Assembly (NCBI GenBank): GCA_021848545.1
Contig: JAJZUL010000014.1
Coordinates: 1,430-65,429, forward strand
Source: Pseudomonadota bacterium
Lineage (GTDB): Bacteria; Pseudomonadota; Alphaproteobacteria; Rhodospirillales; Magnetospirillaceae
Direction of reading: 5' to 3'
DNA length: 64,000 nucleotides
Both the position numbers and the translations under genes were made by a program. A model generated the notes under the pieces. That model had not been told where the DNA came from. It saw only the letters and a list, made by a program, of their open reading frames with translations, and did no database searches. Positions 1 to 64,000 of this stretch are shown one piece after another (the stretch's first letter is position 1; the number at the start of each line of letters is the position of its first letter).

Positions 1-222
1 ATCGCCGATGGCGCGGGGATCGCGGCGGCCGATGAAATGGCCGGGAACCTGTATTACGCCGTGGCCATGGCCCGCATTCTCTATGCCCGCGTGCCCGATC
101 CGCTGCCGCCGGCCGGCGATGTCGAGGCGCAGGCCGCCTATTACAAGCGCTGGTATAACACCGCCGGCGGCGCGGCCAGCATCGGGCAATACATCAGCCA
201 CTGGCACAGGGCTTTCTCATGA
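1..222 (+). CDS. 3' end of an unidentified phage-associated protein (possibly the endolysin; 5' end outside window)
   Basis: Frame 1 is open from the window edge to TGA 220-222 (...AQAAYYKRWYNTAGGAASIGQYISHWHRAFS*) with high third-position GC. Its stop overlaps the next ATG (ATGA at 219-222). It lies directly upstream of holin-like and spanin-like genes. I could not recognise a family from the 73 aa visible. Confidence 0.3.
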   Translation: MADGAGIAAADEMAGNLYYAVAMARILYARVPDPLPPAGDVEAQAAYYKRWYNTAGGAASIGQYISHWHRAFS

Positions 223-533
223 CGAATCCGCTGCAACGGGCGCTCGACCCGCATGACGACAGCCTGGAGATCCACACGCTCGCGGGGCTGATCGTCCTGG
301 CCATCGCCGTGTCCTCGCTGGCGATCCTCTGTGTGGCCTATGTCGCGCAGGTGTTCGAGGCGATCGCCGCCGTGTCCTCGCTGCATCCGATGCCGGATAC
401 CGGCGCCTTCGGGACGGCGGTCGCGGCGATTCTCGCCGGGATCGCGGCGCTGATCCCGGCGATGGCCGCTGCGGGGCTTCTGACCAATAAAAGCCGCGCC
501 GTACAGGCGCCCCCGTCATCGGGAGGATCGTGA
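219..533 (+). CDS. small two-TM membrane protein, holin / LysA-like
   Basis: 104 aa with two hydrophobic segments (LAGLIVLAIAVSSLAILCVAYVAQVF; AFGTAVAAILAGIAALIPAMAAAGLL) and a polar C-tail. High GC3. Tightly packed between the upstream ORF and the spanin-like genes. Confidence 0.5.
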   Translation: MTNPLQRALDPHDDSLEIHTLAGLIVLAIAVSSLAILCVAYVAQVFEAIAAVSSLHPMPDTGAFGTAVAAILAGIAALIPAMAAAGLLTNKSRAVQAPPSSGGS

Positions 534-534
534 A

Positions 535-1044
535 ATGGGATTGATCGATGACGCGGAGGGCGCGGCCGAAGCGGTGGCCACCGGGGGCGCCAGCATCTGG
601 GGAAAGATCGGCGTCTATGCGCTGATCGCCGCGGCTGTGGGTGGCCTCATCTGGTACGCCTGGCGCGCGACCGAGAAATTGGGCGCCGCGAATGTCTCTC
701 TGCATACGGCGCGGTCGGCGGCAAAGGCCAATGCGGCGGCGGTCGTGACGCTCCAGGCCGATTACACGGCCTCCATGACCGCCATCGCGGACGCGGAGGC
801 TCGGCATGCCGCTGCCGCCAGGAAAACCCGAGCAATGGTGAGGGTCATCAATGACGCATCTTCGAAGCATAAAAAGGGCTGTCCGGGGCCGGATACGCCT
901 TTTCCTGATTACGGTCCCGGCAACGATGCTTATCTCTGCCTGCTCCACAACGGGTGTGGTCCCGAAGGTGCAAGTGGTGCGGGAGTCGGTGCCAGCACCA
1001 TATCTGCGTCCGATTCCGGTGCCGGGGCTGCCGCCGCGCGATAA
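535..1044 (+). CDS. i-spanin (Rz/LysB)-like protein with N-terminal TM anchor
   Basis: Starts 1 nt after the previous stop. N-terminal TM segment (IGVYALIAAAVGGLIWYAW) followed by an Ala-rich helical region. Third-position GC drops after about 850, where the +2 frame ORF begins, as expected for an overlapped spanin pair. Confidence 0.45.
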   Translation: MGLIDDAEGAAEAVATGGASIWGKIGVYALIAAAVGGLIWYAWRATEKLGAANVSLHTARSAAKANAAAVVTLQADYTASMTAIADAEARHAAAARKTRAMVRVINDASSKHKKGCPGPDTPFPDYGPGNDAYLCLLHNGCGPEGASGAGVGASTISASDSGAGAAAAR

Positions 1045-1153
1045 GTGGACGCCGCGCACCGAAGCCAGCACGCTGATCCGCACTGCCCGCGCCTTACGTG
1101 CCTGCAACGGGCGTCTCTCGGACATCGCCCAGCAATGGGGCTCCCGCAAATGA
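851..1153 (+). CDS. o-spanin (Rz1/LysC)-like outer-membrane lipoprotein
   Basis: Starts inside the 535..1044 ORF in another frame and extends beyond it. Basic n-region, hydrophobic core and lipobox (LFLITVPATMLISA|C), then a Pro-rich mature part (PAPYLRPIPVPGLPP). High GC3 in this frame. Confidence 0.55.
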   Translation: MTHLRSIKRAVRGRIRLFLITVPATMLISACSTTGVVPKVQVVRESVPAPYLRPIPVPGLPPRDKWTPRTEASTLIRTARALRACNGRLSDIAQQWGSRK

Positions 1154-1197
1154 CGATTCTTTCCCGCATCCGGGCCGCGCTGGCGGTCCTTTTTCAT

Positions 1198-1611
1198 ATG
1201 GAGAACACGATGGATCCCAATAATCCTTCCACCGCGCCTGTGCCGGGTCAGACGGCCGCGCCGGCCACCACCGATCCGGCGCCCGATGTGACCGCTTCCC
1301 AGGAGTCGACCGCGCCGGCGTCCGACCCGTCGACTCCCGCCGCTGCCGCCAGTCGCACTCTTGCGGACGTGGATGCCGACATTCGCGCCAAACAGGCGCA
1401 GTTGGCGGCGATCCGCGATCGGAAGGCCGCCTTGGCCGTGGACGAAAGGGCCGGGTGTGAGGATCTGGGCGCTCTGGTGGCCGAGGGTCGATCGATCATG
1501 GCCCAGGCCGAGGCCGGCTATGCCGCCGTGGAGAAGCTCGTCGCGGAGACCGTCCACGCCTCGGAAACGCTGATCGGCAAGATCGAGCAGGATGTCAAAG
1601 ACGCCGTCTGA
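1198..1611 (+). CDS. hypothetical protein (Pro/Thr/Ala-rich N-terminus, helical C-terminus)
   Basis: ATG 1198 (alternative ATG 1210), high GC3, followed immediately by a strong intrinsic terminator. No recognisable family. Confidence 0.5.
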   Translation: MENTMDPNNPSTAPVPGQTAAPATTDPAPDVTASQESTAPASDPSTPAAAASRTLADVDADIRAKQAQLAAIRDRKAALAVDERAGCEDLGALVAEGRSIMAQAEAGYAAVEKLVAETVHASETLIGKIEQDVKDAV

Positions 1612-1630
1612 CGGCGACTCATTAGCAGAA

Positions 1631-1667
1631 AGACCCCGCTGGCTCCGGCCGGCGGGGTCTTTTTTTC
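1631..1667 (+). terminator. rho-independent terminator
   Basis: AGACCCCGC (1631-1639) pairs with GCGGGGTCT (1652-1660), followed by a T-run at 1660-1667. Confidence 0.8.
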
Positions 1668-2013
1668 GTTTGGGGCACCCTTTATTCTTGATCAATATGA
1701 TCGCGGTTTTCCCATCCGATAGCTTGTCGTACGGTCATTTCGTCGCCCGACAGCGCCACGCCCGGACCGCCGTTGCCCCCGAGAGAAATTCCGTTTTCCA
1801 CCATTACCCTTTCTGTCATTGCCCGTGAGCGTCGGCCGGCGCCGCCGTCCCGAGCGTCGATCCGCGAGGGACCATATGCACCGGGATCGGCGATCTGGCG
1901 CTGATGAGGTGGAAAATACTGTTTTCCATTTCGCCCATAAACCATTGATGCTTATTGGCGAAAACAATCTGTTTTCCATTTTAGAGCATTGAAATATCAG
2001 TAAAACGCTGGGC

Positions 2014-2058
2014 ATCATAATCCGCGTGTCGGGGGTTCAAGTCCCTCCTCCGCTACCA
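2014..2058 (+). other. orphan 3' half of a tRNA-Met(CAU)-like gene (putative att site remnant)
   Basis: Anticodon-loop-like AUCAUAA (2014-2020), 3' anticodon stem TCCGC, variable GTGTC, T-arm GGGGG-TTCAAGT-CCCTC, 3' acceptor CTCCGCT, discriminator A, CCA (2056-2058). No complementary 5' acceptor (AGCGGAG), D-arm or 5' anticodon stem is present upstream. Confidence 0.7.
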
Positions 2059-2062
2059 ACAA

Positions 2063-2104
2063 AAACCCCCGTCAAGTCAAGTGCTTGGCGGGGGTTTCTC
2101 TTTG
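2063..2104 (+). terminator. rho-independent terminator downstream of the tRNA fragment
   Basis: AAACCCCCG (2063-2071) pairs with CGGGGGTTT (2089-2097), followed by a T-rich tail TCTCTTT. Confidence 0.6.
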
Positions 2105-2280
2105 CGTTCCCGGCGGCGCGCGCCCGATATCCCACCCGTCTGGGGATCGGGATCGGCGTAGAGGCGGGGCCGGCCCTTCGGGCGTCGAAATTCCACACGG
2201 ATCGCTTGGCCGTCCTCGGCATTTTATTTTTTCGGCTGTTACACGGAGCGGCTTGCAAGCCGTTTCGGCCGGTCCCTACA

Positions 2281-4302
2281 ATGCCGCCTGCCGCCATCCT
2301 TGGAGGGTGGCAATCATCCTTCCCCTTCGCCGTGTTTTCGGGGTGTCCCTTGAGACCGCTTCCCGTTTTCGTATTGCTCGCCTTGGGCTTGAGCGTCCTT
2401 TTTTGCGTCGTCGCGCCGGCGCGGGCGACCGATCGCGGGAACGCGGATTTGTATCGCAGGGTCCTGGCGCAGGCGCGGGACGGTCATTTCACGGTCGCCC
2501 GGCGTCTGGCGGTTCGCGCCCATTCGGTGGAGCTGGACCGGTTGCTGTCCTGGATGGATTACACTTCGGATAGTCCCACGGGTACTTTCGCCCAGATCAC
2601 GGCCTTCATCACCGCCGGTCCCGATTGGCCGTGGCAGGCCCGCCTGGAGGCGGCGGCCGAAGAGGCGATCACCGGTTCCACGCCCGATAAGGCGTTGGTC
2701 GCCTGGTTCCGTCATCGCTCGCCCATCACCATGGTCGGGGCCGTGGCCTATGCCAAGGCGTTGCTGGCTACCGGCCATACAAAGCAAGGCGTGGCGATGG
2801 TCCGGCGAATCTGGATCCGATATAATTTCAGCCCATTGCGGGAACGGGTGTTTCTGGACAAATTCGGGCGCTATTTAAAGCCTGGGGATAATTGGCGGCG
2901 CCTGGACCGTTTGTTGTGGGATCAGCGAATCACCGCCGCCCGGCGCATGCTGCTCAGGGTCGATGCGGCCCATCGGCTGCTGGCCCAGGCGCGGATCGCG
3001 TTGGAGGTCGACCGCGTCAATCCGTCCATGGCGGTGGCAAGGGTGCCCGCCGCTCTTAAATCCGATCCCGGCCTGATCTTCGACCGCATCCGTTGGCGGC
3101 GCCTGAACGGGTATGACGATCAGGCCATGGATCTGATGCTCCGCGTGCACGCCGCGCCGCGCCGGCCCGGTCTGTGGTGGGCGGAACGCAGCATTCTGGC
3201 GCGCGAGGCCCTGAAGGATGGTCTGGCACGGCGGGCCTATGAGGTCGCGGCCGACAATGGGTTGTCCCCGCGCAGCGCCGACCAGCCGGCCGCCGAATTT
3301 CTGGCGGGATGGATCGCCCTGGATTATCTCGACAAGCCCAAGCTGGCGGCGCCCCATTTCCTGCGTTTGTGGCGCATCACCCGGACGCCGATCTCAAAGG
3401 CCCGTGCCGCCTATTGGTCGGGACGCGCCGCCGAGGCGCTGGGGGACCGCAAGGCGGCTCGCCTTTGGTATGATCGCGCCGCTCGCTTCGTGACCACCTT
3501 TTACGGCCAGCTCGCGGCCTCGCAAATCGGGGAGCGCCACTTGCCGCTGCCGCGAGCGCCCCGGGTCACCGCCGCCGACCGTCACTGGCTGGACAACCGC
3601 GCCTTGATCGGGGTGGTGCGTCTGTTGCGCATGGCGCGGCAGGAGGAATTGATGCGCCCGTTCCTGATCGCCCTGGACACCAGCGCCACCACCCCCGGAG
3701 AGCATGTGCTGGTGGCCCGTCTGGCCGACGAAATGGGGCGCCGCGATGTCGCCGTTCTGATCGCCCGGCGCGCGTCCATGCGGGGCCAGATCATGATCAG
3801 GGCGGGCTGGCCGCTTCCCCGTCTGTCCTTGCGCCGCAAGCCCGCGCGGGCTTTGGTTCTGGCCTTGATACGGCAGGAAAGCAGCTTCCACAGCGCCGCC
3901 CGCTCTCCGGCCGGTGCCCGCGGCTTGATGCAGCTGCTGCCCGCGACCGCCCGGCGCATGGCCCACTTGATCCGGGTCGCGTTCAGCCAACGCAGGCTCG
4001 ACGATCCCGACTTCAATGTGCGGCTGGGGTCGGTTTATCTGGAACGGTTGGTGTCCGAGTTCCACGGCTCCTACGTTCTCGCCCTGGCCGCTTACAATGC
4101 CGGTCCGACGCGGGTGCGGCGCTGGGTCAAAAAATTCGGCAATCCCGGCGACCCGGATGTGGACGCCGTCGATTGGATCGAAAGAATCCCGTTCGGCGAA
4201 ACCCGCAATTACGTGCAACGGGTCATGGAAAGCGTCGAGATATACCGGCGGCGCCTGGGTGAAAAGGGGGGGAGCGATCTCGCCGCCGATCTGAAACGCT
4301 GA
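2281..4302 (+). CDS. slt: soluble lytic murein transglycosylase (Slt70-like)
   Basis: Signal peptide-like N-terminus (LPVFVLLALGLSVLFCVVAPARA), a long superhelical N-domain, and a C-terminal SLT domain with ESSF...GLMQLLPATA...AYNAGP motifs. Start taken at ATG 2281 (alternative TTG 2350). The ORF-track start at 2026 reads through the tRNA fragment and is rejected. Confidence 0.85.
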   Translation: MPPAAILGGWQSSFPFAVFSGCPLRPLPVFVLLALGLSVLFCVVAPARATDRGNADLYRRVLAQARDGHFTVARRLAVRAHSVELDRLLSWMDYTSDSPTGTFAQITAFITAGPDWPWQARLEAAAEEAITGSTPDKALVAWFRHRSPITMVGAVAYAKALLATGHTKQGVAMVRRIWIRYNFSPLRERVFLDKFGRYLKPGDNWRRLDRLLWDQRITAARRMLLRVDAAHRLLAQARIALEVDRVNPSMAVARVPAALKSDPGLIFDRIRWRRLNGYDDQAMDLMLRVHAAPRRPGLWWAERSILAREALKDGLARRAYEVAADNGLSPRSADQPAAEFLAGWIALDYLDKPKLAAPHFLRLWRITRTPISKARAAYWSGRAAEALGDRKAARLWYDRAARFVTTFYGQLAASQIGERHLPLPRAPRVTAADRHWLDNRALIGVVRLLRMARQEELMRPFLIALDTSATTPGEHVLVARLADEMGRRDVAVLIARRASMRGQIMIRAGWPLPRLSLRRKPARALVLALIRQESSFHSAARSPAGARGLMQLLPATARRMAHLIRVAFSQRRLDDPDFNVRLGSVYLERLVSEFHGSYVLALAAYNAGPTRVRRWVKKFGNPGDPDVDAVDWIERIPFGETRNYVQRVMESVEIYRRRLGEKGGSDLAADLKR

Positions 4303-4316
4303 TTGCCCACTCCACA

Positions 4317-4355
4317 TTTAGACCGTGACGCAGAAAATCTGCATCACGGTCTAAA
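4317..4355 (+). terminator. 17-bp-stem hairpin (TTTAGACCGTGACGCAG / CTGCATCACGGTCTAAA), probable slt terminator or repeat module
   Basis: Inverted repeat with one mismatch and a 5-nt loop, 15 nt after the slt stop. Related to the hairpin at 15402-15432. Confidence 0.5.
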
Positions 4356-4361
4356 CGCTTT

Positions 4362-4446
4362 ATATTTGGCCCTCGCCGGGCGCGCGCGTCCGCGCGCTTG
4401 GCATATTTGGCCCTCTGCCTAAGCGCGCGCGTCCGCGCGCTTAGGC
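4362..4446. repeat. tandem duplication (41 + 44 bp units), each containing a GC-rich palindrome
   Basis: ATATTTGGCCCTCGCCGGGCGCGCGCGTCCGCGCGCTTGGC is followed by ATATTTGGCCCTCTGCCTAAGCGCGCGCGTCCGCGCGCTTAGGC. The core AAGCGCGCG-CGTC-CGCGCGCTT is self-complementary. Confidence 0.8.
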
Positions 4447-4581
4447 GCTCGCTCAATGCGCGCCGGAGCGACGCGTCCAAGATTTAGCCAGACGTTTCAG
4501 ATTTCAGGCGCGTCGCTCTAGGCAGCGGTTTCCGCGGATTGTATGGTTCGGGGCATCCGTTTCCGCTCGAAGGTCGCTCCC

Positions 4582-6474
4582 ATGCCAGATTATCGCTCCC
4601 GCACCTCCACCCATGGCCGCAACATGGCTGGTGCCCGCGGGTTGTGGCGGGCGACGGGAATGACCGATGCCGATTTCGGCAAGCCGATCATCGCCGTCGC
4701 CAATTCCTTCACCCAATTCGTGCCCGGCCACGTCCATCTCAAGGATCTGGGCCAGTTGGTGGCGCGTGAAATCGAGGCGGCCGGGGCCGTCGCCAAGGAA
4801 TTCAACACCATCGCCATCGATGACGGCATCGCCATGGGCCATGGCGGCATGCTCTATTCGCTGCCCTCGCGCGAGATCATCGCCGATTCCGTCGAATACA
4901 TGGTCAACGCCCATTGCGCCGACGCCCTGGTCTGCATCTCCAATTGCGACAAGATTACGCCGGGCATGCTGATGGCGAGTTTGCGCCTCAACATCCCGAC
5001 GATCTTCGTGTCGGGCGGGCCGATGGAGGCGGGCAAGGTGGTGGTCGGCGGCGAGACCCATGCGGTCGATCTGATCGACGCGATGATCAAGGCCGCCGAC
5101 AAGGACGTTTCCGACGACGAGGCTTTGGCCTATGAGCGTTCGTCCTGCCCCACCTGCGGGTCCTGTTCCGGCATGTTCACCGCCAATTCGATGAATTGTC
5201 TGGTCGAGGCCCTGGGCTTGGCGCTGCCGGGCAACGGCACGCAATTGGCCACCCATGCCGACCGCAAGGAGCTTTTCCTGGCGGCCGGGCGCCGCATCGT
5301 CGATCTGTGCCGGCGCTATTACGACGGGAATGACGAATCGGTGCTGCCCCGCGCCATCGCCGATCGGCGGGCGTTCGAAAACGCCATGACGCTGGATATC
5401 GCCATGGGCGGTTCGACCAACACCGTTCTGCATCTTCTGGCGGCGGCCGAGGAAGGAAAGGTGCCCTTCACCATGGCCGATATCGACCTGTTGTCGCGCC
5501 GGGTGCCGTGCCTGTGCAAGGTGGCGCCCAATCGCGCCGACGTGCATATCGAGGATGTTCATCGCGCCGGCGGCATCATGGCCATTCTGGGCCAGTTGGA
5601 GCGGGCGGGACTGCTCCATACCGAGTGCGGAACCGTTCATGCCCCCAGTCTGGGCGCGGCCCTGGCCGCGTGGGATATCGACCGCACCAACGATCCGGCA
5701 ATCCAGACGTTTTTCGCCGCGGCGCCGGGCGGGGTTCGCACCACCGAAGCGTTCAGCCAGTCGCGCCGCTGGGACTCGCTCGATCGTGACCGCGCCCAGG
5801 GGGTGATCCGGTCGCCCGAGCACGCCTATTCCCGGGATGGCGGTCTTGCCGTTCTGTTCGGCAACATCGCCCGCGACGGCTGTATCGTAAAAACCGCCGG
5901 CGTCGATGAATCCTGTCTGGTCTTTTCCGGTCGCGCCCTGGTTTGCGAAAGCCAGGACGAGGCGGTGGAGCGCATCCTGGGCGGCGGGGTCGTCGCCGGC
6001 GATGTGGTGGTGATCCGCTATGAAGGGCCGCGCGGCGGTCCCGGCATGCAGGAAATGCTCTATCCCACCAGCTATCTCAAAAGCGTCGGCCTCGGCAAAG
6101 CCTGCGCCCTGATCACCGACGGGCGGTTTTCGGGTGGCACTTCGGGGCTGTCGATCGGCCATGTATCGCCCGAAGCGGCCGAGGGCGGCGCCATCGGCCT
6201 GATCGAAACGGGGGATGTCATCGATATCGATATTCGTGCCCGGCGCATCGATCTCCGGCTCTCCGAAGGGGAATTGGCGGAACGGCGGCGGCGCATGGAC
6301 GCCAAGGGCGACGCGGCCTGGCGGCCGGAGGGGCGCAATCGTCCGGTCAGCCGGGCCTTGCAGGCCTATGCCGCCATGACCACCAGCGCCGCCCGCGGCG
6401 CTGTTCGTGACGTCACGCGTCTAGAGTCGGATGCGATCAGATCGAATCGCGCCGCGATTCCATCTGATCGCTGA
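4582..6474 (+). CDS. ilvD: dihydroxy-acid dehydratase
   Basis: N-terminus [35 protein letters not shown], and full-length IlvD/Edd pattern. The last 17 codons lie inside the repeat element at 6421-6560. Confidence 0.95.
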
Positions 6475-6560
6475 ATCCTCCTCTAAATCAATAAATTAGA
6501 GTGCGATTCGGACGTTGGATCGACGCATTCATGCGTCGATCCAACGTCATCGCGCTCTAG
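6421..6560. repeat. 140-bp palindromic mosaic element (CTAGAG...CTCTAG), copy 1
   Basis: Near-identical modules to 47976-48125: GGATGCGATyAGrTyGAATCGC..CGCGATTC, CCTCTAAATCAATAAATTAGAGTGCGATTCrGAC, and a terminal hairpin ending GTCATCGCGCTCTAG. Confidence 0.8.
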
Positions 6561-6629
6561 GAACGGCCGCCGGGTAACGCTAAATAGTAGGGGCGATCTC
6601 CCGGGTCATCGGGTGAAAGGTATGTAGGG

Positions 6630-7478
6630 ATGGCGTCAATCGCCTGGCGGGAATTGATGGGGGTCGGCATCCCCGAAATCGATGCCGATCATCGGACGCT
6701 GTTGACCTTGGCCAACGATCTGTACGGCGCCATCGGCGACGAGGAGGAACGCCTCATCCTCGGGTCGGTGCTCAAGGCCGTATGCGATTTCGCCGACAGC
6801 CATTTCGCGCGTGAGGAAACGCTGATGGCGGCGGTCGGCTATCCCGGACAGGCCGCCCATATCGCCGCCCATGACCGCCTGCGCGGGCGTGCGGCGGCGT
6901 TGGCCCGGCGCTACGATGGCGACGGCCCGTCCGTCGATACCAAGGATTGTCTCGATTTTCTGCATCACTGGGTGGTCGATCACATCTGCACTGCCGATAT
7001 GGATTATCGCGGCTGGGTGGTGGGGCGACCGGGGCTGGCTACGCTGTTGACGGATGAGCCGGAAACCGGGCTGGACGGGGCGCCCAATCTGGATTGGCGG
7101 CAATTGAGTCTGCTGCTGGTGGACGACAATGCGCGGTTTCGCCGGGTGATGCGAACCATTCTGGAAGGAATCGGTGTGCGCAACATCGCCGAGGCGCCGG
7201 ATATCGATACCGCCAAGGTCATCTTGGATGCCGTCGCCGTCGATGCGGTGGTTACCGACGGTCAGATCGGGGGACGGTGCAGTCGCGATCTGCTCGGCTG
7301 GATGCGCGAACGTCCGAATTGGCCCCGTCCGGTGGTGGTCGTTCTGTGCGGAGCGGAGCAAATGGATCGGGCGGCGGTGCTGGCCGCCGGCGCCGATGAA
7401 ATTCTTGAAAAGCCGGTTTCAGCGCGGCGGCTGCTGACCGGCTTGGCGCGTTTGTTGATCAGGATACCCTCGGAATGA
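6630..7478 (+). CDS. hemerythrin-like domain / response-regulator receiver fusion protein
   Basis: The N-terminal half has bacteriohemerythrin signatures (IDADH..., HFAREE, HIAAHDRL, HWVVDHICTADMDY). The C-terminal half is a REC domain (LLLVDDN..., VVTD phospho-acceptor, EKPV). There is no output domain. Confidence 0.8.
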   Translation: MASIAWRELMGVGIPEIDADHRTLLTLANDLYGAIGDEEERLILGSVLKAVCDFADSHFAREETLMAAVGYPGQAAHIAAHDRLRGRAAALARRYDGDGPSVDTKDCLDFLHHWVVDHICTADMDYRGWVVGRPGLATLLTDEPETGLDGAPNLDWRQLSLLLVDDNARFRRVMRTILEGIGVRNIAEAPDIDTAKVILDAVAVDAVVTDGQIGGRCSRDLLGWMRERPNWPRPVVVVLCGAEQMDRAAVLAAGADEILEKPVSARRLLTGLARLLIRIPSE

Positions 7479-8662
7479 GTGAAGCCTTTACCGATCTGGG
7501 CGTGTTCGAAAACGGGACATTGCGGCTGCTGCCCAGCGTTCATCCGCTGCCGTCCCTGTTGTCCATGGAGCCCAAGGCCGTCCTGGAGGGATTTCGCGAC
7601 AGCCAGCGGGACGATTTCCTGCGGGTGATCCGCGACATGGAACCGTCGCATTCGTCTCTCGGCCAATTGTTCTCCGGCTTGCGCGGGCAGGCGAGGGACG
7701 AGTCCTTGCTGTATCCGGCGGCGCTGGAAGCCCTGTTCCTGGATTTGCACGACCATGTCATGAGCCATCCGGTCTGGAGGCATCCGTTTTTTCTCAGGGT
7801 TTTCGCGGGCGATATCGATCGGCCGCAGGTCGAGCGCTTCCTGCTCCATTATTTCAACCAGATCAAGAACACGCGTCAATGCGTGGCGCTAACCATCGGT
7901 CGCTTCAACAGTCTGATGGAAATGCCGCTGGGGACGATCAACGAACGGGTATCGGAGATCACCCAGATCGCCTTGGCCCAGTTGGTGGCCGATGAGTACG
8001 GGGTGACGACCCATGCCATCGAGTCCTACCCCGAGCTTGGCCATCTGCTGCGGGCCCACACTCATATCGCCATGTACCGCCAGCTTTTGGATGGGCTGGG
8101 GATCGCCCGCGAGGCCCAGGATGTTCCCATGCTGCCCGAGGTGGCCGACAATGTCCTGACCCAGCGCCTGCTGGCCGGTCACCCGGCCTTTACGCCCCTG
8201 GAGGCGCTGGCCTCCACCGGACTGGGGATGGAGTGGGGCGTTCCGGAATTTTTCAGCCTGCTTCTGGGCGGGTTGATCCGGTTCGCCGTGCGCGAAAATC
8301 TGGCGCTGGGACATCATGAGCTGGAGGTGTTCATCGAACATGTGCGCTATGACGTGCTGCATGCGATTTCGGTGATGTTGGTGACGGCGTTGCACATGCA
8401 TGGCACAGACGATCTGGCCGCTGTCAAAGGGGCGTGCAACACGCTGATGGCCAGCCGCTTCGCCATGATGTCGGGCATCCATTCCGCCGTTTACGGCGAA
8501 CCCTGCGCCTCTCTGGAGGATATGGGGTTGGAGGGACGCTATCGCCTGCGCGACCGGCGGATCGCCCTGGCCCTGGTGGAGGCGAGACGATCCGTAGGGG
8601 GTGGGGTCGCCGATGCCTATCTTTACCGCAGCCGCAGTGGTACGCCCTTTCCGTTCGCGTGA
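7475..8662 (+). CDS. heme-oxygenase-like fold protein (iron-containing redox enzyme / PqqC-TenA-CADD-like), function unknown
   Basis: 395 aa, all-helical pattern with spaced acidic/His residues (ADEYG, HTHIAMY, GMEWGVPEF, IEHVRYDVLH). ATGA overlap with the upstream gene at 7475-7478. The family call comes from pattern recognition only. Confidence 0.55.
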   Translation: MSEAFTDLGVFENGTLRLLPSVHPLPSLLSMEPKAVLEGFRDSQRDDFLRVIRDMEPSHSSLGQLFSGLRGQARDESLLYPAALEALFLDLHDHVMSHPVWRHPFFLRVFAGDIDRPQVERFLLHYFNQIKNTRQCVALTIGRFNSLMEMPLGTINERVSEITQIALAQLVADEYGVTTHAIESYPELGHLLRAHTHIAMYRQLLDGLGIAREAQDVPMLPEVADNVLTQRLLAGHPAFTPLEALASTGLGMEWGVPEFFSLLLGGLIRFAVRENLALGHHELEVFIEHVRYDVLHAISVMLVTALHMHGTDDLAAVKGACNTLMASRFAMMSGIHSAVYGEPCASLEDMGLEGRYRLRDRRIALALVEARRSVGGGVADAYLYRSRSGTPFPFA

Positions 8663-8727
8663 GCTTGATGTCGGGCCGTCCCCGCACAAGCTTTTACGTG
8701 AGAGAGATTTTGCTGGGAGTGGAGAGA

Positions 8728-8928
8728 ATGTCGCAGGTTTATCTGGTGGCCGGCATGACCTGCCAGGGGTGCGCGCGCTCGGTGGAGGCGGCGATCAAGT
8801 ATGAATCGCCGAAGGCCGCGGTGAGCGTCGATCTGGGCTCCGCCCAGGTGACGGTGGACGGTGCCAGCGAGGATCAGGTCAAAAAAGCGGTGGGCGAGGC
8901 TGGATTCAGCTTTATCGGCCCGGCCTGA
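8728..8928 (+). CDS. copZ: heavy-metal-associated (HMA) domain metallochaperone, CopZ-like
   Basis: 66 aa with a GMTCQGC metal-binding motif and a beta-alpha-beta-beta-alpha-beta length. RBS GGAGAG lies upstream of ATG 8728. Confidence 0.8.
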   Translation: MSQVYLVAGMTCQGCARSVEAAIKYESPKAAVSVDLGSAQVTVDGASEDQVKKAVGEAGFSFIGPA

Positions 8929-9090
8929 TGAGACGGGGGCCGGCGGGTGACGGTGTAATACCAGCGACCGTAAGTCTTGACTTGCGGCCGCTGGTTCGGC
9001 CGCCATTGAGGCGGCGGCCAAGCGAGCGGATGCGAGCGCCCGGCGAGGGCCATAAGGCGGGTCAGTTTATTGAGCCGCCGGTATAAACCG

Positions 9091-10619
<1,529 letters not shown>

Positions 10620-10623
<4 letters not shown>

Positions 10624-12509
10624 GGTGCGGCGTTACCGTCCAGCTGGCTGGCATTGATGGTCACCCCGAATTGGTGTCGGAGACCGGCGACGAGCTGGTC
10701 GCTGAGGTCGCCGTCGAGCGTTTCCGCCAACCGGGCGTTTTCCGCCTTGACCGCTTCGGGGTGGGCTTTGGGGTGGAAGGCGATCACTTGTTTGAGGCGC
10801 GCAACCATCCAGCCGTTCGCGACGGGCGCGACGGCGACGCCGCCGACCTGATCGGCGAACATGGCGGCGATCAACGAATTCGGCAAAGACGCGTCGCCCA
10901 CGCCCTGGCGGCTGAAGGCGGGGGAAACCCGCGCGACGCCGCCCATCTCCCTGGCGATGGATGCGGCCGGCTGATTTTTGTCCGCCTTCAGTTTGGCGGC
11001 GATGGCCGTCGCCCGTTCGTGGGCTTCGCGCTGGCGTTGTTCGGCCGTCCACCCGGCGATGACCGCCGCCTTGACCGTGGCGAGGGGCTTGGGGGCCGGC
11101 GGGATGATTTTGTCCACCTCGAGGATGAACGAGCCGTCATTGCCGTTGTCGGTCAAATCGCTTTGTTGGCCTTGCGGCGCCTGGAAGGCCGTCCGCAGGA
11201 AGGCGCCGGCCCTGTCGGGAAGGTTCGCCACCTTTTTTCCCTGGGGGTCGAAGCCCTGGGCGTTGACGGCGGGAATGGCGAGCAGGGTCAAATGGAAGTG
11301 TTTTGCCGTTTGGGCGAGGGTGGCCCCGCCGCCCAGCATGTCCTGGACATTGTCGGACAGGGTGTTGAGCAGGGGACCGGCCTTGTTCCGCTTCACGTCG
11401 GCGATCACCTTGTCGCGCACCTGGGCCAGGGTGACGGTCTTGGCCGGAATGATGTCGGTGACTTCGGTCACATGCCACCCGAGGCTGGTCTTGACGGGTT
11501 TACCGACGACGTTCCTGGCCTGGGAAAACACCGCCTTGCCCAGGGCCGGAGCCAATTCGGCCTGCGTCACCGTGCCCAGGTCCAGAACCTGGACGCCGAG
11601 CGCGGTGGCGATCTGGGACAAGGTCTTGTGCCGGCCGACCAGAGCGGTGGCCTTGGCCGCCTCTTTCGCCGAGGGCAGCAGGATCTGGCGCACCTGCCGG
11701 CGTTCCGGCTTATCGAATTCGCCCTGACGCTCGAGAAACGCCTCCTTGATCATGGCGTCGGTCACCTTGACCTTGTTCTCGACGTTTTTCGGTTGCAGCA
11801 GCAGGGCCTGGATCGATCGGTATTCGGGAGCCATATAGTGCGATAGATGGGCCTTGTAATAAGCCGCCAGCGTCTTTTCGCCGGGGGCGGCCGGTGTCGG
11901 CACGGCCGAATTCTTGACGAGGATGGTCTCCGCCACCCGCCGTTCCTGATCGTGGCGGACCAACGCGTCGGTCAGGTCGGCCGGAATCACCATGCCGCCG
12001 CCGAGGGCCGCGGCCATTTGGTCGCGCAGCATGGAGTGCTTCTGTTCGGCGATGAAGGCGTCCTCGGTCAATCCCATGCGATCGAGGGCGGCATCAAGAC
12101 GCCCCTTGTCGAACTGGCCCTGGGCGTTGCGCAAAGAGGGGTCGGCGGCGATGGCGTCGACCGCGGTCTTGGTGGTGATCACCAGACCCAGTTGACGGCC
12201 GGCCTCGTCGATCAGAGCGCGCACGACCAGGGAGTCGATGGCACGGTTCATCAGGCCCAATTTGCGTGCCGTCGCTTCGGTCAGCTTTCCGCCGAACATC
12301 GGCTGCAGACGGTCCATCTCGCGTTTGAACTCGGCATGCACCGCGTCCGCCGAGATCGCCGTGCCGCCGACGGTGATGGCGGGACCGCCGCTGAAGACGT
12401 GACCGTTGATGAAGTCGCCGATGCCCCAAAAGACGAAGCCCATGGTCAACAGAGCCATCAGGATCTTGACGACCCAGGTCTTGGAGGCTTTGCGCATTAA
12501 GTCGAGCAT
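10620..12509 (-). CDS. ppiD: periplasmic chaperone / peptidyl-prolyl isomerase PpiD-like (SurA_N + rotamase)
   Basis: N-terminus MLDLMRKASKTWVVKILMALLTMGFVFWGIGDF is the typical PpiD membrane anchor. Start at 12509. The stop overlaps the trpE start (ATGA at 10620-10623). Confidence 0.85.
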
Positions 12510-12843
12510 GGCGGGCTTACCGTGCTGGTGGTCGATGGGGTGATGGTATCCCGGGCGACCGGGGCGGAACCGGGGTCCAAAGGGCGCTTTGATATCCCCA
12601 CGATTCCGGCGCGGCATCATAGGGGGCGGTCATTCCCCCCGCAACAGGCGAATCCCCCGAAGTCCAAGTGACGACACGAAAATACAGCATCGCGGCGTGA
12701 AATGCCTTGCGTCGGCGGACCTGGTCGTTTTTAATCTTTTTCAACGCTGGAGCGCACCGGGTCGGGCGCTCCGGTCAAGACTGCGCCGCTGAACGAGCGC
12801 GTCATAGACATTCATCGGGTTGGCACCTTTAAGGATTGAATAC

Positions 12844-13245
12844 ATGGCCGGACTCCCGCTTTACATCCTGCTCGCCTCGGGCGAGCATGAAAAAATTCAG
12901 CTTGCCGCGATGATCGCCTCGGTGGGGGCGGTGTCGGATCGGCCTGTGGAAGTATTCGTCAGCATGGACGCGTTGCCGGCATTCCGGCGTGATATCGAGC
13001 CCGCCGAGCGCTATCACGGCGGCCCGCTACACGAAACCTTCATGACCTCCAAGGTTCCCGATGCCATGGAATTGTTTTCCAATGGGCGCATGCTCGGCGA
13101 TCTCAAGATGTGGGCCTGCGCTCTCATTTTGGATCTGCACCATTGGGAGGTCGAAAAAGACCTGGTTGAGGGATTGTTCGACGGTCCCGCCGGTCTGACC
13201 GTGTTTTTGGCCTCCGCCGAAGGCGGCCAGTTGATCACCATTTGA
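12844..13245 (+). CDS. DsrE/DsrF-like (DrsE_2 type) sulfur-relay family protein
   Basis: About 133 aa. LYILLASGEHEK..., a conserved Cys in MWACALILDL, and the tail GLTVFLASAEGGQLITI are typical of the DsrE-like 'peroxiredoxin family' proteins encoded next to TusA. ATG 12844 is preferred over TTG 12820. Confidence 0.65.
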   Translation: MAGLPLYILLASGEHEKIQLAAMIASVGAVSDRPVEVFVSMDALPAFRRDIEPAERYHGGPLHETFMTSKVPDAMELFSNGRMLGDLKMWACALILDLHHWEVEKDLVEGLFDGPAGLTVFLASAEGGQLITI

Positions 13246-13261
13246 CACAGGTATACACGTT

Positions 13262-13492
13262 ATGAGTGAACGCCAAAAAATCGACGCCCGCGGGGCATTC
13301 TGTCCCGGTCCCCTGATGGAACTGATCGCCGCTCTCAAGCTGGCTCAGGTCGGTGAGGAAATCGAGGTTCTGTCGTCGGACAAGGGGTCGGCCGCCGATA
13401 TTCCGGCCTGGGTCGCCAAGGTGGGCCACGTTCATGTCGGCACCACCGAACAGGACGGCTGCTGGACCATCATCGTTCGCAAGGCGAAGTGA
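13262..13492 (+). CDS. tusA: TusA-like sulfurtransferase
   Basis: 76 aa with the diagnostic DARGxxCPxP motif (DARGAFCPGP). Confidence 0.85.
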   Translation: MSERQKIDARGAFCPGPLMELIAALKLAQVGEEIEVLSSDKGSAADIPAWVAKVGHVHVGTTEQDGCWTIIVRKAK

Positions 13493-13514
13493 TCCGCCCT
13501 GATCCGAGGGACGG

Positions 13515-13592
13515 CTTTGATCAAAGGCGTGGCAAACACGCCGAATGCAAGGGCGTGGAAAATCGCCCGATACCAAGACGTGGAAAACACGC
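13515..13592. promoter_or_regulatory. candidate operator region: 12-bp palindrome plus three phased 15-nt repeats
   Basis: CTTTGATCAAAG (13515-13526). Then CGTGGCAAACACGCC (13528), CGTGGAAAATCGCCC (13554) and CGTGGAAAACACGCA (13579), spaced 25-26 bp apart and each partly palindromic. The region lies in the 164-bp gap upstream of the SQR-like gene. Confidence 0.4.
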
Positions 13593-13656
13593 AGGTGAGT
13601 TCGCATAGGGGCGCCGCGCCCGTGCGGTCGCTCTCATATGGCCAAGGGAGGTCTTC

Positions 13657-14796
13657 ATGTCGAAAAGGATAGTGATCGTCGGTGGCGGGTTGGCCGGCAC
13701 CATCGTGGCAAACGGTGTATGCCGCCAGTTGGGGAACGAGTTGCGGAGCGGTGGCGTTTCGGTGACCATGTTGGGGACCTCCGAAACCCACATGTATCAG
13801 CCCGGACTCCTCTATGTGCCGTTCGGCAAGATCCGTGAGGCCGAGCTTTTTCGCGACCAGCGCCGCGTGCTTGATCGCCGGGTCAATTTCATGATCGATC
13901 CCGCCAAGAAGATCGACGTGGACGCCAATCAGGTGGAAACGGCGAGCGGTCGCATCATCGGTTACGATTATCTGGTGCTGGCCACGGGGTCGCGCATCAT
14001 GCCGCAGAACATTCCGGGAATGACCGAGGCCGGACATTGGTTCTACGATCTCGACGGTGCCCGCAAGCTGCGTGAAGCCTTGGACAATTTCACCGGCGGC
14101 GAAGTGGTGGTCAACGTCAACGCTCCCCACAAATGTCCGGTCGCGCCCCTCGAAATCACCTTCATGCTCTATGAATACTTCAAGGCGAAGGGGATCGGCG
14201 ACAAGTGCAAGATCACTTACACTTATCCCATCGGTCGGCTGCATGCGCTGGAGCCGGTCGCCCATTGGGCGGGGCCGGAGTTCGAGCGTTACGGCATCAA
14301 ATCCGAAACCTTTTTCAACACCGAATCGGTCGATCCCGCCAAGAAGACCATCAAGTCGATGGAAGGGGTGGAGTTGCCCTTCGATCTTCTGATCACCATT
14401 CCGCCCCATGCCGGCGCCGAGGTGATCACCGATTCCGATCTTGGCAAGGGCGGTTGGGTCCCCACCAACACCCGCACTTTGCAGCGGGAAGGGTCGACCA
14501 ACGTCTTCGTTTGCGGGGATACCACCAACATCCCCATTTCCAAGGCCGGTTCGACCGCCCATTTCGAGGCCGATGTGCTGATCGACAATCTGGTGTCGCT
14601 GGTGCAGGAAGGCCGTCCCGCCCGGGAATATGACGGCAAGGTGTTCTGCTTCGTCGAAACCGGGATGAATTCCGGAACCTATGTGTGGTTCAATTACACG
14701 ACGCCGCCCAATCCCGGACCGCCGTCGCAAATGATCCATTGGTTCAAGCTGGCCTATAACCGACTGTACTGGTTGTCCGCCCGCGGCCTGCTGTGA
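13657..14796 (+). CDS. sulfide:quinone oxidoreductase-like FAD-dependent pyridine nucleotide-disulfide oxidoreductase
   Basis: N-terminal Rossmann motif IVIVGGGLAG, HKCPVAPLE, and VFVCGD near the C-terminal FAD motif. Length 379 aa. RBS AAGGGAGG. Confidence 0.8.
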   Translation: MSKRIVIVGGGLAGTIVANGVCRQLGNELRSGGVSVTMLGTSETHMYQPGLLYVPFGKIREAELFRDQRRVLDRRVNFMIDPAKKIDVDANQVETASGRIIGYDYLVLATGSRIMPQNIPGMTEAGHWFYDLDGARKLREALDNFTGGEVVVNVNAPHKCPVAPLEITFMLYEYFKAKGIGDKCKITYTYPIGRLHALEPVAHWAGPEFERYGIKSETFFNTESVDPAKKTIKSMEGVELPFDLLITIPPHAGAEVITDSDLGKGGWVPTNTRTLQREGSTNVFVCGDTTNIPISKAGSTAHFEADVLIDNLVSLVQEGRPAREYDGKVFCFVETGMNSGTYVWFNYTTPPNPGPPSQMIHWFKLAYNRLYWLSARGLL

Positions 14797-14809
14797 CGGG
14801 AGGAGCATC

Positions 14810-15352
14810 ATGACCGAGACATCTGCAAACGCCGATGCCGCCGCTCAGTTCCTTCGCTTAGGCAACGCCGTCGTCGACGCGATGACCGATACCATGGTCG
14901 AGCGTTTGACGGGGACGGCGGGGAACGCCCTGGAACTGGTCGATAAGCTGAACGATCCCGATGTGCGCGAGGGGGTGTCCTCCCTGCTTGACGCGGTGGG
15001 GACCATGCATCGAACCGGCGTACTGACCACGATCGTCGAATTGCTGACTTTGGTTCACGCGGCCCGGTCGGCGGCCACCGACTCCATGGTCGAGCGCGCT
15101 TTCGCCTTCGTCGAGCACATGGTGAACACCGTGGGCACGGAGGATATCGGCACTCTTGCCTATGAGGCCAAGAGCGCCATGGAGGATGCCGTCGACATTT
15201 GCGGCATTCCCGCCTCCGGCGGCGGGCTGTGGGGAACCGTGCGTCTTCTCACCCAACCCCAAACCCAGGAAGCGTTGCGATTCGTGCTCTCCTTCGCCTG
15301 CGCCTTGCGCAAGCGGTCGGTGTTCATGTCCAAAACGCCGACGCCCTCCTGA
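14810..15352 (+). CDS. DUF1641 domain protein
   Basis: 180 aa, helical, immediately downstream of the SQR-like gene with RBS GGGAGGAG. This pairing with NADH-dehydrogenase/SQR-family genes is the usual DUF1641 context (from memory). Confidence 0.6.
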   Translation: MTETSANADAAAQFLRLGNAVVDAMTDTMVERLTGTAGNALELVDKLNDPDVREGVSSLLDAVGTMHRTGVLTTIVELLTLVHAARSAATDSMVERAFAFVEHMVNTVGTEDIGTLAYEAKSAMEDAVDICGIPASGGGLWGTVRLLTQPQTQEALRFVLSFACALRKRSVFMSKTPTPS

Positions 15353-15401
15353 TTTCGGCCTCCCCGGGGTGACGTATCCCGGAAGGATGTGCTATCTCCT
15401 G

Positions 15402-15440
15402 GACCATGCTGCGACCAGATCGCAGCATGGTCTAATTTTT
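15402..15440 (+). terminator. rho-independent terminator candidate
   Basis: 13-bp perfect stem GACCATGCTGCGA / TCGCAGCATGGTC with a 5-nt loop, followed by TAATTTTT. Confidence 0.6.
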
Positions 15441-15488
15441 AGCCGTGTTTAATTGCGGAACCACGGCAATTCGGGAGATTTCTAGGTC

Positions 15489-16250
15489 ATGATGAACAGA
15501 CGCCCGCTGATCGCCGGCAACTGGAAAATGAACGGTCTGAGCACCGGGGGATTGGCGTTGGCGACGGGGATCGCGGCGAAGCGCAAGGCGGCTCCCGATG
15601 TGCCGTGTGATCTGTTGATCTGCCCGCCCTTCACTTTGATCAGCGACGTCGCCAAGGCGGTTGCGGGTTCCGGGATCGCGGTCGGCGGGCAGGATTGCCA
15701 TGCCAAGGTGTCGGGCGCCCATACCGGCGACATCGCCGCTGAAATGCTTAAGGATGTCGGGTGTTCCCACGTCATCGTCGGCCATTCCGAGCGCCGTACC
15801 GATCACGGCGAAACCGACGCCATCGTCAAGGCCAAAGCCGGCGCGGCGTTGGCCGCCGGTCTGGCGGCGGTCATTTGCATCGGCGAGACCTTGGCGCAAC
15901 GCGAGGCCGGCGAAACCTTCGCCGTCAATCGCGCCCAGCTGGCGGGGTCGCTTCCGGACGGCGCCACCGCCGCCAATGTGGTGATCGCCTATGAGCCGGT
16001 CTGGGCGATCGGAACCGGCCGGGTGGCGACGCCCGATCAGGCTCAGGAGGTTCATGCGGTGATTCGGGCCGCGTTGCAGGAGCGGTTGGGGGCGGCGGAA
16101 GCCGGCGCCATGCGGATTTTGTATGGTGGATCGATGAAACCCGATAATGCCCGCGAGCTTCTCGGTTTGCCGGATGTCGATGGCGGTCTGATCGGCGGCG
16201 CGTCGCTCAAGGTCGAGGACTTCTGGGCCATCGCCAGCGCGTCGGCCTGA
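15489..16250 (+). CDS. tpiA: triose-phosphate isomerase
   Basis: [32 protein letters not shown] motifs. Confidence 0.95.
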
Positions 16251-16315
16251 CCGTTTGGGACGGGGTCGCGTGCGTCGGCCCCGTTTCCGTCCGTATACCG
16301 GGAAGTTGGCGTCGG

Positions 16316-16466
16316 CCCGAATTTCTCGCATATGCACCGATTTGACGGGGACGAATTGCCGGCGTTGCGGCCATTGCCAAGGCGTCCGGCCTTGACGGCG
16401 GGCCGCCACTTGGCGCTTCGGCTCCCCGAAACGCGATCAAATCGGTGCACGTGTGAGAAATTCGGG
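16316..16466 (+). repeat. 30-bp imperfect inverted repeat flanking a 91-bp spacer (long stem-loop or MITE-like)
   Basis: CCCGAATTTCTCGCATATGCACCGATTTGA (16316-16345) against TCAAATCGGTGCACGTGTGAGAAATTCGGG (16437-16466): 27/30 complementary. An inner CGGGGA/TCCCCG pairing extends the stem. Confidence 0.7.
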
Positions 16467-16586
16467 CTAGCCATCCCGCGCTGGGCAGACTAAAAACGCC
16501 TCAAACCGGCCTGGAACGTGTCCTGGCGCGGACGCTGGGTGGGGCCGGAACCGGCCTGTCATATCGCTCGCTGTTGGTGTCGCCTC

Positions 16587-16940
16587 ATGAATTTTTTTCC
16601 CATTCTTCTGGTCATCCATCTGCTGCTCGCCATCGCCCTGGTCGGTGTCGTGCTGTTGCAGCGCTCGGAGGGCGGCGCATTGGGAATGGGGGGCGGTGGC
16701 GGCGGTCTGCTGACCGGGCAAGCCGCGGGCAATCTGCTGACCCGGACGACGGCGATTCTGGCGGGGGCATTCTTCCTGACCAGTTTGGGCCTGGCTATTC
16801 TCGCCAATCACCAGTCGCAGGCGCCATCGCCGTTCGATCAGGTGCCGGTGACGACGCCGGCCGCCGCCAAGGCCGAGGCGACGAAGGCGAAGGCGCCCGC
16901 CAAGACGCCGGCGCTGCCGAGCGCTCCGCTCGCGCGCTGA
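16587..16940 (+). CDS. secG: preprotein translocase subunit SecG
   Basis: MNFFPILLVIHLLLAIALVGVVLLQRSEGG... and GNLLTRTTAILAGAFFLTSL are the classic SecG pattern. The tpiA-secG-pyrG context also fits. Confidence 0.9.
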   Translation: MNFFPILLVIHLLLAIALVGVVLLQRSEGGALGMGGGGGGLLTGQAAGNLLTRTTAILAGAFFLTSLGLAILANHQSQAPSPFDQVPVTTPAAAKAEATKAKAPAKTPALPSAPLAR

Positions 16941-16987
16941 AGCCGGACGGGATATGCCGCGGGGGGATTGACCGCGGTCGCCCATGA

Positions 16988-18643
<1,656 letters not shown>

Positions 18644-18650
18644 CCCGATC

Positions 18651-20821
<2,171 letters not shown>

Positions 20822-20953
20822 GCCGGCGCGGGTGTAGGAAATCCGAATCAAAGTGAGTCTTTCCGGTAACAGGTCGGGGCGATTGTGCGAAAAAAACGCA
20901 TTTCGCCTTGTCGATCTGTTGACCGCCTGAATCGGCTGTGATTCCATCTGGTC

Positions 20954-21310
20954 ATGTTGAATGACCTGCGCCGCCGTTTTCACCATGTCATGGGGCCGAT
21001 GATCGCCTTTTCGGCCGTCGTCTACTTCGCCTATCACACGATCGAGGGCGATCGCGGCGTGCTGGCCTGGCTGCGGCTCAAAACCGAAATCGCCAATGCC
21101 GAAGTCAAGCTGGCGACTTTGGACGCTCAGCGCCAGGAGCTTCAGCATCGGGTCGCCCTGCTGCGTCCCAAGAGTCTTGACCCGGATCTTCTGGGCGAAC
21201 GCGCCCTGGCCATGCTCGATCTGGGGCAGCCCGGCGATATCGTGGTGTTCTACAAGCACCCGGCGCCCACGGGTGGAAAGCTGGCTGTGGACCATCCGGC
21301 CGCTCATTAG
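20954..21310 (+). CDS. ftsB: septum formation initiator family protein (FtsB/DivIC-like)
   Basis: N-terminal TM (MIAFSAVVYFAY), a coiled-coil segment, and LLGERAL. Conserved eno-ftsB-pdhA context. The stop TAG lies inside a repeat palindrome. Confidence 0.8.
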   Translation: MLNDLRRRFHHVMGPMIAFSAVVYFAYHTIEGDRGVLAWLRLKTEIANAEVKLATLDAQRQELQHRVALLRPKSLDPDLLGERALAMLDLGQPGDIVVFYKHPAPTGGKLAVDHPAAH

Positions 21311-21343
21311 AGCGCGATGCCCTAAATGAGCATCACGCTCTAA
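21307..21343. repeat. minimal palindromic version of the mosaic element termini
   Basis: TTAGAGCGCGATGC (21307-21320) pairs with GCATCACGCTCTAA (21330-21343). It matches the ...CATCGCGCTCTAG ends of the 6421-6560 and 47976-48125 elements. Confidence 0.65.
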
Positions 21344-21732
21344 CCCGTTTTGTTTTGCCCTCGCCGCGCGGGTGTCCGTGCCCTCAATGAGCGCGAGAGC
21401 TGCGTGCCTCGTATTTAAGGCGCGCCGCTCCAGGTTTTTCCATACGTCTTCAAAAGAACGATCGATGGGCGGTGCGGGGGGTGTCATCCCCGATGTCTGA
21501 ATGGCGCCGTAATTTGTTGATAAGAGGCGGGTTTGGCGTCCGCCCAATGGTCCTTGGCTTTAAGGCGGGGGGCGCCTTGGTCGAAATTGCTGCTCCGCAG
21601 CAATTAACTAAAATGAAGTTAATTGAATTTAATCCCTTGTAATATAAGTGATAAAATCGGCGAAAAGTCTTGCCAAGACGCCGTCTTCGCGGTACCGATC
21701 TTGCGGTTTCTGACGTGGATTCCGGAGGAAGA

Positions 21733-22734
21733 ATGGCGACGACGCGACGGCGGGGCAAGCGACCGGCTGAGCCGGATGCGGCCGAATTGCTGGGCTATTA
21801 CCGCGAAATGCTGTTGATCCGCCGCTTCGAGGAGAAGGCGGGTCAGCTTTACGGCATGGGGCTGATCGCCGGCTTCTGTCACTTGTACATCGGCCAGGAG
21901 GCGGTGGTGTCCGGCATGATGGCCGCCGCCGATCCCACGGATTCGGTGGTGACCTCCTATCGCGACCACGGCCATATGCTGGCCTGCGGCATGGACCCCA
22001 AGGGCGTCATGGCCGAATTGACCGGCCGTTCCGGGGGCTATTCCCGGGGCAAGGGCGGCTCGATGCACATGTTCAGCCACGAGAAGCATTTCTATGGCGG
22101 GCACGGCATCGTCGGCGCGCAGGTGCCGATCGGCACCGGGCTGGGCTTTTCCCACCAATATCGGGGTGATGGCGGGGTCTGCCACTGCTATCTCGGCGAC
22201 GGCGCCATCAATCAGGGGCAGGTCTACGAATCCTTCAACATGGCGTCCTTGTGGAGCCTGCCGGTCGTCTACGTCATCGAGAACAACAAATACGCCATGG
22301 GCACCTCGGTCGAACGGGCGGCGGCCGGGACCGAACTGTACCGCCGCGGCGCCGCCTACAATATTCCCGGCGAAGCGGTGGACGGCATGGACATCCTGGC
22401 GGTGCGTGATGCCGCCTTTCGCGCCCTCGGCCACGCCCGCGGCGGGCAGGGGCCTTATATCCTCGAAATGAAAACCTATCGCTATCGCGGCCATTCCATG
22501 TCCGATCCCGCGAAATATCGGACCAAGGAGGAGGTCAGCCGCATGCGTGAGCAGCATGATCCCATCGATACGCTGAAAGCCAAATTGCTGGCGAACGGCG
22601 TGGTGGACGAGGCGGCCCTCAAGGAGATCGACCGGGAGGTCAAGGCCGTGGTGACCGAGGCGGCCGAGTTCGCCCAGACCAGTCCCGAACCCGATGCCGC
22701 GGCCCTGTGGGCCGACGTGCTGGTGGAAGCGTGA
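21733..22734 (+). CDS. pdhA: pyruvate dehydrogenase E1 component alpha subunit
   Basis: [21 protein letters not shown] and the TPP motif [26 protein letters not shown] before ATG 21733. Confidence 0.95.
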
Positions 22735-22744
22735 GGAGGGACGG

Positions 22745-24118
22745 ATGGCGACCGAAATTTTGATGCCGGCTCTTTCGCCGACCATGACAGAAGGCAAGGT
22801 GGCGCGCTGGCTGAAGCGCGAGGGTGATGCGGTCAAGGCCGGCGATGTTCTGGCCGAGATCGAAACCGACAAGGCGACCATGGAATTCGAGGCGGTGGAC
22901 GAAGGCCATCTGGGCAGGATTCTGGTGGCCGGCGGTACCGAAGGGGTGGCGGTGAACACCCCCATCGCCGTTTTGCTGGAAGAGGGCGAGGACGCGTCGG
23001 CGGCGATCCTGCCGAAGGCCGCGCCTGCGGCCCCGCCGCCCGCCGCTGTCGTTTCCGCTGCCGCGGCGCCTTCGACGGTGCCCGCGGCCCCGGCGGCGGC
23101 GGCGATCAGGGCGGAGCCCGACTATACCGGCGAGACCGCCCATATGACCGTGCGCGAGGCATTGCGCGACGCCATGGCCGAGGAAATGCGCCGGGACGCG
23201 AACGTGTTCCTGCTGGGCGAGGAAGTGGCCCAGTATCAGGGCGCCTATAAGGTCAGCCAGGGGCTGCTTGAGGAGTTCGGGCCTAAGCGGGTGATCGATA
23301 CGCCGATCACGGAAATGGGGTTCGCCGGTCTGGCGGTGGGCGCGGCCTTTTCGGGATTGCGGCCGATCGTCGAATTCATGACCATGAATTTTTCCATGCA
23401 GGCCATGGATCAGATCATCAATTCCGCCGCCAAGACCCTGTACATGTCGGGCGGCCAGCAATCCTGCCCGATCGTGTTTCGCGGTCCCAACGGCGCCGCC
23501 GCCCGGGTGGCCGCCCAGCACAGTCAAGATTACGCCTCCTGGTTCGCCCATGTGCCGGGCATCAAGGTGCTGGCGCCCTATTCCGGGGCCGATTCCAAGG
23601 GCTTGCTGAAAGCGGCGATCCGCGATCCCAACCCGGTGGTGTTCCTGGAGAACGAGCTGCTGTACGGGCAAAGTTTCGACGTGCCCGTCGATCCCGAATT
23701 CATCGTTCCCATCGGCCGCGCCCGCATCGAGCGGCCGGGTGGATCGGTCACCCTGGTGGCCTATTCGCGTATGGTCCAGGTGGCGCTGGAAGCGGCCGAC
23801 ATGCTGGCCGCCGAAGGGATCGAGGCCGAGGTGATCAATCTGCGCACCCTGCGTCCGCTGGATATCGACACCATCGTCGCCTCGGTGAAGAAGACCAATC
23901 GCATCGTCAGCGTCGAGGAAGGCTGGCCCTATGCCGGCATCGGTTCGGAAATCGCCGCGGTGATGATGGAACACGCCTTCGACTGGCTCGACGCTCCGGT
24001 GGCGCGGGTCTGCGGCGTCGACGTGCCCATGCCCTATGCCGCCAATCTCGAACGACTGTGTCTGCCGCAGGCCGACAAGGTGGCCGAGGCGGCACGCCAG
24101 GTCTGCTATCGCAAATAG
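22745..24118 (+). CDS. pdhB: pyruvate dehydrogenase E1 component beta subunit with N-terminal lipoyl domain
   Basis: Lipoyl domain ([20 protein letters not shown]...ETDKATME), an Ala/Pro linker, then a transketolase-like E1 beta ([13 protein letters not shown]). Confidence 0.95.
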
Positions 24119-24131
24119 AGGGACGCGACGC

Positions 24132-25379
24132 ATGCCCATCGAGATTTTGATGCCCGCCTTGTCGCCCACCATGAGCGACGGCACACTGACCCGCTGGCTC
24201 AAAAGCGAAGGCGACACGGTCAAATCGGGCGACGCCATCGCCGAGATCGAGACCGACAAGGCGACCATGGAATTCGAGGCGGTGGACGAGGGAATCCTCG
24301 GCCGCATCCTCGTGCCCGGCGGAACCGCCGGGGTCAAGGTGAACCAGCCGATCGCCCTGTTGCTGGAAGAGGGCGAGGACTCCTCCGCCCTGGACCATCC
24401 CGTCACGTCCGCGCCGGCACCATCGCCCAAATCGGCGCCGGCAGCTCCTGTCGCCGCTTCGCCCGCGCCGGCCCCCACGCCCGCGCCGGCTCCCACGCAT
24501 ACCTCGGGTCGCGTTTTCGCCAGCCCCCTGGCCCGGCGCCTGGCGGCCGAGACCGGCGTGGCGTTGGAGACGGTCAAAGGCAGCGGTCCCCATGGCCGCG
24601 TGGTCAAGGCCGATGTCGAAGCCGCGCGCGTCGCCGCGCCGGCCGCTTCGGCGCCCGCGGCCGCAATCATGGCCGCCGCTCCGTCGCCGTTCGAGCCGGC
24701 CTATGAGGAGATTCCCAATTCGTCGATGCGCAAGGTTATCGCCCGCCGCCTGACCGAGGCCAAGCAGACGGTGCCGCATTTCTACCTGACCATCGATTGC
24801 GAAGTGGATTCCCTGCTCAAGATCCGGAGCGATCTCAACGCCCGGTCCGACGCGTTCAAACTGTCGGTGAACGATTTCGTCATCCGCGCCGTGGCCCTGG
24901 CCCTGCGCAAGGTGCCGGACGCCAATGCCGCCTGGGGCGAAGAGGCGATCCGCCGCTATACCGATATCGACATCTCTGTCGCCGTGGCGACGCCGGGCGG
25001 GTTGATCACCCCGATTCTCCATCAGGCCGATCGCAAGGGGCTGGCCGAAATTTCCAATCAGATGAAGGAGATGGCCGGCCGCGCCCGCGAAGGCAAGCTG
25101 CGTCCCGAGGAGTATCAGGGCGGCGGTTTCAGCATCTCCAATCTCGGCATGTACGGCATTCGCGAATTCGCCGCCATCATCAACCCGCCGCAGGGCTGTA
25201 TCCTGGCGGTCGGCGCCGCCACCCAGCGGCCGGTGGTCAAGGATGGCGCCCTGGCGGTGGCGACGGTGATGACCTGTACCCTGTCGGTGGATCATCGGGT
25301 GGTGGACGGCGCCGTCGGCGCCCAGTTCCTGGCCGCGTTCAAGTCCCTGATCGAGGACCCGCTGTCGATGCTCCTGTAA
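24132..25379 (+). CDS. pdhC: dihydrolipoamide acetyltransferase (E2) of pyruvate dehydrogenase
   Basis: Lipoyl domain, Ala/Pro linkers, E3-binding domain ([11 protein letters not shown]) and a catalytic domain with the DHRVVDG motif. Confidence 0.95.
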
Positions 25380-25432
25380 GGGCGACCGGGACATAAGCGG
25401 CGCGGGAAGCAAATTAGGTCTGGAGGGACGGC

Positions 25433-26821
25433 ATGGCCGAGGACAAATTCGATCTGGTGGTGGTCGGGGGGGGGCCCGGCGGGTATGTGACCGCCATCCG
25501 CGGGGCGCAATTGGGCATGCGGGTCGCCGTCGTCGAACGGGAGCATCTGGGCGGCATCTGTCTTAATTGGGGGTGCATTCCCACCAAGGCGCTGCTGCGC
25601 TCCGCCGACGTTCTGCGGACCATGAAACATGCCGAATCCTACGGGCTCAGCGCCGGTACGGTCGGTTTCGACCTCGCCAAGGTGGTCGCCCGTTCGCGGG
25701 CGGTGGCCGGACAGCTTCAGGCCGGGGTCAAGCATCTGCTCAAAAAGAACAAGGTGACCGTGTTCGAAGGCCATGGACGTCTGGCCGGGGCCGGCAAGGT
25801 GGCCGTGGGCGACAAGACGGTCGTCAGCGCGCCCCATATCATTCTGGCGACGGGGGCCAGGGCTCGGGTCCTGCCGGGCCTGGAACCGGACGGAAAACTG
25901 ATCTGGACCTATCGGGAAGCCCTGGTTCCCGATACGGCGCCCAAGCGCCTGCTGGTGGTCGGGTCCGGGGCGATCGGCATTGAATTCGCCAGTTTTTTCA
26001 ATGCACTGGGGTCTGATGTGACCGTGGTCGAGGTGATGGACCGCATTCTTCCCGTGGAAGATGAGGAAATATCCTCCATTGCCCGGAAATCATTCGAAAA
26101 ACAAGGGATGAAAATCATCACTTCGGCCAAGATCGAAGGGATGGTCAAGGGAACCGATTCGGTCACCGCCACCATCGAGGCCGGAGGGAAGCGTCACGAG
26201 ATCACGGCCGACCGGGTCATTTCGGCGGTGGGGATCGTCGGTAATGTCGAGGATATCGGCCTGGAAGGCAGCGGCGTGATGGTCGAGCGCACCCACGTGG
26301 TGGTCGATCAATGGTGCCGGACCGGCGCGCCGGGTGTTTATGCCATCGGCGATCTTGCCGGACCACCGTGGCTGGCGCACAAGGCCAGTCATGAAGGGGT
26401 GATCTGCGTGGAGAAGATCGCCGGCCTGGACGACGTCCATCCCCTGGATGCGGGTCGTATTCCGGGCTGCACCTACAGCCATCCCCAGGTGGCCAGCGTC
26501 GGCCTGACGGAAAAGGCCGCCAAGGACAAGGGATACGAGGTGCGGGTGGGCCGCTTCCCCTTTATCGGCAACGGCAAGGCCATTGCCCTGGGCGAGACCG
26601 AGGGATTGGTCAAGACCGTGTTCGATGCCAAAAGCGGCGCCCTGCTGGGGGCCCATATGGTCGGGGCGGAGGTGACCGAGATGATTCAGGGGTATGCGGT
26701 GGCGCAAACCCTGGAAACGACCGAAGCCGAGCTGATGCACACCGTTTTCCCGCATCCGACCTTGAGCGAAATGATGCATGAGGCGGTTCTCGACGCTTAT
26801 GGCCGGGTGATTCATTTCTGA
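25433..26821 (+). CDS. lpdA: dihydrolipoyl dehydrogenase (E3)
   Basis: GGGPGGY, redox-active [13 protein letters not shown], and the C-terminal HPTLSE dimerisation motif. Confidence 0.95.
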
Positions 26822-26880
26822 GGCGGCCGTGCCGTAAGGAAGGTCTTGACCCGGTCGTCCCGGTAGCCGATATCCGAACC

Positions 26881-27813
26881 ATGTCCGATCCCATCACCAC
26901 AGCGCCACCGCGTCATCCCGAAAAAATACGCCGGGCCGACAATCCGTCGCCGCGCAAACCGGACTGGATTCGGGTCAAGGCGCCGACTTCGGCGGAAGTC
27001 GCCGATCTGCGCCGGATGATGCGCGACAAGAATCTGCATACGGTTTGCGAGGAAGCGGCCTGTCCCAACATGGGCGAATGTTGGGTGCAGCGGCATGCGA
27101 CCTTCATGATCCTGGGCGATGTCTGTACCCGGGCCTGCGCGTTCTGCAACGTCAAGACCGGCCGCCCGCTGGCGGTCGATCCGGCCGAGCCGATGCGGGT
27201 GGCTGAAAGCGTGCGGGATATGGGGCTGAAGCATGTGGTGGTGACGTCGGTGGATCGCGACGATCTTGCCGATGGGGGGGCCGGCCAGTTCGTCGCCTGT
27301 ATCGAACAGATCCGGGCCTTGGATCTGGGGTGCTCGGTGGAAGTGCTCACTCCCGATTTTCGCGACAAGGCCGGCGCCGTGGAGCGCGTGGCCGAGGCCC
27401 GTCCCGACGTGTTCAATCATAATCTGGAAACGGTGCCCCGGCTGTATGGACCCATTCGTCCCGGTGCCCGCTATTTCGAATCCTTGCGTCTGTTGCAGAA
27501 GGCCAAGGAGGTGGCGCCGCTTTTCACCAAGTCCGGGATCATGGTGGGGCTGGGCGAATCGCGCCAGGAAGTGGCGCAGGTCATGGACGATATGCGCTCG
27601 GCCGGGGTGGATTTCATCACCATCGGCCAATATCTTCAGCCGACCCTGAAACATGCCGCGGTCGAACGGTTCGTGACCCCCGATGAATTCGCGGATTATG
27701 CGCAGATGGCCCGGGCCAAGGGCTTTCTTATGGTGACGGCATCGCCTTTGACCCGCTCGTCCCATCACGCCGATCGCGATTTCGCCGCCTTGCGCGACGC
27801 GCGGGCGGGATAG
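26881..27813 (+). CDS. lipA: lipoyl synthase
   Basis: [12 protein letters not shown] and the radical-SAM motif [10 protein letters not shown]. Confidence 0.95.
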
Positions 27814-27823
27814 GGGGTGCCGC

Positions 27824-28288
27824 ATGCCGACCCATGCCGAGAATCGTTACCTGCCTTATACGCCAGGGCAAATGTTCGAGCTCGTCGCCGATGTGGAACG
27901 TTATCCCGACTTCCTGCCCTGGTGCGTCGGCGCGCGCATCCGCCGGCGCGACGGCGACGTGTTTCTGGCCGATCTGGTGATCGGATTCAAAATGGTGCGG
28001 GAACGCTACACCTCCCGGGTTTCTCTGGATCGCACGGTCGGGCGCATCGATGTGACCTATACCGAGGGGCCGTTTCATCACCTGGATAATCATTGGGTGT
28101 TTTTGCCGGCCGGGGATGGGGGAACCCATGTCGATTTCTTCGTCGATTTCGAATTCCGCTCGCGTCTGCTGCAGCGGCTGATCGGCGGCCTGTTCGGCGA
28201 AGCGGTCAGGCTTATGGTTCATTCCTTCGAGCGGCGGGCGCGGACGCTGTACGGCGCTGACGGGCGGGCTCTGCCGCGCGCGACCTGA
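27824..28288 (+). CDS. ratA: SRPBCC family protein, RatA / COQ10-like ubiquinone-binding protein
   Basis: YTPGQMFELVADVERYPDFLPWC is typical of the polyketide_cyc2 / COQ10 family. The position downstream of lipA is conserved. Confidence 0.8.
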   Translation: MPTHAENRYLPYTPGQMFELVADVERYPDFLPWCVGARIRRRDGDVFLADLVIGFKMVRERYTSRVSLDRTVGRIDVTYTEGPFHHLDNHWVFLPAGDGGTHVDFFVDFEFRSRLLQRLIGGLFGEAVRLMVHSFERRARTLYGADGRALPRAT

Positions 28289-28294
28289 TCGTCC

Positions 28295-29719
28295 TCACTG
28301 GTCGCATTCCACCAATACCACCGATTTACTCACGGATTCGGCGATATCGGCCGGTGATTTGGGCGTGTTCGAGAGGGCCGTGCGATAGGTGATGCTGTTC
28401 TCGCTGAGAAATTGGCGGGCATAGCGGGCGCGGGTGGCGAAATTCACGTTCTGAGGCATGTCGCCATATAATTTCTGGATTTCCTCGGCGTTCAATTTGC
28501 GCGCTACCACGCCGATGACGCTCCCGTTCATATCAAGTAGCGGGCCGCCGGAATCGCCGATTTCAATCGGCGCCGTCATCTGCAGGTAGCGTGTGTCGCC
28601 ATGTTCGCCGGCCATGGCGCTGATGTTGCCGATGGTGACGTTGACTTGGCGCGCCAGAACGTTGGGCAGAGGGTAGCCCAGGACGACCACGCCGTCGCCG
28701 GGACGGATCGGTCGGCCTTTGCGGAAGCGCGCGGCGGGGGTGTCCGTCAGCGACGTCTTGAGAAGGGCAAGGTCGTTGACCGGGTCCGAAGCGATGATGG
28801 TCGCGACGGTGGCGGCGGCATCGCCCGAAGGGGTGACACGAAGGGCGCGGCAATTGTTGGTTCCGTGGAAATCGGTCAGCACCACGCCATGATCGGTGAC
28901 GAAAAAGCCCGTGGCGAGAACGACTTTGCGGCTGGAGGCGGGAAGGAGGGGCGGCGGGGGAACCGGGGCGGAATAGGCGACGGCGACCTGATCGCCGCGC
29001 TTGGCCGCGACGGAACGGGCGCGGGCGACATCGTCCGCCGGCAATCGGGACAAAGCCTGGTCACGCAAGACGGCATAGGCCTGTCGTTGGGCGGGGCCGG
29101 CGTCCGTCGTGGCGCGAATGGCCCAGACCGCGGCGGCGAAACGGTTGCGGGGCACGCCCCGGCCTTCGGCGTAAGCCGTGGCCAGAAGATGTTCGGAGAG
29201 GGGGCGTTTCTTGGCCGCGGCCTGCCGCAGCATCGGTATGGCGCGGGCGGGGTCGCGCACCACCAGCGCGCCCTGCCAGAACAACAGGCCCAATTGTTCC
29301 GCCGCATAACCGCTGCCCAAAGATGCTGCCCGCCGCAGCTTGCCGATGCCGGCATCGACATCGCGCGGCATGGCCGTGCCGGTGATCTGAAAGACGCCCA
29401 GTCTGGCCAAAGCCAGGGGAACCGAAAGGGCGGCGGCCTTCCGATACCAACGGATCGCTTCAGGCCGGTTGCGGGCGACGCCATAGCCCGCCCATAGCAA
29501 ATCGCCGATGCGGGTTTCGGCGCGGGCGTCGCCGGCCTTGGCCAATGGCTTGAGCAGACGATAGGCGTCGGTCCAGTCGCCACGCAAATAGGCGGCTTCG
29601 CCCGCCTTCCAACCGTTTTTTCCGGTCGTGTCCGGTTCGGCCCGGGCGGGAAAGGAAGATAGGATCGGAAAAGTCGCCAAGGCCAGGGCCATGGCCAAAA
29701 AGGGAGCGGAGCGGGGCAT
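28295..29719 (-). CDS. secreted Sel1-repeat / trypsin-like serine protease fusion protein
   Basis: Signal peptide (AMALALATFPILSSFPARA), several Sel1-type repeats (...GYGVARNRPEAIRWYRKAA...), then an S1-like domain with H (TDFHGTNNC), D (NDLALLK) and S (GDSGGPLLD). Confidence 0.8.
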   Translation of the reverse strand: MPRSAPFLAMALALATFPILSSFPARAEPDTTGKNGWKAGEAAYLRGDWTDAYRLLKPLAKAGDARAETRIGDLLWAGYGVARNRPEAIRWYRKAAALSVPLALARLGVFQITGTAMPRDVDAGIGKLRRAASLGSGYAAEQLGLLFWQGALVVRDPARAIPMLRQAAAKKRPLSEHLLATAYAEGRGVPRNRFAAAVWAIRATTDAGPAQRQAYAVLRDQALSRLPADDVARARSVAAKRGDQVAVAYSAPVPPPPLLPASSRKVVLATGFFVTDHGVVLTDFHGTNNCRALRVTPSGDAAATVATIIASDPVNDLALLKTSLTDTPAARFRKGRPIRPGDGVVVLGYPLPNVLARQVNVTIGNISAMAGEHGDTRYLQMTAPIEIGDSGGPLLDMNGSVIGVVARKLNAEEIQKLYGDMPQNVNFATRARYARQFLSENSITYRTALSNTPKSPADIAESVSKSVVLVECDQ

Positions 29720-29947
29720 GATGGAAACCGTGGAAGCCTGAACGCGGCGAGTATTTCACATTTGTCCGGGAATCGTCACTTTGGCGGCGGTCAGTTACGA
29801 TTGTCCTCGCCAATTGTCTTTGCCGTCGGTGGCGACTATAAGAGCTTGGGGGACGGCGGCGCCGTGCCCACCGGGTTCCGGCCGCGCCCGCGGGATGCGA
29901 AGTGGCCCCGGATATTCGGGATATGATGTCAGGAGCCGCTAGCCCGC

Positions 29948-30601
29948 ATGGATACCCAGATCGCCCGTCTGAACATGGTCAACCGGCAAATCCGTACCAA
30001 CGGCGTGCGCGACCCCTCGGTCCTGGCCGCCATGCTCGATGTGCCCCGCGACGTCTTTTTGCCGAAGGCGTTGCGCGGTAGCGCCTATCTCGACGAAACG
30101 TTGGATCTGGGCGGTGGACGCGGCCTGGTCGAACCTTTGGTCCTGGCGCGGCTGTTGCAGGGAGCTGAAGTCCGTCCCACCGATCTGGCCCTTGTGGTTG
30201 GCGACGCCACCGGTTACGTGACGGCGGTGATGGCCCGTTTGACGGGCTTCGTCGTTTCCATCGATTGCGACGCGGAATGGCAAAAGCGCGCTCAGGCCAG
30301 TCTTCAGGACCTGGGCATCAGTAACGTCGAGTTGGTTTCAGGACCGCTGGATTCGGGGCATCAGGCCAAGGCGCCTTACGATGTGGTGATTTTTTGCGGG
30401 GCCGTGACGGAAATCCCGCAGGAGGTCTGCCGGCAAATGGCCGATGGCGGCCGACTGGTGGCAGTCGTGAATGACAGGTGCGGGATCGGGCAGGCGGTTC
30501 TGGTGGTGCGTTCCGGCGATACGTTCGGACGGCGGGTCCTGCATGACGCGGCCGTCCCCCTGTTGCCGACCATGGAACAAAAGCCGCATTTCGTGTTGTG
30601 A
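29948..30601 (+). CDS. pcm: protein-L-isoaspartate O-methyltransferase family protein
   Basis: 217 aa. The MVNRQIRTNGVRDPSVLAAMLDVPRDVFLP pattern plus a SAM-MTase core. Conserved pcm-tolC neighbourhood. Confidence 0.85.
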   Translation: MDTQIARLNMVNRQIRTNGVRDPSVLAAMLDVPRDVFLPKALRGSAYLDETLDLGGGRGLVEPLVLARLLQGAEVRPTDLALVVGDATGYVTAVMARLTGFVVSIDCDAEWQKRAQASLQDLGISNVELVSGPLDSGHQAKAPYDVVIFCGAVTEIPQEVCRQMADGGRLVAVVNDRCGIGQAVLVVRSGDTFGRRVLHDAAVPLLPTMEQKPHFVL

Positions 30602-30720
30602 CGAGGGGGCGGCGGTCGCGAGCGGCCGTGCCGGGCATGCGCCTTGATCTTCGCTCAAACCGGCATAATGTGTCGGTGCGACGTGACGGAACTGTTCGGA
30701 CTCGTACCGGAAGGTGTTCG

Positions 30721-32100
30721 ATGAAACGTGTGATTTCGGTGTTGGTCGGTACCGCCTTGATAGGGACGGGGATGGTGGCGTCGGCGCGCGCCGAAACCCT
30801 GGATCAGGTTCTAGTCAAGGCTTATACAACCAACCCCACGCTGTTGGCGGCGCGGGCGGCCTTGCGGGTAACCGACGAAGGCGTGCCCCAGGCTCTGTCC
30901 AATTGGCGCCCCACCGTATCCCTGAACGCCGATGCCGGACGCGGGAACTACTATTACAACCAGTTTCCCAACGGCTACGATCAGGTGCGCAATCCTTGGG
31001 ATTACGGCGTATCGATTACCGAACCGCTGTATCGCGGCGGACGCACCGTTGCCGCCACCGAGGAGGCCAAGGCCTCGGTGCGAGCCGGCCGGGCCCAGTT
31101 GGAAGCGACGGAACAGTCCGTTCTGCTGAAGGCGGCCACGGCTTTCCTCGACGTGGTGCGCGACGAGGCGACCGTTCGGCTGAATATCAACAACGTGCAC
31201 GTGCTTCAGCGCCAACTGGAAGCGACGCGAGAGCGGTTCCGTGTCGGCGAGGTGACCGAAACCGACGTCAGTCAGGCCAAGGCCCGTCTGGCGCGCGCGG
31301 TCGCCGACCGCATCGCCGCCGAGGGCAATCTGCAATCCTCGCGCGCTCATTTCCGTGACGTGATCGGCAGCCCGCCCGAATCGCCGCAGGAGCCCAAGAC
31401 CGCGCCCAAGGTTCCGGCCTCGATCGGTGATGTTCAGGCGCTGGCCCTGGCCCACAATCCCGATGTGATCAAGGCCAACTGGACGGCGATGGCGGCCAAA
31501 CACGGTATCGACGTGGCGGTCGGGGCGCTGCTGCCCACCATCGCCCTGGTCGGCAGTTACAACCGGCAATACAACGAATATACGATCGATTCGAACAGTC
31601 GTAACGAGCAGGCCATGGTGGAGTTCAGCGTTCCCCTGTATCAGGGGGGCGCCGATTATTCCAAGATTCGGGCCAGCAAGCACACCTATGGCCAGCGCCT
31701 CATCGAGGCGGATCAGTCGCGCCGCGACACCTTGCAAACTGCCGATCAGGCTTGGCAGACCCTGATGACGGCTCGCGCCCGGGTCAAAGCTTTCCGGGCG
31801 CAGGTCGCCGCCAACAAGATGGCCTTGGCCGGCGTCGAGGAAGAGGCCAAGGTGGGGTCGCGTACCGTGCTTGACGTCTTGAACGCCGAACAGGAATTGT
31901 TCACGTCCCGCGTCAATCTTGTGACCGCGGAGCATGACGTACTGGTTGGGGCCTTTGAACTCAAGTCGGCCATGGGACAGATGACCGCCCAGGGGCTGGG
32001 ACTTCATGTCAAAGTCTATGATCCACGTAAACATTATGATGCAGTACGGGGAAAATGGTTCGGCACCGGGGGGGATAAGGCCGCCTATTACAAGAAGTGA
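30721..32100 (+). CDS. tolC: TolC family outer-membrane efflux protein
   Basis: Signal peptide MKRVISVLVGTALIGTGMVASARA, then two OEP repeats (TNPTLLAARAAL..., HNPDVIKANW...). Start at ATG 30721. Confidence 0.9.
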   Translation: MKRVISVLVGTALIGTGMVASARAETLDQVLVKAYTTNPTLLAARAALRVTDEGVPQALSNWRPTVSLNADAGRGNYYYNQFPNGYDQVRNPWDYGVSITEPLYRGGRTVAATEEAKASVRAGRAQLEATEQSVLLKAATAFLDVVRDEATVRLNINNVHVLQRQLEATRERFRVGEVTETDVSQAKARLARAVADRIAAEGNLQSSRAHFRDVIGSPPESPQEPKTAPKVPASIGDVQALALAHNPDVIKANWTAMAAKHGIDVAVGALLPTIALVGSYNRQYNEYTIDSNSRNEQAMVEFSVPLYQGGADYSKIRASKHTYGQRLIEADQSRRDTLQTADQAWQTLMTARARVKAFRAQVAANKMALAGVEEEAKVGSRTVLDVLNAEQELFTSRVNLVTAEHDVLVGAFELKSAMGQMTAQGLGLHVKVYDPRKHYDAVRGKWFGTGGDKAAYYKK

Positions 32101-32235
32101 AAATGGCTTCCCGTGTCGTTGCCTCGGTCCATTCCCGATTTATCGGGCCGGGGTTTGAAGGAAAGTAATGATTCTTAATGAATCCTGGGGCATGATGGCG
32201 GAAATACGGTCAGGCAAGCTTTCGGTAGTCGAGTC

Positions 32236-32886
32236 ATGAGCGACGACAAGGCCCAACAAGAACCATCGATGGAGGATATCCTCGCATCGATCCGCCGCAT
32301 TTTGTCGGAAGACGAGGCGGAGGAGCAGACGAAGGCCGCGCCCGCGCCTGAACCGGAACCGCCGGCCCCCGCGCCTGAACCCGAGCCTGAGGGGCCGGTC
32401 GCGTTCTCCATGCCGGATATAGCGGATGAGCCCGAACCGGCACCGGTCTCCGAGCCCGTGATGGCGGAATCGGAAGACGAGGACGTGCTGGAACTGACCG
32501 ACGACATGGTTCTCGATCAGGCGGAAGAGGCGGACAGCAAACCCGCTTTCGACATGGACGATTTCGGGGCGGAGTTCGACGACGCGCCGGCCGTGCGGGT
32601 GGCGCCGCCTTCGTCTCCGTCGCCCTCATTCGATGACGATGATGAGAGCCTGCTTTCGCCCCACGCCGCGGATCGGTCGGCATCCGCTCTGTCCGCCCTG
32701 GCGCAGGCCGTCGCCCGCGAGCGTGCCGTCGCACTGGGCAATGGCGGAATCACCCTTGAAGAACTGGTTCGCGAGATTCTGAAGCCCATTCTGAAGGATT
32801 GGCTGGATCAGAACCTTCCGTACATGATCGAGCGCATCGTCAAGAAAGAAATCGAAAAGATGGTAAATCGCGCCGAAACATATTGA
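32236..32886 (+). CDS. DUF2497 / PopZ-like acidic Pro-rich protein
   Basis: Conserved N-terminal SMEDILASIRRILSEDE, a long acidic Pro-rich middle, and a conserved C-terminal TLEELVREILKPILKDWLDQNLPYMIERIVKKEIEK. Confidence 0.7.
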   Translation: MSDDKAQQEPSMEDILASIRRILSEDEAEEQTKAAPAPEPEPPAPAPEPEPEGPVAFSMPDIADEPEPAPVSEPVMAESEDEDVLELTDDMVLDQAEEADSKPAFDMDDFGAEFDDAPAVRVAPPSSPSPSFDDDDESLLSPHAADRSASALSALAQAVARERAVALGNGGITLEELVREILKPILKDWLDQNLPYMIERIVKKEIEKMVNRAETY

Positions 32887-32970
32887 TCGGCCGGAAGACA
32901 TCTTTGGGTGATGAGAGGGGCGGCCGGAGGGCCGCCCCAATGATTTTCAGATAGCGATTGGAACGCAGGC

Positions 32971-35634
32971 ATGCTTGAGAAGACCTACCTCCCCGCAGAG
33001 GTCGAGGCGCGGCATTACGAGCAATGGGAAAAGGCCGGCGCGTTCGCGCCGAGGTCCGATTCGGACAAGGCCCCCTACACCATCATGATGCCGCCGCCCA
33101 ACGTCACGGGCAGCTTGCATATGGGGCACGCCCTGACCTTTACCCTGCAGGACGCTCTTGTTCGCTATTTCCGCATGGCCGGCCGCGACGTGCTTTGGCA
33201 ACCCGGAACCGATCACGCGGGGATCGCCACCCAGATGGTGGTGGAAAGGCAATTGGAAGCCGATGGGCGGACACGTCACGATCTTGGTCGCGACGATTTC
33301 ATTCGGCGCGTCTGGGAGTGGAAGGCGGAATCGGGTGGGACCATTACCCGCCAGTTGCGGCGTCTGGGCGCGTCGCCGGATTGGACTCGCGAACGCTTCA
33401 CCATGGATTCCGGCCTGTCGGACGCGGTGCGGACCGTGTTCGTCACTTTGTACAAACAGGGGTTGATCTATCGGGACAAGCGGCTGGTCAATTGGGATCC
33501 CAAGCTGCATACCGCCATTTCCGACCTCGAAGTCGAGCAGCGCGAAGTGCAGGGTCATATGTGGCATCTGCGCTATCCGATCGATGGCGCGGACGGAGAG
33601 TTCATTATCGTCGCCACCACCCGTCCCGAAACCATGCTGGGTGATGCCGCCGTGGCCGTTCACCCCGAGGACGAGCGCTATCGCCATCTGGTCGGGCGCA
33701 ACGTGCGCCTGCCCATCGTCGACCGCCTGATTCCCATTGTCGCCGACGAGTATTCCGATCCGACCAAGGGCAGCGGCGCGGTCAAGATCACCCCGGCCCA
33801 TGATTTCAACGATTTCGCCGTGGGACAGCGCCACGATCTGCCGTTGATCAACATCTTCGATCGCGATGCCCGGGTGATCGAGGATGCGCCGGACGCCTAT
33901 CGCGGTCTGGATCGCTACGACGCCCGGCGCAAGGTGGTGGAAACCTTCGAGGCGCTGGGGCTGCTGGAGCGGATCGAACCCCATCTCCACATGGTCCCCT
34001 ATGGCGACCGGTCGGGGGTGGTGATCGAGCCGTGGTTGACCGATCAATGGTTCGTCGATGCCGCGACCTTGGCCAAGCCGGCGGTGGCCGCGGTGGAATC
34101 GGGCCGGACCCGCTTCGTGCCCAAACAATGGGAAAACACCTATTACGAATGGATGCGTAACATTCAGCCCTGGTGCGTTTCGCGGCAGATCTGGTGGGGG
34201 CATCAGGTGCCGGCCTGGTATGGTCCCGATGGCACCATTTTCGTGGAATTGACCGAAGAGGCCGCTTTGGCCGCGGCGCGGACCCATTACGGCGCGGATA
34301 CGGTTCTGACCCGTGACGGGGATGTCCTCGATACTTGGTTTTCATCAGCCTTGTGGCCGTTCTCTACCCTGGGTTGGCCGGACAAGACCCCCGAACTTGA
34401 CCGCTACTATCCGACGGATGTGCTGGTCACCGGCTTCGACATCATCTTTTTCTGGGTCGCCCGGATGATGATGATGGGGCTCCATTTCATGGGGGACGTG
34501 CCGTTCCGCGATATCTACATCCATGCCCTGGTCCGTGACGAGCGCGGCCAGAAAATGTCGAAATCGAAGGGGAATATCGTCGATCCCCTGGATATGATCG
34601 ACCGCTATGGCTGCGACGCCCTGAGATTCACATTGGCGGCGCTGGCGGCGCCGGGACGGGATGTGAAGCTGGCGGAAAGCCGGGTCGAGGGGTATCGCAA
34701 TTTCGCTACCAAGCTGTGGAATGCAGCGCGGTTCTGCCAAATGAACGGGTGTCGGCCGGTCGCCGGCTTCGACCCCGGCGCCGTTCGCCAAACGGTCAAT
34801 CGCTGGATCGTCGCCAAGGCGGCGGCGACCGCGGCCGGAATGGCCGAAGCGTTGGAGGCGTACCGGTTCGACAGCGCCGCGAGCATAGCCTATCACTTCG
34901 TCTGGGGCAGTTTCTGCGACTGGTATTTGGAATTCGCCAAGCCGATTTTTCAGGGCAGCGATAGCCAGGCCGGCGACGAAACCCGGGCCACCGCCGCCTG
35001 GGTTCTCGATGTCATTTTGCATCTGTTGCACCCCCTCATGCCCTTCATCACCGAAGAGCTATGGGAGAAGATGGGCGATGGGCGGGAATTTCTGATGTTG
35101 CGTCCATGGCCACGGCTGGACGGGCTCGACGATCCCGGCGCTCAGGAGGAAATGGATTGGGTGGTCCGGGTGATCACCGCGATCCGGGGCGTGCGTTCGG
35201 AAATGAATGTGCCGCCGGCGGCGCAAATCGACGCGCTTGTCAGTGGTCTCGGGACCCAGAAGCGAGAGTGGGCCGATCTTCATGGCGACATCATTCGTCG
35301 TCTGGCCCGGCTGTCCTCGTTTCAGGTGGAAGCGGGAGCCGAGGCCATCGCCGGGGCCTTTTCACACGACGCCGCCCAGATCGTCGTCGATGAGGCGACC
35401 TTCGTTCTGCCTCTGGCCGGCGTGATCGATGTGGATCAGGAGCGGGCGCGTCTGACCAAGGAGATCTCCCGCCTGGAAAGCGATATGGCCAAGGTGGATC
35501 GCAAGCTCGCCAATGCCGATTTCATTGCCAAGGCGCCGCCCGAGGTGGTCGAGGAGCAGCGGACGCGCCGTGACGATTGGGCGGCGACGCGTGACAAGCT
35601 TACCGACGCCCTGGCCCGACTGGCCGGAGCCTGA
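32971..35634 (+). CDS. valS: valine--tRNA ligase
   Basis: PPPNVTGSLHMGHA (HIGH), KMSKSKGN (KMSKS), and a C-terminal coiled coil. 887 aa. Confidence 0.97.
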   Translation: MLEKTYLPAEVEARHYEQWEKAGAFAPRSDSDKAPYTIMMPPPNVTGSLHMGHALTFTLQDALVRYFRMAGRDVLWQPGTDHAGIATQMVVERQLEADGRTRHDLGRDDFIRRVWEWKAESGGTITRQLRRLGASPDWTRERFTMDSGLSDAVRTVFVTLYKQGLIYRDKRLVNWDPKLHTAISDLEVEQREVQGHMWHLRYPIDGADGEFIIVATTRPETMLGDAAVAVHPEDERYRHLVGRNVRLPIVDRLIPIVADEYSDPTKGSGAVKITPAHDFNDFAVGQRHDLPLINIFDRDARVIEDAPDAYRGLDRYDARRKVVETFEALGLLERIEPHLHMVPYGDRSGVVIEPWLTDQWFVDAATLAKPAVAAVESGRTRFVPKQWENTYYEWMRNIQPWCVSRQIWWGHQVPAWYGPDGTIFVELTEEAALAAARTHYGADTVLTRDGDVLDTWFSSALWPFSTLGWPDKTPELDRYYPTDVLVTGFDIIFFWVARMMMMGLHFMGDVPFRDIYIHALVRDERGQKMSKSKGNIVDPLDMIDRYGCDALRFTLAALAAPGRDVKLAESRVEGYRNFATKLWNAARFCQMNGCRPVAGFDPGAVRQTVNRWIVAKAAATAAGMAEALEAYRFDSAASIAYHFVWGSFCDWYLEFAKPIFQGSDSQAGDETRATAAWVLDVILHLLHPLMPFITEELWEKMGDGREFLMLRPWPRLDGLDDPGAQEEMDWVVRVITAIRGVRSEMNVPPAAQIDALVSGLGTQKREWADLHGDIIRRLARLSSFQVEAGAEAIAGAFSHDAAQIVVDEATFVLPLAGVIDVDQERARLTKEISRLESDMAKVDRKLANADFIAKAPPEVVEEQRTRRDDWAATRDKLTDALARLAGA

Positions 35635-35678
35635 GGCCTCCATGCCTGAATCGTTATTGAATCGGAGCCATCAGCAGA

Positions 35679-36104
35679 TCAGGCGAGACGCATCAGAAAT
35701 GGCCGATAGGGGCGATCCGCTTCCCGAATATGGTGAAGCAGGCGATCGGTGAAATAGTCGATGGTCCGAGCCAAGAGGGAGTCGCGGCCGCCCATGGTCG
35801 GTGCCGCGCTCTGCCAATCCGCCTGAAGGGTCTCGGCCTGGGCCAGCAGGCGGTGGTGATGAGCCTTGTGCGCGGCGAATCTCGGGTAATTATGCCGATC
35901 CAGCATGTTTTCTTCGCTGGCGAAGTGGTCGCGGACGGCCGACACCACATCCTTGAAGTGAGTGCCGAGATGGAGGCCATCGGTGTCGGACAGGGCGGAC
36001 GCGATGAAATCGTTGAACAATTCTACAAGTCCAAGATGTTCTGCATCGAGAAGTGGAACGCCAACCTTGAGATCGTTCGACCAGTCGACCCGCGTCAACA
36101 TCAT
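35679..36104 (-). CDS. bacteriohemerythrin (single-domain)
   Basis: 141 aa with W..DLKVGVPLLDAEH, HFASEE, HKAHH and LLHHIREAD iron-ligand pattern. Confidence 0.85.
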   Translation of the reverse strand: MMLTRVDWSNDLKVGVPLLDAEHLGLVELFNDFIASALSDTDGLHLGTHFKDVVSAVRDHFASEENMLDRHNYPRFAAHKAHHHRLLAQAETLQADWQSAAPTMGGRDSLLARTIDYFTDRLLHHIREADRPYRPFLMRLA

Positions 36105-36253
36105 CTATCCTCCGTGGTTTATAAAAGCTCCATATTTTGTGCCGGTTGCCCCAGCTATTGAGTCCGGAACGCTATGCGAGGTGATGTATATGATGCAAAT
36201 GAAAAATGACGATTATCCAATAAGTGGGGGTTTTATCGTCATATGGTTGAAAT

Positions 36254-36919
36254 TCAAGGTTGTGTCGCCATCCCCAAAGTATTCAACAGGCCGGCGAGAG
36301 CGGAATGGAACATGGATTCTGTAAGACGGCCGGTGTTGGTGTTGTAGCGCGAGCAGTGATAGCTGTCGGCCAGGATCAATCGGTCGGTTGGGTGATGAAG
36401 GGCGCCATGGGCGAAGGGGAAGGCCGATTTTTTGACATTCAGGGCGGTCAAAGCGGCCTCGTGAGCCGCCCGCCCGATGGCGAACAGGGCCGCAAGATTG
36501 GGCATCGCCGCCATTTCCCGGGCGAGATAAGGACGGCAGGCGCTGAATTCCGCCGGTAGCGGCTTGTTTTCCGGGGGCACACAGCGGGCGGCATTGGTGA
36601 TGCGCACATGTCGCAGAATCAGCCCGTCATCCGGGCGCGCGTCATAGCGCCCTTCGCTCAGACCCAACGCCGCCAAAGTCGAATAAAGAAGGTCGCCGGC
36701 GTAATCGCCGGTGAAAGGCCGCCCGGTCCGGTTGGCGCCCCGCAGGCCCGGCGCCAGGCCGATGACCAGGATGGGGGCGTCGAGCGGCCCGAAGGATGGA
36801 ACCGGGCCGTTATGCCAGTCGGGATGGGCCTGCCGATTGGCGGCGCGAAAGGCGGTCAGCCGTGGACACAGCCGGCAATCGGGAGACGGTTCCAGATCGG
36901 GGTGCGAAACAGCGGACAT
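36254..36919 (-). CDS. uracil-DNA glycosylase superfamily protein (family 4/5, UdgB-like, Fe-S type)
   Basis: CRLCPRL Cys cluster, IGLAPGLRGANRTGRPFTGD motif, HCSRYNTNTG. Start at ATG 36919. The longer ORF-track start would overlap the NYN gene. Confidence 0.8.
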   Translation of the reverse strand: MSAVSHPDLEPSPDCRLCPRLTAFRAANRQAHPDWHNGPVPSFGPLDAPILVIGLAPGLRGANRTGRPFTGDYAGDLLYSTLAALGLSEGRYDARPDDGLILRHVRITNAARCVPPENKPLPAEFSACRPYLAREMAAMPNLAALFAIGRAAHEAALTALNVKKSAFPFAHGALHHPTDRLILADSYHCSRYNTNTGRLTESMFHSALAGLLNTLGMATQP

Positions 36920-36935
36920 CGTCGGCTGGACGGGA

Positions 36936-37514
36936 TCACAATTCGTCGCGATCGGACATGTGATTGTTGTAGGTTTCGCGGTGAATGGAGGAGCGGGCGA
37001 TCTTGGGACCGAGATCCTGGAGTTCGATGAAGATGTCGGCCTGTCGCCGCAATTCGTCGGCGACCATGGGCGGCTGAGAACGCACCGTGCTGACCACCGA
37101 TACCCGGACCCCCTTGCGCTGCACCGCTTCGACCAGGCGCCGGAAATCGCCGTCCCCGGAAAACAGCACCACATGATCAAGGTGCTGGGCCATTTCCATG
37201 ACGTCGATGGCCAGCTCGATATCCATGTTGCCCTTGATTTTCCGCCGCCCCATGGCGTCGGTGAACTCTTTTGTGGGCTTGGTGACCATCGTGTAGCCAT
37301 TATAATCCAGCCAATCGACCAAAGGCCGGATCGGGCTGTATTCCTGATCTTCGATCAATGCCGTATAATAAAATGCCCGAATAAGACGCCCGTTTTCAGC
37401 AAAATGGTCGAGCAATTTCTTGTAATCAATATCAAATCCTAGGGAGCGGGCTGCTGCGTAAAGATTTGATCCATCAATGAAAAGACCGATGCGTTCCGCA
37501 GGGTAAAAATACAT
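36936..37514 (-). CDS. NYN domain (LabA/DUF88-like) protein
   Basis: IGLFIDGSNLY..., GNMDIELAIDVM, VVLFSGDGDF acidic catalytic-site pattern of NYN/PIN-like nucleases. Confidence 0.85.
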   Translation of the reverse strand: MYFYPAERIGLFIDGSNLYAAARSLGFDIDYKKLLDHFAENGRLIRAFYYTALIEDQEYSPIRPLVDWLDYNGYTMVTKPTKEFTDAMGRRKIKGNMDIELAIDVMEMAQHLDHVVLFSGDGDFRRLVEAVQRKGVRVSVVSTVRSQPPMVADELRRQADIFIELQDLGPKIARSSIHRETYNNHMSDRDEL

Positions 37515-37878
37515 GGGCTGAATCTCTGTGTGTTTGTCATGACGATGAAAAATCCCCGTTTATGGCAGATTGGGAAACTTGTCGCGCCGAGTGAATTCGG
37601 GGTGGGTACGGGGGCATCGTTGGCTGGGCATAAGGTATTCGCGTCGTGCCCCTGCCGCAAGGAAAAGCCGCGACATTTTGTGCGCATTTCGGCGGGTCTT
37701 TCCGCCGAGTCGCGCGATCGCAACCGGGGTATGCTTGCTTTCGCGGCGCCGGACCAATATATACCTCATACGGTGGACGGTGCGGTGCATGCCGGTTTCC
37801 GATGATTGGATGTGACGGCGATGGCCTGATCGGTGGCGGAGCCGCCGGTCGGGCGTCCCATGAGTGCGAGAGGTGACG

Positions 37879-38277
37879 ATGGCGCGGGTTACGGTTGAAG
37901 ATTGTATTCTTCGTGTTCCCAACCGCTTTGAATTGGTGCTGATCGCGGCACAGAGGGCGCGGGATGTCTCGTCCGGCGTTCCGTTGACGCTTGATCGCGA
38001 CAACGACAAAAATCCGGTGGTGGCGCTGCGCGAGATCGCCGAGGACACGGTGTCGTTGGACGTTCTCCAGAACGCCTTGGTGCAGGGTCTTCAGAAGCAC
38101 GTCGAGATGGACGAGCCGGAAGAGGACGAAATGGAGGCGTTCATGCCCGAACGCGATATCGCGTTCGATTCCATCGCCGGCAGCGAAGAGGCGATCGGCG
38201 AAGGCATGACCGTGACGGAAGACGGCGTCGATTTCGACAATGAAGGCGGCGATCTTATGAATGACGGTGAGGAATAA
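37879..38277 (+). CDS. rpoZ: DNA-directed RNA polymerase subunit omega
   Basis: [29 protein letters not shown] is the canonical RpoZ N-terminus, followed by an acidic C-tail. Confidence 0.95.
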
Positions 38278-38417
38278 GGGCGGATTTCGTCCTTATACCG
38301 CCGGCGCTCGTCGGGCCGCGCGCCCGATGTTCATCCGCGTAGCGTCTTTCGCTTCGACCCGTTTCGTATCGCCTTGGCCCAGGCGTGGATAGCCGGGCAG
38401 GGGAGGGCGCCTGGACC

Positions 38418-40583
38418 ATGATGCGGCAGTTCGAACTGGTCGAACGGGTCAAAGCCTACGATCCCGGGGCCGATGAGGCCGCCATCAACCGCGCCTATGT
38501 CTTCGCCATGAAGATGCATGGTTCGCAAAAGCGGGCCTCCGGCGATCCTTATTTTTCCCATCCCATAGAAGTCGCCGGTCTGTTGACCAAGTACCGGCTG
38601 GACAGCGCGTCGATCATCACCGCGCTTCTGCACGACACCATCGAAGACACGCCCGCCACCCAGGAGGACATCGATCGCCTGTTCGGGACCGAGATCGGCC
38701 GTTTGGTGGACGGGGTGACCAAGCTCAGCCGCATCGAGATGCAATCGGACCACGCCAAGCAGGCGGAAAACCTGCGCAAGCTGGTCCTGGCCTTGAGTGA
38801 GGATATTCGGGTTCTGTTGGTCAAGCTGGCGGACCGGGTTCACAACATGCGGACCCTGCATTACATCCAAAGTGCCGACAAACGGCGGCGTATCGCCATG
38901 GAAACCATGGATATCTACGCGCCGCTGGCGGAACGCATCGGCATGCAGGAGATCAAGGCGGAACTGGAGGATCTGGCTTTCGGCGAGTTGCACGCCGAAG
39001 CGCGCGCCTCGATCATCGCCCGTCTCGATTTTTTGCGTGAACAAGGGGGCGATCTGATCGGTCGCATCACGGACGAGTTGAACCGGACTCTGGCCGATGC
39101 GGGGATTGCGGCAACTTTGTCGGGGCGGGAAAAAACGCCCTTCAGCATCTGGCTCAAGATGCGCAAGAAGAATGTCGGATTTGAGCAATTATCCGACATC
39201 ATGGCGTTTCGGGTCGTTGTGGATTCGGTCGAGGATTGCTATCGCGCCCTGGGGACCATCCATTCGAAATATCCGATGGTTCCCGACCGGTTCAAGGATT
39301 ACATCTCGACGCCCAAGCCCAACGGCTATCGCAGCCTTCATACCGGCGTGTTCGGTCCCGAGCGCCATCGCATCGAAGTGCAGATCCGCAGCCGGGAAAT
39401 GCATGAGGTGGCGGAACTGGGCGTCGCCGCGCACTGGCATTATAAAACCGACGGCGGTGCGGTCGCGCTTTCCACCGACGGGCGGCAATATCGTTGGGTG
39501 CGGGAACTGCTCGACATCCTGGAGCATGCTTCCAACCCTGAGGAGTTTCTGGAACATACCAAGCTGGAGATGTTCCAGGACCAGGTTTTCTGCTTCACGC
39601 CCAAAGGCGATCTGATCGCCTTGCCGCGGGGCGCGACGCCGGTCGATTTCGCCTATGCGGTCCACTCGGTGGTTGGCGATACCTGCGTCGGTGCCAAGAT
39701 CAACGGCCGCATCATGCCGCTGCGCAGTCGGCTGGGGAATGGCGATCAGGTCGAAATCATCACCTCCAAGGCGCAGACGCCCAGCCCGACCTGGGAGCGG
39801 TTCGTCGTCACCGGCAAGGCCCGGGCGCGCATACGGCGTTTCATCCGAACCCAGCAACGCGCCCAATATGTGGATTTGGGGCGCGCCATCCTGACCCGCG
39901 CCTTTCGGGCGGAAGGGTATGATTTCACCGACAAGGCGCTGGACGGCGTTCTGAAGATTTTCAAGGCGGCGTCATCCGACGACCTGACGGCCATGGTGGG
40001 CGAGGGGACCCTGACCGCGCGCGAAGTGGTGGTCACGGTCTATCCCGAACTCAAGGCCCAACAGCGCGCCGCCGACAATATCGTACCGATCGGCCGCAAA
40101 TCCCGGCCGGCATCGGAGCGTCGTGAGCATTCGAGTAACGCCGTCCCCATACGCGGCCTGATCCCCGGTATGGCCATGCATTATGCCGGGTGCTGCCATC
40201 CGCTTCCGGGCGACCGGATCGTCGGGATCGTCACTACCGGTCGGGGCGTCACCATTCACACCATCGATTGCGAAAATCTCGAAAAATATGCCGATACGCC
40301 CGAACGCTGGCTCGACGTGTCGTGGGATGAGAGCGAAGGAAACGCCCATACCGGCCGTATCGACCTGGTGGTGGCCAACGAGCCGGGGACTTTGGGGTCG
40401 GTGACCACGGTGATCGCCAAAAACATGGGCAACATCACCAATCTCAAGATCACCAACCGGACGGTCGAATTTTTCGAGCTGATCATCGATATCGAGGTGC
40501 GGGACGTGAAGCACCTTACTAATATCATCGCGGCGTTACGCGCGACGCCGGCGATCAACTCGGTGGAAAGGGCTAGGAACTGA
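38418..40583 (+). CDS. spoT: bifunctional (p)ppGpp synthetase/hydrolase (RelA/SpoT homolog)
   Basis: HD domain ([16 protein letters not shown]), synthetase domain ([18 protein letters not shown]...YRSLHT), TGS and ACT domains. Confidence 0.95.
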
Positions 40584-40587
40584 GCTT

Positions 40588-41328
40588 ATGACCACGACGC
40601 TCCGCCTTGGCGTGAACATCGACCACGTCGCCACCATCCGCAATGCCCGTGGCGGGACCGACCCCGATCCGGTCCGGGCCGCCCGCCTTGCCGCCGCCGC
40701 CGGGGCCGACGGCATTACCGCTCATTTGCGGGAGGATCGCCGTCATATTTCCGACCGTGACATCGATCGGCTGTCGGCTGAGATCCCCCTGCCTCTCAAT
40801 CTCGAGATGGCGGCGACAGCGGAGATGACGGCGATCGCCTTGCGCCACCGCCCCCATGCCGCCTGTATCGTTCCCGAGCGCCGCGAGGAGCGGACCACCG
40901 AAGGTGGACTGGACGCCGTTGCCCAGCGCGCCCATCTGACCCCCCTGGTCGGGCAATTGTCCGATGCGGGCGTGCGGGTGTCGCTGTTCGTCGAGCCGGA
41001 TGCCCGTCAACTCGACGCCGCCAAAGCCCTGGGGGCGCCGGTGGTCGAATTGCATACCGGCGCCTATTGCGACGCCGTGGGAGAGCGGCGCGCGCGTGAA
41101 TTGGCCCGCCTTGTCGCCGCGGCCCGTCATGCCGCGGCGATCGGTCTGGAGTGCCATGCCGGCCATGGCCTTACTTATGATACGGTCGGTCCGGTTGCCG
41201 CCATCCCCACCATTGCCGAACTCAATATCGGCCATTTTCTGGTGGGGGAGGCGATTTTCGTCGGTCTTGAGGCGTCCATTCACCGGATGCGCGCCTTGAT
41301 GAGCGAGGCTCGGTTGGCGGCGCTGTAA
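40588..41328 (+). CDS. pdxJ: pyridoxine 5'-phosphate synthase
   Basis: [36 protein letters not shown] motifs. Confidence 0.95.
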
Positions 41329-41456
41329 TCCCGGATATGGCGGGCTGTCGGCCTTGACAGCCCCGTCTCCCGAGGGCTTAGATCACGCACGGTCGGGATT
41401 TCCGTTGATGTCCCGTGCAGTCAAGGCGCAGATTAAAAATATTGAAAGAAAGATGG

Positions 41457-42200
41457 ATGGCGCGGGGGTATTCTGACGGAAAACGTGAAACCGCAAAAAC
41501 AATAATTTACGCAATATTAATCGCTGTGTTTGTGAGAACATTTTTATATGAGCCGTTTAACATACCATCTGGCTCGATGATGCCAACTCTTCTCGTTGGC
41601 GATTATCTTTTTGTGTCAAAATTTTCATATGGATATTCAAAATATTCCCTGCCATTTAGTGCCGGGTTGCCCGATGGGCGGATCTTCTGGCATCCCCCCA
41701 GACGCGGTGACGTTGTGGTCTTCAAGAAACCGCCTCAAAATCGCATCGATTATATCAAGCGCGTTGTCGGTTTGCCCGGTGATCGCATCCAGGTGATCCA
41801 TGGTATCCTCTACATCAACGGCAAGCCGGTGAAACGGCGGCGAATTGCCGATTTCGTAGGGCATGATGCCAGAGGCGATATCATTCGCGAGCCGCAATAT
41901 ATCGAAACACTTCCGAATGGCGTTAAGAACAAAATACTTGGATATTATGGTGATGACGGGCCTGAGGATAATACGCAGGTTTATGTTGTTCCGCCCGGAC
42001 ATTATTTCATGATGGGTGACAATAGAGACAATTCTGAGGATTCCAGATATCTTAATGTTGTTGGATACGTTCCTGCGGAAAATCTGATCGGAAAGGCGGA
42101 CGTGATTTTCTTTTCAACGAACGGAACCGCATCTTTGTGGGAACCGTGGAAGTGGCCGTGGGCCATACGTTATGACCGGCTGTTCGAACGGATCGAGTAA
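41457..42200 (+). CDS. lepB: signal peptidase I
   Basis: IPSGSMMPTLLVGDYLFVSK (Ser box), IKRVVGLPGD (Lys box), FMMGDNRDNSEDSR. Markedly lower GC than its neighbours. Confidence 0.9.
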   Translation: MARGYSDGKRETAKTIIYAILIAVFVRTFLYEPFNIPSGSMMPTLLVGDYLFVSKFSYGYSKYSLPFSAGLPDGRIFWHPPRRGDVVVFKKPPQNRIDYIKRVVGLPGDRIQVIHGILYINGKPVKRRRIADFVGHDARGDIIREPQYIETLPNGVKNKILGYYGDDGPEDNTQVYVVPPGHYFMMGDNRDNSEDSRYLNVVGYVPAENLIGKADVIFFSTNGTASLWEPWKWPWAIRYDRLFERIE

Positions 42201-42204
42201 GTCG

Positions 42205-42891
42205 ATGCAAGCTGGGATCGCCGAATTGAAAGCGCGGCTGGGCCATGATTTCGCCCAGCCGGACCTTTTGACCCAAGCCTTGACCCACCCGTCCGTTTCT
42301 CAGCGCCGGGTGACGCGTCGGGTGACGCCTTATGAACGTCTTGAATTTCTTGGCGACCGGGTTTTGGGACTGGTGGTGGCCGAAATGGTGTTCATCTCCT
42401 TCCCCGATGAGGCCGAAGGCGCCTTGGCCCGGCGCCACGCCGCCTTGGTGCGGCGCGAAACGCTGGCGCGGGTGGCGACTTCCATCGGCCTGGGGCCGGC
42501 CATCGCCCTGTCGAAAGGCGAAGAGGAGGCCGGTGGACGCGCCAATCCGGCCCTTCTGGCCGATGCTTGCGAGGCCGTGATCGGAGCGTTGTTCGCCGAC
42601 GGGGGATTCGATGTGGCGGCATCTTTTGTGCGCCGATATTGGCGCCCCTTGATGGAAGAGGCGGCGGCGCCGCCCAAGGACGCCAAGACGGCCTTGCAGG
42701 AATGGGCGCAAGGGTTGGGGAAACCCTTGCCCGTCTACACCACGTTGGGGGTGGAGGGACCGCCCCATGATCCCGTATTCAAGGTTTCCGTTTCGGTCGC
42801 TGAACATGAAGCCGCCATCGCCGATGGCCCGTCGAAGCGGGCGGCGGAGCAAACCGCGGCGGCATTGCTGTTGGAGAAGGTGACAAAGTGA
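42205..42891 (+). CDS. rnc: ribonuclease III
   Basis: ALTHPS, ERLEFLGDRVLG signature, and a C-terminal dsRBD (GPPHDPVFKV...KRAAEQTAA). Confidence 0.93.
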   Translation: MQAGIAELKARLGHDFAQPDLLTQALTHPSVSQRRVTRRVTPYERLEFLGDRVLGLVVAEMVFISFPDEAEGALARRHAALVRRETLARVATSIGLGPAIALSKGEEEAGGRANPALLADACEAVIGALFADGGFDVAASFVRRYWRPLMEEAAAPPKDAKTALQEWAQGLGKPLPVYTTLGVEGPPHDPVFKVSVSVAEHEAAIADGPSKRAAEQTAAALLLEKVTK

Positions 42892-43790
42892 GTGAAAAGC
42901 CGACGAAATGCGGCTATGTGGCGGTGGTTGGTGCCCCCAATGCAGGCAAATCCACCTTGGTCAACCAACTGGTCGGGACCAAGGTTTCCATCGTTTCGCC
43001 AAAAGTGCAAACGACCCGGTTCCGCGTTCTCGGCATCGTCATGCTGGACCAGACCCAGGTCATTTTGGTGGATACGCCCGGCATATTCAGCCCGAAACGG
43101 CGGCTTGACCGGGCGATGGTGGCCGCCGCCTGGGATGGCGCCGCCGACGCCGACGTGGTCTGTCTGCTGATCGACGCCGCCCGCGGCTATGACGACGACA
43201 GCCGGGCCATCGTTCAGCGTCTCAAGGATGCGGGGCGTCAGGCGGTGCTGGTGCTCAACAAGGTCGATATCGTCCGCAAGGAGCGTTTGCTGGCCTTGGT
43301 GGCCGAAATGAATGCGGAGGGACTGTTCACCGCCACCTTCATGGTTTCCGCGCTGAGCGGTGACGGCGTCGCGGCTTTGGCGGCGGCGGTGGCCGAGGCG
43401 CTTCCCGAGGGTCCATGGCTGTTTCCCGAAGATCAGGTTTCGGATTTGCCGCAGCGTCTGCTGGCGGCGGAAATCACCCGGGAGAAACTGTTCATCCAGC
43501 TTCAGAAGGAACTTCCCTATGCGGCTGCGGTGGAAACCGAATCCTGGGAAGAGCGCGAGGATGGGTCCGTGCGCATCGATCAGGTGATCTATGTCCAACG
43601 GGAAAGCCAAAAGGCCATCGTCATCGGCAAGGGCGGTCAACGGATCAAGACCATCGGCGCCGCCGCCCGCGAGGAATTGGAGGCGTTGCTGGAACGCCGC
43701 GTCCACCTGTTCCTTCACGCCAAGGTGAAGGAAGACTGGCCGGACCGCCGCGGCTATTACAGTGGCGTCGGGCTCGATTTCGACGTGTGA
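42888..43790 (+). CDS. era: GTPase Era
   Basis: GAPNAGKSTL (G1), DTPG (G3), NKVD (G4), and a KH domain. The GTG start overlaps the rnc stop (GTGA). Confidence 0.95.
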   Translation: MSEKPTKCGYVAVVGAPNAGKSTLVNQLVGTKVSIVSPKVQTTRFRVLGIVMLDQTQVILVDTPGIFSPKRRLDRAMVAAAWDGAADADVVCLLIDAARGYDDDSRAIVQRLKDAGRQAVLVLNKVDIVRKERLLALVAEMNAEGLFTATFMVSALSGDGVAALAAAVAEALPEGPWLFPEDQVSDLPQRLLAAEITREKLFIQLQKELPYAAAVETESWEEREDGSVRIDQVIYVQRESQKAIVIGKGGQRIKTIGAAAREELEALLERRVHLFLHAKVKEDWPDRRGYYSGVGLDFDV

Positions 43791-43801
43791 AGGCATCCGT
43801 C

Positions 43802-44011
43802 ATGAGCGAAACCGTCATCGGGTTGGGGCTCGTCTGGGCGGGTTTGGTGGCGGTGGTGGTCGTGCTGTTGGTCCGGGTCCGGCGCGGCGCCTGGACGGAA
43901 AGCGCTTTCGACGACGCCCCCTCGATCTCGGTCTGGTCGCTGGCGGTGACGGCGGCGGGGCTGGTTTCGGTGTTGGTGGGAACCGGCCTGTTCGTTCTGG
44001 GTCGTCTCTGA
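43802..44011 (+). CDS. small hypothetical two-TM membrane protein
   Basis: 69 aa with two hydrophobic stretches (IGLGLVWAGLVAVVVVLLV; VWSLAVTAAGLVSVLVGTGLFVL). It exactly fills the era-recO gap. No family recognised. Confidence 0.4.
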   Translation: MSETVIGLGLVWAGLVAVVVVLLVRVRRGAWTESAFDDAPSISVWSLAVTAAGLVSVLVGTGLFVLGRL

Positions 44012-44013
44012 CC

Positions 44014-44751
44014 ATGGTTGAGTGGCGGGACGAGGCCATCGTTCTCGGACTCGGCCGGCATGGCGAATCGTCCGCCATCGTCAGCCTGTTGACCCGCGCT
44101 CATGGACGCTATCGGGGGCTGGTGCGTGGCGCCTATGGCAAAAACGGGCGCGGCGTTCTTCTTCCCGGTAACCGGGTGGCGGCATGGTGGCGGGCGCGGC
44201 TGGCGGAGCATCTGGGGGCCTTGCGCTGCGAACTGGTCGATGCCCATGCGGCGCGGGTGATGGCCGATGCCGGGCGGTTGGACGCTTTGGCCGCCGCTTG
44301 CGCCTTGTGCGAGGCGGTTTTGCCGGAACGCCAAGCCCACGGCGCCACCTTCGAATCGCTGACCGCGTTGCTGTCCGGTTTGGAAGCCGAAGCATGGCCA
44401 AGCATTTATGTTCATTGGGAACTGGCGCTGCTCCGCGATCTCGGTTACGGGCTGGATCTCGGGTCCTGCGCCGCCACCGGCGCCAACGATAATCTTGCCT
44501 TCGTCAGCCCCAAAAGCGGTCGGGCGGTGTCCTTGTCGGCCGGCGAGCCGTACCGTGACCGGCTGCTGCCGCTGCCGGGCTTTCTGGTGGCGGGACGGGA
44601 AGGGGACAAGGACGAAATCCGCGACGGGCTGCGGTTGACGGGGTTTTTTCTGGAACGGCACGGATTGACCGGCGGGGGCGCGGGCCTGCCTGCCGCGCGG
44701 CTGCGTCTGGCCAGCCGTTTCGGTGCCGATCCCGCAAACCTGGAAAACTAG
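44014..44751 (+). CDS. recO: DNA repair protein RecO
   Basis: MVEWRDEAIVLGLGRHGESSAIVSLLTRAHGRYRGLVRG is the typical RecO OB-fold N-terminus. Conserved era-recO context. Confidence 0.85.
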   Translation: MVEWRDEAIVLGLGRHGESSAIVSLLTRAHGRYRGLVRGAYGKNGRGVLLPGNRVAAWWRARLAEHLGALRCELVDAHAARVMADAGRLDALAAACALCEAVLPERQAHGATFESLTALLSGLEAEAWPSIYVHWELALLRDLGYGLDLGSCAATGANDNLAFVSPKSGRAVSLSAGEPYRDRLLPLPGFLVAGREGDKDEIRDGLRLTGFFLERHGLTGGGAGLPAARLRLASRFGADPANLEN

Positions 44752-44819
44752 TCATTGACGGGGTGGCCTGAGAAGCTACCATATATTGGATTCTTTCCCC
44801 CTCCCAACTCTTCGAGCTC

Positions 44820-47042
44820 ATGAGCGAACCAGGCACAGTCGGCCATATCCGCGAAACCCCGCTGACGGAAGCATTGGGGGAACGGTATCTGGCCTATGCG
44901 ATGTCGACCATCGTGTCGCGTTCCCTTCCCGATGTGCGCGACGGCCTGAAACCGGTTCATCGCCGTCTGTTGTACGCCATGCGGGAATTGAAGCTGGACC
45001 CCGAGGGCGGGTTCAAGAAATGCGCCCGCGTCGTCGGTGACGTCATCGGCAAGTTTCACCCGCACGGAGAGACGGCGGTTTACGATTCCATGGTGCGTCT
45101 GGCCCAGGATTTCGCGGTCCGCTATCCCTTGGTGGAAGGGCAGGGGAATTTCGGCAATATCGACGGCGACAATGCCGCCGCCATGCGCTACACCGAAGCC
45201 AAATTGACGGCCGCCGCCGCCGCCCTGATGGAGGGGTTGGACGAAAACGCCGTCGATTTCCGGCCGACCTATGACGGCAGCGAAGACGAGCCGGTGGTCA
45301 TGCCGGCGGCTTTTCCCAATCTGCTGGCCAATGGGGCCGCCGGTATCGCCGTCGGCATGGCCACCAGCATACCGCCGCACAATGTAGGTGAAATCTGTGC
45401 GGCGCTATCGCATCTGATCGCCAATCCCGATTGCGACGTGGATGCCCTGGTCGAGCATATGCCGGGACCGGATTTTCCCACCGGTGGTGTCCTGGTCGAG
45501 ACGCGGGAATCCATTCTTGAGTCGTATCGAAACGGTCGCGGATCGTTCCGAGTGCGGTGCAAATGGGATGCGGAGCGTCTGTCCCACGGCCTGTATCAGA
45601 TCGTCATCCGGGAAATTCCCTATCAGGTCCAGAAATCGAAGCTGATCGAAAAGATCGCCGATCTTCTGAACGACAAGAAACTGCCCCTTCTTGCCGATAT
45701 CCGCGACGAATCGGCCGAAGATGTACGGATCATCCTGGAGCCGCGAAGCCGGTCGGTCGATCCCGACCATGTCATGGAGCAATTGTTCCGTCAGACGGAC
45801 CTGGAAGTGCGCATTCCCCTCAATATGAACGTGCTGGATCGTGACGCCGTTCCGAAAGTGATGACGTTGAAGGAGGTGCTGCGCGCCTTTCTCGATCACC
45901 GCATGGAGGTTCTGGAACGCCGTTCCCGCCATCGTCTCGACAAGATCAATCGCCGGCTCGAGATTTTGGCCGGGTACCTGATCGCCTTTCTCAATCTGGA
46001 CGAGGTCATCCGCATCATCCGAGAGGAGGACGAACCCAAGGCGGCGTTGATCGCTCGCTTCGCGCTGACCGAAACCCAGGCCGAGGCCATCCTCAATATG
46101 CGGTTGCGCTCGCTGCGCAAGCTCGAAGAGATGGAAATCCGCAAGGAGGATGCGGCACTGACCGCCGAGCGCGATCGTCTGGTCGGATTACTAGCCGACC
46201 CAACCGGGCGCTGGGCGGCCATCGCCGATGAGATCGCCGGAATTGCCCGTCAATTCGGCGGCGATACCGATCTGGGGCGACGGCGGACGGAAATAGGCGA
46301 CGCGCCGTCGGCCGTCATCGTGCCGATCGAGGCGTTCGTCGAGCGTGAGGCCATCACCGTCATCCTGTCGGAAAAGGGGTGGGTGCGCGCCGCCCGGGGC
46401 CATACCGATCCGGGCGACGATCTGAAATTCAAGGAAGGCGATTCGTTCAAGCTGGCTGTCAAGGCCGAGACCACGGACAAGATTCTGCTGTTTTCCACCG
46501 ACGGACGCTTTTACACCCTGGCTGCCGATAAACTTCCACGTGGTCGCGGCCACGGTGAGCCGGTTCGCTTGATGGTCGATCTTGCCAATGACGCGGACGT
46601 GATCGCATTGCTGGTGCATCGGCCGGACCGCAAATTGCTGGTGGCGAGTTCGGCCGGCCGCGGGTTCGTGGTGGAGGAAAACGAGGTTCTGGCGCAGACC
46701 CGGGCCGGCAAGATGGTGCTGAACGTCGATAGCGGGGAAAGAGCCGCTTTCTGCCTGCCGTTCGATGGCGATGCCGTGGCGGTCATCGGTCAGAACAGAA
46801 AACTGCTGGTGTTCGGGGCAAACGAGATACCGGTGATGAGCCGGGGGCGTGGCGTCATTCTTCAAAAATACCGGGATGGCGGGGCCGCGGACATCAAGGT
46901 CTTCACCTTGGCCGATGGCCTGTCATGGCAAAGTGGCGAACGTCAGCGGACCGAACGGGACCTGACCGCCTGGCTGGGCAAGCGGGCGTCGGTGGGGCGT
47001 CTTCCGCCTACCGGGTTTCCGCGATCGAATCGATTTACGTAA
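44820..47042 (+). CDS. parC: DNA topoisomerase IV subunit A
   Basis: [29 protein letters not shown] and AAMRYTE (active-site Tyr). 740 aa with no GyrA box, which is consistent with ParC. Confidence 0.93.
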
Positions 47043-47060
47043 AGGCTGGCGCCATCGAAA

Positions 47061-47792
47061 TCACGATTCGGTCGAAGGTACGCGGTGCCAGCCGTTGGGG
47101 CCGAAGGCTTCCAGCGGTTTGAAGCGGGCCTTATAGGACATTTTGCGGCTTTCGGTGATCCAGTAGCCCAGATAGACGTATGGAAGGTTGAGGCGCAAGG
47201 TTTCCTCGATCAGCCAGAGCACCATATAGGTGCCCAGCGACCGCGTCGGCTGGTCCGGCTCGAAAAAGCTGTAGACGGCGGAAAGACCGTCCGCCATACG
47301 ATCGGCCAGACAGACGGCGATCAGCGTGTTGTCGGGCAGGCGGAATTCCACCATGAAGGTCTCGATGGGGCTGTCCTCGACCATCGACCGGTAATCGTAA
47401 TAGCCCATCAAGGCCATGTCCCCGCCGGCATGGCGCGAATCCTGGTAGCGGGAGAACAGGCGGTAGTGTTCGGACGTCGCCCTGGCCGGTATGCGACGGA
47501 TGATCAGGTCGGCGTTGTTGCGCCCGATCCGTCGCATGGTCCGGTTAGCCTGGAACGATTCGCAAACGATCCGCACCGGAATGCAGGCGTTGCAACCAGG
47601 GCATGCCGGTGTGTAGGCGATGGAATGGCTGCGGCGAAAGCCGGCGCGTGACAAGGCTTCGTGAAGGTCTTCGGCGTCCGGGCCGGTCAGTTCGGTGACG
47701 ATCTTGCGCTCAAGCCGCCCAGGGATGTAGGGGCAGGGCAGGGGAGCCGTCGTAAAAAAGAAGTGCGGCCGTTTTAGGGGAAAATGATCCAT
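47061..47792 (-). CDS. bpt: arginyltransferase / Asp-Glu leucyltransferase (Bpt, N-end rule)
   Basis: CPYIPGR, GFRRSH, CPGCNACIPVR, GLSAVYSFFEP, YVYLGYWI motifs of the ATE_N/ATE_C domains. Confidence 0.9.
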   Translation of the reverse strand: MDHFPLKRPHFFFTTAPLPCPYIPGRLERKIVTELTGPDAEDLHEALSRAGFRRSHSIAYTPACPGCNACIPVRIVCESFQANRTMRRIGRNNADLIIRRIPARATSEHYRLFSRYQDSRHAGGDMALMGYYDYRSMVEDSPIETFMVEFRLPDNTLIAVCLADRMADGLSAVYSFFEPDQPTRSLGTYMVLWLIEETLRLNLPYVYLGYWITESRKMSYKARFKPLEAFGPNGWHRVPSTES

Positions 47793-47807
47793 CGTCGTCC
47801 AATTCCG

Positions 47808-47953
47808 GCTCTAAATCACAAATTAGAGGGCGATTCAGACATTCCCGGGCGCAGCCGCTCGGATGAAAGTATCACGCGATTTACCCGCCGTTGCAAAGAT
47901 ATGGGGGCGCCGCTGTGCCATTTCATCGTCGGTCCGACGTCATTGCGCTTCTA
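47808..47953. repeat. variant copy of the mosaic element (modules 2+3 with an enlarged loop)
   Basis: GCTCTAAATCACAAATTAGAGGGCGATTCAGACATT ... GACGTCATTGCGCTTCTA. It is homologous to the right two-thirds of the 47976-48125 copy. Confidence 0.65.
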
Positions 47954-47975
47954 CCGTTTCCGGTTGATTGATCCG

Positions 47976-48125
47976 CTAGAGCCGGATGCGATTAGGTTGA
48001 ATCGCTTCGCGATTCGCCCTAATCGCTGAATCCGCCTCTAAATCAATAAATTAGAGTGCGATTCAGACATTAGATCACGCGCTTGCGCGCCTATCTCGCG
48101 CCTATCTAATGTCATCGCGCTCTAG
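47976..48125. repeat. 150-bp palindromic mosaic element (CTAGAG...CTCTAG), copy 2
   Basis: CTAGAGCCGGATGCGATTAGGTTGAATCGCTTCGCGATTCGCCCTAATCGCTGAATCCGCCTCTAAATCAATAAATTAGAGTGCGATTCAGACATTAGAT...ATCTAATGTCATCGCGCTCTAG. The left 90 bp are near-identical to 6421-6510. Confidence 0.8.
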
Positions 48126-48649
48126 GGTTCTCCCCGCCCCGCAATCGGCGTTGGCCCCATGATCCGCGTGTCGAAGGCATTGATGACGACCGTACCGGCC
48201 AGCCAATCGTGCAAGGTCCTCCGACGGCGGTTGAACAAAGCCACGATCAGTATCAGGGAGCCGGTAGCGGCAATGGAACCGTAAAACGTTACGGTCTGGA
48301 TGACGGCTTGCGGCAGGGTCGGATGTCCATCGGATCCGGCGGCGATGCTCATGACCCGGATACTCATGGCGCGCATCCCCAAGGTGGCCGCGCGCGGTCC
48401 TCCTATCTGCAGCGAATGATAGGCCAATGGGACCAGGACGGATGGTACCCCAAGAAGCGGCCAGGTCGCCCCCAACGTAAAAATACCCAGAATGAGAAGG
48501 CAGCCCCACAGCGCGGCGACCACCACCATGATCGCGATGACATCGACGGCGTAAGCGAGAATGCGCTTGCCGACAATGCCGTCAAAATAATCCGGGCTGA
48601 TGTCCGGACGGTGCCGCGAGGCGTATGCCGTCACCAATTTGGCCGTCAT
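48122..48649 (-). CDS. RDD family membrane protein
   Basis: RILAYAVDVIAIMVVVAAL..., three TM segments, and RRRTLHDWLAGTVV are typical of the RDD domain. The start overlaps the motB stop (ATGA). The stop codon lies in the terminal CTCTAG of the repeat. Confidence 0.7.
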   Translation of the reverse strand: MTAKLVTAYASRHRPDISPDYFDGIVGKRILAYAVDVIAIMVVVAALWGCLLILGIFTLGATWPLLGVPSVLVPLAYHSLQIGGPRAATLGMRAMSIRVMSIAAGSDGHPTLPQAVIQTVTFYGSIAATGSLILIVALFNRRRRTLHDWLAGTVVINAFDTRIMGPTPIAGRGEP

Positions 48650-49608
48650 GGGGTCTGGGCGGCTCCCGAAGGGCCGATCTTGGTGAGGGGGACCGATGGC
48701 GACGGGGTTAGATCGCTTTGTCGCAGCAAGGTGATGCTGATACGACGATTGCGCGGCGATTTGGGGTCGCTCTTGATCAAGGGGTCGGTGGCCGCCCGTC
48801 CGACCACGCGTTCGACCCGCGATGGATTGACGCCCGCGGCGATTAAGGCGCGGCGGGTGGCAAGGGCACGGTCCGCCGACAATTCCCAATTGGTGTAGCC
48901 GTTCGGGTCGTGGTAGGGCACCGAATCGGTATGGCCGGATATGGAAATCTTGTTGGGCAGCTTGTTGATCACCTGGGCCACAAGGTCGATCAGCGCCCGC
49001 GTATAGCCATACATCGCCGAACTCCCCGATGGGAACATCGCCAAGCCGTTCTGGTCGGTGATCTGGATACGCAGCCCCTGCGGCGTGTTATCGATCAGCA
49101 GCGATCCTTTATAGGGTTTGAGTTCCGGAATGCCGCTGATGGCCTTCTCCAAAGTCTGTTCCGCGGCGACGAAACTACGCTGCTCGCGCGCGGCCATTTC
49201 CTTGCGCAATTCAGCGCGTTTTTCCGCCTTGGTTTCCTTAGTTTGGCCGCCAGCCTTGTGCTGGGGGCTGCTGGCGGTGAGGTCCTGTCCACCGGGGCCG
49301 ATGGAGGAGGGGGGGAGGTGCTCGACCAGGCTGGGGGAATTGGTTTGCGACGTTTCCGCGCCGTGGCCGATGACCTGGCCGCCAAGAATGCCCCCGGCGC
49401 CCGAATTGTTTTGGGACGCCATGGTGGGGGCGAAATAATTGGAAATGCCGGTCAGTTGCTCCTCTGTCACGGCGTTAAGGAGCCATAACAGCAGGAAGAA
49501 CGCCATCATGGCGGTCACGAAATCGGCATAGGCCACCTTCCAGGCGCCGCCGTGGTGGCCGCCGGAAACCTTCTTGACCCGCTTGATGATAATCTGTTTG
49601 TCCGCCAT
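48646..49608 (-). CDS. motB: flagellar motor stator protein MotB (OmpA-like C-terminal domain)
   Basis: GGAWKVAYADFVTAMMAFFLLLWL (plug/TM with the conserved Asp) and the C-terminal GHTDSVP...NWELSADRA...NRRISI peptidoglycan-binding motif. Confidence 0.9.
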   Translation of the reverse strand: MADKQIIIKRVKKVSGGHHGGAWKVAYADFVTAMMAFFLLLWLLNAVTEEQLTGISNYFAPTMASQNNSGAGGILGGQVIGHGAETSQTNSPSLVEHLPPSSIGPGGQDLTASSPQHKAGGQTKETKAEKRAELRKEMAAREQRSFVAAEQTLEKAISGIPELKPYKGSLLIDNTPQGLRIQITDQNGLAMFPSGSSAMYGYTRALIDLVAQVINKLPNKISISGHTDSVPYHDPNGYTNWELSADRALATRRALIAAGVNPSRVERVVGRAATDPLIKSDPKSPRNRRISITLLRQSDLTPSPSVPLTKIGPSGAAQTP

Positions 49609-49710
49609 GGCAGCGCGGTTCTCCGTCTGCTCGGGACCCCTGACTTACGATGCGGCCCGGAAGGTCCGTCTGGTCATCCCGGGCCGCGATGCGATCCTAG
49701 CACTTTTTTT

Positions 49711-50571
49711 TTAATCGGGGGGCAAATTGGTAACGGTGTCTTCCAGTTCCTGGAAGGTCGGCCGCAACTCATCAGGGAGCGTCTTTCTCGCAAATTCTAT
49801 CGATACCTGCGGCGCATACCCTTGCATATGGGCCAAAAGCCCGGCCTTGATGGCCGACAGATAATAGGCGTCCGTGTCGAAACACAACTGTATGTTGCGA
49901 CCTATGGGGGCGAAAATGGTGTACGACAGAAGCACGCCGGTAAAGGTTCCGACCAGGGCTCCGCCGATCAGGTGACCCAAAACCTCGGGGGGTTCGGTGA
50001 TCGATCCCATGGTGTGGATGACGCCGAGCACGGCGGCGACGATGCCGAGCGCCGGCATCGCATCGGCCATCAATACGATGGCATGCGAGGTCTCGTGGTA
50101 TAATTTGTGATGAGATTCCAGTTCCCCATCAATAATGGCTTCAAGTTCATGGGCATTAGACGTGCCCAATGTCAAAAGGCGAAGGTAATCGCATAAAAAT
50201 GTGCGGGTGTGGAGGTTTGTATTGAAATTTGGAAATTTAGCGAATAGCGGGGATTCGTCCGGTTTTTCCACATGACTTTCCAGGGCGAGGTCACCCTTGG
50301 TTTTGGCCAGTTTGAAAACCGAATACATCATCGAAAGAAGTTCGACGAAGCTGTCGCGGTTGTGGTGGGGGCCCTTGAACGCCAGGGGGACGTTCCTGAC
50401 GATGGACATGATGATCGTTTTGGGGTTGCCCAAAAGCAACGAGCCAAAGGCGGCGCCAACGATGATCAGCCACTCGAACGGCTGAACCAGCACGCTGAGA
50501 CGGCCGCCTTCGAACACATAGCCGCCGACGACCGAAATGGCCGTCACGACAATGCCGATGATACCGAACAT
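49711..50571 (-). CDS. motA: flagellar motor stator protein MotA
   Basis: 286 aa, four TM segments, and C-terminal AMPALGIVAAVLGVIHTM...ALVGTFTGVLLSY typical of the MotA/ExbB proton channel family. Confidence 0.9.
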   Translation of the reverse strand: MFGIIGIVVTAISVVGGYVFEGGRLSVLVQPFEWLIIVGAAFGSLLLGNPKTIIMSIVRNVPLAFKGPHHNRDSFVELLSMMYSVFKLAKTKGDLALESHVEKPDESPLFAKFPNFNTNLHTRTFLCDYLRLLTLGTSNAHELEAIIDGELESHHKLYHETSHAIVLMADAMPALGIVAAVLGVIHTMGSITEPPEVLGHLIGGALVGTFTGVLLSYTIFAPIGRNIQLCFDTDAYYLSAIKAGLLAHMQGYAPQVSIEFARKTLPDELRPTFQELEDTVTNLPPD

Positions 50572-50791
50572 CCGGTTCCCCTGTGCGGCGCCGGCCGAAG
50601 GATGGCGGCCGTAACCTCTTCACTGCCACCTTCTTATAATTCGCCGCCACCGCAATGAGTCAACTGTGTTGTTCCTTAAAATAGGACGATGCGAAAAATG
50701 GCCGTCTCTCTCGCGAAGGGGAAATTTGACCTTGACGGCAAAAACTTATTATCTTCACTTTTTGGCTCAGAGCCTGTGTGTGAGAGCGGCA

Positions 50792-51295
50792 ATGACGGTT
50801 GACGAGCGATCTTTTCGCAGAACCTTGGGGTGTTTTGCGACGGGCGTGACGGTGGTCACGACCCTGATTCCGAATACGACGGTACCGCTTGGCGTAACCG
50901 TAAGCTCCTTTTCCTCCCTGTCTTTATCGCCGCCACTGATCTTGTTCAGTCTGGGAAAAGATCTCTCTACGATCGACAGCTACTGCGACTTCGGTTATTT
51001 CGCGGTTAACGTTTTGGCGGAGACGCAGCGGGATATATCCATCCGCTTTTCCAGTCGGGTTGATGACCGTTGGCGTGGAATTAAGTATAAAACATGGGAA
51101 TCTGGCGTTCCCATTCTCGATGAGTGCCTCGCGAATCTTGAATGTCGCTTGAGTGCTGTCCACGACGGTGGAGATCATCTGATTTTTGTTGGCGAGGTTG
51201 TCCGGCTGCGTCACGAAGAGGGAGGGGCGCCGCTTATTTATTTCCGTGGCGCCTATATGGAGTACGGTCCGCCGCCTCCGGTCGCCGCGGGATAA
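50792..51295 (+). CDS. flavin reductase family protein (FMN-binding split barrel)
   Basis: FRRTLGCFATGVTVVTT... and GDHLIFVGEV patterns of HpaC/NtaB-like flavin reductases. Start at ATG 50792. Confidence 0.8.
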   Translation: MTVDERSFRRTLGCFATGVTVVTTLIPNTTVPLGVTVSSFSSLSLSPPLILFSLGKDLSTIDSYCDFGYFAVNVLAETQRDISIRFSSRVDDRWRGIKYKTWESGVPILDECLANLECRLSAVHDGGDHLIFVGEVVRLRHEEGGAPLIYFRGAYMEYGPPPPVAAG

Positions 51296-51332
51296 CCGGT
51301 TCCGAAAGATCGGGGCTCTCAGGCCTGTGGCG

Positions 51333-52022
51333 TTACGGCCCAGGTTGCAATATGCCGTCTTTCAGGCGGACAATGCGGTCCATCCGACTGGCGAGGTCGG
51401 GGTTATGCGTCGCGATCAACGCTCCCAGTCCGGCGGCGCGCACGTGGCGCAGCAATTCATCGAAAACATGCTCCGACGTGTGAACGTCGAGATTGCCGGT
51501 AGGCTCGTCCGCCAGAAGAATTCTGGGGGCGTTGGCCAGGGCGCGGGCGATGGCGACGCGCTGTTGTTCGCCCCCCGACATTTGTCCGGGGCGATGGGCC
51601 GCCCGGTTGGCCAACCCCATCATGGCCAGCAATTCCTTGGCTCGCGTTACCGCCTGGGACCGGGGCAGGCCGGCGATCATCTGCGGCAATACCACGTTTT
51701 CCAGCGCGGAAAATTCCGGCAGAAGGTGATGGTATTGGTAGACGAACCCGAGATGCATCCGCCGCAGCCGGGTCCGCCGGTTGTCCGACAGCGAACCGCA
51801 GGCTTCGCCCCCCAGATAGACCTCGCCGGCATCCGGGCGCTCCAGAAGGCCGGCGATTTGCAAGAGGGTTGATTTTCCGGCGCCGGATGGGCCGACCAAG
51901 GCCACGATTTCGCCGGGACGCAGAGTGAAATCCACGCCCGTCAACACGTCGAGGCGGTCCTTGCCCTGGACGAAATAGCGGACGATCCCCTCCAGGCGGA
52001 GGCCGCTGGTCTCCTCACTCAT
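51333..52022 (-). CDS. lolD: lipoprotein-releasing ABC transporter ATP-binding protein
   Basis: Walker [10 protein letters not shown], signature [15 protein letters not shown], Walker [13 protein letters not shown]. Adjacent to the lolC/E-type permease. Confidence 0.9.
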
Positions 52023-53259
52023 AGCGCAGCGCCTCGACCGGATCGAGCTTGGCGGCACGCCACGCCGGGTAGAGGGTCGCCGCAAAGGACAGGCCCAAGG
52101 ACATCAGGACGACGACGATCACCTCGTGGGGCTCCACGCGTGCCGGGATCTGGGTCAGAAAGTAGATTTCGGAGGAAAACAGATTGCGTCCGATGATCCC
52201 TTGTATGAATTCCCGAATCGCTTCGATGTTGTCCGCGAACCAGACGCCCAGGGCTAGGCCGAACGCGGTTCCCGCGACGCCGATAGAGGCGCCGGCCAAC
52301 AGGAAAATGCGCATGATCATGCCGCGTGTGGCGCCCATGGTCCTTAGGATGGCTATGGCTTGTCCCTTATCCTTCACCAGCATGATGAGGCTGGAAATGA
52401 TGTTGAAGGCGGCAACGAGGATCATCAGGGTCAGGATCAGGAACATGACGTTCCGTTCCACCTGGATCGCATTGAAGTAGCTTGAATTGGCCTGCTGCCA
52501 ATCGGTGATAAGCAGTCTGCCGGGATCCAGTTGGGCGATGCGCCGGCCGACCGATGGCACCATGTCGGGGTTGTGGAGAAAGACTTCGATATCCGAGACG
52601 GCGCCGGGGAACCGGAAAAATCGCTGCGCTTCGGTCAAAGGCATGAAAACGAACGTTGAATCGTATTCATACATGCCGACATTGAAGGTGCCGACCACCG
52701 TATAGGAGCGCATGCGGGGAACGGTGCCGAAGGCGGTGGTGATGCCCTTGGGAGAGATCAGGGTGATGCGGTCGCCGATGCCTACCCCCAGCTTCTGAGC
52801 CAGGCGGTAGCCCAGCACCACCGCGTTGTCGCCCTCATATTGGGCCGGATTTCCCTGGAAATGTTTGCGGATCAGGGGCTGCCACAGCAAATCGGCCCCT
52901 CGCATGCCGCGCACAAGGGCGCCGGAGGCCCCGCTTGGCGACGTAACCATGACTTGGCCCTGGATTGTGGGGATGGCCCGGGCCACTTCGGGGATGTCGC
53001 CGATGGATTTGCTCAGGCGATTGAAATCGGTAAGGGCCGGTCCGCTGGAATAGACGCCGATATGGCCGTTGATGCCGAGAATTCGGCCAAGCAAATCGTG
53101 GCGGAAGCCGTTCATGACCGCCATCACCACGATCAGCGTCGCGACGCCCAGGCCGATTCCCAGCAAAGAGAACCCGGCGATGACCGAGATAAACCCTTCC
53201 TTGCGTCTGGCCCGCAGATAACGGAAGGCCACCATTCGTTCAAAGGCGCCGAACACCAT
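52015..53259 (-). CDS. lolE: lipoprotein-releasing ABC transporter permease (LolC/LolE family)
   Basis: 414 aa. [43 protein letters not shown]-terminus, MacB-like periplasmic domain, C-terminal FtsX domain. Confidence 0.9.
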
Positions 53260-53295
53260 GGCGTTTTATTCCTTATTCCCGCTTTGAAAGGTGCT

Positions 53296-54585
53296 TCAGG
53301 CGGTTAGACGGGCCAGTGCCGATTCCAGGGACAGCTCCTGTTTTTCGCCACTATACCGGTTTTTGAGTTCGACGATCCCCGCGGCCACGCCTTTGGGGCC
53401 GACCACCAACTGCCAGGGCACGCCGATCAGATCCATGTCGGCGAATTTGACCCCGGCCCGCTCGTCACGATCATCGTAAAGGACTTCCAGCCCATGGTCC
53501 GAGAGCGCGCGGTACACATCCTCGCACACGCCGTCGCAGCGCGAATCGCCGCTCTTCAGATTGATGATGCCGACGGCGAACGGCGCGACCGCTTCCGGCC
53601 AAATGATGCCGCGATCGTCATGGGAGGACTCGATGATGGCGCCCACCAGTCGCGAAACGCCGATTCCGTAAGAGCCCATTTCCAGGGTGACGGGAGCGCC
53701 GTCGGGGCCGGTGACCACGGCGTTCATCGCCTTGCTGTATTTGGTCCCGAAATAGAAGATATGTCCCACCTCGATTCCGCGGGCGGTCTTGAGCCGGTCC
53801 GGCGGCGGAACGTTCGCCGCGTTGGGGTCGTGTTTCTCGTCGGTAACCGCATACAGGCGCGACAGCGAATCGAGATCGATGTCGCCCCGGGCCGCCAATT
53901 CGTCATAGGCGACATCGTAAAACACGCCGCTTTCCCCGGTCTCGGCCAGGATATGGAATTCATGGGACAGATTGCCGCCGATCGCTCCCGGGTCGGCCTG
54001 CATCGGGATGGCGGTCAGCCCCATGCGTTTGAATGTCTTTAGATACGCGGTGAACATCGTCTCGTAAGACTTTCTTGCGCCTTCATAATCAATGTCAAAG
54101 GAATAGCTGTCCTTCATCAGGAATTCGCGTCCGCGCATCACGCCGAAACGGGGACGCACCTCGTCCCGGAACTTCCATTGAATGTGATAGAGAATTTTAG
54201 GCAGGTCGCGGTAGCTGCGTATGTTGTCGCGGACGATCTGGGTGATCAGTTCCTCGTTGGTGGGACCGTAGAGCATTTCGCGGTCATGACGGTCGACGAT
54301 ACGCAGCATTTCCTTGCCATAGGCGTCGTAGCGCCCGCTTTCCCGCCACAATTCGGCCGGCTGGATGGTCGGCATCAGCAATTCCTGGGCGCCGGCCCGG
54401 TCCTGTTCCTCGCGAACGATCGTCTCGATCTTCCTGAGAACCTTCAGGCCGAGGGGAAGCCAGCTATAGATGCCGGCCGAGGACTGGCGGATCATCCCTG
54501 AGCGCAACATCAGGCGATGGGAGGCGATTTGCGCCTCGGCGGGAATCTCCTTGAGGGTGGGCAAAAAGTAGGCGGAGAGGCGCAT
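53296..54585 (-). CDS. proS: proline--tRNA ligase (short alphaproteobacterial type)
   Basis: [34 protein letters not shown], class II motifs ([17 protein letters not shown]), and an anticodon-binding C-domain. Start at 54585. Confidence 0.95.
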
Positions 54586-54694
54586 CGACGGTCCTTGAGC
54601 GAGAAAGACGGCGGAAGAGTGGGAAACGTGCCGCCCGTGTCGGGCAGACTTTAGGCAATGGCCTGCGGGAAGGCAATGCGACCGGTGAGGCCCG

Positions 54695-55156
54695 TCAGAA
54701 CCCATGCTCGTGACAGGCGGCGGCAATGGCCTGGGCGTCGGTGTCGCTGATGGGCTTGCCGTCCAGAAGGACTTCACCGCTATCGAGATCAACCGTGACG
54801 TGGGCCACCGGCATCTGGGTGTTGGAAAATTCCTTCGCCGCCGTCGAGCTCGATGACCCGTGGATATTGAATGGGTTGAGAATCACTGGGAATTGAAGGG
54901 TCTTCGGCGGTGTCCAGGTGTTGCCGCCGGGAAGATCGGCCGGCGCGACCGGGTTGCCGTTCACATCGACTCCCGGCTCATAAGCGACGCCCGGCGGCTG
55001 GACATACCGGGTCACGGAGTCGCAGATTCGGCGATCGACCATGACTTTTCGCCCGTGGGCGGGCGCCCGATCGGCGGCTCTCGCGCCGGCACCCATGGCC
55101 ACGGCAAGGATCGCCAGGATCGGGGCGGATAAGGCGAGTCGCAGAACAGGGGACAT
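54695..55156 (-). CDS. hypothetical secreted protein
   Basis: Signal peptide [27 protein letters not shown], 153 aa, good GC3. No family recognised. Confidence 0.5.
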
Positions 55157-55621
55157 CCCGGGCTCCCTTGGCTGGCAACAGACGGACCGATCCCGATTAT
55201 ATCGATCAATTCGTGTCGGTTTGAAGGGATTTCCGGGAAGGAGCGGCCAAGCGATTTCGGAAACGGCAAGGTCGGAATCCAACCTTGCCGTTACCCGTAT
55301 ATTTCACGCGATCACCGCAAACCCAACCCTGTAATGGGCTTAGCTGGCGCGCGCGCCTCCTCCCTAAACTTGAGCCGTATTTTTTAAGGGACGTTGTAGC
55401 CAACGCCCGTCGCCGTTATTCAGGCTCGGACGGCACTGTACGCAACTTCGTTCCCAGCGTCATCAAAAAATTTCATAAAAATTGCGCAATCCTCCGGGCG
55501 CGGGAAATAGACGGGAATCTCGATCGGAATCGCGTGCGAAAACGGGGGGGCGGACTGGTATCAAAGGCGGGGCGGCCGCATATGTGTCATCACGGGTCGA
55601 TGGCGCGCCGCGGAGGATGTC

Positions 55622-56272
55622 ATGCCGGTTTTCCATGTCGGGCGGGATCGTTTCGCCAAACAGATCATGGTGACGCCCGAAAATGCTTTGCCGGGGCGCC
55701 GGACGCCGATATCGGTTCAGTGCCGCCATACGGTGTTGGACGTGCCTTTGGCCCCGCCATTTCCTGACGGAACGGAGCGGGCCGTGTTCGCCATGGGATG
55801 TTTCTGGGGCGCGGAGAAACTGTTTTGGTCTTTGCCGGGCGTCGTCGTCACGGCTGTCGGCTATACGGCCGGGTTTACGCCCAATCCCACCTATGAAGAG
55901 GTTTGCAGCGGACGAACCGGACATACGGAGGCGGTGCTGGTGGTGTTCGATTCCGGGCGGATCGGATACGAGGCTCTGCTCCGTGCGTTTTGGGAGGGGC
56001 ACGACCCCACCCAGGGCATGCGGCAGGGGAACGATATCGGCACCCAGTATCGGTCCGGAATCTATGCGAGGGATGACCGTCAGCGCGCCGCGGCTGAAAC
56101 GTCTCGGGACAGTTATCAACGCCGGCTGACCGCCGGCGGTTTCGGCGGCATCACCACCGAGATCGTCGATGCGCCGCCATTTTATTATGCCGAGGATTAT
56201 CATCAGCAATATCTGGCGGACAACCCACGGGGCTATTGCGGTCTTGGCCGCACCGGCGTCTCGTTTGCATGA
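55622..56272 (+). CDS. msrA: peptide-methionine (S)-S-oxide reductase
   Basis: [16 protein letters not shown] active-site motif and YHQQYL. Alternative start ATG 55667. Confidence 0.9.
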
Positions 56273-56365
56273 GCGCGGGGCCGGACATCCGCTTGACGGC
56301 GCCGGGCGCTCCCTGCATGCTGCCCGCCTTGTCCGTCGCGCGCAGCATGTCCCGATAGCCTCCCG

Positions 56366-56968
56366 ATGTTTCTCCTGATAGATAATTTCGACAGCTTCAC
56401 TTACAACCTTTGGCACTACCTTGGTGAAATGGGGGCCGAGGTGGAGGTGCGGCGCAATGATGCCGTGAGCGTCGATGAGGCGTTGGCGATGGCGCCCGAA
56501 GGGATCGTCATTTCCCCAGGCCCCTGCGATCCGGATCGGGCCGGAATATGCCTGGATCTGATCGCGCGGGCCGCGGGGATCGTTCCCATCCTGGGTGTGT
56601 GTCTGGGCCACCAGGCCATCGGACAGGTCTTTGGCGGCACGGTCGTTCGCGCGCCGACCCCCATGCACGGGAAGGTCGACCATATCCATCACGACGGCAG
56701 CGGCCTCTTTGCCGGCATTCCTTCGCCGTTCCAAGCCACCCGCTACCACTCCCTGGTGGTCGACCGCGCCAGTCTGCCGCCGGTTTTGCGGATGACGGCC
56801 TGGAGTGAAGACGGATTGATCATGGGCTTGGCCCATCGTGATCTGCCGGTCTGGGGCGTGCAGTTCCACCCGGAAAGCATCGAGACGGAACACGGTCACC
56901 GTCTGCTGGGTAATTTCGTCGAGCGCTGCCGTCCCGCCGGGGATGGCGCCCACAAGCGCGTAGCCTGA
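56366..56968 (+). CDS. trpG: anthranilate synthase component II (glutamine amidotransferase)
   Basis: [25 protein letters not shown] triad motifs. Directly followed by trpD and trpC. Confidence 0.9.
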
Positions 56969-56970
56969 AC

Positions 56971-58026
56971 ATGTCCGACCAGACTTTACCGTCCGGTTTT
57001 GATCTGATGAAAGCGGTTTTGGGGCGCATCGCCGGCGGCCATCGCTTGTCCGTCGCCGAAAGTGAGCAGGTTTTCGACGTCCTGATGTCGGGCGGCGCCA
57101 CGCCGGTTCAAGTCGGCGGATTGCTGATGGCGTTGCGCATGCGCGGGGAAACCGTCGAGGAAATCACCGGCGCGGCCCAGGTGATGCGGGCCAAGGCCGT
57201 GCATATGGAGGCGCCGGCCGGCGCCATCGACACTTGTGGAACCGGTGGCGACGGGGCAGGGACCTACAACATTTCGACGGCAACCGCATTCGTGGTGGCG
57301 GCCTGCGGCGTGCCGGTCGCCAAACACGGCAACCGCGCCATGTCGTCCAAATCGGGGTCGGCGGATGTTCTGGCGGCGCTGGGCGTCAATATCATGGCGG
57401 ATATGGCTTTGGTCCGGGAATCCCTGTGGACCGCCAATCTCGGTTTCCTGATGGCGCCGCGGCACCACGACGCCACCCGCCACGTCTCGGCGGCAAGGGC
57501 CGAGCTGGGAACGCGCACTATTTTCAATCTGTTGGGTCCGCTTTCCAACCCCGCCGGCACCACCCGGCAAGTGGTCGGTGTCTTTTCCGATCATTGGGTG
57601 CGGCCGCTGGCCGAAGTTCTCGGGCGGTTGGGCGCGGAGCGGGCCTGGGTCATTCACGGCGCCGACGGGCTGGACGAATTGACCACGACCGCGTCGTCCC
57701 TGGTGGCCGAATGGCGGAACGGAGAGGTGCGGGTCTTCGAGGTCATGCCGGAGGCGGCCGGCTTGCCGCGGGCCCGTCCCGAGGACTTGCGCGGCGGTGA
57801 TGCCGCTGAAAATGCGGCGGCGCTATTGGCAATTCTCAAGGGTGAGCGGAACGCTTATCGGGATATAGTGTTGCTCAACGCCGCCGCCGCCCTGATCGTC
57901 GCCGACAAAGCCGAGGATCTGGCCGGTGCCGCGGCAATGGCGGCCGAGGCGATCGATAGCGGGCGGGCGCAAGCCGTCTTGGACCGCTTGGTGGCCATTA
58001 CCAACAGACCGCCCGCGCAATCCTGA
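56971..58026 (+). CDS. trpD: anthranilate phosphoribosyltransferase
   Basis: [36 protein letters not shown] motifs. Confidence 0.95.
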
Positions 58027-58052
58027 TTTGTTTTTGCCAAGGATTTTTCGCC

Positions 58053-58874
58053 ATGGGAGAGCCCGCGACCGTTCTCGACCGTATCTGTAACGATAAAAGA
58101 AAGCAGGTGGCGGAGCAGAAAGGCCGGCGCTCCATCCAGGAGTTGCTGCGCCGCGCCGCCGATCAGGCGCCGCCACGAGGGTTTCGCGCCGCGCTGGAAC
58201 GCTCGATCGCTAAAATCGGCATCGGGCTGATCGCCGAAATCAAGAAGGCGTCGCCCTCCGCCGGAATTATTCGGCCCAATTTCAATCCGGCGGTCTTGGC
58301 CAGAGCCTATGCCCATGGCGGTGCCGCGTGTCTGTCGGTGTTGACGGACCAACGTTTTTTTCAAGGCTCCGAGGCTGATTTGGGGGCGGCGCGGTCGGCC
58401 TGTGATCTTCCCGTGCTGCGCAAGGATTTCATGGTCGACCCTTATCAGGTGGTCGAGGCCCGGGCGTTGGGCGCGGACTGTATCCTGTTGATCGCGGCGT
58501 CCTTGTCCGACGCGGAAATGGCGCAGATGGAGGATATCGCCCTCGGCTACGGTATGGACGTTCTGGTCGAGGTGCATGACGAGGCGGAAATGGAACGCGC
58601 CCTCCGATTGAAAACACCCCTGATCGGCATTAACAACCGTGATCTCAAGATCATGAAGACCGATATCGCGAACACTGAACGATTGGCGGGTATGGTGCCT
58701 GCCGACCGGCTGCTGGTGTCGGAAAGCGGAATCGATAGCCCCGTGGATATTCGGCGCCTGGCCGCGGCGGGAGCCAAAGCGTTCCTGGTCGGCGAATCGC
58801 TGTTGCGCCGCGCCGATGTGGAGACGGCGGTCCGGGTCTTGTTGGCGGGGGCTGGGGGGCAGGCCACGGGATGA
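58053..58874 (+). CDS. trpC: indole-3-glycerol phosphate synthase
   Basis: [38 protein letters not shown] motifs. Confidence 0.95.
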
Positions 58875-59368
58875 GCGACGAAAAGGGCGCCACGCCCGAT
58901 TTGACCCATTTCGATAGCGGCGGCAACGCCGTGATGGTGGATGTTTCGGCCAAGGGCGAAAGCGAACGGGTGGCGGTGGCCCGGGGGCTTGTGATCATGA
59001 AAGGGGAAACCCTCGCCTTGATCGCCGAACGGCGCATCGAAAAAGGCGACCCTTTGGCCGTCGCCCAATTGGCGGGCATCATGGCCGCCAAGCGCACGCC
59101 GGACCTTATTCCCCTTTGTCATCCCCTGGCGTTGACCGCGGTTACCGTTGATCTTGCCCTCGATCATGAGCGGTGCGCGGTGGCCATCGAGGCGACGTGT
59201 CGCCTGAAAGGTCGGACAGGCGTGGAAATGGAGGCATTGACCGCCGTTTCCGTAGCCGCCTTGACCATCTATGACATGCTCAAGGCCGTGGACAAGTCCA
59301 TGCGCGTCACCGATATCCGCCTTGTTCACAAATCGGGCGGGAAATCAGGTCTCTGGCAAGCCGAATAA
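58871..59368 (+). CDS. moaC: cyclic pyranopterin monophosphate synthase
   Basis: [34 protein letters not shown] motifs. ATGA overlap with trpC. Confidence 0.95.
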
Positions 59369-59380
59369 GGAGGGAAATCG

Positions 59381-60583
59381 ATGATTTCCGTCGAAACCGC
59401 ACGGTCGCAAATCGTGGCGGCCGCCGCGCCGCTTCCCGCCGAACAGGTGGCCTTGTCTCAAGCGCGGGGGCGCGTCTTGGCCGGCGATCTGGCGGCGCGG
59501 GTCAATCACCCACCGCTGGCGGTGTCCAGCATGGATGGTTGGGCGATACGGGCGGCCGATTGCCAGGCTGCGCCGGCCACGCTGGCCATCATCGGGGAGT
59601 CGGCCGCGGGCAAGCCCTTTGACGGAAATGTCGGGCCGGGACAAGCGGTCCGCATTTTCACCGGGGCGCCGATGCCCGCCGGTGCCGACGCGGTCGTTCG
59701 TCAGGAAGACGCCGAGCGGCGCGGGGGGGAGGTGGTGGTCGGAACCGCCGTGCCGCCGGGGAAATATGTGCGTACGCCGGGCCTTGATTTTGCCGTCGGC
59801 GACGTTCTGTTGAGGTCGGGTACGGTGCTGGGGCCTCGTCAAATCGGTTTGGCGGCGGCGATGAATCTGGTGTGGCTGCCGGTGCGTCGACGGCCGCGGG
59901 TGGCCATCTTGTCAACCGGCGACGAAATCCGGATGCCGGGGGAACCGTTGGGAGAGGCGCAGATACCTGGATCCAACGGTCCCGCCCTGGTAGCGCTGAT
60001 CGAGGCCCATGGCGGCGAAGCCGTCGATCTGGGCATTGCCCAGGATAGCCGTCAGTCGATCTCGGCGCTGTTGGCCGGTGCCGCCGGCGTGGATTTGCTG
60101 GTGACGTCCGGGGGCGCTTCGGTCGGGGATTACGATCTGGTCCAGGATGCGCTTGCCGAGTCCGGTTTCATCCTGGATTTCTGGAAAATCGCCATGCGGC
60201 CGGGCAAGCCTTTGATGTTCGGTCGTTTGCGGGATATTCCGGTGCTCGGTCTGCCCGGCAACCCCGTGTCGGCCCTGGTGGCCGCGCTGTTGTTCCTGGT
60301 GCCGATGCTACGCGGCTTTCAGGGATTGCCGACAGATCCGCCGTTGGCCACCGCGCGTCTGGGGTGCGCCTTGCCCGCCAATGGCGAGCGTGAGGCCTTT
60401 CTTCGCGGCAGTCTTGCGTTCGACGCCGACGGGATGGGCGTGGCGACACCCTTCGACAAACAGGATTCGGCGGTACTGTCGGGGATGAGCGCGGCCGATG
60501 TGCTGATCATCCGTCCCGTGGACGCGCCCGCGGCCGAAGCCGGCGACAAGGTTCGGATTCTGCCTTTGGAAAGCTGGGCGTAA
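59381..60583 (+). CDS. moeA: molybdopterin molybdotransferase
   Basis: SSMDGWA, STGDE, TSGGASVGDYD, GLPGNPVS motifs. Confidence 0.9.
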   Translation: MISVETARSQIVAAAAPLPAEQVALSQARGRVLAGDLAARVNHPPLAVSSMDGWAIRAADCQAAPATLAIIGESAAGKPFDGNVGPGQAVRIFTGAPMPAGADAVVRQEDAERRGGEVVVGTAVPPGKYVRTPGLDFAVGDVLLRSGTVLGPRQIGLAAAMNLVWLPVRRRPRVAILSTGDEIRMPGEPLGEAQIPGSNGPALVALIEAHGGEAVDLGIAQDSRQSISALLAGAAGVDLLVTSGGASVGDYDLVQDALAESGFILDFWKIAMRPGKPLMFGRLRDIPVLGLPGNPVSALVAALLFLVPMLRGFQGLPTDPPLATARLGCALPANGEREAFLRGSLAFDADGMGVATPFDKQDSAVLSGMSAADVLIIRPVDAPAAEAGDKVRILPLESWA

Positions 60584-60813
60584 TCCGGTCAACAGCCGAC
60601 TTTCGTGTAATTAGAAGAAAGAGCAATGCAAGGCTATAAGAGTCATCGCTCATAGCAAAGCGGCGGCATATTATTATGATTTTCTAATTTACCCATTGGT
60701 ATATAGGGTGCCACAAAGGATTAATGTGGCGGTATGCACATGCCCGAATGACAGGTGTTCACGATTTCGTTACCATTGCTCACTACCCCAATGGATAAAA
60801 GGAATGGGTGACC

Positions 60814-61692
60814 ATGCGGAAGCTGTTTTTGCTTGCCACTGCGACGACGGTCGTGGCGGGGCTCATCGGCACCGGCTGTGCCACGGCGGCTCATGCCGAT
60901 GTCAGCTTGGCGGTGGCCGCGCCCCGCGGCGCCGTCAAGGCTCTCACCAAATGGGAACCGTTTGCCAAGTACCTGCAAAGCAAAATCGGCACTCCGGTGA
61001 AAGTTATTCCCGAGTCTGCCAAGAAACTGGAAGCGTCCATCAACGATAAGACGGTTGATTATGCGCTTTGCAATCCAGTCCAGGCGGTCATGGTCCATCA
61101 GATGTCCGGGGCGAAGTATCTTGCCAGCCTGGTGACCGATACCGGCAAGAAGTTCGGCGGCGTGATTGTCGCCAATCCCAAATCCGGAGTTACCAAAGGC
61201 ATTCAGCTGAAGGGTAAACGGGTCATTGGCATGGCAAAGGCGGCTGCCGGGGGATATCTGTTTCAGGCGTACGAATTGAAGAAGGATGGGCTGGACGTGC
61301 CCGCGGCTTTCGGTTCGTACCGGGTGATCAAGAATCAGGATGACGCGGTCCTGGCCGTCAAGGCCGGGCTTGCCGATGCCGCCTTCGTACGGACCGGCAT
61401 CGTCGAATCGCTGATCGCCGCCGGAAAAATGAAGAAGGGGGACGTGGTGATCGTCGACGCCAAGTCCGGCTTTCCTCAGGCGCTGTCCACCACCCTGTAT
61501 CCCGAATGGTATTTGGTGCAGTCCAATAAGGCCGATCCCAATGCCGCGAAGGTCAAAGCCGCCGCTTTGGCGTTGACTCCCAATTCCCCGGCGGCCAAGG
61601 CGGCCAAGATCAAGGGCTTTGATGAACCGGTCAATGCTGGTGACACGGTGACCATGATGAAGGCGATGAAAGTGCCTCCGTTCAATAAGTGA
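60814..61692 (+). CDS. periplasmic substrate-binding protein, PhnD-like (phosphate/phosphonate ABC-type PBP fold)
   Basis: Signal peptide MRKLFLLATATTVVAGLIGTGCATAAHA. Pattern ...KWEPFAKYLQSKIGTPVKV..., GGVIVANPKSGV, GYLFQ. No ABC permease or ATPase gene lies nearby. ATG 60814 preferred (alternative GTG 60808). Confidence 0.7.
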   Translation: MRKLFLLATATTVVAGLIGTGCATAAHADVSLAVAAPRGAVKALTKWEPFAKYLQSKIGTPVKVIPESAKKLEASINDKTVDYALCNPVQAVMVHQMSGAKYLASLVTDTGKKFGGVIVANPKSGVTKGIQLKGKRVIGMAKAAAGGYLFQAYELKKDGLDVPAAFGSYRVIKNQDDAVLAVKAGLADAAFVRTGIVESLIAAGKMKKGDVVIVDAKSGFPQALSTTLYPEWYLVQSNKADPNAAKVKAAALALTPNSPAAKAAKIKGFDEPVNAGDTVTMMKAMKVPPFNK

Positions 61693-61819
61693 TCCATGCA
61701 AGGCGGCTCTGCCCGTCGGTTCGGGTGGGGCCGTCGCTGCCGATCGTCGGGACGGCGGACGGTGATTTGGGGTTTCGATAGCGGGGGCGCGGCACTTGGT
61801 TCGCGACGAGGTCAAGACG

Positions 61820-63487
61820 ATGAGATTGTCCGTCGGTGTAAAATTCAACATTCCCCTGGCGATCGCCGTATTCGTGTTTCTTGCCGCGAGCGGTGTGACC
61901 CAGGTGTTTGTTTTACGGAACGCCCTTGGCGATCTGAGCGGGCAGGTCGGTGCGATATTGAGCGCGGTTCATAACCGCGACACCGCTTCTCGACAGCATT
62001 CGGCGCAGGTCAAAATGGAGGGCATGGCCAATCTTCTGGCGGAGATCGCGCCGCAGGCGATCGCCAATTTCGACCTGACATCGCTGGGCAAATACGCCAG
62101 TGTCGCCGTAAAGGACCCGGAAATAGCCTATGTCGCCTTTAAGACGCCGACGGGGCAGGTGATGGCGGCGGCGGGAAAGGCGGTCAGCGGTGGCAAGACG
62201 ATCGTTCGCCCTGTTCTCGCCGATAGCCAAAAGCTGGGGACGGTCATCGTCAAAAGCTCTCCCGAGCCGTTGATCCAGGCCCTGGCCAAGGAGGATCGGT
62301 GGGCTTCGGCGCAAAAGGGGGCTCTGGAACAGAAATCCTTGGCGTTCCAGAGTCATTCGACCAGCCTTGCGGCGATTCTCGCCGTGGCGTTTTCGGCGGT
62401 GCTGGTGATCGTCGCCCTCGTCCTTGCGCGGGTTTTGTTGGTCAAGCCCCTGGAAGATATGGCCGGCACCATGACGGCTTTGGCCGATGGCAACCTCGAC
62501 GTTTCGATTCCACACTCCAACCGCAACGACGAGATCGGCGATATGGCCCGGACCGTCGGAGTGTTCAGGGATAATGGTCGCAAGGTGGCGGCGTTGACCA
62601 CCGAGCGCGAAGCGAGCGAACGCGCGGCCGAGGCCGAGCGGCATGCCACTCTGGCCCGCATCGCCGACGTCTTTGAAAAAGATGTGGTGGCGGTGGTGCA
62701 AAGGGTGACGACGGCCGTCACCAAGATGCAGGATGACACGGGACGCATGGCCGACAACAACGCCCGCGTATCCAGCCAGGCCATCGACGTCGAGAACGGC
62801 GCCCAATCGGCCGCCGCCGGCGCCCAGGCGGTTGCCGCGGCAGCCGAGGAATTGACCCGCTCCATCGATGAAATTTCGCGTCAGGCGAAACGCTCCGGCT
62901 CGATGAGCGCAAGTGCCGTCGGCGAAGTGGAGCGGACCAACGAACTGGTCACCGAACTGGAAAACGAGGCGCGCAAGGTCGGCGACATCCTGACACTGAT
63001 CAACGACATCGCCGGACAGACCAATCTGCTGGCTCTGAACGCCACGATCGAAGCGGCCCGCGCGGGGGAAGCGGGGAAAGGATTCGCCGTGGTGGCGGGG
63101 GAAGTCAAATCCCTGGCCCATCAAACGGCTCAGGCCACCGACGACATCGCCGCCCGGATCGCCGCCATCCAGCGTCAGATCGGCGATTCCGCCGTCGCGA
63201 TCAAGGGATTCGGCGAGATTATCCGCAACGTCACCGATATCACCGGTCAGATCGCGCAGGCGATGGAGCAACAGGACTCGGCGACCCACGAAATCGCTTC
63301 GAATGTCGAAACCACGGCGCAAAGCACGGGAAGCGTGTCCAGCAACATCGCCCTGGTTCGCCAGGAGGCGGAGGAAACCAGCCGGGAGGCGGTCCTGGTC
63401 CGCGACGAGGCGGCCAAAGTGGCGGCGCATGTCGGCGATCTTGAGGAGCGTATCCTGGCCTTCGTCAAAAGCGTCCGCGCCATGTGA
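61820..63487 (+). CDS. methyl-accepting chemotaxis protein
   Basis: TM1, a periplasmic region of about 170 aa, TM2, HAMP, and a signalling domain with [37 protein letters not shown]. Confidence 0.9.
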
Positions 63488-63560
63488 TGCCGGCGGTCGT
63501 TCCGACCGGCCGCCCAACTTGTCCCTTGATGTGTTGGCCGCGTTCAAACGGGAAGGAATC

Positions 63561-64000
63561 ATGGCTGAGGCGGTCGACCGCAAACTGTTGGGATCGCTTT
63601 TGGTCATGGGGTCGGTCGTGGAGGCCCGCGATGCCTATACCGGCGGCCACCTCTGGCGGGTCAGTCGTTTCGCGCGTCTTTTGGCCGAGGAAATGGGGGC
63701 GGATCAGAACGCCGTTTTTCTGGCGGCTATTGGCGGATTCCTCCACGATTTCGGCAAGATCGGCATTCCCGACTCCATTTTGAACAAGCCTAAACCTTTG
63801 ACCGAGGCCGAAATCGGCGTTATCCGGACGCACCCGGCGATCGGACGGTCGATCATCGGCGAACATCCGTTGGGCGATCTGGTGATGGACGCCATCGCTC
63901 ATCACCATGAACGGATGGATGGAGACGGTTATCCCGACCGCCTGGCGGGAAGCGGCATACCGTTGGTGGCGCGGATCGTGGCGATCTGTGATGCGTTCGA
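63561..64000 (+). CDS. HD-GYP domain phosphodiesterase (3' end outside window)
   Basis: My own translation from ATG 63561 (RBS GGAAGG): ...DAYTGGHLWRVS..., FLHDFGKIGIPD, HHERMDGDGYP. The frame is open to the window end. Confidence 0.85.
   Translation, partial: MAEAVDRKLLGSLLVMGSVVEARDAYTGGHLWRVSRFARLLAEEMGADQNAVFLAAIGGFLHDFGKIGIPDSILNKPKPLTEAEIGVIRTHPAIGRSIIGEHPLGDLVMDAIAHHHERMDGDGYPDRLAGSGIPLVARIVAICDAF

What the first reader, a model, noticed from the sequence alone, without database searches (positions are those of the whole stretch)
2014..2104. Orphan 3' half of a tRNA-Met(CAU)-like gene with its own terminator: probable prophage/island att boundary
Positions 2014-2058 read as a perfect tRNA 3' portion:
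- anticodon loop AUCAUAA with U33 and A37;
- 3' anticodon stem;
- 5-nt variable loop;
- GGGGG-TTCAAGT-CCCTC T-arm;
- acceptor 3' strand, discriminator and CCA.
The sequence upstream cannot form the 5' acceptor, the D-arm or the 5' anticodon stem. An intrinsic terminator follows at 2063-2104. This is what is left at the distal end when an integrase recombines within a tRNA gene: the element regenerates the tRNA at its other end, next to int. Together with the lysis cassette, it places the element's right boundary at about 2014-2058. The chromosomal backbone (slt) then starts just beyond.
Basis: partly seen in the sequence, partly recalled or inferred. Interest (0 to 1): 0.6.

Follow-up and report, generated by a model that had tools for sequence, protein, structure and literature searches.

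The report
Prophage end: displaced tRNA-Met fragment
This is the leftover 3' half of a tRNA-Met gene that marks where a tailed prophage sits in the chromosome of an uncultured alphaproteobacterium, which is a textbook and very common arrangement.

Summary
Window 2014-2058 is identical, 45 of 45 bases, to the 3' end (anticodon loop to CCA) of a 77-nt tRNA-Met(CAU) that does not vary across many Alphaproteobacteria. The 5' 32 nt are absent, and ARAGORN and Rfam find no tRNA. A strong hairpin terminator follows at 2063-2106.

To the left lies a prophage whose visible late region looks complete: lambda-type terminase and head genes, Mu-type baseplate, holin-like gene and spanins. Its late region is collinear with Acetobacter phage phiAP1, which integrates into a tRNA gene with a tyrosine integrase. 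To the right lies chromosome (slt, ilvD). In the closest relative found, an intact copy of this tRNA sits upstream of slt, with a homologous terminator and slt leader.

This tRNA is a common phage target. Sixty IMG/VR viral contigs carry the same 45-nt fragment, and all seven neighbouring ORFs I tested are tyrosine integrases.

I could not test its key prediction, an intact tRNA plus integrase at the other end: that end lies outside the window and could not be retrieved. A non-regenerating integration ("tRNA-dependent lysogeny") is therefore not excluded. The feature is ordinary and of low interest.

The parts
1..222 (+). C-terminal end of a 161-aa phage protein (PHROG 3108, function unknown). 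It has a homologue in the same position in phage phiAP1.
   Evidence: (E 6.6e-41)
219..533 (+). 104-aa ORF with two hydrophobic segments, a holin-like candidate. The assignment rests on position and sequence only.
   Evidence: translation; no family hit
535..1044 (+). Rz-like inner-membrane spanin
   Evidence: phrog_214, E 7.8e-7
851..1153 (+). Rz1-like outer-membrane spanin in another frame, overlapping the i-spanin gene. It carries a lipobox-like ISAC.
   Evidence: phrog_456, E 1.1e-9; translation
1135..1611 (+). Last prophage gene, 158 aa, Ala/Pro-rich N-terminus, no family match. Its position suggests a possible moron.
1627..1664 (+). Intrinsic terminator that closes the phage late/lysis genes: 17-bp stem plus a T run
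1665..2013 (.). Non-coding phage arm of attR (P arm). GC falls to 46-52% near the junction. The motif (C/T)GTTTTCCA occurs three times as a direct repeat, within the 15-nt copies at 1786-1800, 1914-1928 and 1964-1978, and TTTTCCA once inverted at 1908-1916. These are candidate arm-type integrase sites.
   Evidence: no family for the minus-strand ORFs here
2014..2058 (+). Displaced 3' 45 nt of tRNA-Met(CAU), from anticodon loop to CCA. This is the att identity block. The strand exchange presumably lies at its 5' end, in the anticodon loop (2014-2020); that placement is inferred.
2059..2106 (+). Native intrinsic terminator of the tRNA gene: hairpin 2063-2097 plus a U tract. It is homologous, with compensatory changes, to the terminator behind the intact tRNA in L203.
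2245..4302 (+). Chromosomal slt (soluble lytic transglycosylase) with its leader and a promoter-like site at 2253-2282. The likely true start is TTG 2350, which aligns with the called start in L203.

Best explanation
Window 2014-2058 is the attR junction of a temperate phiAP1-like myovirus that integrated by site-specific recombination into the chromosomal tRNA-Met(CAU) gene. The gene lies upstream of slt.

Proposed mechanism:
1. The phage attP carries a copy of the tRNA's 3' 45 nt.
2. A phage tyrosine integrase exchanges strands within this identity block, most likely in the 7-nt anticodon loop at its 5' edge.
3. The tRNA promoter and 5' 32 nt become joined to the phage-borne 3' copy at the far (left) end, which gives an intact gene.
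4. The original 3' 45 nt and the gene's own terminator are displaced about 33-45 kb downstream. They now sit between the phage P arm (1665-2013) and slt.

Shown: the fragment, its exact identity to the tRNA, phage DNA on one side, and conserved backbone on the other.
Inferred: the integrase, the regenerated tRNA at attL, and the crossover position.

The fragment itself is most likely functionless.
For: The fragment:
- It is 45/45 identical to the 3' end of a tRNA-Met that does not vary across Alphaproteobacteria. The break falls sharply at the first base of the anticodon loop.
- No tRNA is called in the window.

Left flank:
- It carries GpA terminase, gpW, portal, S49 protease, gpD, gpE, sheath, tube, tape measure, Mu-type baseplate and fibre, then a holin-like gene and spanins.
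- 19 of 30 gene products match phiAP1 in the same order. The portal is 61% identical.
- phiAP1 has been shown by experiment to integrate with a tyrosine integrase into the 3' end of a tRNA gene without disrupting it (PMC8566455).

Right flank:
- It carries slt, ilvD and further housekeeping genes.
- In the closest Slt relative (64% identity, L203) the intact 77-nt tRNA lies on the same strand about 1 kb upstream of slt.
- In that relative the terminator just 3' of CCA and the slt leader are homologous to window 2059-2104 and 2245 onwards.

P arm:
- It is AT-rich and carries a repeated TGTTTTCCA motif.

This tRNA as a target:
- 74 IMG/VR contigs hold the 45-mer, 60 of them as a fragment.
- 7 of 7 neighbouring ORFs tested are PF00589 integrases.
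- 9 of 117 classifiable genome hits are also fragments.
- tRNA-Met(CAT) is the commonest prophage site in Paracoccus (PMC6536676).

General mechanism: the Islander paper, PMC4383910 (abstract shown).
Against: - attL, the second 45-nt copy and the integrase of this prophage were not seen. The visible prophage stops inside the terminase gene, about 23 kb left of the junction.
- No strain with the same Slt and an empty site was found. Every contig with the identical Slt that reaches this far carries the junction.
- The only 'empty-like' site is in a relative with 64% Slt identity. That relative has two extra small ORFs between the tRNA terminator and slt.
- 83 more distant Slt loci have no tRNA-Met upstream of slt.
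- The 5 bases left of the loop (TGGGC) are a poor inverted repeat of UCCGC, so a symmetric core site is not evident.
- The IMG/VR count is biased. The search required the whole 45-mer, so phages with a short core could not appear.
Confidence: 0.85

Rival explanations
1. Non-regenerating integration ('tRNA-dependent lysogeny'). The phage attP shares only a short core, around the anticodon loop, with the tRNA gene. Integration splits the gene without rebuilding it, and a tRNA-Met gene carried by the phage compensates.
For: Seen from attR alone, this looks identical to the observation: a host tRNA 3' part that starts at the crossover point and abuts phage DNA. The phenomenon is documented for actinobacteriophages and was suggested to be more widespread (PMC10865867). 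The unseen early region could carry a tRNA gene.
Against: No tRNA gene lies in the 23 kb of prophage that can be read. Phages that target this tRNA commonly carry the full 45-nt copy, although that search could only find such cases. The related phage phiAP1 does not disrupt its target tRNA. Regenerating integration is by far the commoner case (PMC4383910).
Confidence: 0.05
2. Relic att site. The fragment, and perhaps the 1665-2013 segment, were left by an older element at this hot spot. The present prophage either ends at about 1664 or forms a tandem array with that older element.
For: tRNA hot spots often collect tandem or decayed elements (PMC11476347). L203 has two stray small ORFs at the same spot. 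The 350 bp between the last phage terminator and the fragment match no known family. Two contigs of one assembly break at 1631-1664.
Against: Those contig breaks overlap by 34 nt exactly on the 17-bp hairpin, so they are an assembly artefact. Four other contigs run straight through. There is no second partial tRNA copy between the phage genes and 2014. An arm of 350 bp that is AT-rich and carries repeats is the normal size and look of an attP arm.
Confidence: 0.05
3. A Mu-like transposable phage transposed into the anticodon loop of the tRNA gene. The phage end would be ...GGGCA, and the tRNA 5' half with a short target duplication would lie at the other end.
For: The baseplate genes are Mu-type: Mu gp45, gp46 and gp48, Baseplate_J and DNA_circ_N. 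The junction can be read as ending in CA at 2013-2014.
Against: The packaging and head genes are lambda-type: GpA ATPase/nuclease terminase, gpW, Portal_2, S49 protease, gpD and gpE. They are not Mu-type. The collinear relative phiAP1 has a tyrosine integrase and a defined att site. Five independent assemblies share the same junction.
Confidence: 0.01
4. The segment is a functional RNA in its own right: a non-canonical or split tRNA, a tmRNA piece, or an sRNA made from the junction promoter-like site through to the terminator.
For: A sigma-70-like match, TTGAAA-18-CATCAT, lies at 1989-2018. A strong terminator follows. The Rfam tmRNA model matches the T-arm weakly (10.7 bits).
Against: ARAGORN, which also detects permuted tmRNA, and Rfam find nothing. 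The promoter-like site scores only 9 of 12 and such sites are about as frequent in shuffles. The sequence is fully explained as a tRNA gene remnant.
Confidence: 0.01

Closest known systems
Displaced tRNA-gene fragments at the ends of tyrosine-integrase prophages and genomic islands (the Islander model, PMC4383910; examples recalled from memory: P4, P22, HP1)
   Same: A direct-repeat copy of the tRNA 3' part marks the distal end of the element. The element lies on the 5' side of the fragment and chromosome on its 3' side. The identity block runs from the anticodon loop to the 3' end.
   Different: Nothing differs in kind. Here the partner copy and the integrase were not seen.
Acetobacter phage phiAP1 (LC644972.1; PMC8566455)
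   Same: It is the closest cultured alphaproteobacterial phage. The late region, from terminase to baseplate, fibre and the PHROG-3108 protein, is collinear. It is temperate, has a tyrosine integrase at the opposite prophage end from the tail and lysis genes, and integrates at the 3' end of a tRNA gene without disrupting it.
   Different: phiAP1 uses tRNA-Ser(TGA) with a 24-bp core, and its tRNA gene abuts the tail/lysis end. Here the target is tRNA-Met(CAU) with a 45-bp block, and the tail/lysis end carries the displaced fragment. Protein identities are only 28-61%.
Prophages integrated in tRNA-Met(CAT) of Paracoccus and other Alphaproteobacteria (PMC6536676), and the IMG/VR contigs that carry the same 45-mer
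   Same: The target tRNA class is the same, and for the IMG/VR contigs the 45 nt are identical. Tyrosine integrases lie next to the site.
   Different: These phages are unrelated: blastn finds no similarity to this prophage or its P arm. In most of them the identity extends further 5' into the anticodon stem (..GCAGCGGA), whereas here it stops at the loop.
tRNA-dependent lysogeny of actinobacteriophages (PMC10865867)
   Same: The attB overlaps a tRNA gene, and a tRNA 3' part lies at one prophage junction.
   Different: There attP and attB share only about 10 bp, the tRNA is not rebuilt, and the phage carries a replacement tRNA. None of this could be tested here, and no phage tRNA is seen in the readable 23 kb.

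Membership tests
attR/attL of a prophage site-specifically integrated in a tRNA gene | A segment identical to the 3' part of a genuine tRNA gene of the host clade, running to the tRNA 3' end | tested here: met
   45/45 identity to the 3' end of an intact 77-nt tRNA-Met(CAU) in all 25 genomes tested with ARAGORN, and 108 intact copies among the 120 loci
attR/attL of a prophage site-specifically integrated in a tRNA gene | The segment is not itself a complete tRNA, because the 5' part is missing | tested here: met
   ARAGORN finds 0 genes in the window. Rfam finds none. The alignment shows that the upstream 32 nt are unrelated.
attR/attL of a prophage site-specifically integrated in a tRNA gene | Mobile-element DNA on one flank and conserved chromosome on the other | tested here: met
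   Left flank: phage head, tail and lysis genes. Right flank: slt, ilvD and further genes, with the terminator and slt leader homologous to the intact-tRNA locus L203.
attR/attL of a prophage site-specifically integrated in a tRNA gene | A second, direct-repeat copy of the segment inside an intact tRNA at the other end of the element | not testable with these tools
   The other end is outside the window, more than 23 kb to the left. The source is absent from the searchable DNA collections.
attR/attL of a prophage site-specifically integrated in a tRNA gene | The element encodes a tyrosine or serine integrase | not testable with these tools
   No integrase lies in the readable 23 kb late region. 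The collinear relative phiAP1 has one at the far end.
attR/attL of a prophage site-specifically integrated in a tRNA gene | An unoccupied site (intact tRNA directly followed by the same downstream DNA) in a related genome | tested here: inconclusive
   L203 (Slt 64% identical) has the intact tRNA, a homologous terminator and slt, but with two extra ORFs in between. No conspecific empty site was found. 83 more distant loci lack this gene order.
Mu-like transposable prophage end | Mu-type replication/transposition and headful packaging modules, with random insertion | tested here: not met
   The terminase and head genes are lambda-type: GpA, gpW, Portal_2, S49, gpD, gpE. The junction is the same in five assemblies. 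The transposase region itself was not seen.
Complete non-canonical tRNA or two-piece tmRNA | A covariance-model or ARAGORN hit with acceptor, D, anticodon and T arms (or a tmRNA tag) | tested here: not met

The most novel reading that the evidence does not exclude
The prophage integrated through a short core in the anticodon loop without rebuilding the tRNA-Met gene, and carries its own tRNA-Met in the unseen early region. That would be 'tRNA-dependent lysogeny', so far described for actinobacteriophages, in an alphaproteobacterial myovirus. A weaker variant is that the orphan T-arm, acceptor strand and terminator are transcribed from the junction promoter-like site as a small RNA.
Probability: 0.05. 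Interest if true: 0.5.

Novelty: new member of a known kind. Interest (0 to 1): 0.12.

Why it matters
The fragment gives a base-precise right boundary (2014-2058) for a previously undescribed phiAP1-like temperate myovirus. The host is an uncultured, deeply branching Rhodospirillales-like alphaproteobacterium. The result also adds one more case to the evidence that this invariant tRNA-Met(CAU) is a major phage integration hot spot in Alphaproteobacteria. This is useful for annotation and prophage delimitation, but it tells us nothing new about mechanism.

Tried and rejected
- **Fetching the left end of the prophage.** I walked left with the look-up of encoding contigs from a window protein, then from the tape-measure protein found. 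This reached the terminase gene. The third and last protein search did not return the identical terminase, so the walk stopped about 10 kb short of where two contigs end.
- **Searching for the source or close relatives in DNA collections.**
  - Slt gave no hit in genome contigs.
  - Baseplate J in viral contigs gave only relatives of 30-33% identity.
  - The junction 25-mer gave 0 hits in JGI metagenomes.
- **blastn of the prophage and P arm** against all loci that carry the 45-mer found no similarity.
No read-level test for excision (attP or attB junction reads) or for expression was possible.
- **Survey of 80 distant Slt loci** for tRNA-Met/slt gene order found none.
- **Contig ends at 1611-1664.** I considered them a possible true element boundary and rejected this. 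Two contigs of one assembly overlap by 34 nt on the hairpin.
- **Mu-type transposition** was rejected on the head and terminase module.
- **Which CAU tRNA this is.** It is not an initiator, because the anticodon stem lacks the three consecutive G-C pairs. From memory, its acceptor stem (G1-U72, G2-C71, C3-G70) resembles elongator tRNA-Met rather than lysidine tRNA-Ile2. This was not tested.

Full report
**What is there.** Window 2014-2058 (+) reads ATCATAATCCGCGTGTCGGGGGTTCAAGTCCCTCCTCCGCTACCA. The only addition is that the T-stem has one G-U pair. The 45-mer is unique in the window, with 0 expected by chance. ARAGORN finds no tRNA or tmRNA anywhere in the 64 kb. Rfam finds nothing at gathering thresholds, and at E<=10 only an 18-nt T-arm match to the tmRNA model.

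**It is a piece of a real tRNA.** In all 25 loci checked, the match is the last 45 nt of an intact 77-nt tRNA-Met(CAU). Of the 120 loci, 108 are intact, 9 are fragments and 3 are cut by a contig end. The full gene is GGCGGAGTAGCTCAGCTGGTTAGAGCAGCGGAATCATAATCCGCGTGTCGGGGGTTCAAGTCCCTCCTCCGCTACCA. The alignment shows that the window becomes identical exactly at the first base of the anticodon loop and is unrelated before it.

**The terminator.** Positions 2063-2097 form a 15-bp hairpin followed by UUUCUCUUU. The 97-nt fold has -38.7 kcal/mol and z = -5.0.

**Left flank: a prophage.**
- Contigs from several metagenome assemblies carry window proteins. One of them (L121) is 100% identical to the window over the 11 kb they share.
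- These contigs extend the sequence leftwards. They show, in order:
  - lambda-type large terminase (GpA), gpW, portal, S49 protease, gpD and gpE;
  - head-tail proteins, sheath, tube, chaperone, and a tape measure with a lysozyme domain;
  - DNA_circ_N, GpP, Mu gp45, gp46, Baseplate_J and gp48;
  - fibre genes and small genes;
  - inside the window, a holin-like ORF (219-533), an Rz-like i-spanin (535-1044), an overlapping Rz1-like o-spanin (851-1153), a 158-aa ORF with no family (1135-1611) and a strong terminator (1627-1664).
- The late region is collinear with Acetobacter phage phiAP1. 19 of 30 products match in the same order, and the portal is 61% identical.
- phiAP1 is a mitomycin-inducible temperate myovirus. 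Its tyrosine integrase has been shown to integrate it into the 3' end of a tRNA-Ser gene without disrupting the gene (PMC8566455).
- The lambda-type packaging and head module argues against a Mu-like transposable phage, despite the Mu-type baseplate.

**The 350 bp between the last phage terminator and the fragment (1665-2013).** This stretch matches no protein family. Its GC content falls to 46-52%, against 65-70% around it. It holds three direct copies and one inverted copy of a TGTTTTCCA-type motif. This is what an attP arm with arm-type integrase sites looks like, but that reading is an inference.

**Right flank: chromosome.**
- slt, ilvD, a hemerythrin/response-regulator gene, chorismate-binding and SurA-like genes follow.
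- The host is poorly sampled. The nearest Slt is 64% identical (P0002), and the next are about 55%. The best Slt among species-representative genomes is 47-48% identical.
- In the contig of the 64% relative (L203), an intact copy of the same 77-nt tRNA lies on the same strand about 1 kb upstream of slt.
- The DNA just 3' of CCA in L203 is a homologous terminator with compensatory stem changes. The slt leader and promoter region aligns with window 2245 onwards.
- The tRNA fragment and its terminator therefore sit at the native tRNA locus, and backbone starts at the fragment.
- L203 has two extra small ORFs between the terminator and slt, so it is an 'empty-like' site rather than a clean empty site.
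- More distant relatives do not share the tRNA-Met/slt gene order: 0 of 80 loci, plus L204-L207.

**This tRNA as a phage target.**
- 74 IMG/VR viral contigs contain the exact 45-mer: 60 as a 3' fragment, 12 as an intact tRNA at a provirus edge, and 2 cut by a contig end.
- Seven ORFs immediately next to the 45-mer, from different contig groups, were tested. All are PF00589 tyrosine integrases.
- In some contigs the integrase lies upstream on the same strand. In others it lies downstream, on the opposite or the same strand. 'Integrase next to the regenerated tRNA' is therefore usual but not a rule.
- Published surveys agree. tRNA-Met(CAT) is the most frequent prophage site in Paracoccus (PMC6536676). 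tRNA genes are hot spots flanked by 12-98-bp repeats in S. meliloti (PMC11476347).
- The general principle, a regenerated target plus a displaced fragment marking the two ends, is stated in the Islander paper (PMC4383910).

**Mechanism proposed.** The phage attP holds a copy of the tRNA's 3' 45 nt. The integrase exchanges strands inside the identity block, probably in the 7-nt anticodon loop at its 5' edge. That placement rests on a recalled classification of tRNA sublocations and was not tested here. The host 5' 32 nt and promoter then join the phage copy at attL. The original 3' 45 nt and terminator end up at attR, between the P arm and slt.
- Shown: the fragment, its identity to the tRNA, and both flanks.
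- Inferred: the integrase, attL and the crossover point.

**What could not be done.**
- The other end of the prophage lies more than 23 kb left of the junction. I could not reach it.
  - The source genome is in none of the searchable DNA collections.
  - The third and last protein search did not return the identical terminase needed to continue the walk.
- Contig breaks at 1611-1664 in two assemblies looked at first like a boundary. They are an assembly artefact at the 17-bp hairpin: two contigs of one assembly overlap by 34 nt there, and other contigs run through.

**Rivals.**
1. Non-regenerating integration with a phage-borne replacement tRNA (tRNA-dependent lysogeny, PMC10865867). From attR alone this cannot be told apart from the main reading. 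No tRNA gene lies in the readable prophage, and regeneration is the norm, so I give it about 5%.
2. A relic att site from an older element, about 5%.
3. Mu-type transposition into the gene, about 1%.
4. A functional small RNA or odd tRNA, about 1%.

**Verdict.** This is a textbook prophage-chromosome junction in a new phage and host pair. Interest is low.

Noticed in passing
window 535-1153: The two spanin genes overlap in different frames: the i-spanin at 535-1044 and the o-spanin at 851-1153, which has a lipobox-like ISAC. This is a lambda Rz/Rz1-like arrangement at the very end of the prophage.
   Followed up: partly
window 1135-1611: A 158-aa ORF with an Ala/Pro-rich N-terminus and a coiled-coil-like C-terminus matches nothing in Pfam or PHROGs. 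It lies between the lysis genes and att and has its own strong terminator, which is a typical moron position.
   Followed up: partly
window 1786-1978: The motif (C/T)GTTTTCCA occurs three times in direct orientation, within 15-nt repeat copies at 1786-1800, 1914-1928 and 1964-1978, and TTTTCCA once inverted (1908-1916). A 12-nt inverted repeat lies at 1929-1963. These are candidate integrase or IHF/Xis arm sites.
   Followed up: partly
window 2026-4302: The longest slt ORF starts at GTG 2026, inside the tRNA fragment, and is spurious at its 5' end. The gene callers used ATG 2281. Alignment with L203 and the signal peptide suggest TTG 2350 as the real start.
   Followed up: partly
L203 380-1104: In the closest relative, two small ORFs sit between the intact tRNA-Met terminator and slt: one HAD_PNKP-like (169 aa) and one of 71 aa. 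They may be the remnant of another element at the same hot spot.
   Followed up: no
L149 and L183 (IMGVR_UViG_3300037418_002046): One 58.8-kb viral contig holds two copies of the 45-nt fragment. The upstream arm, with an integrase-sized ORF, is the same at both copies, but the downstream DNA differs. This suggests tandem or nested elements at this tRNA.
   Followed up: no
window 1627-1664 (contigs DAIAJD010000204.1 and DAIAJD010000202.1): Two contigs of assembly GCA_027430655.1 end and begin inside the 17-bp terminator hairpin and overlap by 34 nt. This is an assembly break at an inverted repeat, not a biological boundary.
   Followed up: yes
whole window (host): The host lineage is poorly sampled. 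The nearest Slt in 5.8 billion proteins is 64% identical. The best among 185,579 species-representative genomes is 47-48% identical (Rhodospirillaceae, Stellaceae and other alphaproteobacterial MAGs).
   Followed up: partly
window 1989-2018: A sigma-70-like match, TTGAAA-18-CATCAT, straddles the phage/tRNA junction and points into the fragment and terminator. It is probably a chance match (9 of 12 positions).
   Followed up: no

Follow-up and report, generated by a model that had tools for sequence, protein, structure and literature searches.

A hemerythrin-receiver gene paired with the gene for a predicted heme-oxygenase-like metalloenzyme behind ilvD in Magnetospirillum-like Rhodospirillales

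Why should a gene for a protein that joins a hemerythrin domain to a phospho-receiver overlap the gene for a putative O2-activating enzyme, and does this arrangement reflect a shared function? The question is raised by a locus in the window analysed here (the whole stretch of 64,000 nucleotides), in which the second protein has the fold of the heme-oxygenase-like diiron oxidases/oxygenases (HDOs)—a superfamily of >10,000 members, about a dozen of which have known functions, nearly all of them in natural-product pathways (PMC13108848). The subfamily to which this protein belongs differs in being unusually conserved, in lying among housekeeping genes and in having O2- or redox-linked partners that vary by lineage (a hemerythrin-receiver protein, stand-alone hemerythrins or an OxyR-like regulator). 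A functional pairing would show how an O2-activating enzyme with a labile metal cofactor is gated or serviced in the cell, and would provide a role for a receiver protein without a classical output. The pabB, TrpD-like, HPPD, UbiA-type prenyltransferase and aryl-CoA hydroxylase genes that recur beside the enzyme offer a testable lead to its substrate. An initial reading of the window from its letters and open reading frames (the sequence-only reading) did not recognise the combination as a described system; in keeping with this, our literature searches on the hemerythrin-receiver (Hr-REC) architecture, the enzyme family and PF14518 found no description of the architecture, of the enzyme family or of the two in combination.

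The features of the locus are collected in Table 1. The three co-oriented genes noted at the outset are present in the ORF list, with products of 282, 395 and 66 aa, and the junction between the first two (TCG GAA TGA GTG) places the ATG of gene 2 across the TGA of gene 1, giving the 4-nt ATGA overlap reported from the sequence; the spacing of 65 nt from gene 2 to the third gene also agrees. GC3 values (0.74 and 0.78) are normal compared with other genes in the window. The convergent neighbour is, as named, a true trpE, scoring above the TIGR00564 cut-off; it is a housekeeping gene that forms a pair with ppiD, and only in this lineage does it adjoin the block, relatives having a convergent fpr gene in place of trpE, and fpr together with an A-type Fe-S carrier gene near the block. 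Further along the window, a 563-aa ORF at 61796-63487 encodes an MCP.

Table 1. Positions of the genes, domains and repeat element of the locus within the window.
Feature	Position	Strand	Basis
ilvD (dihydroxy-acid dehydratase)	4543..6474	+	ORF list; PF00920/PF24877 on identical contig gene
Palindrome-rich mosaic/MITE-like element, ~137 bp, CTAGAG...CTCTAG	6425..6561	.	Inverted repeats I1, I2
Hr-REC gene (gene 1), 282 aa	6630..7478	+	ORF list; domain searches; orthologue alignment
Hemerythrin domain, aa 4-129	6639..7016	+	PF01814, NF033749
Receiver (REC) domain, aa 160-274	7107..7451	+	PF00072
HDO-type enzyme gene (gene 2), 395 aa	7475..8662	+	ORF list; homologs; AlphaFold model; Foldseek
Heme-oxygenase-like core, aa ~85-345	7727..8509	+	Canonical ~240-aa HDOs align to residues 82-340
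CopZ-like HMA metallochaperone gene, 66 aa, MSQVYLVAGMTCQGCARS..., MTCQGC	8728..8928	+	PF00403
trpE (anthranilate synthase component I)	9091..10623	-	TIGR00564 572.3 bits, cut-off 517.7

Domain searches support the original calls of a hemerythrin and an output-less receiver in gene 1. Its product has an N-terminal bacteriohemerythrin domain (PF01814, 49.6 bits, cut-off 25.3; NF033749, 99.5 bits, cut-off 84), a linker of ~30 aa and a C-terminal receiver (PF00072, 50.5 bits, cut-off 30.2), with no output domain. The diiron ligand motif of the hemerythrin reads H21, H58-x3-E62, H77-x3-H81 and H118-x4-D123, and an alignment of 15 orthologues shows these seven ligand positions to be near-invariant. 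In the receiver, the residues picked out by eye correspond to the acidic pair D165/D166, the acceptor D210 (VVTD) and K261 (EKPV), which are invariant or nearly so in orthologues, and to Cys240 (VVVLCG), where orthologues have Ser (LVLSGH). The position of CheY Tyr106 is occupied by Ile, compared with Phe in orthologues (ADEFMEKP). Both the conserved Ser/Thr and the aromatic switch residue (CheY T87, Y106) are absent from the window receiver, which, with Cys for the one and Ile for the other, may signal poorly. Judged by its residues, Hr-REC appears to combine a complete hemerythrin diiron site with a phosphorylatable receiver and to have no DNA-binding or enzymatic output.

Hemerythrin domains occur in sensor fusions such as the Desulfovibrio chemoreceptor DcrH and the Vibrio diguanylate cyclase Bhr-DGC. 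Like these, Hr-REC joins a full-motif bacteriohemerythrin to a signal-transduction domain, a likeness that makes a role in sensing O2 or redox state plausible; unlike them, it carries a C-terminal receiver only, without kinase, cyclase, MCP or DNA-binding output, and its architecture is rare (37 clusters among 5.8 billion proteins) and tied to one enzyme gene. With the single-domain regulators CheY, DivK and CpdR it shares the acidic pocket, the acceptor Asp, the Lys and the lack of an output domain, and by analogy such a receiver would act through protein-protein contact. It differs from them in its N-terminal diiron domain and, in the window protein, in Cys and Ile at the switch positions; no cognate histidine kinase gene was found near the gene pair among the neighbourhoods and window ORFs checked.

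Gene 2 encodes a protein of HDO fold with an intact predicted 3-His/3-carboxylate metal site, nearest to CADD, NePabS and BesC. Its core is flanked by family-specific extensions of ~85 aa at the N-terminus and ~50 aa at the C-terminus, and it scores 26.1 bits against PF14518 (Haem_oxygenas_2), just below the cut-off of 28.9, a model matched at E < 0.01 by 9 of 18 family members; 551 homologs were found at E <= 0.001. The heme-oxygenase-like fold proposed from the sequence is borne out by an AlphaFold model (pLDDT 79.6, pTM 0.84; pLDDT < 50 at residues 142-152 and 168-192, the latter stretch including E174), for which the top Foldseek matches were CADD, UndA, BesC, HrmI, FlcD and AetD, then TenA and PqqC, with an E-value of 7e-4 for CADD (8va9) and a target TM of 0.76 for both CADD and BesC.

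Searching the PDB with the single sequence of gene 2 gave chance matches only, and relatives there were reached via a family profile and a bridging homolog, P0148. The profile matched CADD and 4-aminobenzoate synthases (E 6e-6 to 4e-4) and aligned H197 with CADD H88 and H289/D293/H296 with CADD H174/D178/H181. The bridging alignment (window protein to P0148, E 2e-28; P0148 to its best PDB match, BesC, E 4.5e-10) set E174 (ADEYG) against BesC ADEVG and CADD E81/E82, and E253 against CADD E142. The predicted ligands are E174 (alternatively D173 as the first carboxylate), H197, E253, H289, D293 and H296, and all six positions are invariant in 42 close homologs. The motifs highlighted by the sequence-only reading carry them—ADEYG (E174), HTHIAMY (H197), EWGVPEF (E253) and EHVRYDVLH (H289/D293/H296)—so that the three histidines and three carboxylates expected of an HDO are all present and aligned to CADD. 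Given the HDO fold and this complete set, placement in a metal-free TenA/PqqC-type clade, the alternative that the same reading had named, was rejected; the PF03070 score was 12.8 bits (cut-off 22).

CADD (Chlamydia CT610) and NePabS are the best sequence matches of gene 2 among solved structures, with the helical fold in common, an identical H-x3-D-x2-H spacing and equivalent E / H / E ligands. Identity is only 16-17%, and the gene 2 protein differs in its extra N- and C-terminal residues and in an insertion of ~14 residues between the first Glu and the first His ligand that holds an invariant His180. The C-C-cleaving diiron HDOs BesC and UndA share the fold, and BesC also the ADExG motif round the first ligand; both act on free amino or fatty acids, and a free substrate is likewise probable for gene 2. 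They differ in showing no detectable direct sequence match to gene 2, in belonging to natural-product or alkene pathways and in having no hemerythrin or receiver partner.

Hr-REC and the enzyme are encoded by a tightly linked gene pair, and in a Magnetospirillum-like group of Rhodospirillales this pair has been conserved at a position behind ilvD. The order ilvD / Hr-REC / HDO was found in 16 of the 80 GTDB loci (species-level genomes) and 9 of the 75 metagenome loci, and the pair occurs additionally in L094/L095 and in L174, giving about 28 other Rhodospirillales-type loci. The enzyme gene lies immediately downstream in ~28 of the 29 Hr-REC lineages seen, and the pairing persists in L134 and L142, where the receiver is only 28% and the hemerythrin 39% identical; the 4-nt gene overlap recurs at L094 and at L174, the closest relative (72% identity). 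The block has ilvD as its constant upstream member: the window copy is 75-83% identical to those of 25 related loci, each directly upstream of Hr-REC/HDO, and every Hr-REC-bearing locus shares the ilvD synteny. The unit as originally drawn was thus right in the gene pair, but left out ilvD. Variants of the block include a REC-only gene in the Hr-REC slot (L012, L013), ilvD / HDO without Hr-REC (L004, with a 1-nt overlap, and L018) and, in one lineage, ilvD / Hr-REC without HDO (L092). The linkage is clade-specific and not enzyme-family-wide: co-occurrence with Hr-REC, proposed earlier as a check, holds for the one clade and fails for the family, other lineages carrying a GNAT gene, OxyR-like and TrpD-like genes, or ilvD directly in the Hr-REC position.

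The CopZ-like gene, initially counted as the third member of the unit, is an unrelated neighbour and no conserved part of it. Its product matches the HMA model PF00403 (40.5 bits, cut-off 24.8) and has the MxCxxC motif, with 39.8 bits against the best CopZ equivalog (NF047957, cut-off 85). No such gene follows the enzyme in the 80 GTDB loci, nor was one detected within 3 kb downstream of it in the 75 metagenome loci; the exception is L174, which shares the HMA / trpE / ppiD order and where a 389-aa deacetylase-like gene separates the enzyme from the CopZ-like gene, the latter adjoining trpE. Membership of the unit was rejected from this comparative context. No copper ATPase was found among the window ORFs checked, and the DKTGT motif is absent from the window.

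The enzyme family extends well beyond this block. Identity is 54-67% among the 80 genome loci, whose names are alpha-, beta- and gammaproteobacterial, and no linkage to ilvD was found outside Rhodospirillales. In some lineages a GNAT acetyltransferase gene overlaps or is fused to the enzyme gene, GNAT being the only domain fusion among the 240 homologs listed. An OxyR-like gene (GHCL...C motif) lies upstream of the enzyme in 24 gammaproteobacterial loci. The arrangement with an OxyR-like regulator has a TrpD-like gene as well, and genes of the TrpD family are found next to the enzyme in three separate arrangements. A stand-alone hemerythrin gene follows the enzyme after ~50 nt in L101, and one precedes the OxyR-like / HDO / TrpD-like row in four Thiodiazotropha loci; six loci of the clade with 41-45% identity have a CMD/AhpD-like gene upstream. 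Other neighbours share an aromatic theme: pabB 12 nt upstream of a homolog 47% identical to the window protein (L096; TIGR00553, 339.7 bits, cut-off 328.4), a true 4HPPD with a polyprenyl synthase (L097), the row polyprenyl synthase / HDO / UbiA-type prenyltransferase (L175), and an acyl-CoA ligase with a salicylyl-CoA-hydroxylase-like monooxygenase (L150, L137); these come mostly from homologs of 39-47% identity and not from the window's own clade.

We tentatively favour a reading, plausible if somewhat short of probable, in which gene 2 encodes an O2-dependent two-metal oxidase whose substrate is probably an aromatic metabolite, and Hr-REC is its lineage-specific O2/iron-sensing partner. The enzyme would bind Fe2 or Fe/Mn, activate O2 and oxidise or cleave a free small molecule. 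This is probably an arylamine or an aromatic acid, for example an amino- or hydroxy-benzoate or a compound derived from tyrosine or chorismate. Hr-REC would most likely report O2 and iron-redox status via its hemerythrin and receive kinase input via its receiver. Its action on the enzyme would run through direct contact between the proteins, as is suggested by the overlap of the genes, whose products would be made together; with O2 available, Hr-REC might serve to gate the reaction that needs it or to support the labile metal site. The O2/redox theme is supported by the OxyR-like gene of the 24 loci, the aromatic theme by the TrpD-family, GNAT, pabB, 4HPPD, UbiA-type and CoA ligase/hydroxylase neighbours, and functional pairing by the recurrence behind ilvD, the 4-nt overlaps, the REC-only genes in the slot and the independent links to hemerythrins. 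Against this, the order of Hr-REC and HDO in Rhodospirillales could be inherited rather than selected, since the pair always sits in one syntenic block behind ilvD, where each gene also occurs singly; no histidine kinase was found nearby, gene 2 falls below the PF14518 cut-off and the model is weak round E174.

A narrower and, in our judgement, unlikely form of this proposal is that the ~400-aa HDO subfamily starts from a compound derived from tyrosine or chorismate and, in an O2-dependent reaction without self-sacrifice, makes or remodels an aromatic head-group or arylamine precursor of 4-hydroxy- or 4-aminobenzoate type, with Hr-REC as a dedicated post-translational controller in Rhodospirillales. 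If true, this would make the enzyme the first HDO to have a partner of its own that senses O2/iron and responds to phosphorylation, and would add a new type of output for a response regulator.

The constant presence of ilvD might instead point to a module that protects IlvD, an Fe-S enzyme sensitive to O2, ROS and copper; we give this explanation a low probability. The task of the HDO would be to keep O2, H2O2 or free iron low and that of the hemerythrin to buffer or sense O2 and iron, and the genes would have been kept with ilvD for that reason. Such a role fits the finding of the pair, the enzyme alone and Hr-REC alone, each directly behind ilvD, as it does the OxyR-like regulator and the CMD/AhpD-like gene upstream in other loci, the fpr and Fe-S carrier genes near the block in relatives and the CopZ-like gene in the window. 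It also has a precedent in the Acinetobacter baumannii protein DtpC, an HDO-like desiccation factor for which a limitation of O2, H2O2 or free iron has been proposed; its protective role depends on its ligands and is linked to oxidative stress, and its relatives occur in Acinetobacter and Pseudomonas (PMC13232832). By description, DtpC resembles the gene 2 family in lying outside natural-product clusters, and the OxyR-like and AhpD-like neighbours echo its link to oxidative stress, but the lineages differ. Moreover, the enzyme family has no tie to ilvD beyond Rhodospirillales, its GNAT, TrpD-like, pabB, prenyltransferase and CoA ligase neighbours indicate small-molecule metabolism rather than detoxification, and the CopZ-like gene is not conserved with the unit.

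We also doubt, though the chance is a real one, that the two genes are functionally uncoupled, with Hr-REC acting on its own as a single-domain response regulator (for example in a phosphorelay for aerotaxis or redox control) and the adjacency no more than gene order inherited in one clade. Either gene can indeed be found alone at this locus (L004, L018, L092), the ilvD synteny is common to all Hr-REC-bearing loci, and 4-nt overlaps with an upstream gene are frequent for the enzyme, being seen also with the GNAT gene of L090 and the polyprenyl synthase gene of L175. The window also contains a second hemerythrin gene, which stands alone, so that some hemerythrin adjacencies could be due to chance. 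Mere inheritance sits poorly, however, with the near-universal placement of the enzyme directly after Hr-REC, with the survival of the pairing as Hr-REC diverges to 28-39% identity, with the retention of a REC-only gene in the slot and with hemerythrin genes beside the enzyme in two unrelated arrangements (L101 and the Thiodiazotropha loci).

Quite improbable, in our view, is that the hemerythrin serves as supplier and not as sensor, Hr-REC delivering O2 or Fe(II) to the labile HDO metal site and the receiver only modulating this. Overlapping genes would have their products made together, stand-alone hemerythrins with no signalling domain adjoin the enzyme in L101 and the Thiodiazotropha loci, and a precedent has been proposed for the Methylococcus hemerythrin and methane monooxygenase. 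The host lineages in the locus records include Magnetospirillum, Thiodiazotropha and Sideroxydans, all microaerophile groups. HDO cofactors are notably labile (PMC13108848), and O2 delivery by hemerythrin has been mentioned (PMC11841059). Supply leaves unexplained the fused phospho-receiver and the receiver retained alone in L012 and L013, and beside most enzymes of this family there is no hemerythrin gene.

That gene 2 encodes a self-sacrificing 4-aminobenzoate synthase of CADD/NePabS type supplying folate biosynthesis is very improbable: these are its closest solved relatives by sequence and fold, with six identical ligands, and pabB adjoins the 47%-identical homolog, but the sacrificial Tyr27 and Lys152 of CADD (PMC13108848) are replaced in our alignments by an invariant F106 and by L263, on which ground this candidate was rejected, the protein is ~160 aa longer, with extra segments at both ends, and a pabB neighbour speaks against replacement of the canonical pathway.

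A scan of 4300-9200 for promoters and terminators gave nothing beyond shuffled expectation, and Rfam at gathering thresholds had no match across the whole window. The mosaic element said to bound the genes on the left is real and sits as an insertion between ilvD and Hr-REC, with its palindromes and a second copy in the window at ~47976-48127 (84% column identity). RNA folding of 6475-6629 gave z = -6.3. A riboswitch or classical terminator at 6511-6548 was rejected because this hairpin has no T-run and belongs, with another at 6433-6471, to the repeated element. The 3' end of the window ilvD runs into the element, and in relatives the gap from ilvD to Hr-REC is tens of nt only.

The three co-oriented genes that an earlier sequence-only reading had placed between ilvD and a convergent trpE were recovered in the ORF listing, and the junction of the first two (...TCGGAATGAGTG...) contains the ATGA stop/start overlap it had described. 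Gene 1 encodes a bacteriohemerythrin joined to a receiver (Hr-REC), gene 2 an enzyme of the heme-oxygenase-like diiron oxidase/oxygenase (HDO) type and gene 3, 65 nt further on, a CopZ-like HMA protein. GC at third codon positions (0.74 and 0.78) is in line with the window's other genes. The three-gene stretch was found identical on several metagenome contigs, and the nearest copy of gene 2 in GTDB species genomes is 67% identical, with none closer.

Coordinates of features in the window
Feature	Position	Strand	Details
ilvD	4543-6474	+	upstream flank of the three-gene row
Mosaic/MITE-like element, copy 1	6425-6561		palindrome-rich, ~137 bp, CTAGAG...CTCTAG
Hr-REC (gene 1)	6630-7478	+	282 aa; ORF listing, Pfam, NCBIfam
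HDO-type enzyme (gene 2)	7475-8662	+	395 aa; ORF listing
HMA (gene 3)	8728-8928	+	66 aa; ORF listing, Pfam/NCBIfam HMA domain
trpE	9091-10623	-	convergent flank of the three-gene row
Row next to ppiD	12820-15352	+	141-aa no-family protein, TusA, Pyr_redox_2 oxidoreductase (379 aa), DUF1641 protein
720-aa ORF	19382-21547	-	no Pfam match
Stand-alone bacteriohemerythrin	35679-36104	-	140 aa; PF01814, 47 bits
Mosaic/MITE-like element, copy 2	~47976-48127		84% column identity to copy 1; two copies ~137-150 bp
trpG-trpD-trpC (apparent, housekeeping)	56366-60583	+	two more ORFs after

A mosaic element does bound the row on its left, forming hairpins at 6433-6471 and 6511-6548 and recurring as a second copy elsewhere in the window. 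The spacer between ilvD and gene 1 is 155 nt long (RNA fold z = −6.3); relatives lack the element and have only tens of nucleotides there, so we regard it as a lineage-specific insertion into an otherwise compact ilvD/Hr-REC/HDO row. Copy 1 overlaps the last codons of ilvD and so probably accounts for the additional C-terminal residues of the window's IlvD, which at 643 aa exceeds the ~617 aa of relatives.

The only Pfam match to gene 2 is PF14518, at 26.1 bits slightly below the cut-off of 28.9. Its family, by sequence clustering, is narrow and very conserved, with 551 clusters at E ≤ 0.001 in a 90%-identity collection (homologs in the 120 of these listed being mostly 390-420 aa long and 56-72% identical) and only 58 at the 50% level (1.84 billion representatives searched). 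Named members come from Magnetospirillum, Rhodoblastus, Methylovirgula, Thiodiazotropha, Sedimenticolaceae, Thiohalomonadaceae and Sideroxydans and are annotated at source as ‘hypothetical’, ‘iron-containing redox enzyme family protein’ or, wrongly, ‘PqqC’. Canonical HDOs of ~240 aa align to residues ~82-340, so the family has its own extensions of ~85 aa at the N-terminus and ~50 aa at the C-terminus.

Structure prediction gave gene 2 an HDO fold, and sequence alignments a complete set of six predicted ligands. The AlphaFold model (42 homologs as input; pLDDT 79.6, pTM 0.84) is all-helical, and a Foldseek search against the PDB returned CADD (E 7e-4, target TM 0.76), UndA, BesC, HrmI, FlcD and AetD; the metal-free TenA and PqqC were also among the hits. 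The family profile matched CADD and 4-aminobenzoate (pABA) synthases (E 6e-6 to 4e-4), aligning H197 with CADD H88 and H289-x3-D293-x2-H296 with CADD H174/D178/H181. A bridging homolog (P0148; E 2e-28 to gene 2, 4.5e-10 to BesC and 8e-7 to CADD) paired E174 (ADEYG) with BesC ADEVG and CADD E81/E82, and E253 (MEWGVP) with CADD E142. The four motifs singled out from sequence (ADEYG, HTHIAMY, EWGVPEF and EHVRYDVLH) are thus exactly the ligand-bearing segments in the alignments to CADD and BesC. All six positions (E174, H197, E253, H289, D293 and H296) are unchanged across 42 close homologs, so placement in a metal-free TenA/PqqC-like clade does not apply. The model is ill-defined over residues 142-152 and 168-192, E174 included; labile ligand-bearing helices are also a trait of known HDOs (PMC13108848), and the poorly modelled region would be compatible with the ligand assignment but is no proof of it.

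The most distant full-length relatives (P0128, P0129, P0131, P0135, P0139 and P0140; 24-34% identity) lack some or all of H197, E253, H289, D293 and H296, with most missing in P0135, P0139 and P0140, while mostly retaining H94, H98, H103, N132, E174, D225, R231 and W254. Such proteins could be paralogs that bind no metal, or could use a second conserved site.

Gene 1 is, as first read, a bacteriohemerythrin (NF033749, 99.5 bits against a cut-off of 84) fused to a receiver (PF00072, 50.5 against 30.2) with no output domain. Fifteen orthologues that align end to end with the window copy (45-52% identity) conserve the hemerythrin ligands (H21, H58, E62, H77, H81, H118 and D123) and receiver residues D165, D166, D210 and K261; the window protein is the odd one out in having Cys240 where orthologues have Ser, and Ile in place of their Phe at the position of CheY Tyr106. 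The architecture is rare (37 clusters among 5.8 billion proteins, nearly all ~280 aa), and no kinase gene was seen in the gene neighbourhoods read. Hr-REC's hemerythrin domain shares 31% identity with the window's stand-alone bacteriohemerythrin.

Scoring of the genes immediately flanking the enzyme at 80 species-level genome loci placed ilvD and Hr-REC upstream in 16, ilvD and a receiver-only gene in two (L012, L013) and ilvD directly in one (L018; also seen, with a 1-nt overlap, in L004). A GNAT acetyltransferase lay just upstream in eight, an OxyR-like gene upstream and a TrpD-like gene downstream in 24, and a TrpD-like gene downstream only in six, Sideroxydans included; ~23 showed none of these arrangements. 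Nine further ilvD/Hr-REC/HDO loci came from a metagenome scan; two of these (L134, L142) represent lineages in which Hr-REC has diverged to 28% identity with the window's in the receiver and 39% in the hemerythrin. About 28 Hr-REC/enzyme pairs are now known in total, and L094 and L174 share the 4-nt overlap. The suggested linkage therefore holds within one clade, where the pair is strongly linked and always lies behind ilvD, but not across the enzyme family, whose GNAT, OxyR-like/TrpD-like and bare ilvD contexts show that it is not tied to Hr-REC overall; either gene can stand alone. A divergent Hr-REC (P0213, 32% identity) directly follows ilvD at L092 (6001-6831) and L093, where neither the enzyme gene nor fpr, its convergent downstream neighbour in most relatives, is found. 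The equivalent site of L094 carries both, so HDO and fpr occur jointly or not at all in this comparison, and Fpr could serve the enzyme as reductase.

Pure synteny, with no functional coupling between Hr-REC and the enzyme, seems to us unlikely. Stand-alone hemerythrins lie near the enzyme at L101 (2474-4178; order HDO/Hr, ~50 nt apart), which belongs to an unrelated lineage, and at four Thiodiazotropha loci (L056, L070, L085 and L086; order Hr/OxyR-like/HDO/TrpD-like); both cases argue against explaining the hemerythrin link by inherited gene order alone.

In the main clade the enzyme's partners fall into two kinds, regulators linked to O2 or peroxide (Hr-REC among them) and transferases with amine substrates. 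The OxyR-like protein carries a GHCL...C redox motif (OxyR model 262.6 bits, below the 329 cut-off); TrpD-family neighbours are of two types, one matching TIGR01245 (192 bits, cut-off 199) and one, divergently upstream of the enzyme, matching PRK09071 (400 bits). In Rhodoblastus-like genomes the GNAT gene either lies just upstream of the enzyme gene with a 4-nt overlap (L090, 7510-9209) or is fused to the enzyme's N-terminus (L088 and L089, 8001-9695; 564 aa); among 240 listed homologs no other domain fusion was seen.

Homologs at 39-47% identity retain all invariant motifs of the enzyme. On a short metagenome contig (L096, 1-2768), a true pabB (aminodeoxychorismate synthase; TIGR00553, 339.7 bits against 328.4) lies upstream of a 47%-identical homolog, 12 nt away. 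The clusters around 39-45%-identical homologs look like natural-product pathways: L097 has a polyprenyl synthase, NUDIX, MFS and a true 4-hydroxyphenylpyruvate dioxygenase (HPPD); L175 (1-15197) a polyprenyl synthase (4-nt overlap with HDO), a UbiA/MenA-type aromatic prenyltransferase, a methyltransferase, a halogenase-like flavoprotein, aminotransferases, a P450 and a condensation domain; and L150 and L137 an acyl-CoA ligase, a salicylyl-CoA-5-hydroxylase-like flavoprotein, a phosphopantetheinyl transferase (PPTase) and a CMD/AhpD-like protein. These neighbours of relatives, with pABA synthases as the nearest characterised enzymes, suggest an aromatic acid or arylamine as the probable substrate or product.

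Our tentative reading, which we hold at somewhat less than even confidence, is that gene 2 would encode a dimetal oxidase that activates O2 and whose substrate is a free metabolite, probably an aromatic one. Hr-REC would sense O2 and iron-redox state, receive phosphoryl input and, since it has no other output, act on the enzyme through direct contact so as to gate or service the O2-dependent reaction. That the pair instead protects the Fe-S enzyme IlvD is improbable: the ilvD, OxyR-like, AhpD-like, fpr and CopZ neighbours match, as does the precedent of the HDO-like DtpC of Acinetobacter baumannii (PMC13232832), but non-ilvD contexts and metabolic partners do not. A hemerythrin that supplies O2 or iron to the enzyme, rather than sensing, we consider distinctly unlikely. 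CADD consumes two of its own residues, Tyr27 and Lys152 (PMC13108848); these are replaced by an invariant Phe106 and by Leu263 in gene 2, which rules out self-sacrificing synthesis of the CADD type and leaves a CADD-like pABA synthase with very little to recommend it. In fold and ligand set the enzyme belongs to a known superfamily, thousands of whose members are uncharacterised; distinctive here are the dedicated hemerythrin-receiver partner and the regulator-rich, housekeeping-like context. Our literature search found no description of the Hr-REC architecture or of this enzyme subfamily.

Gene 3, proposed as part of the unit, proved a bystander to the pair. An HMA gene follows the enzyme at no related locus except L174, the closest relative (72% identity), where it is split from the enzyme (Hr-REC/HDO/deacetylase-like gene/HMA/convergent trpE/convergent ppiD); the HMA gene therefore belongs to the trpE side of a rearrangement confined to this lineage. 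No P-type ATPase motif was found in the window. Because trpE is a housekeeping gene and trpGDC (named from start sequences and gene order) lies 47 kb away, we treat the adjacency of trpE to the pair as unproven. The TrpD-like genes flanking the enzyme in Gammaproteobacteria share only 28% identity with the window's own TrpD. The row next to ppiD, in which TusA was called from an identical contig, looks like a small sulfur/redox cluster, and the 720-aa ORF, with third-position GC (0.67) below that of its neighbours, could be a foreign or fast-evolving gene.
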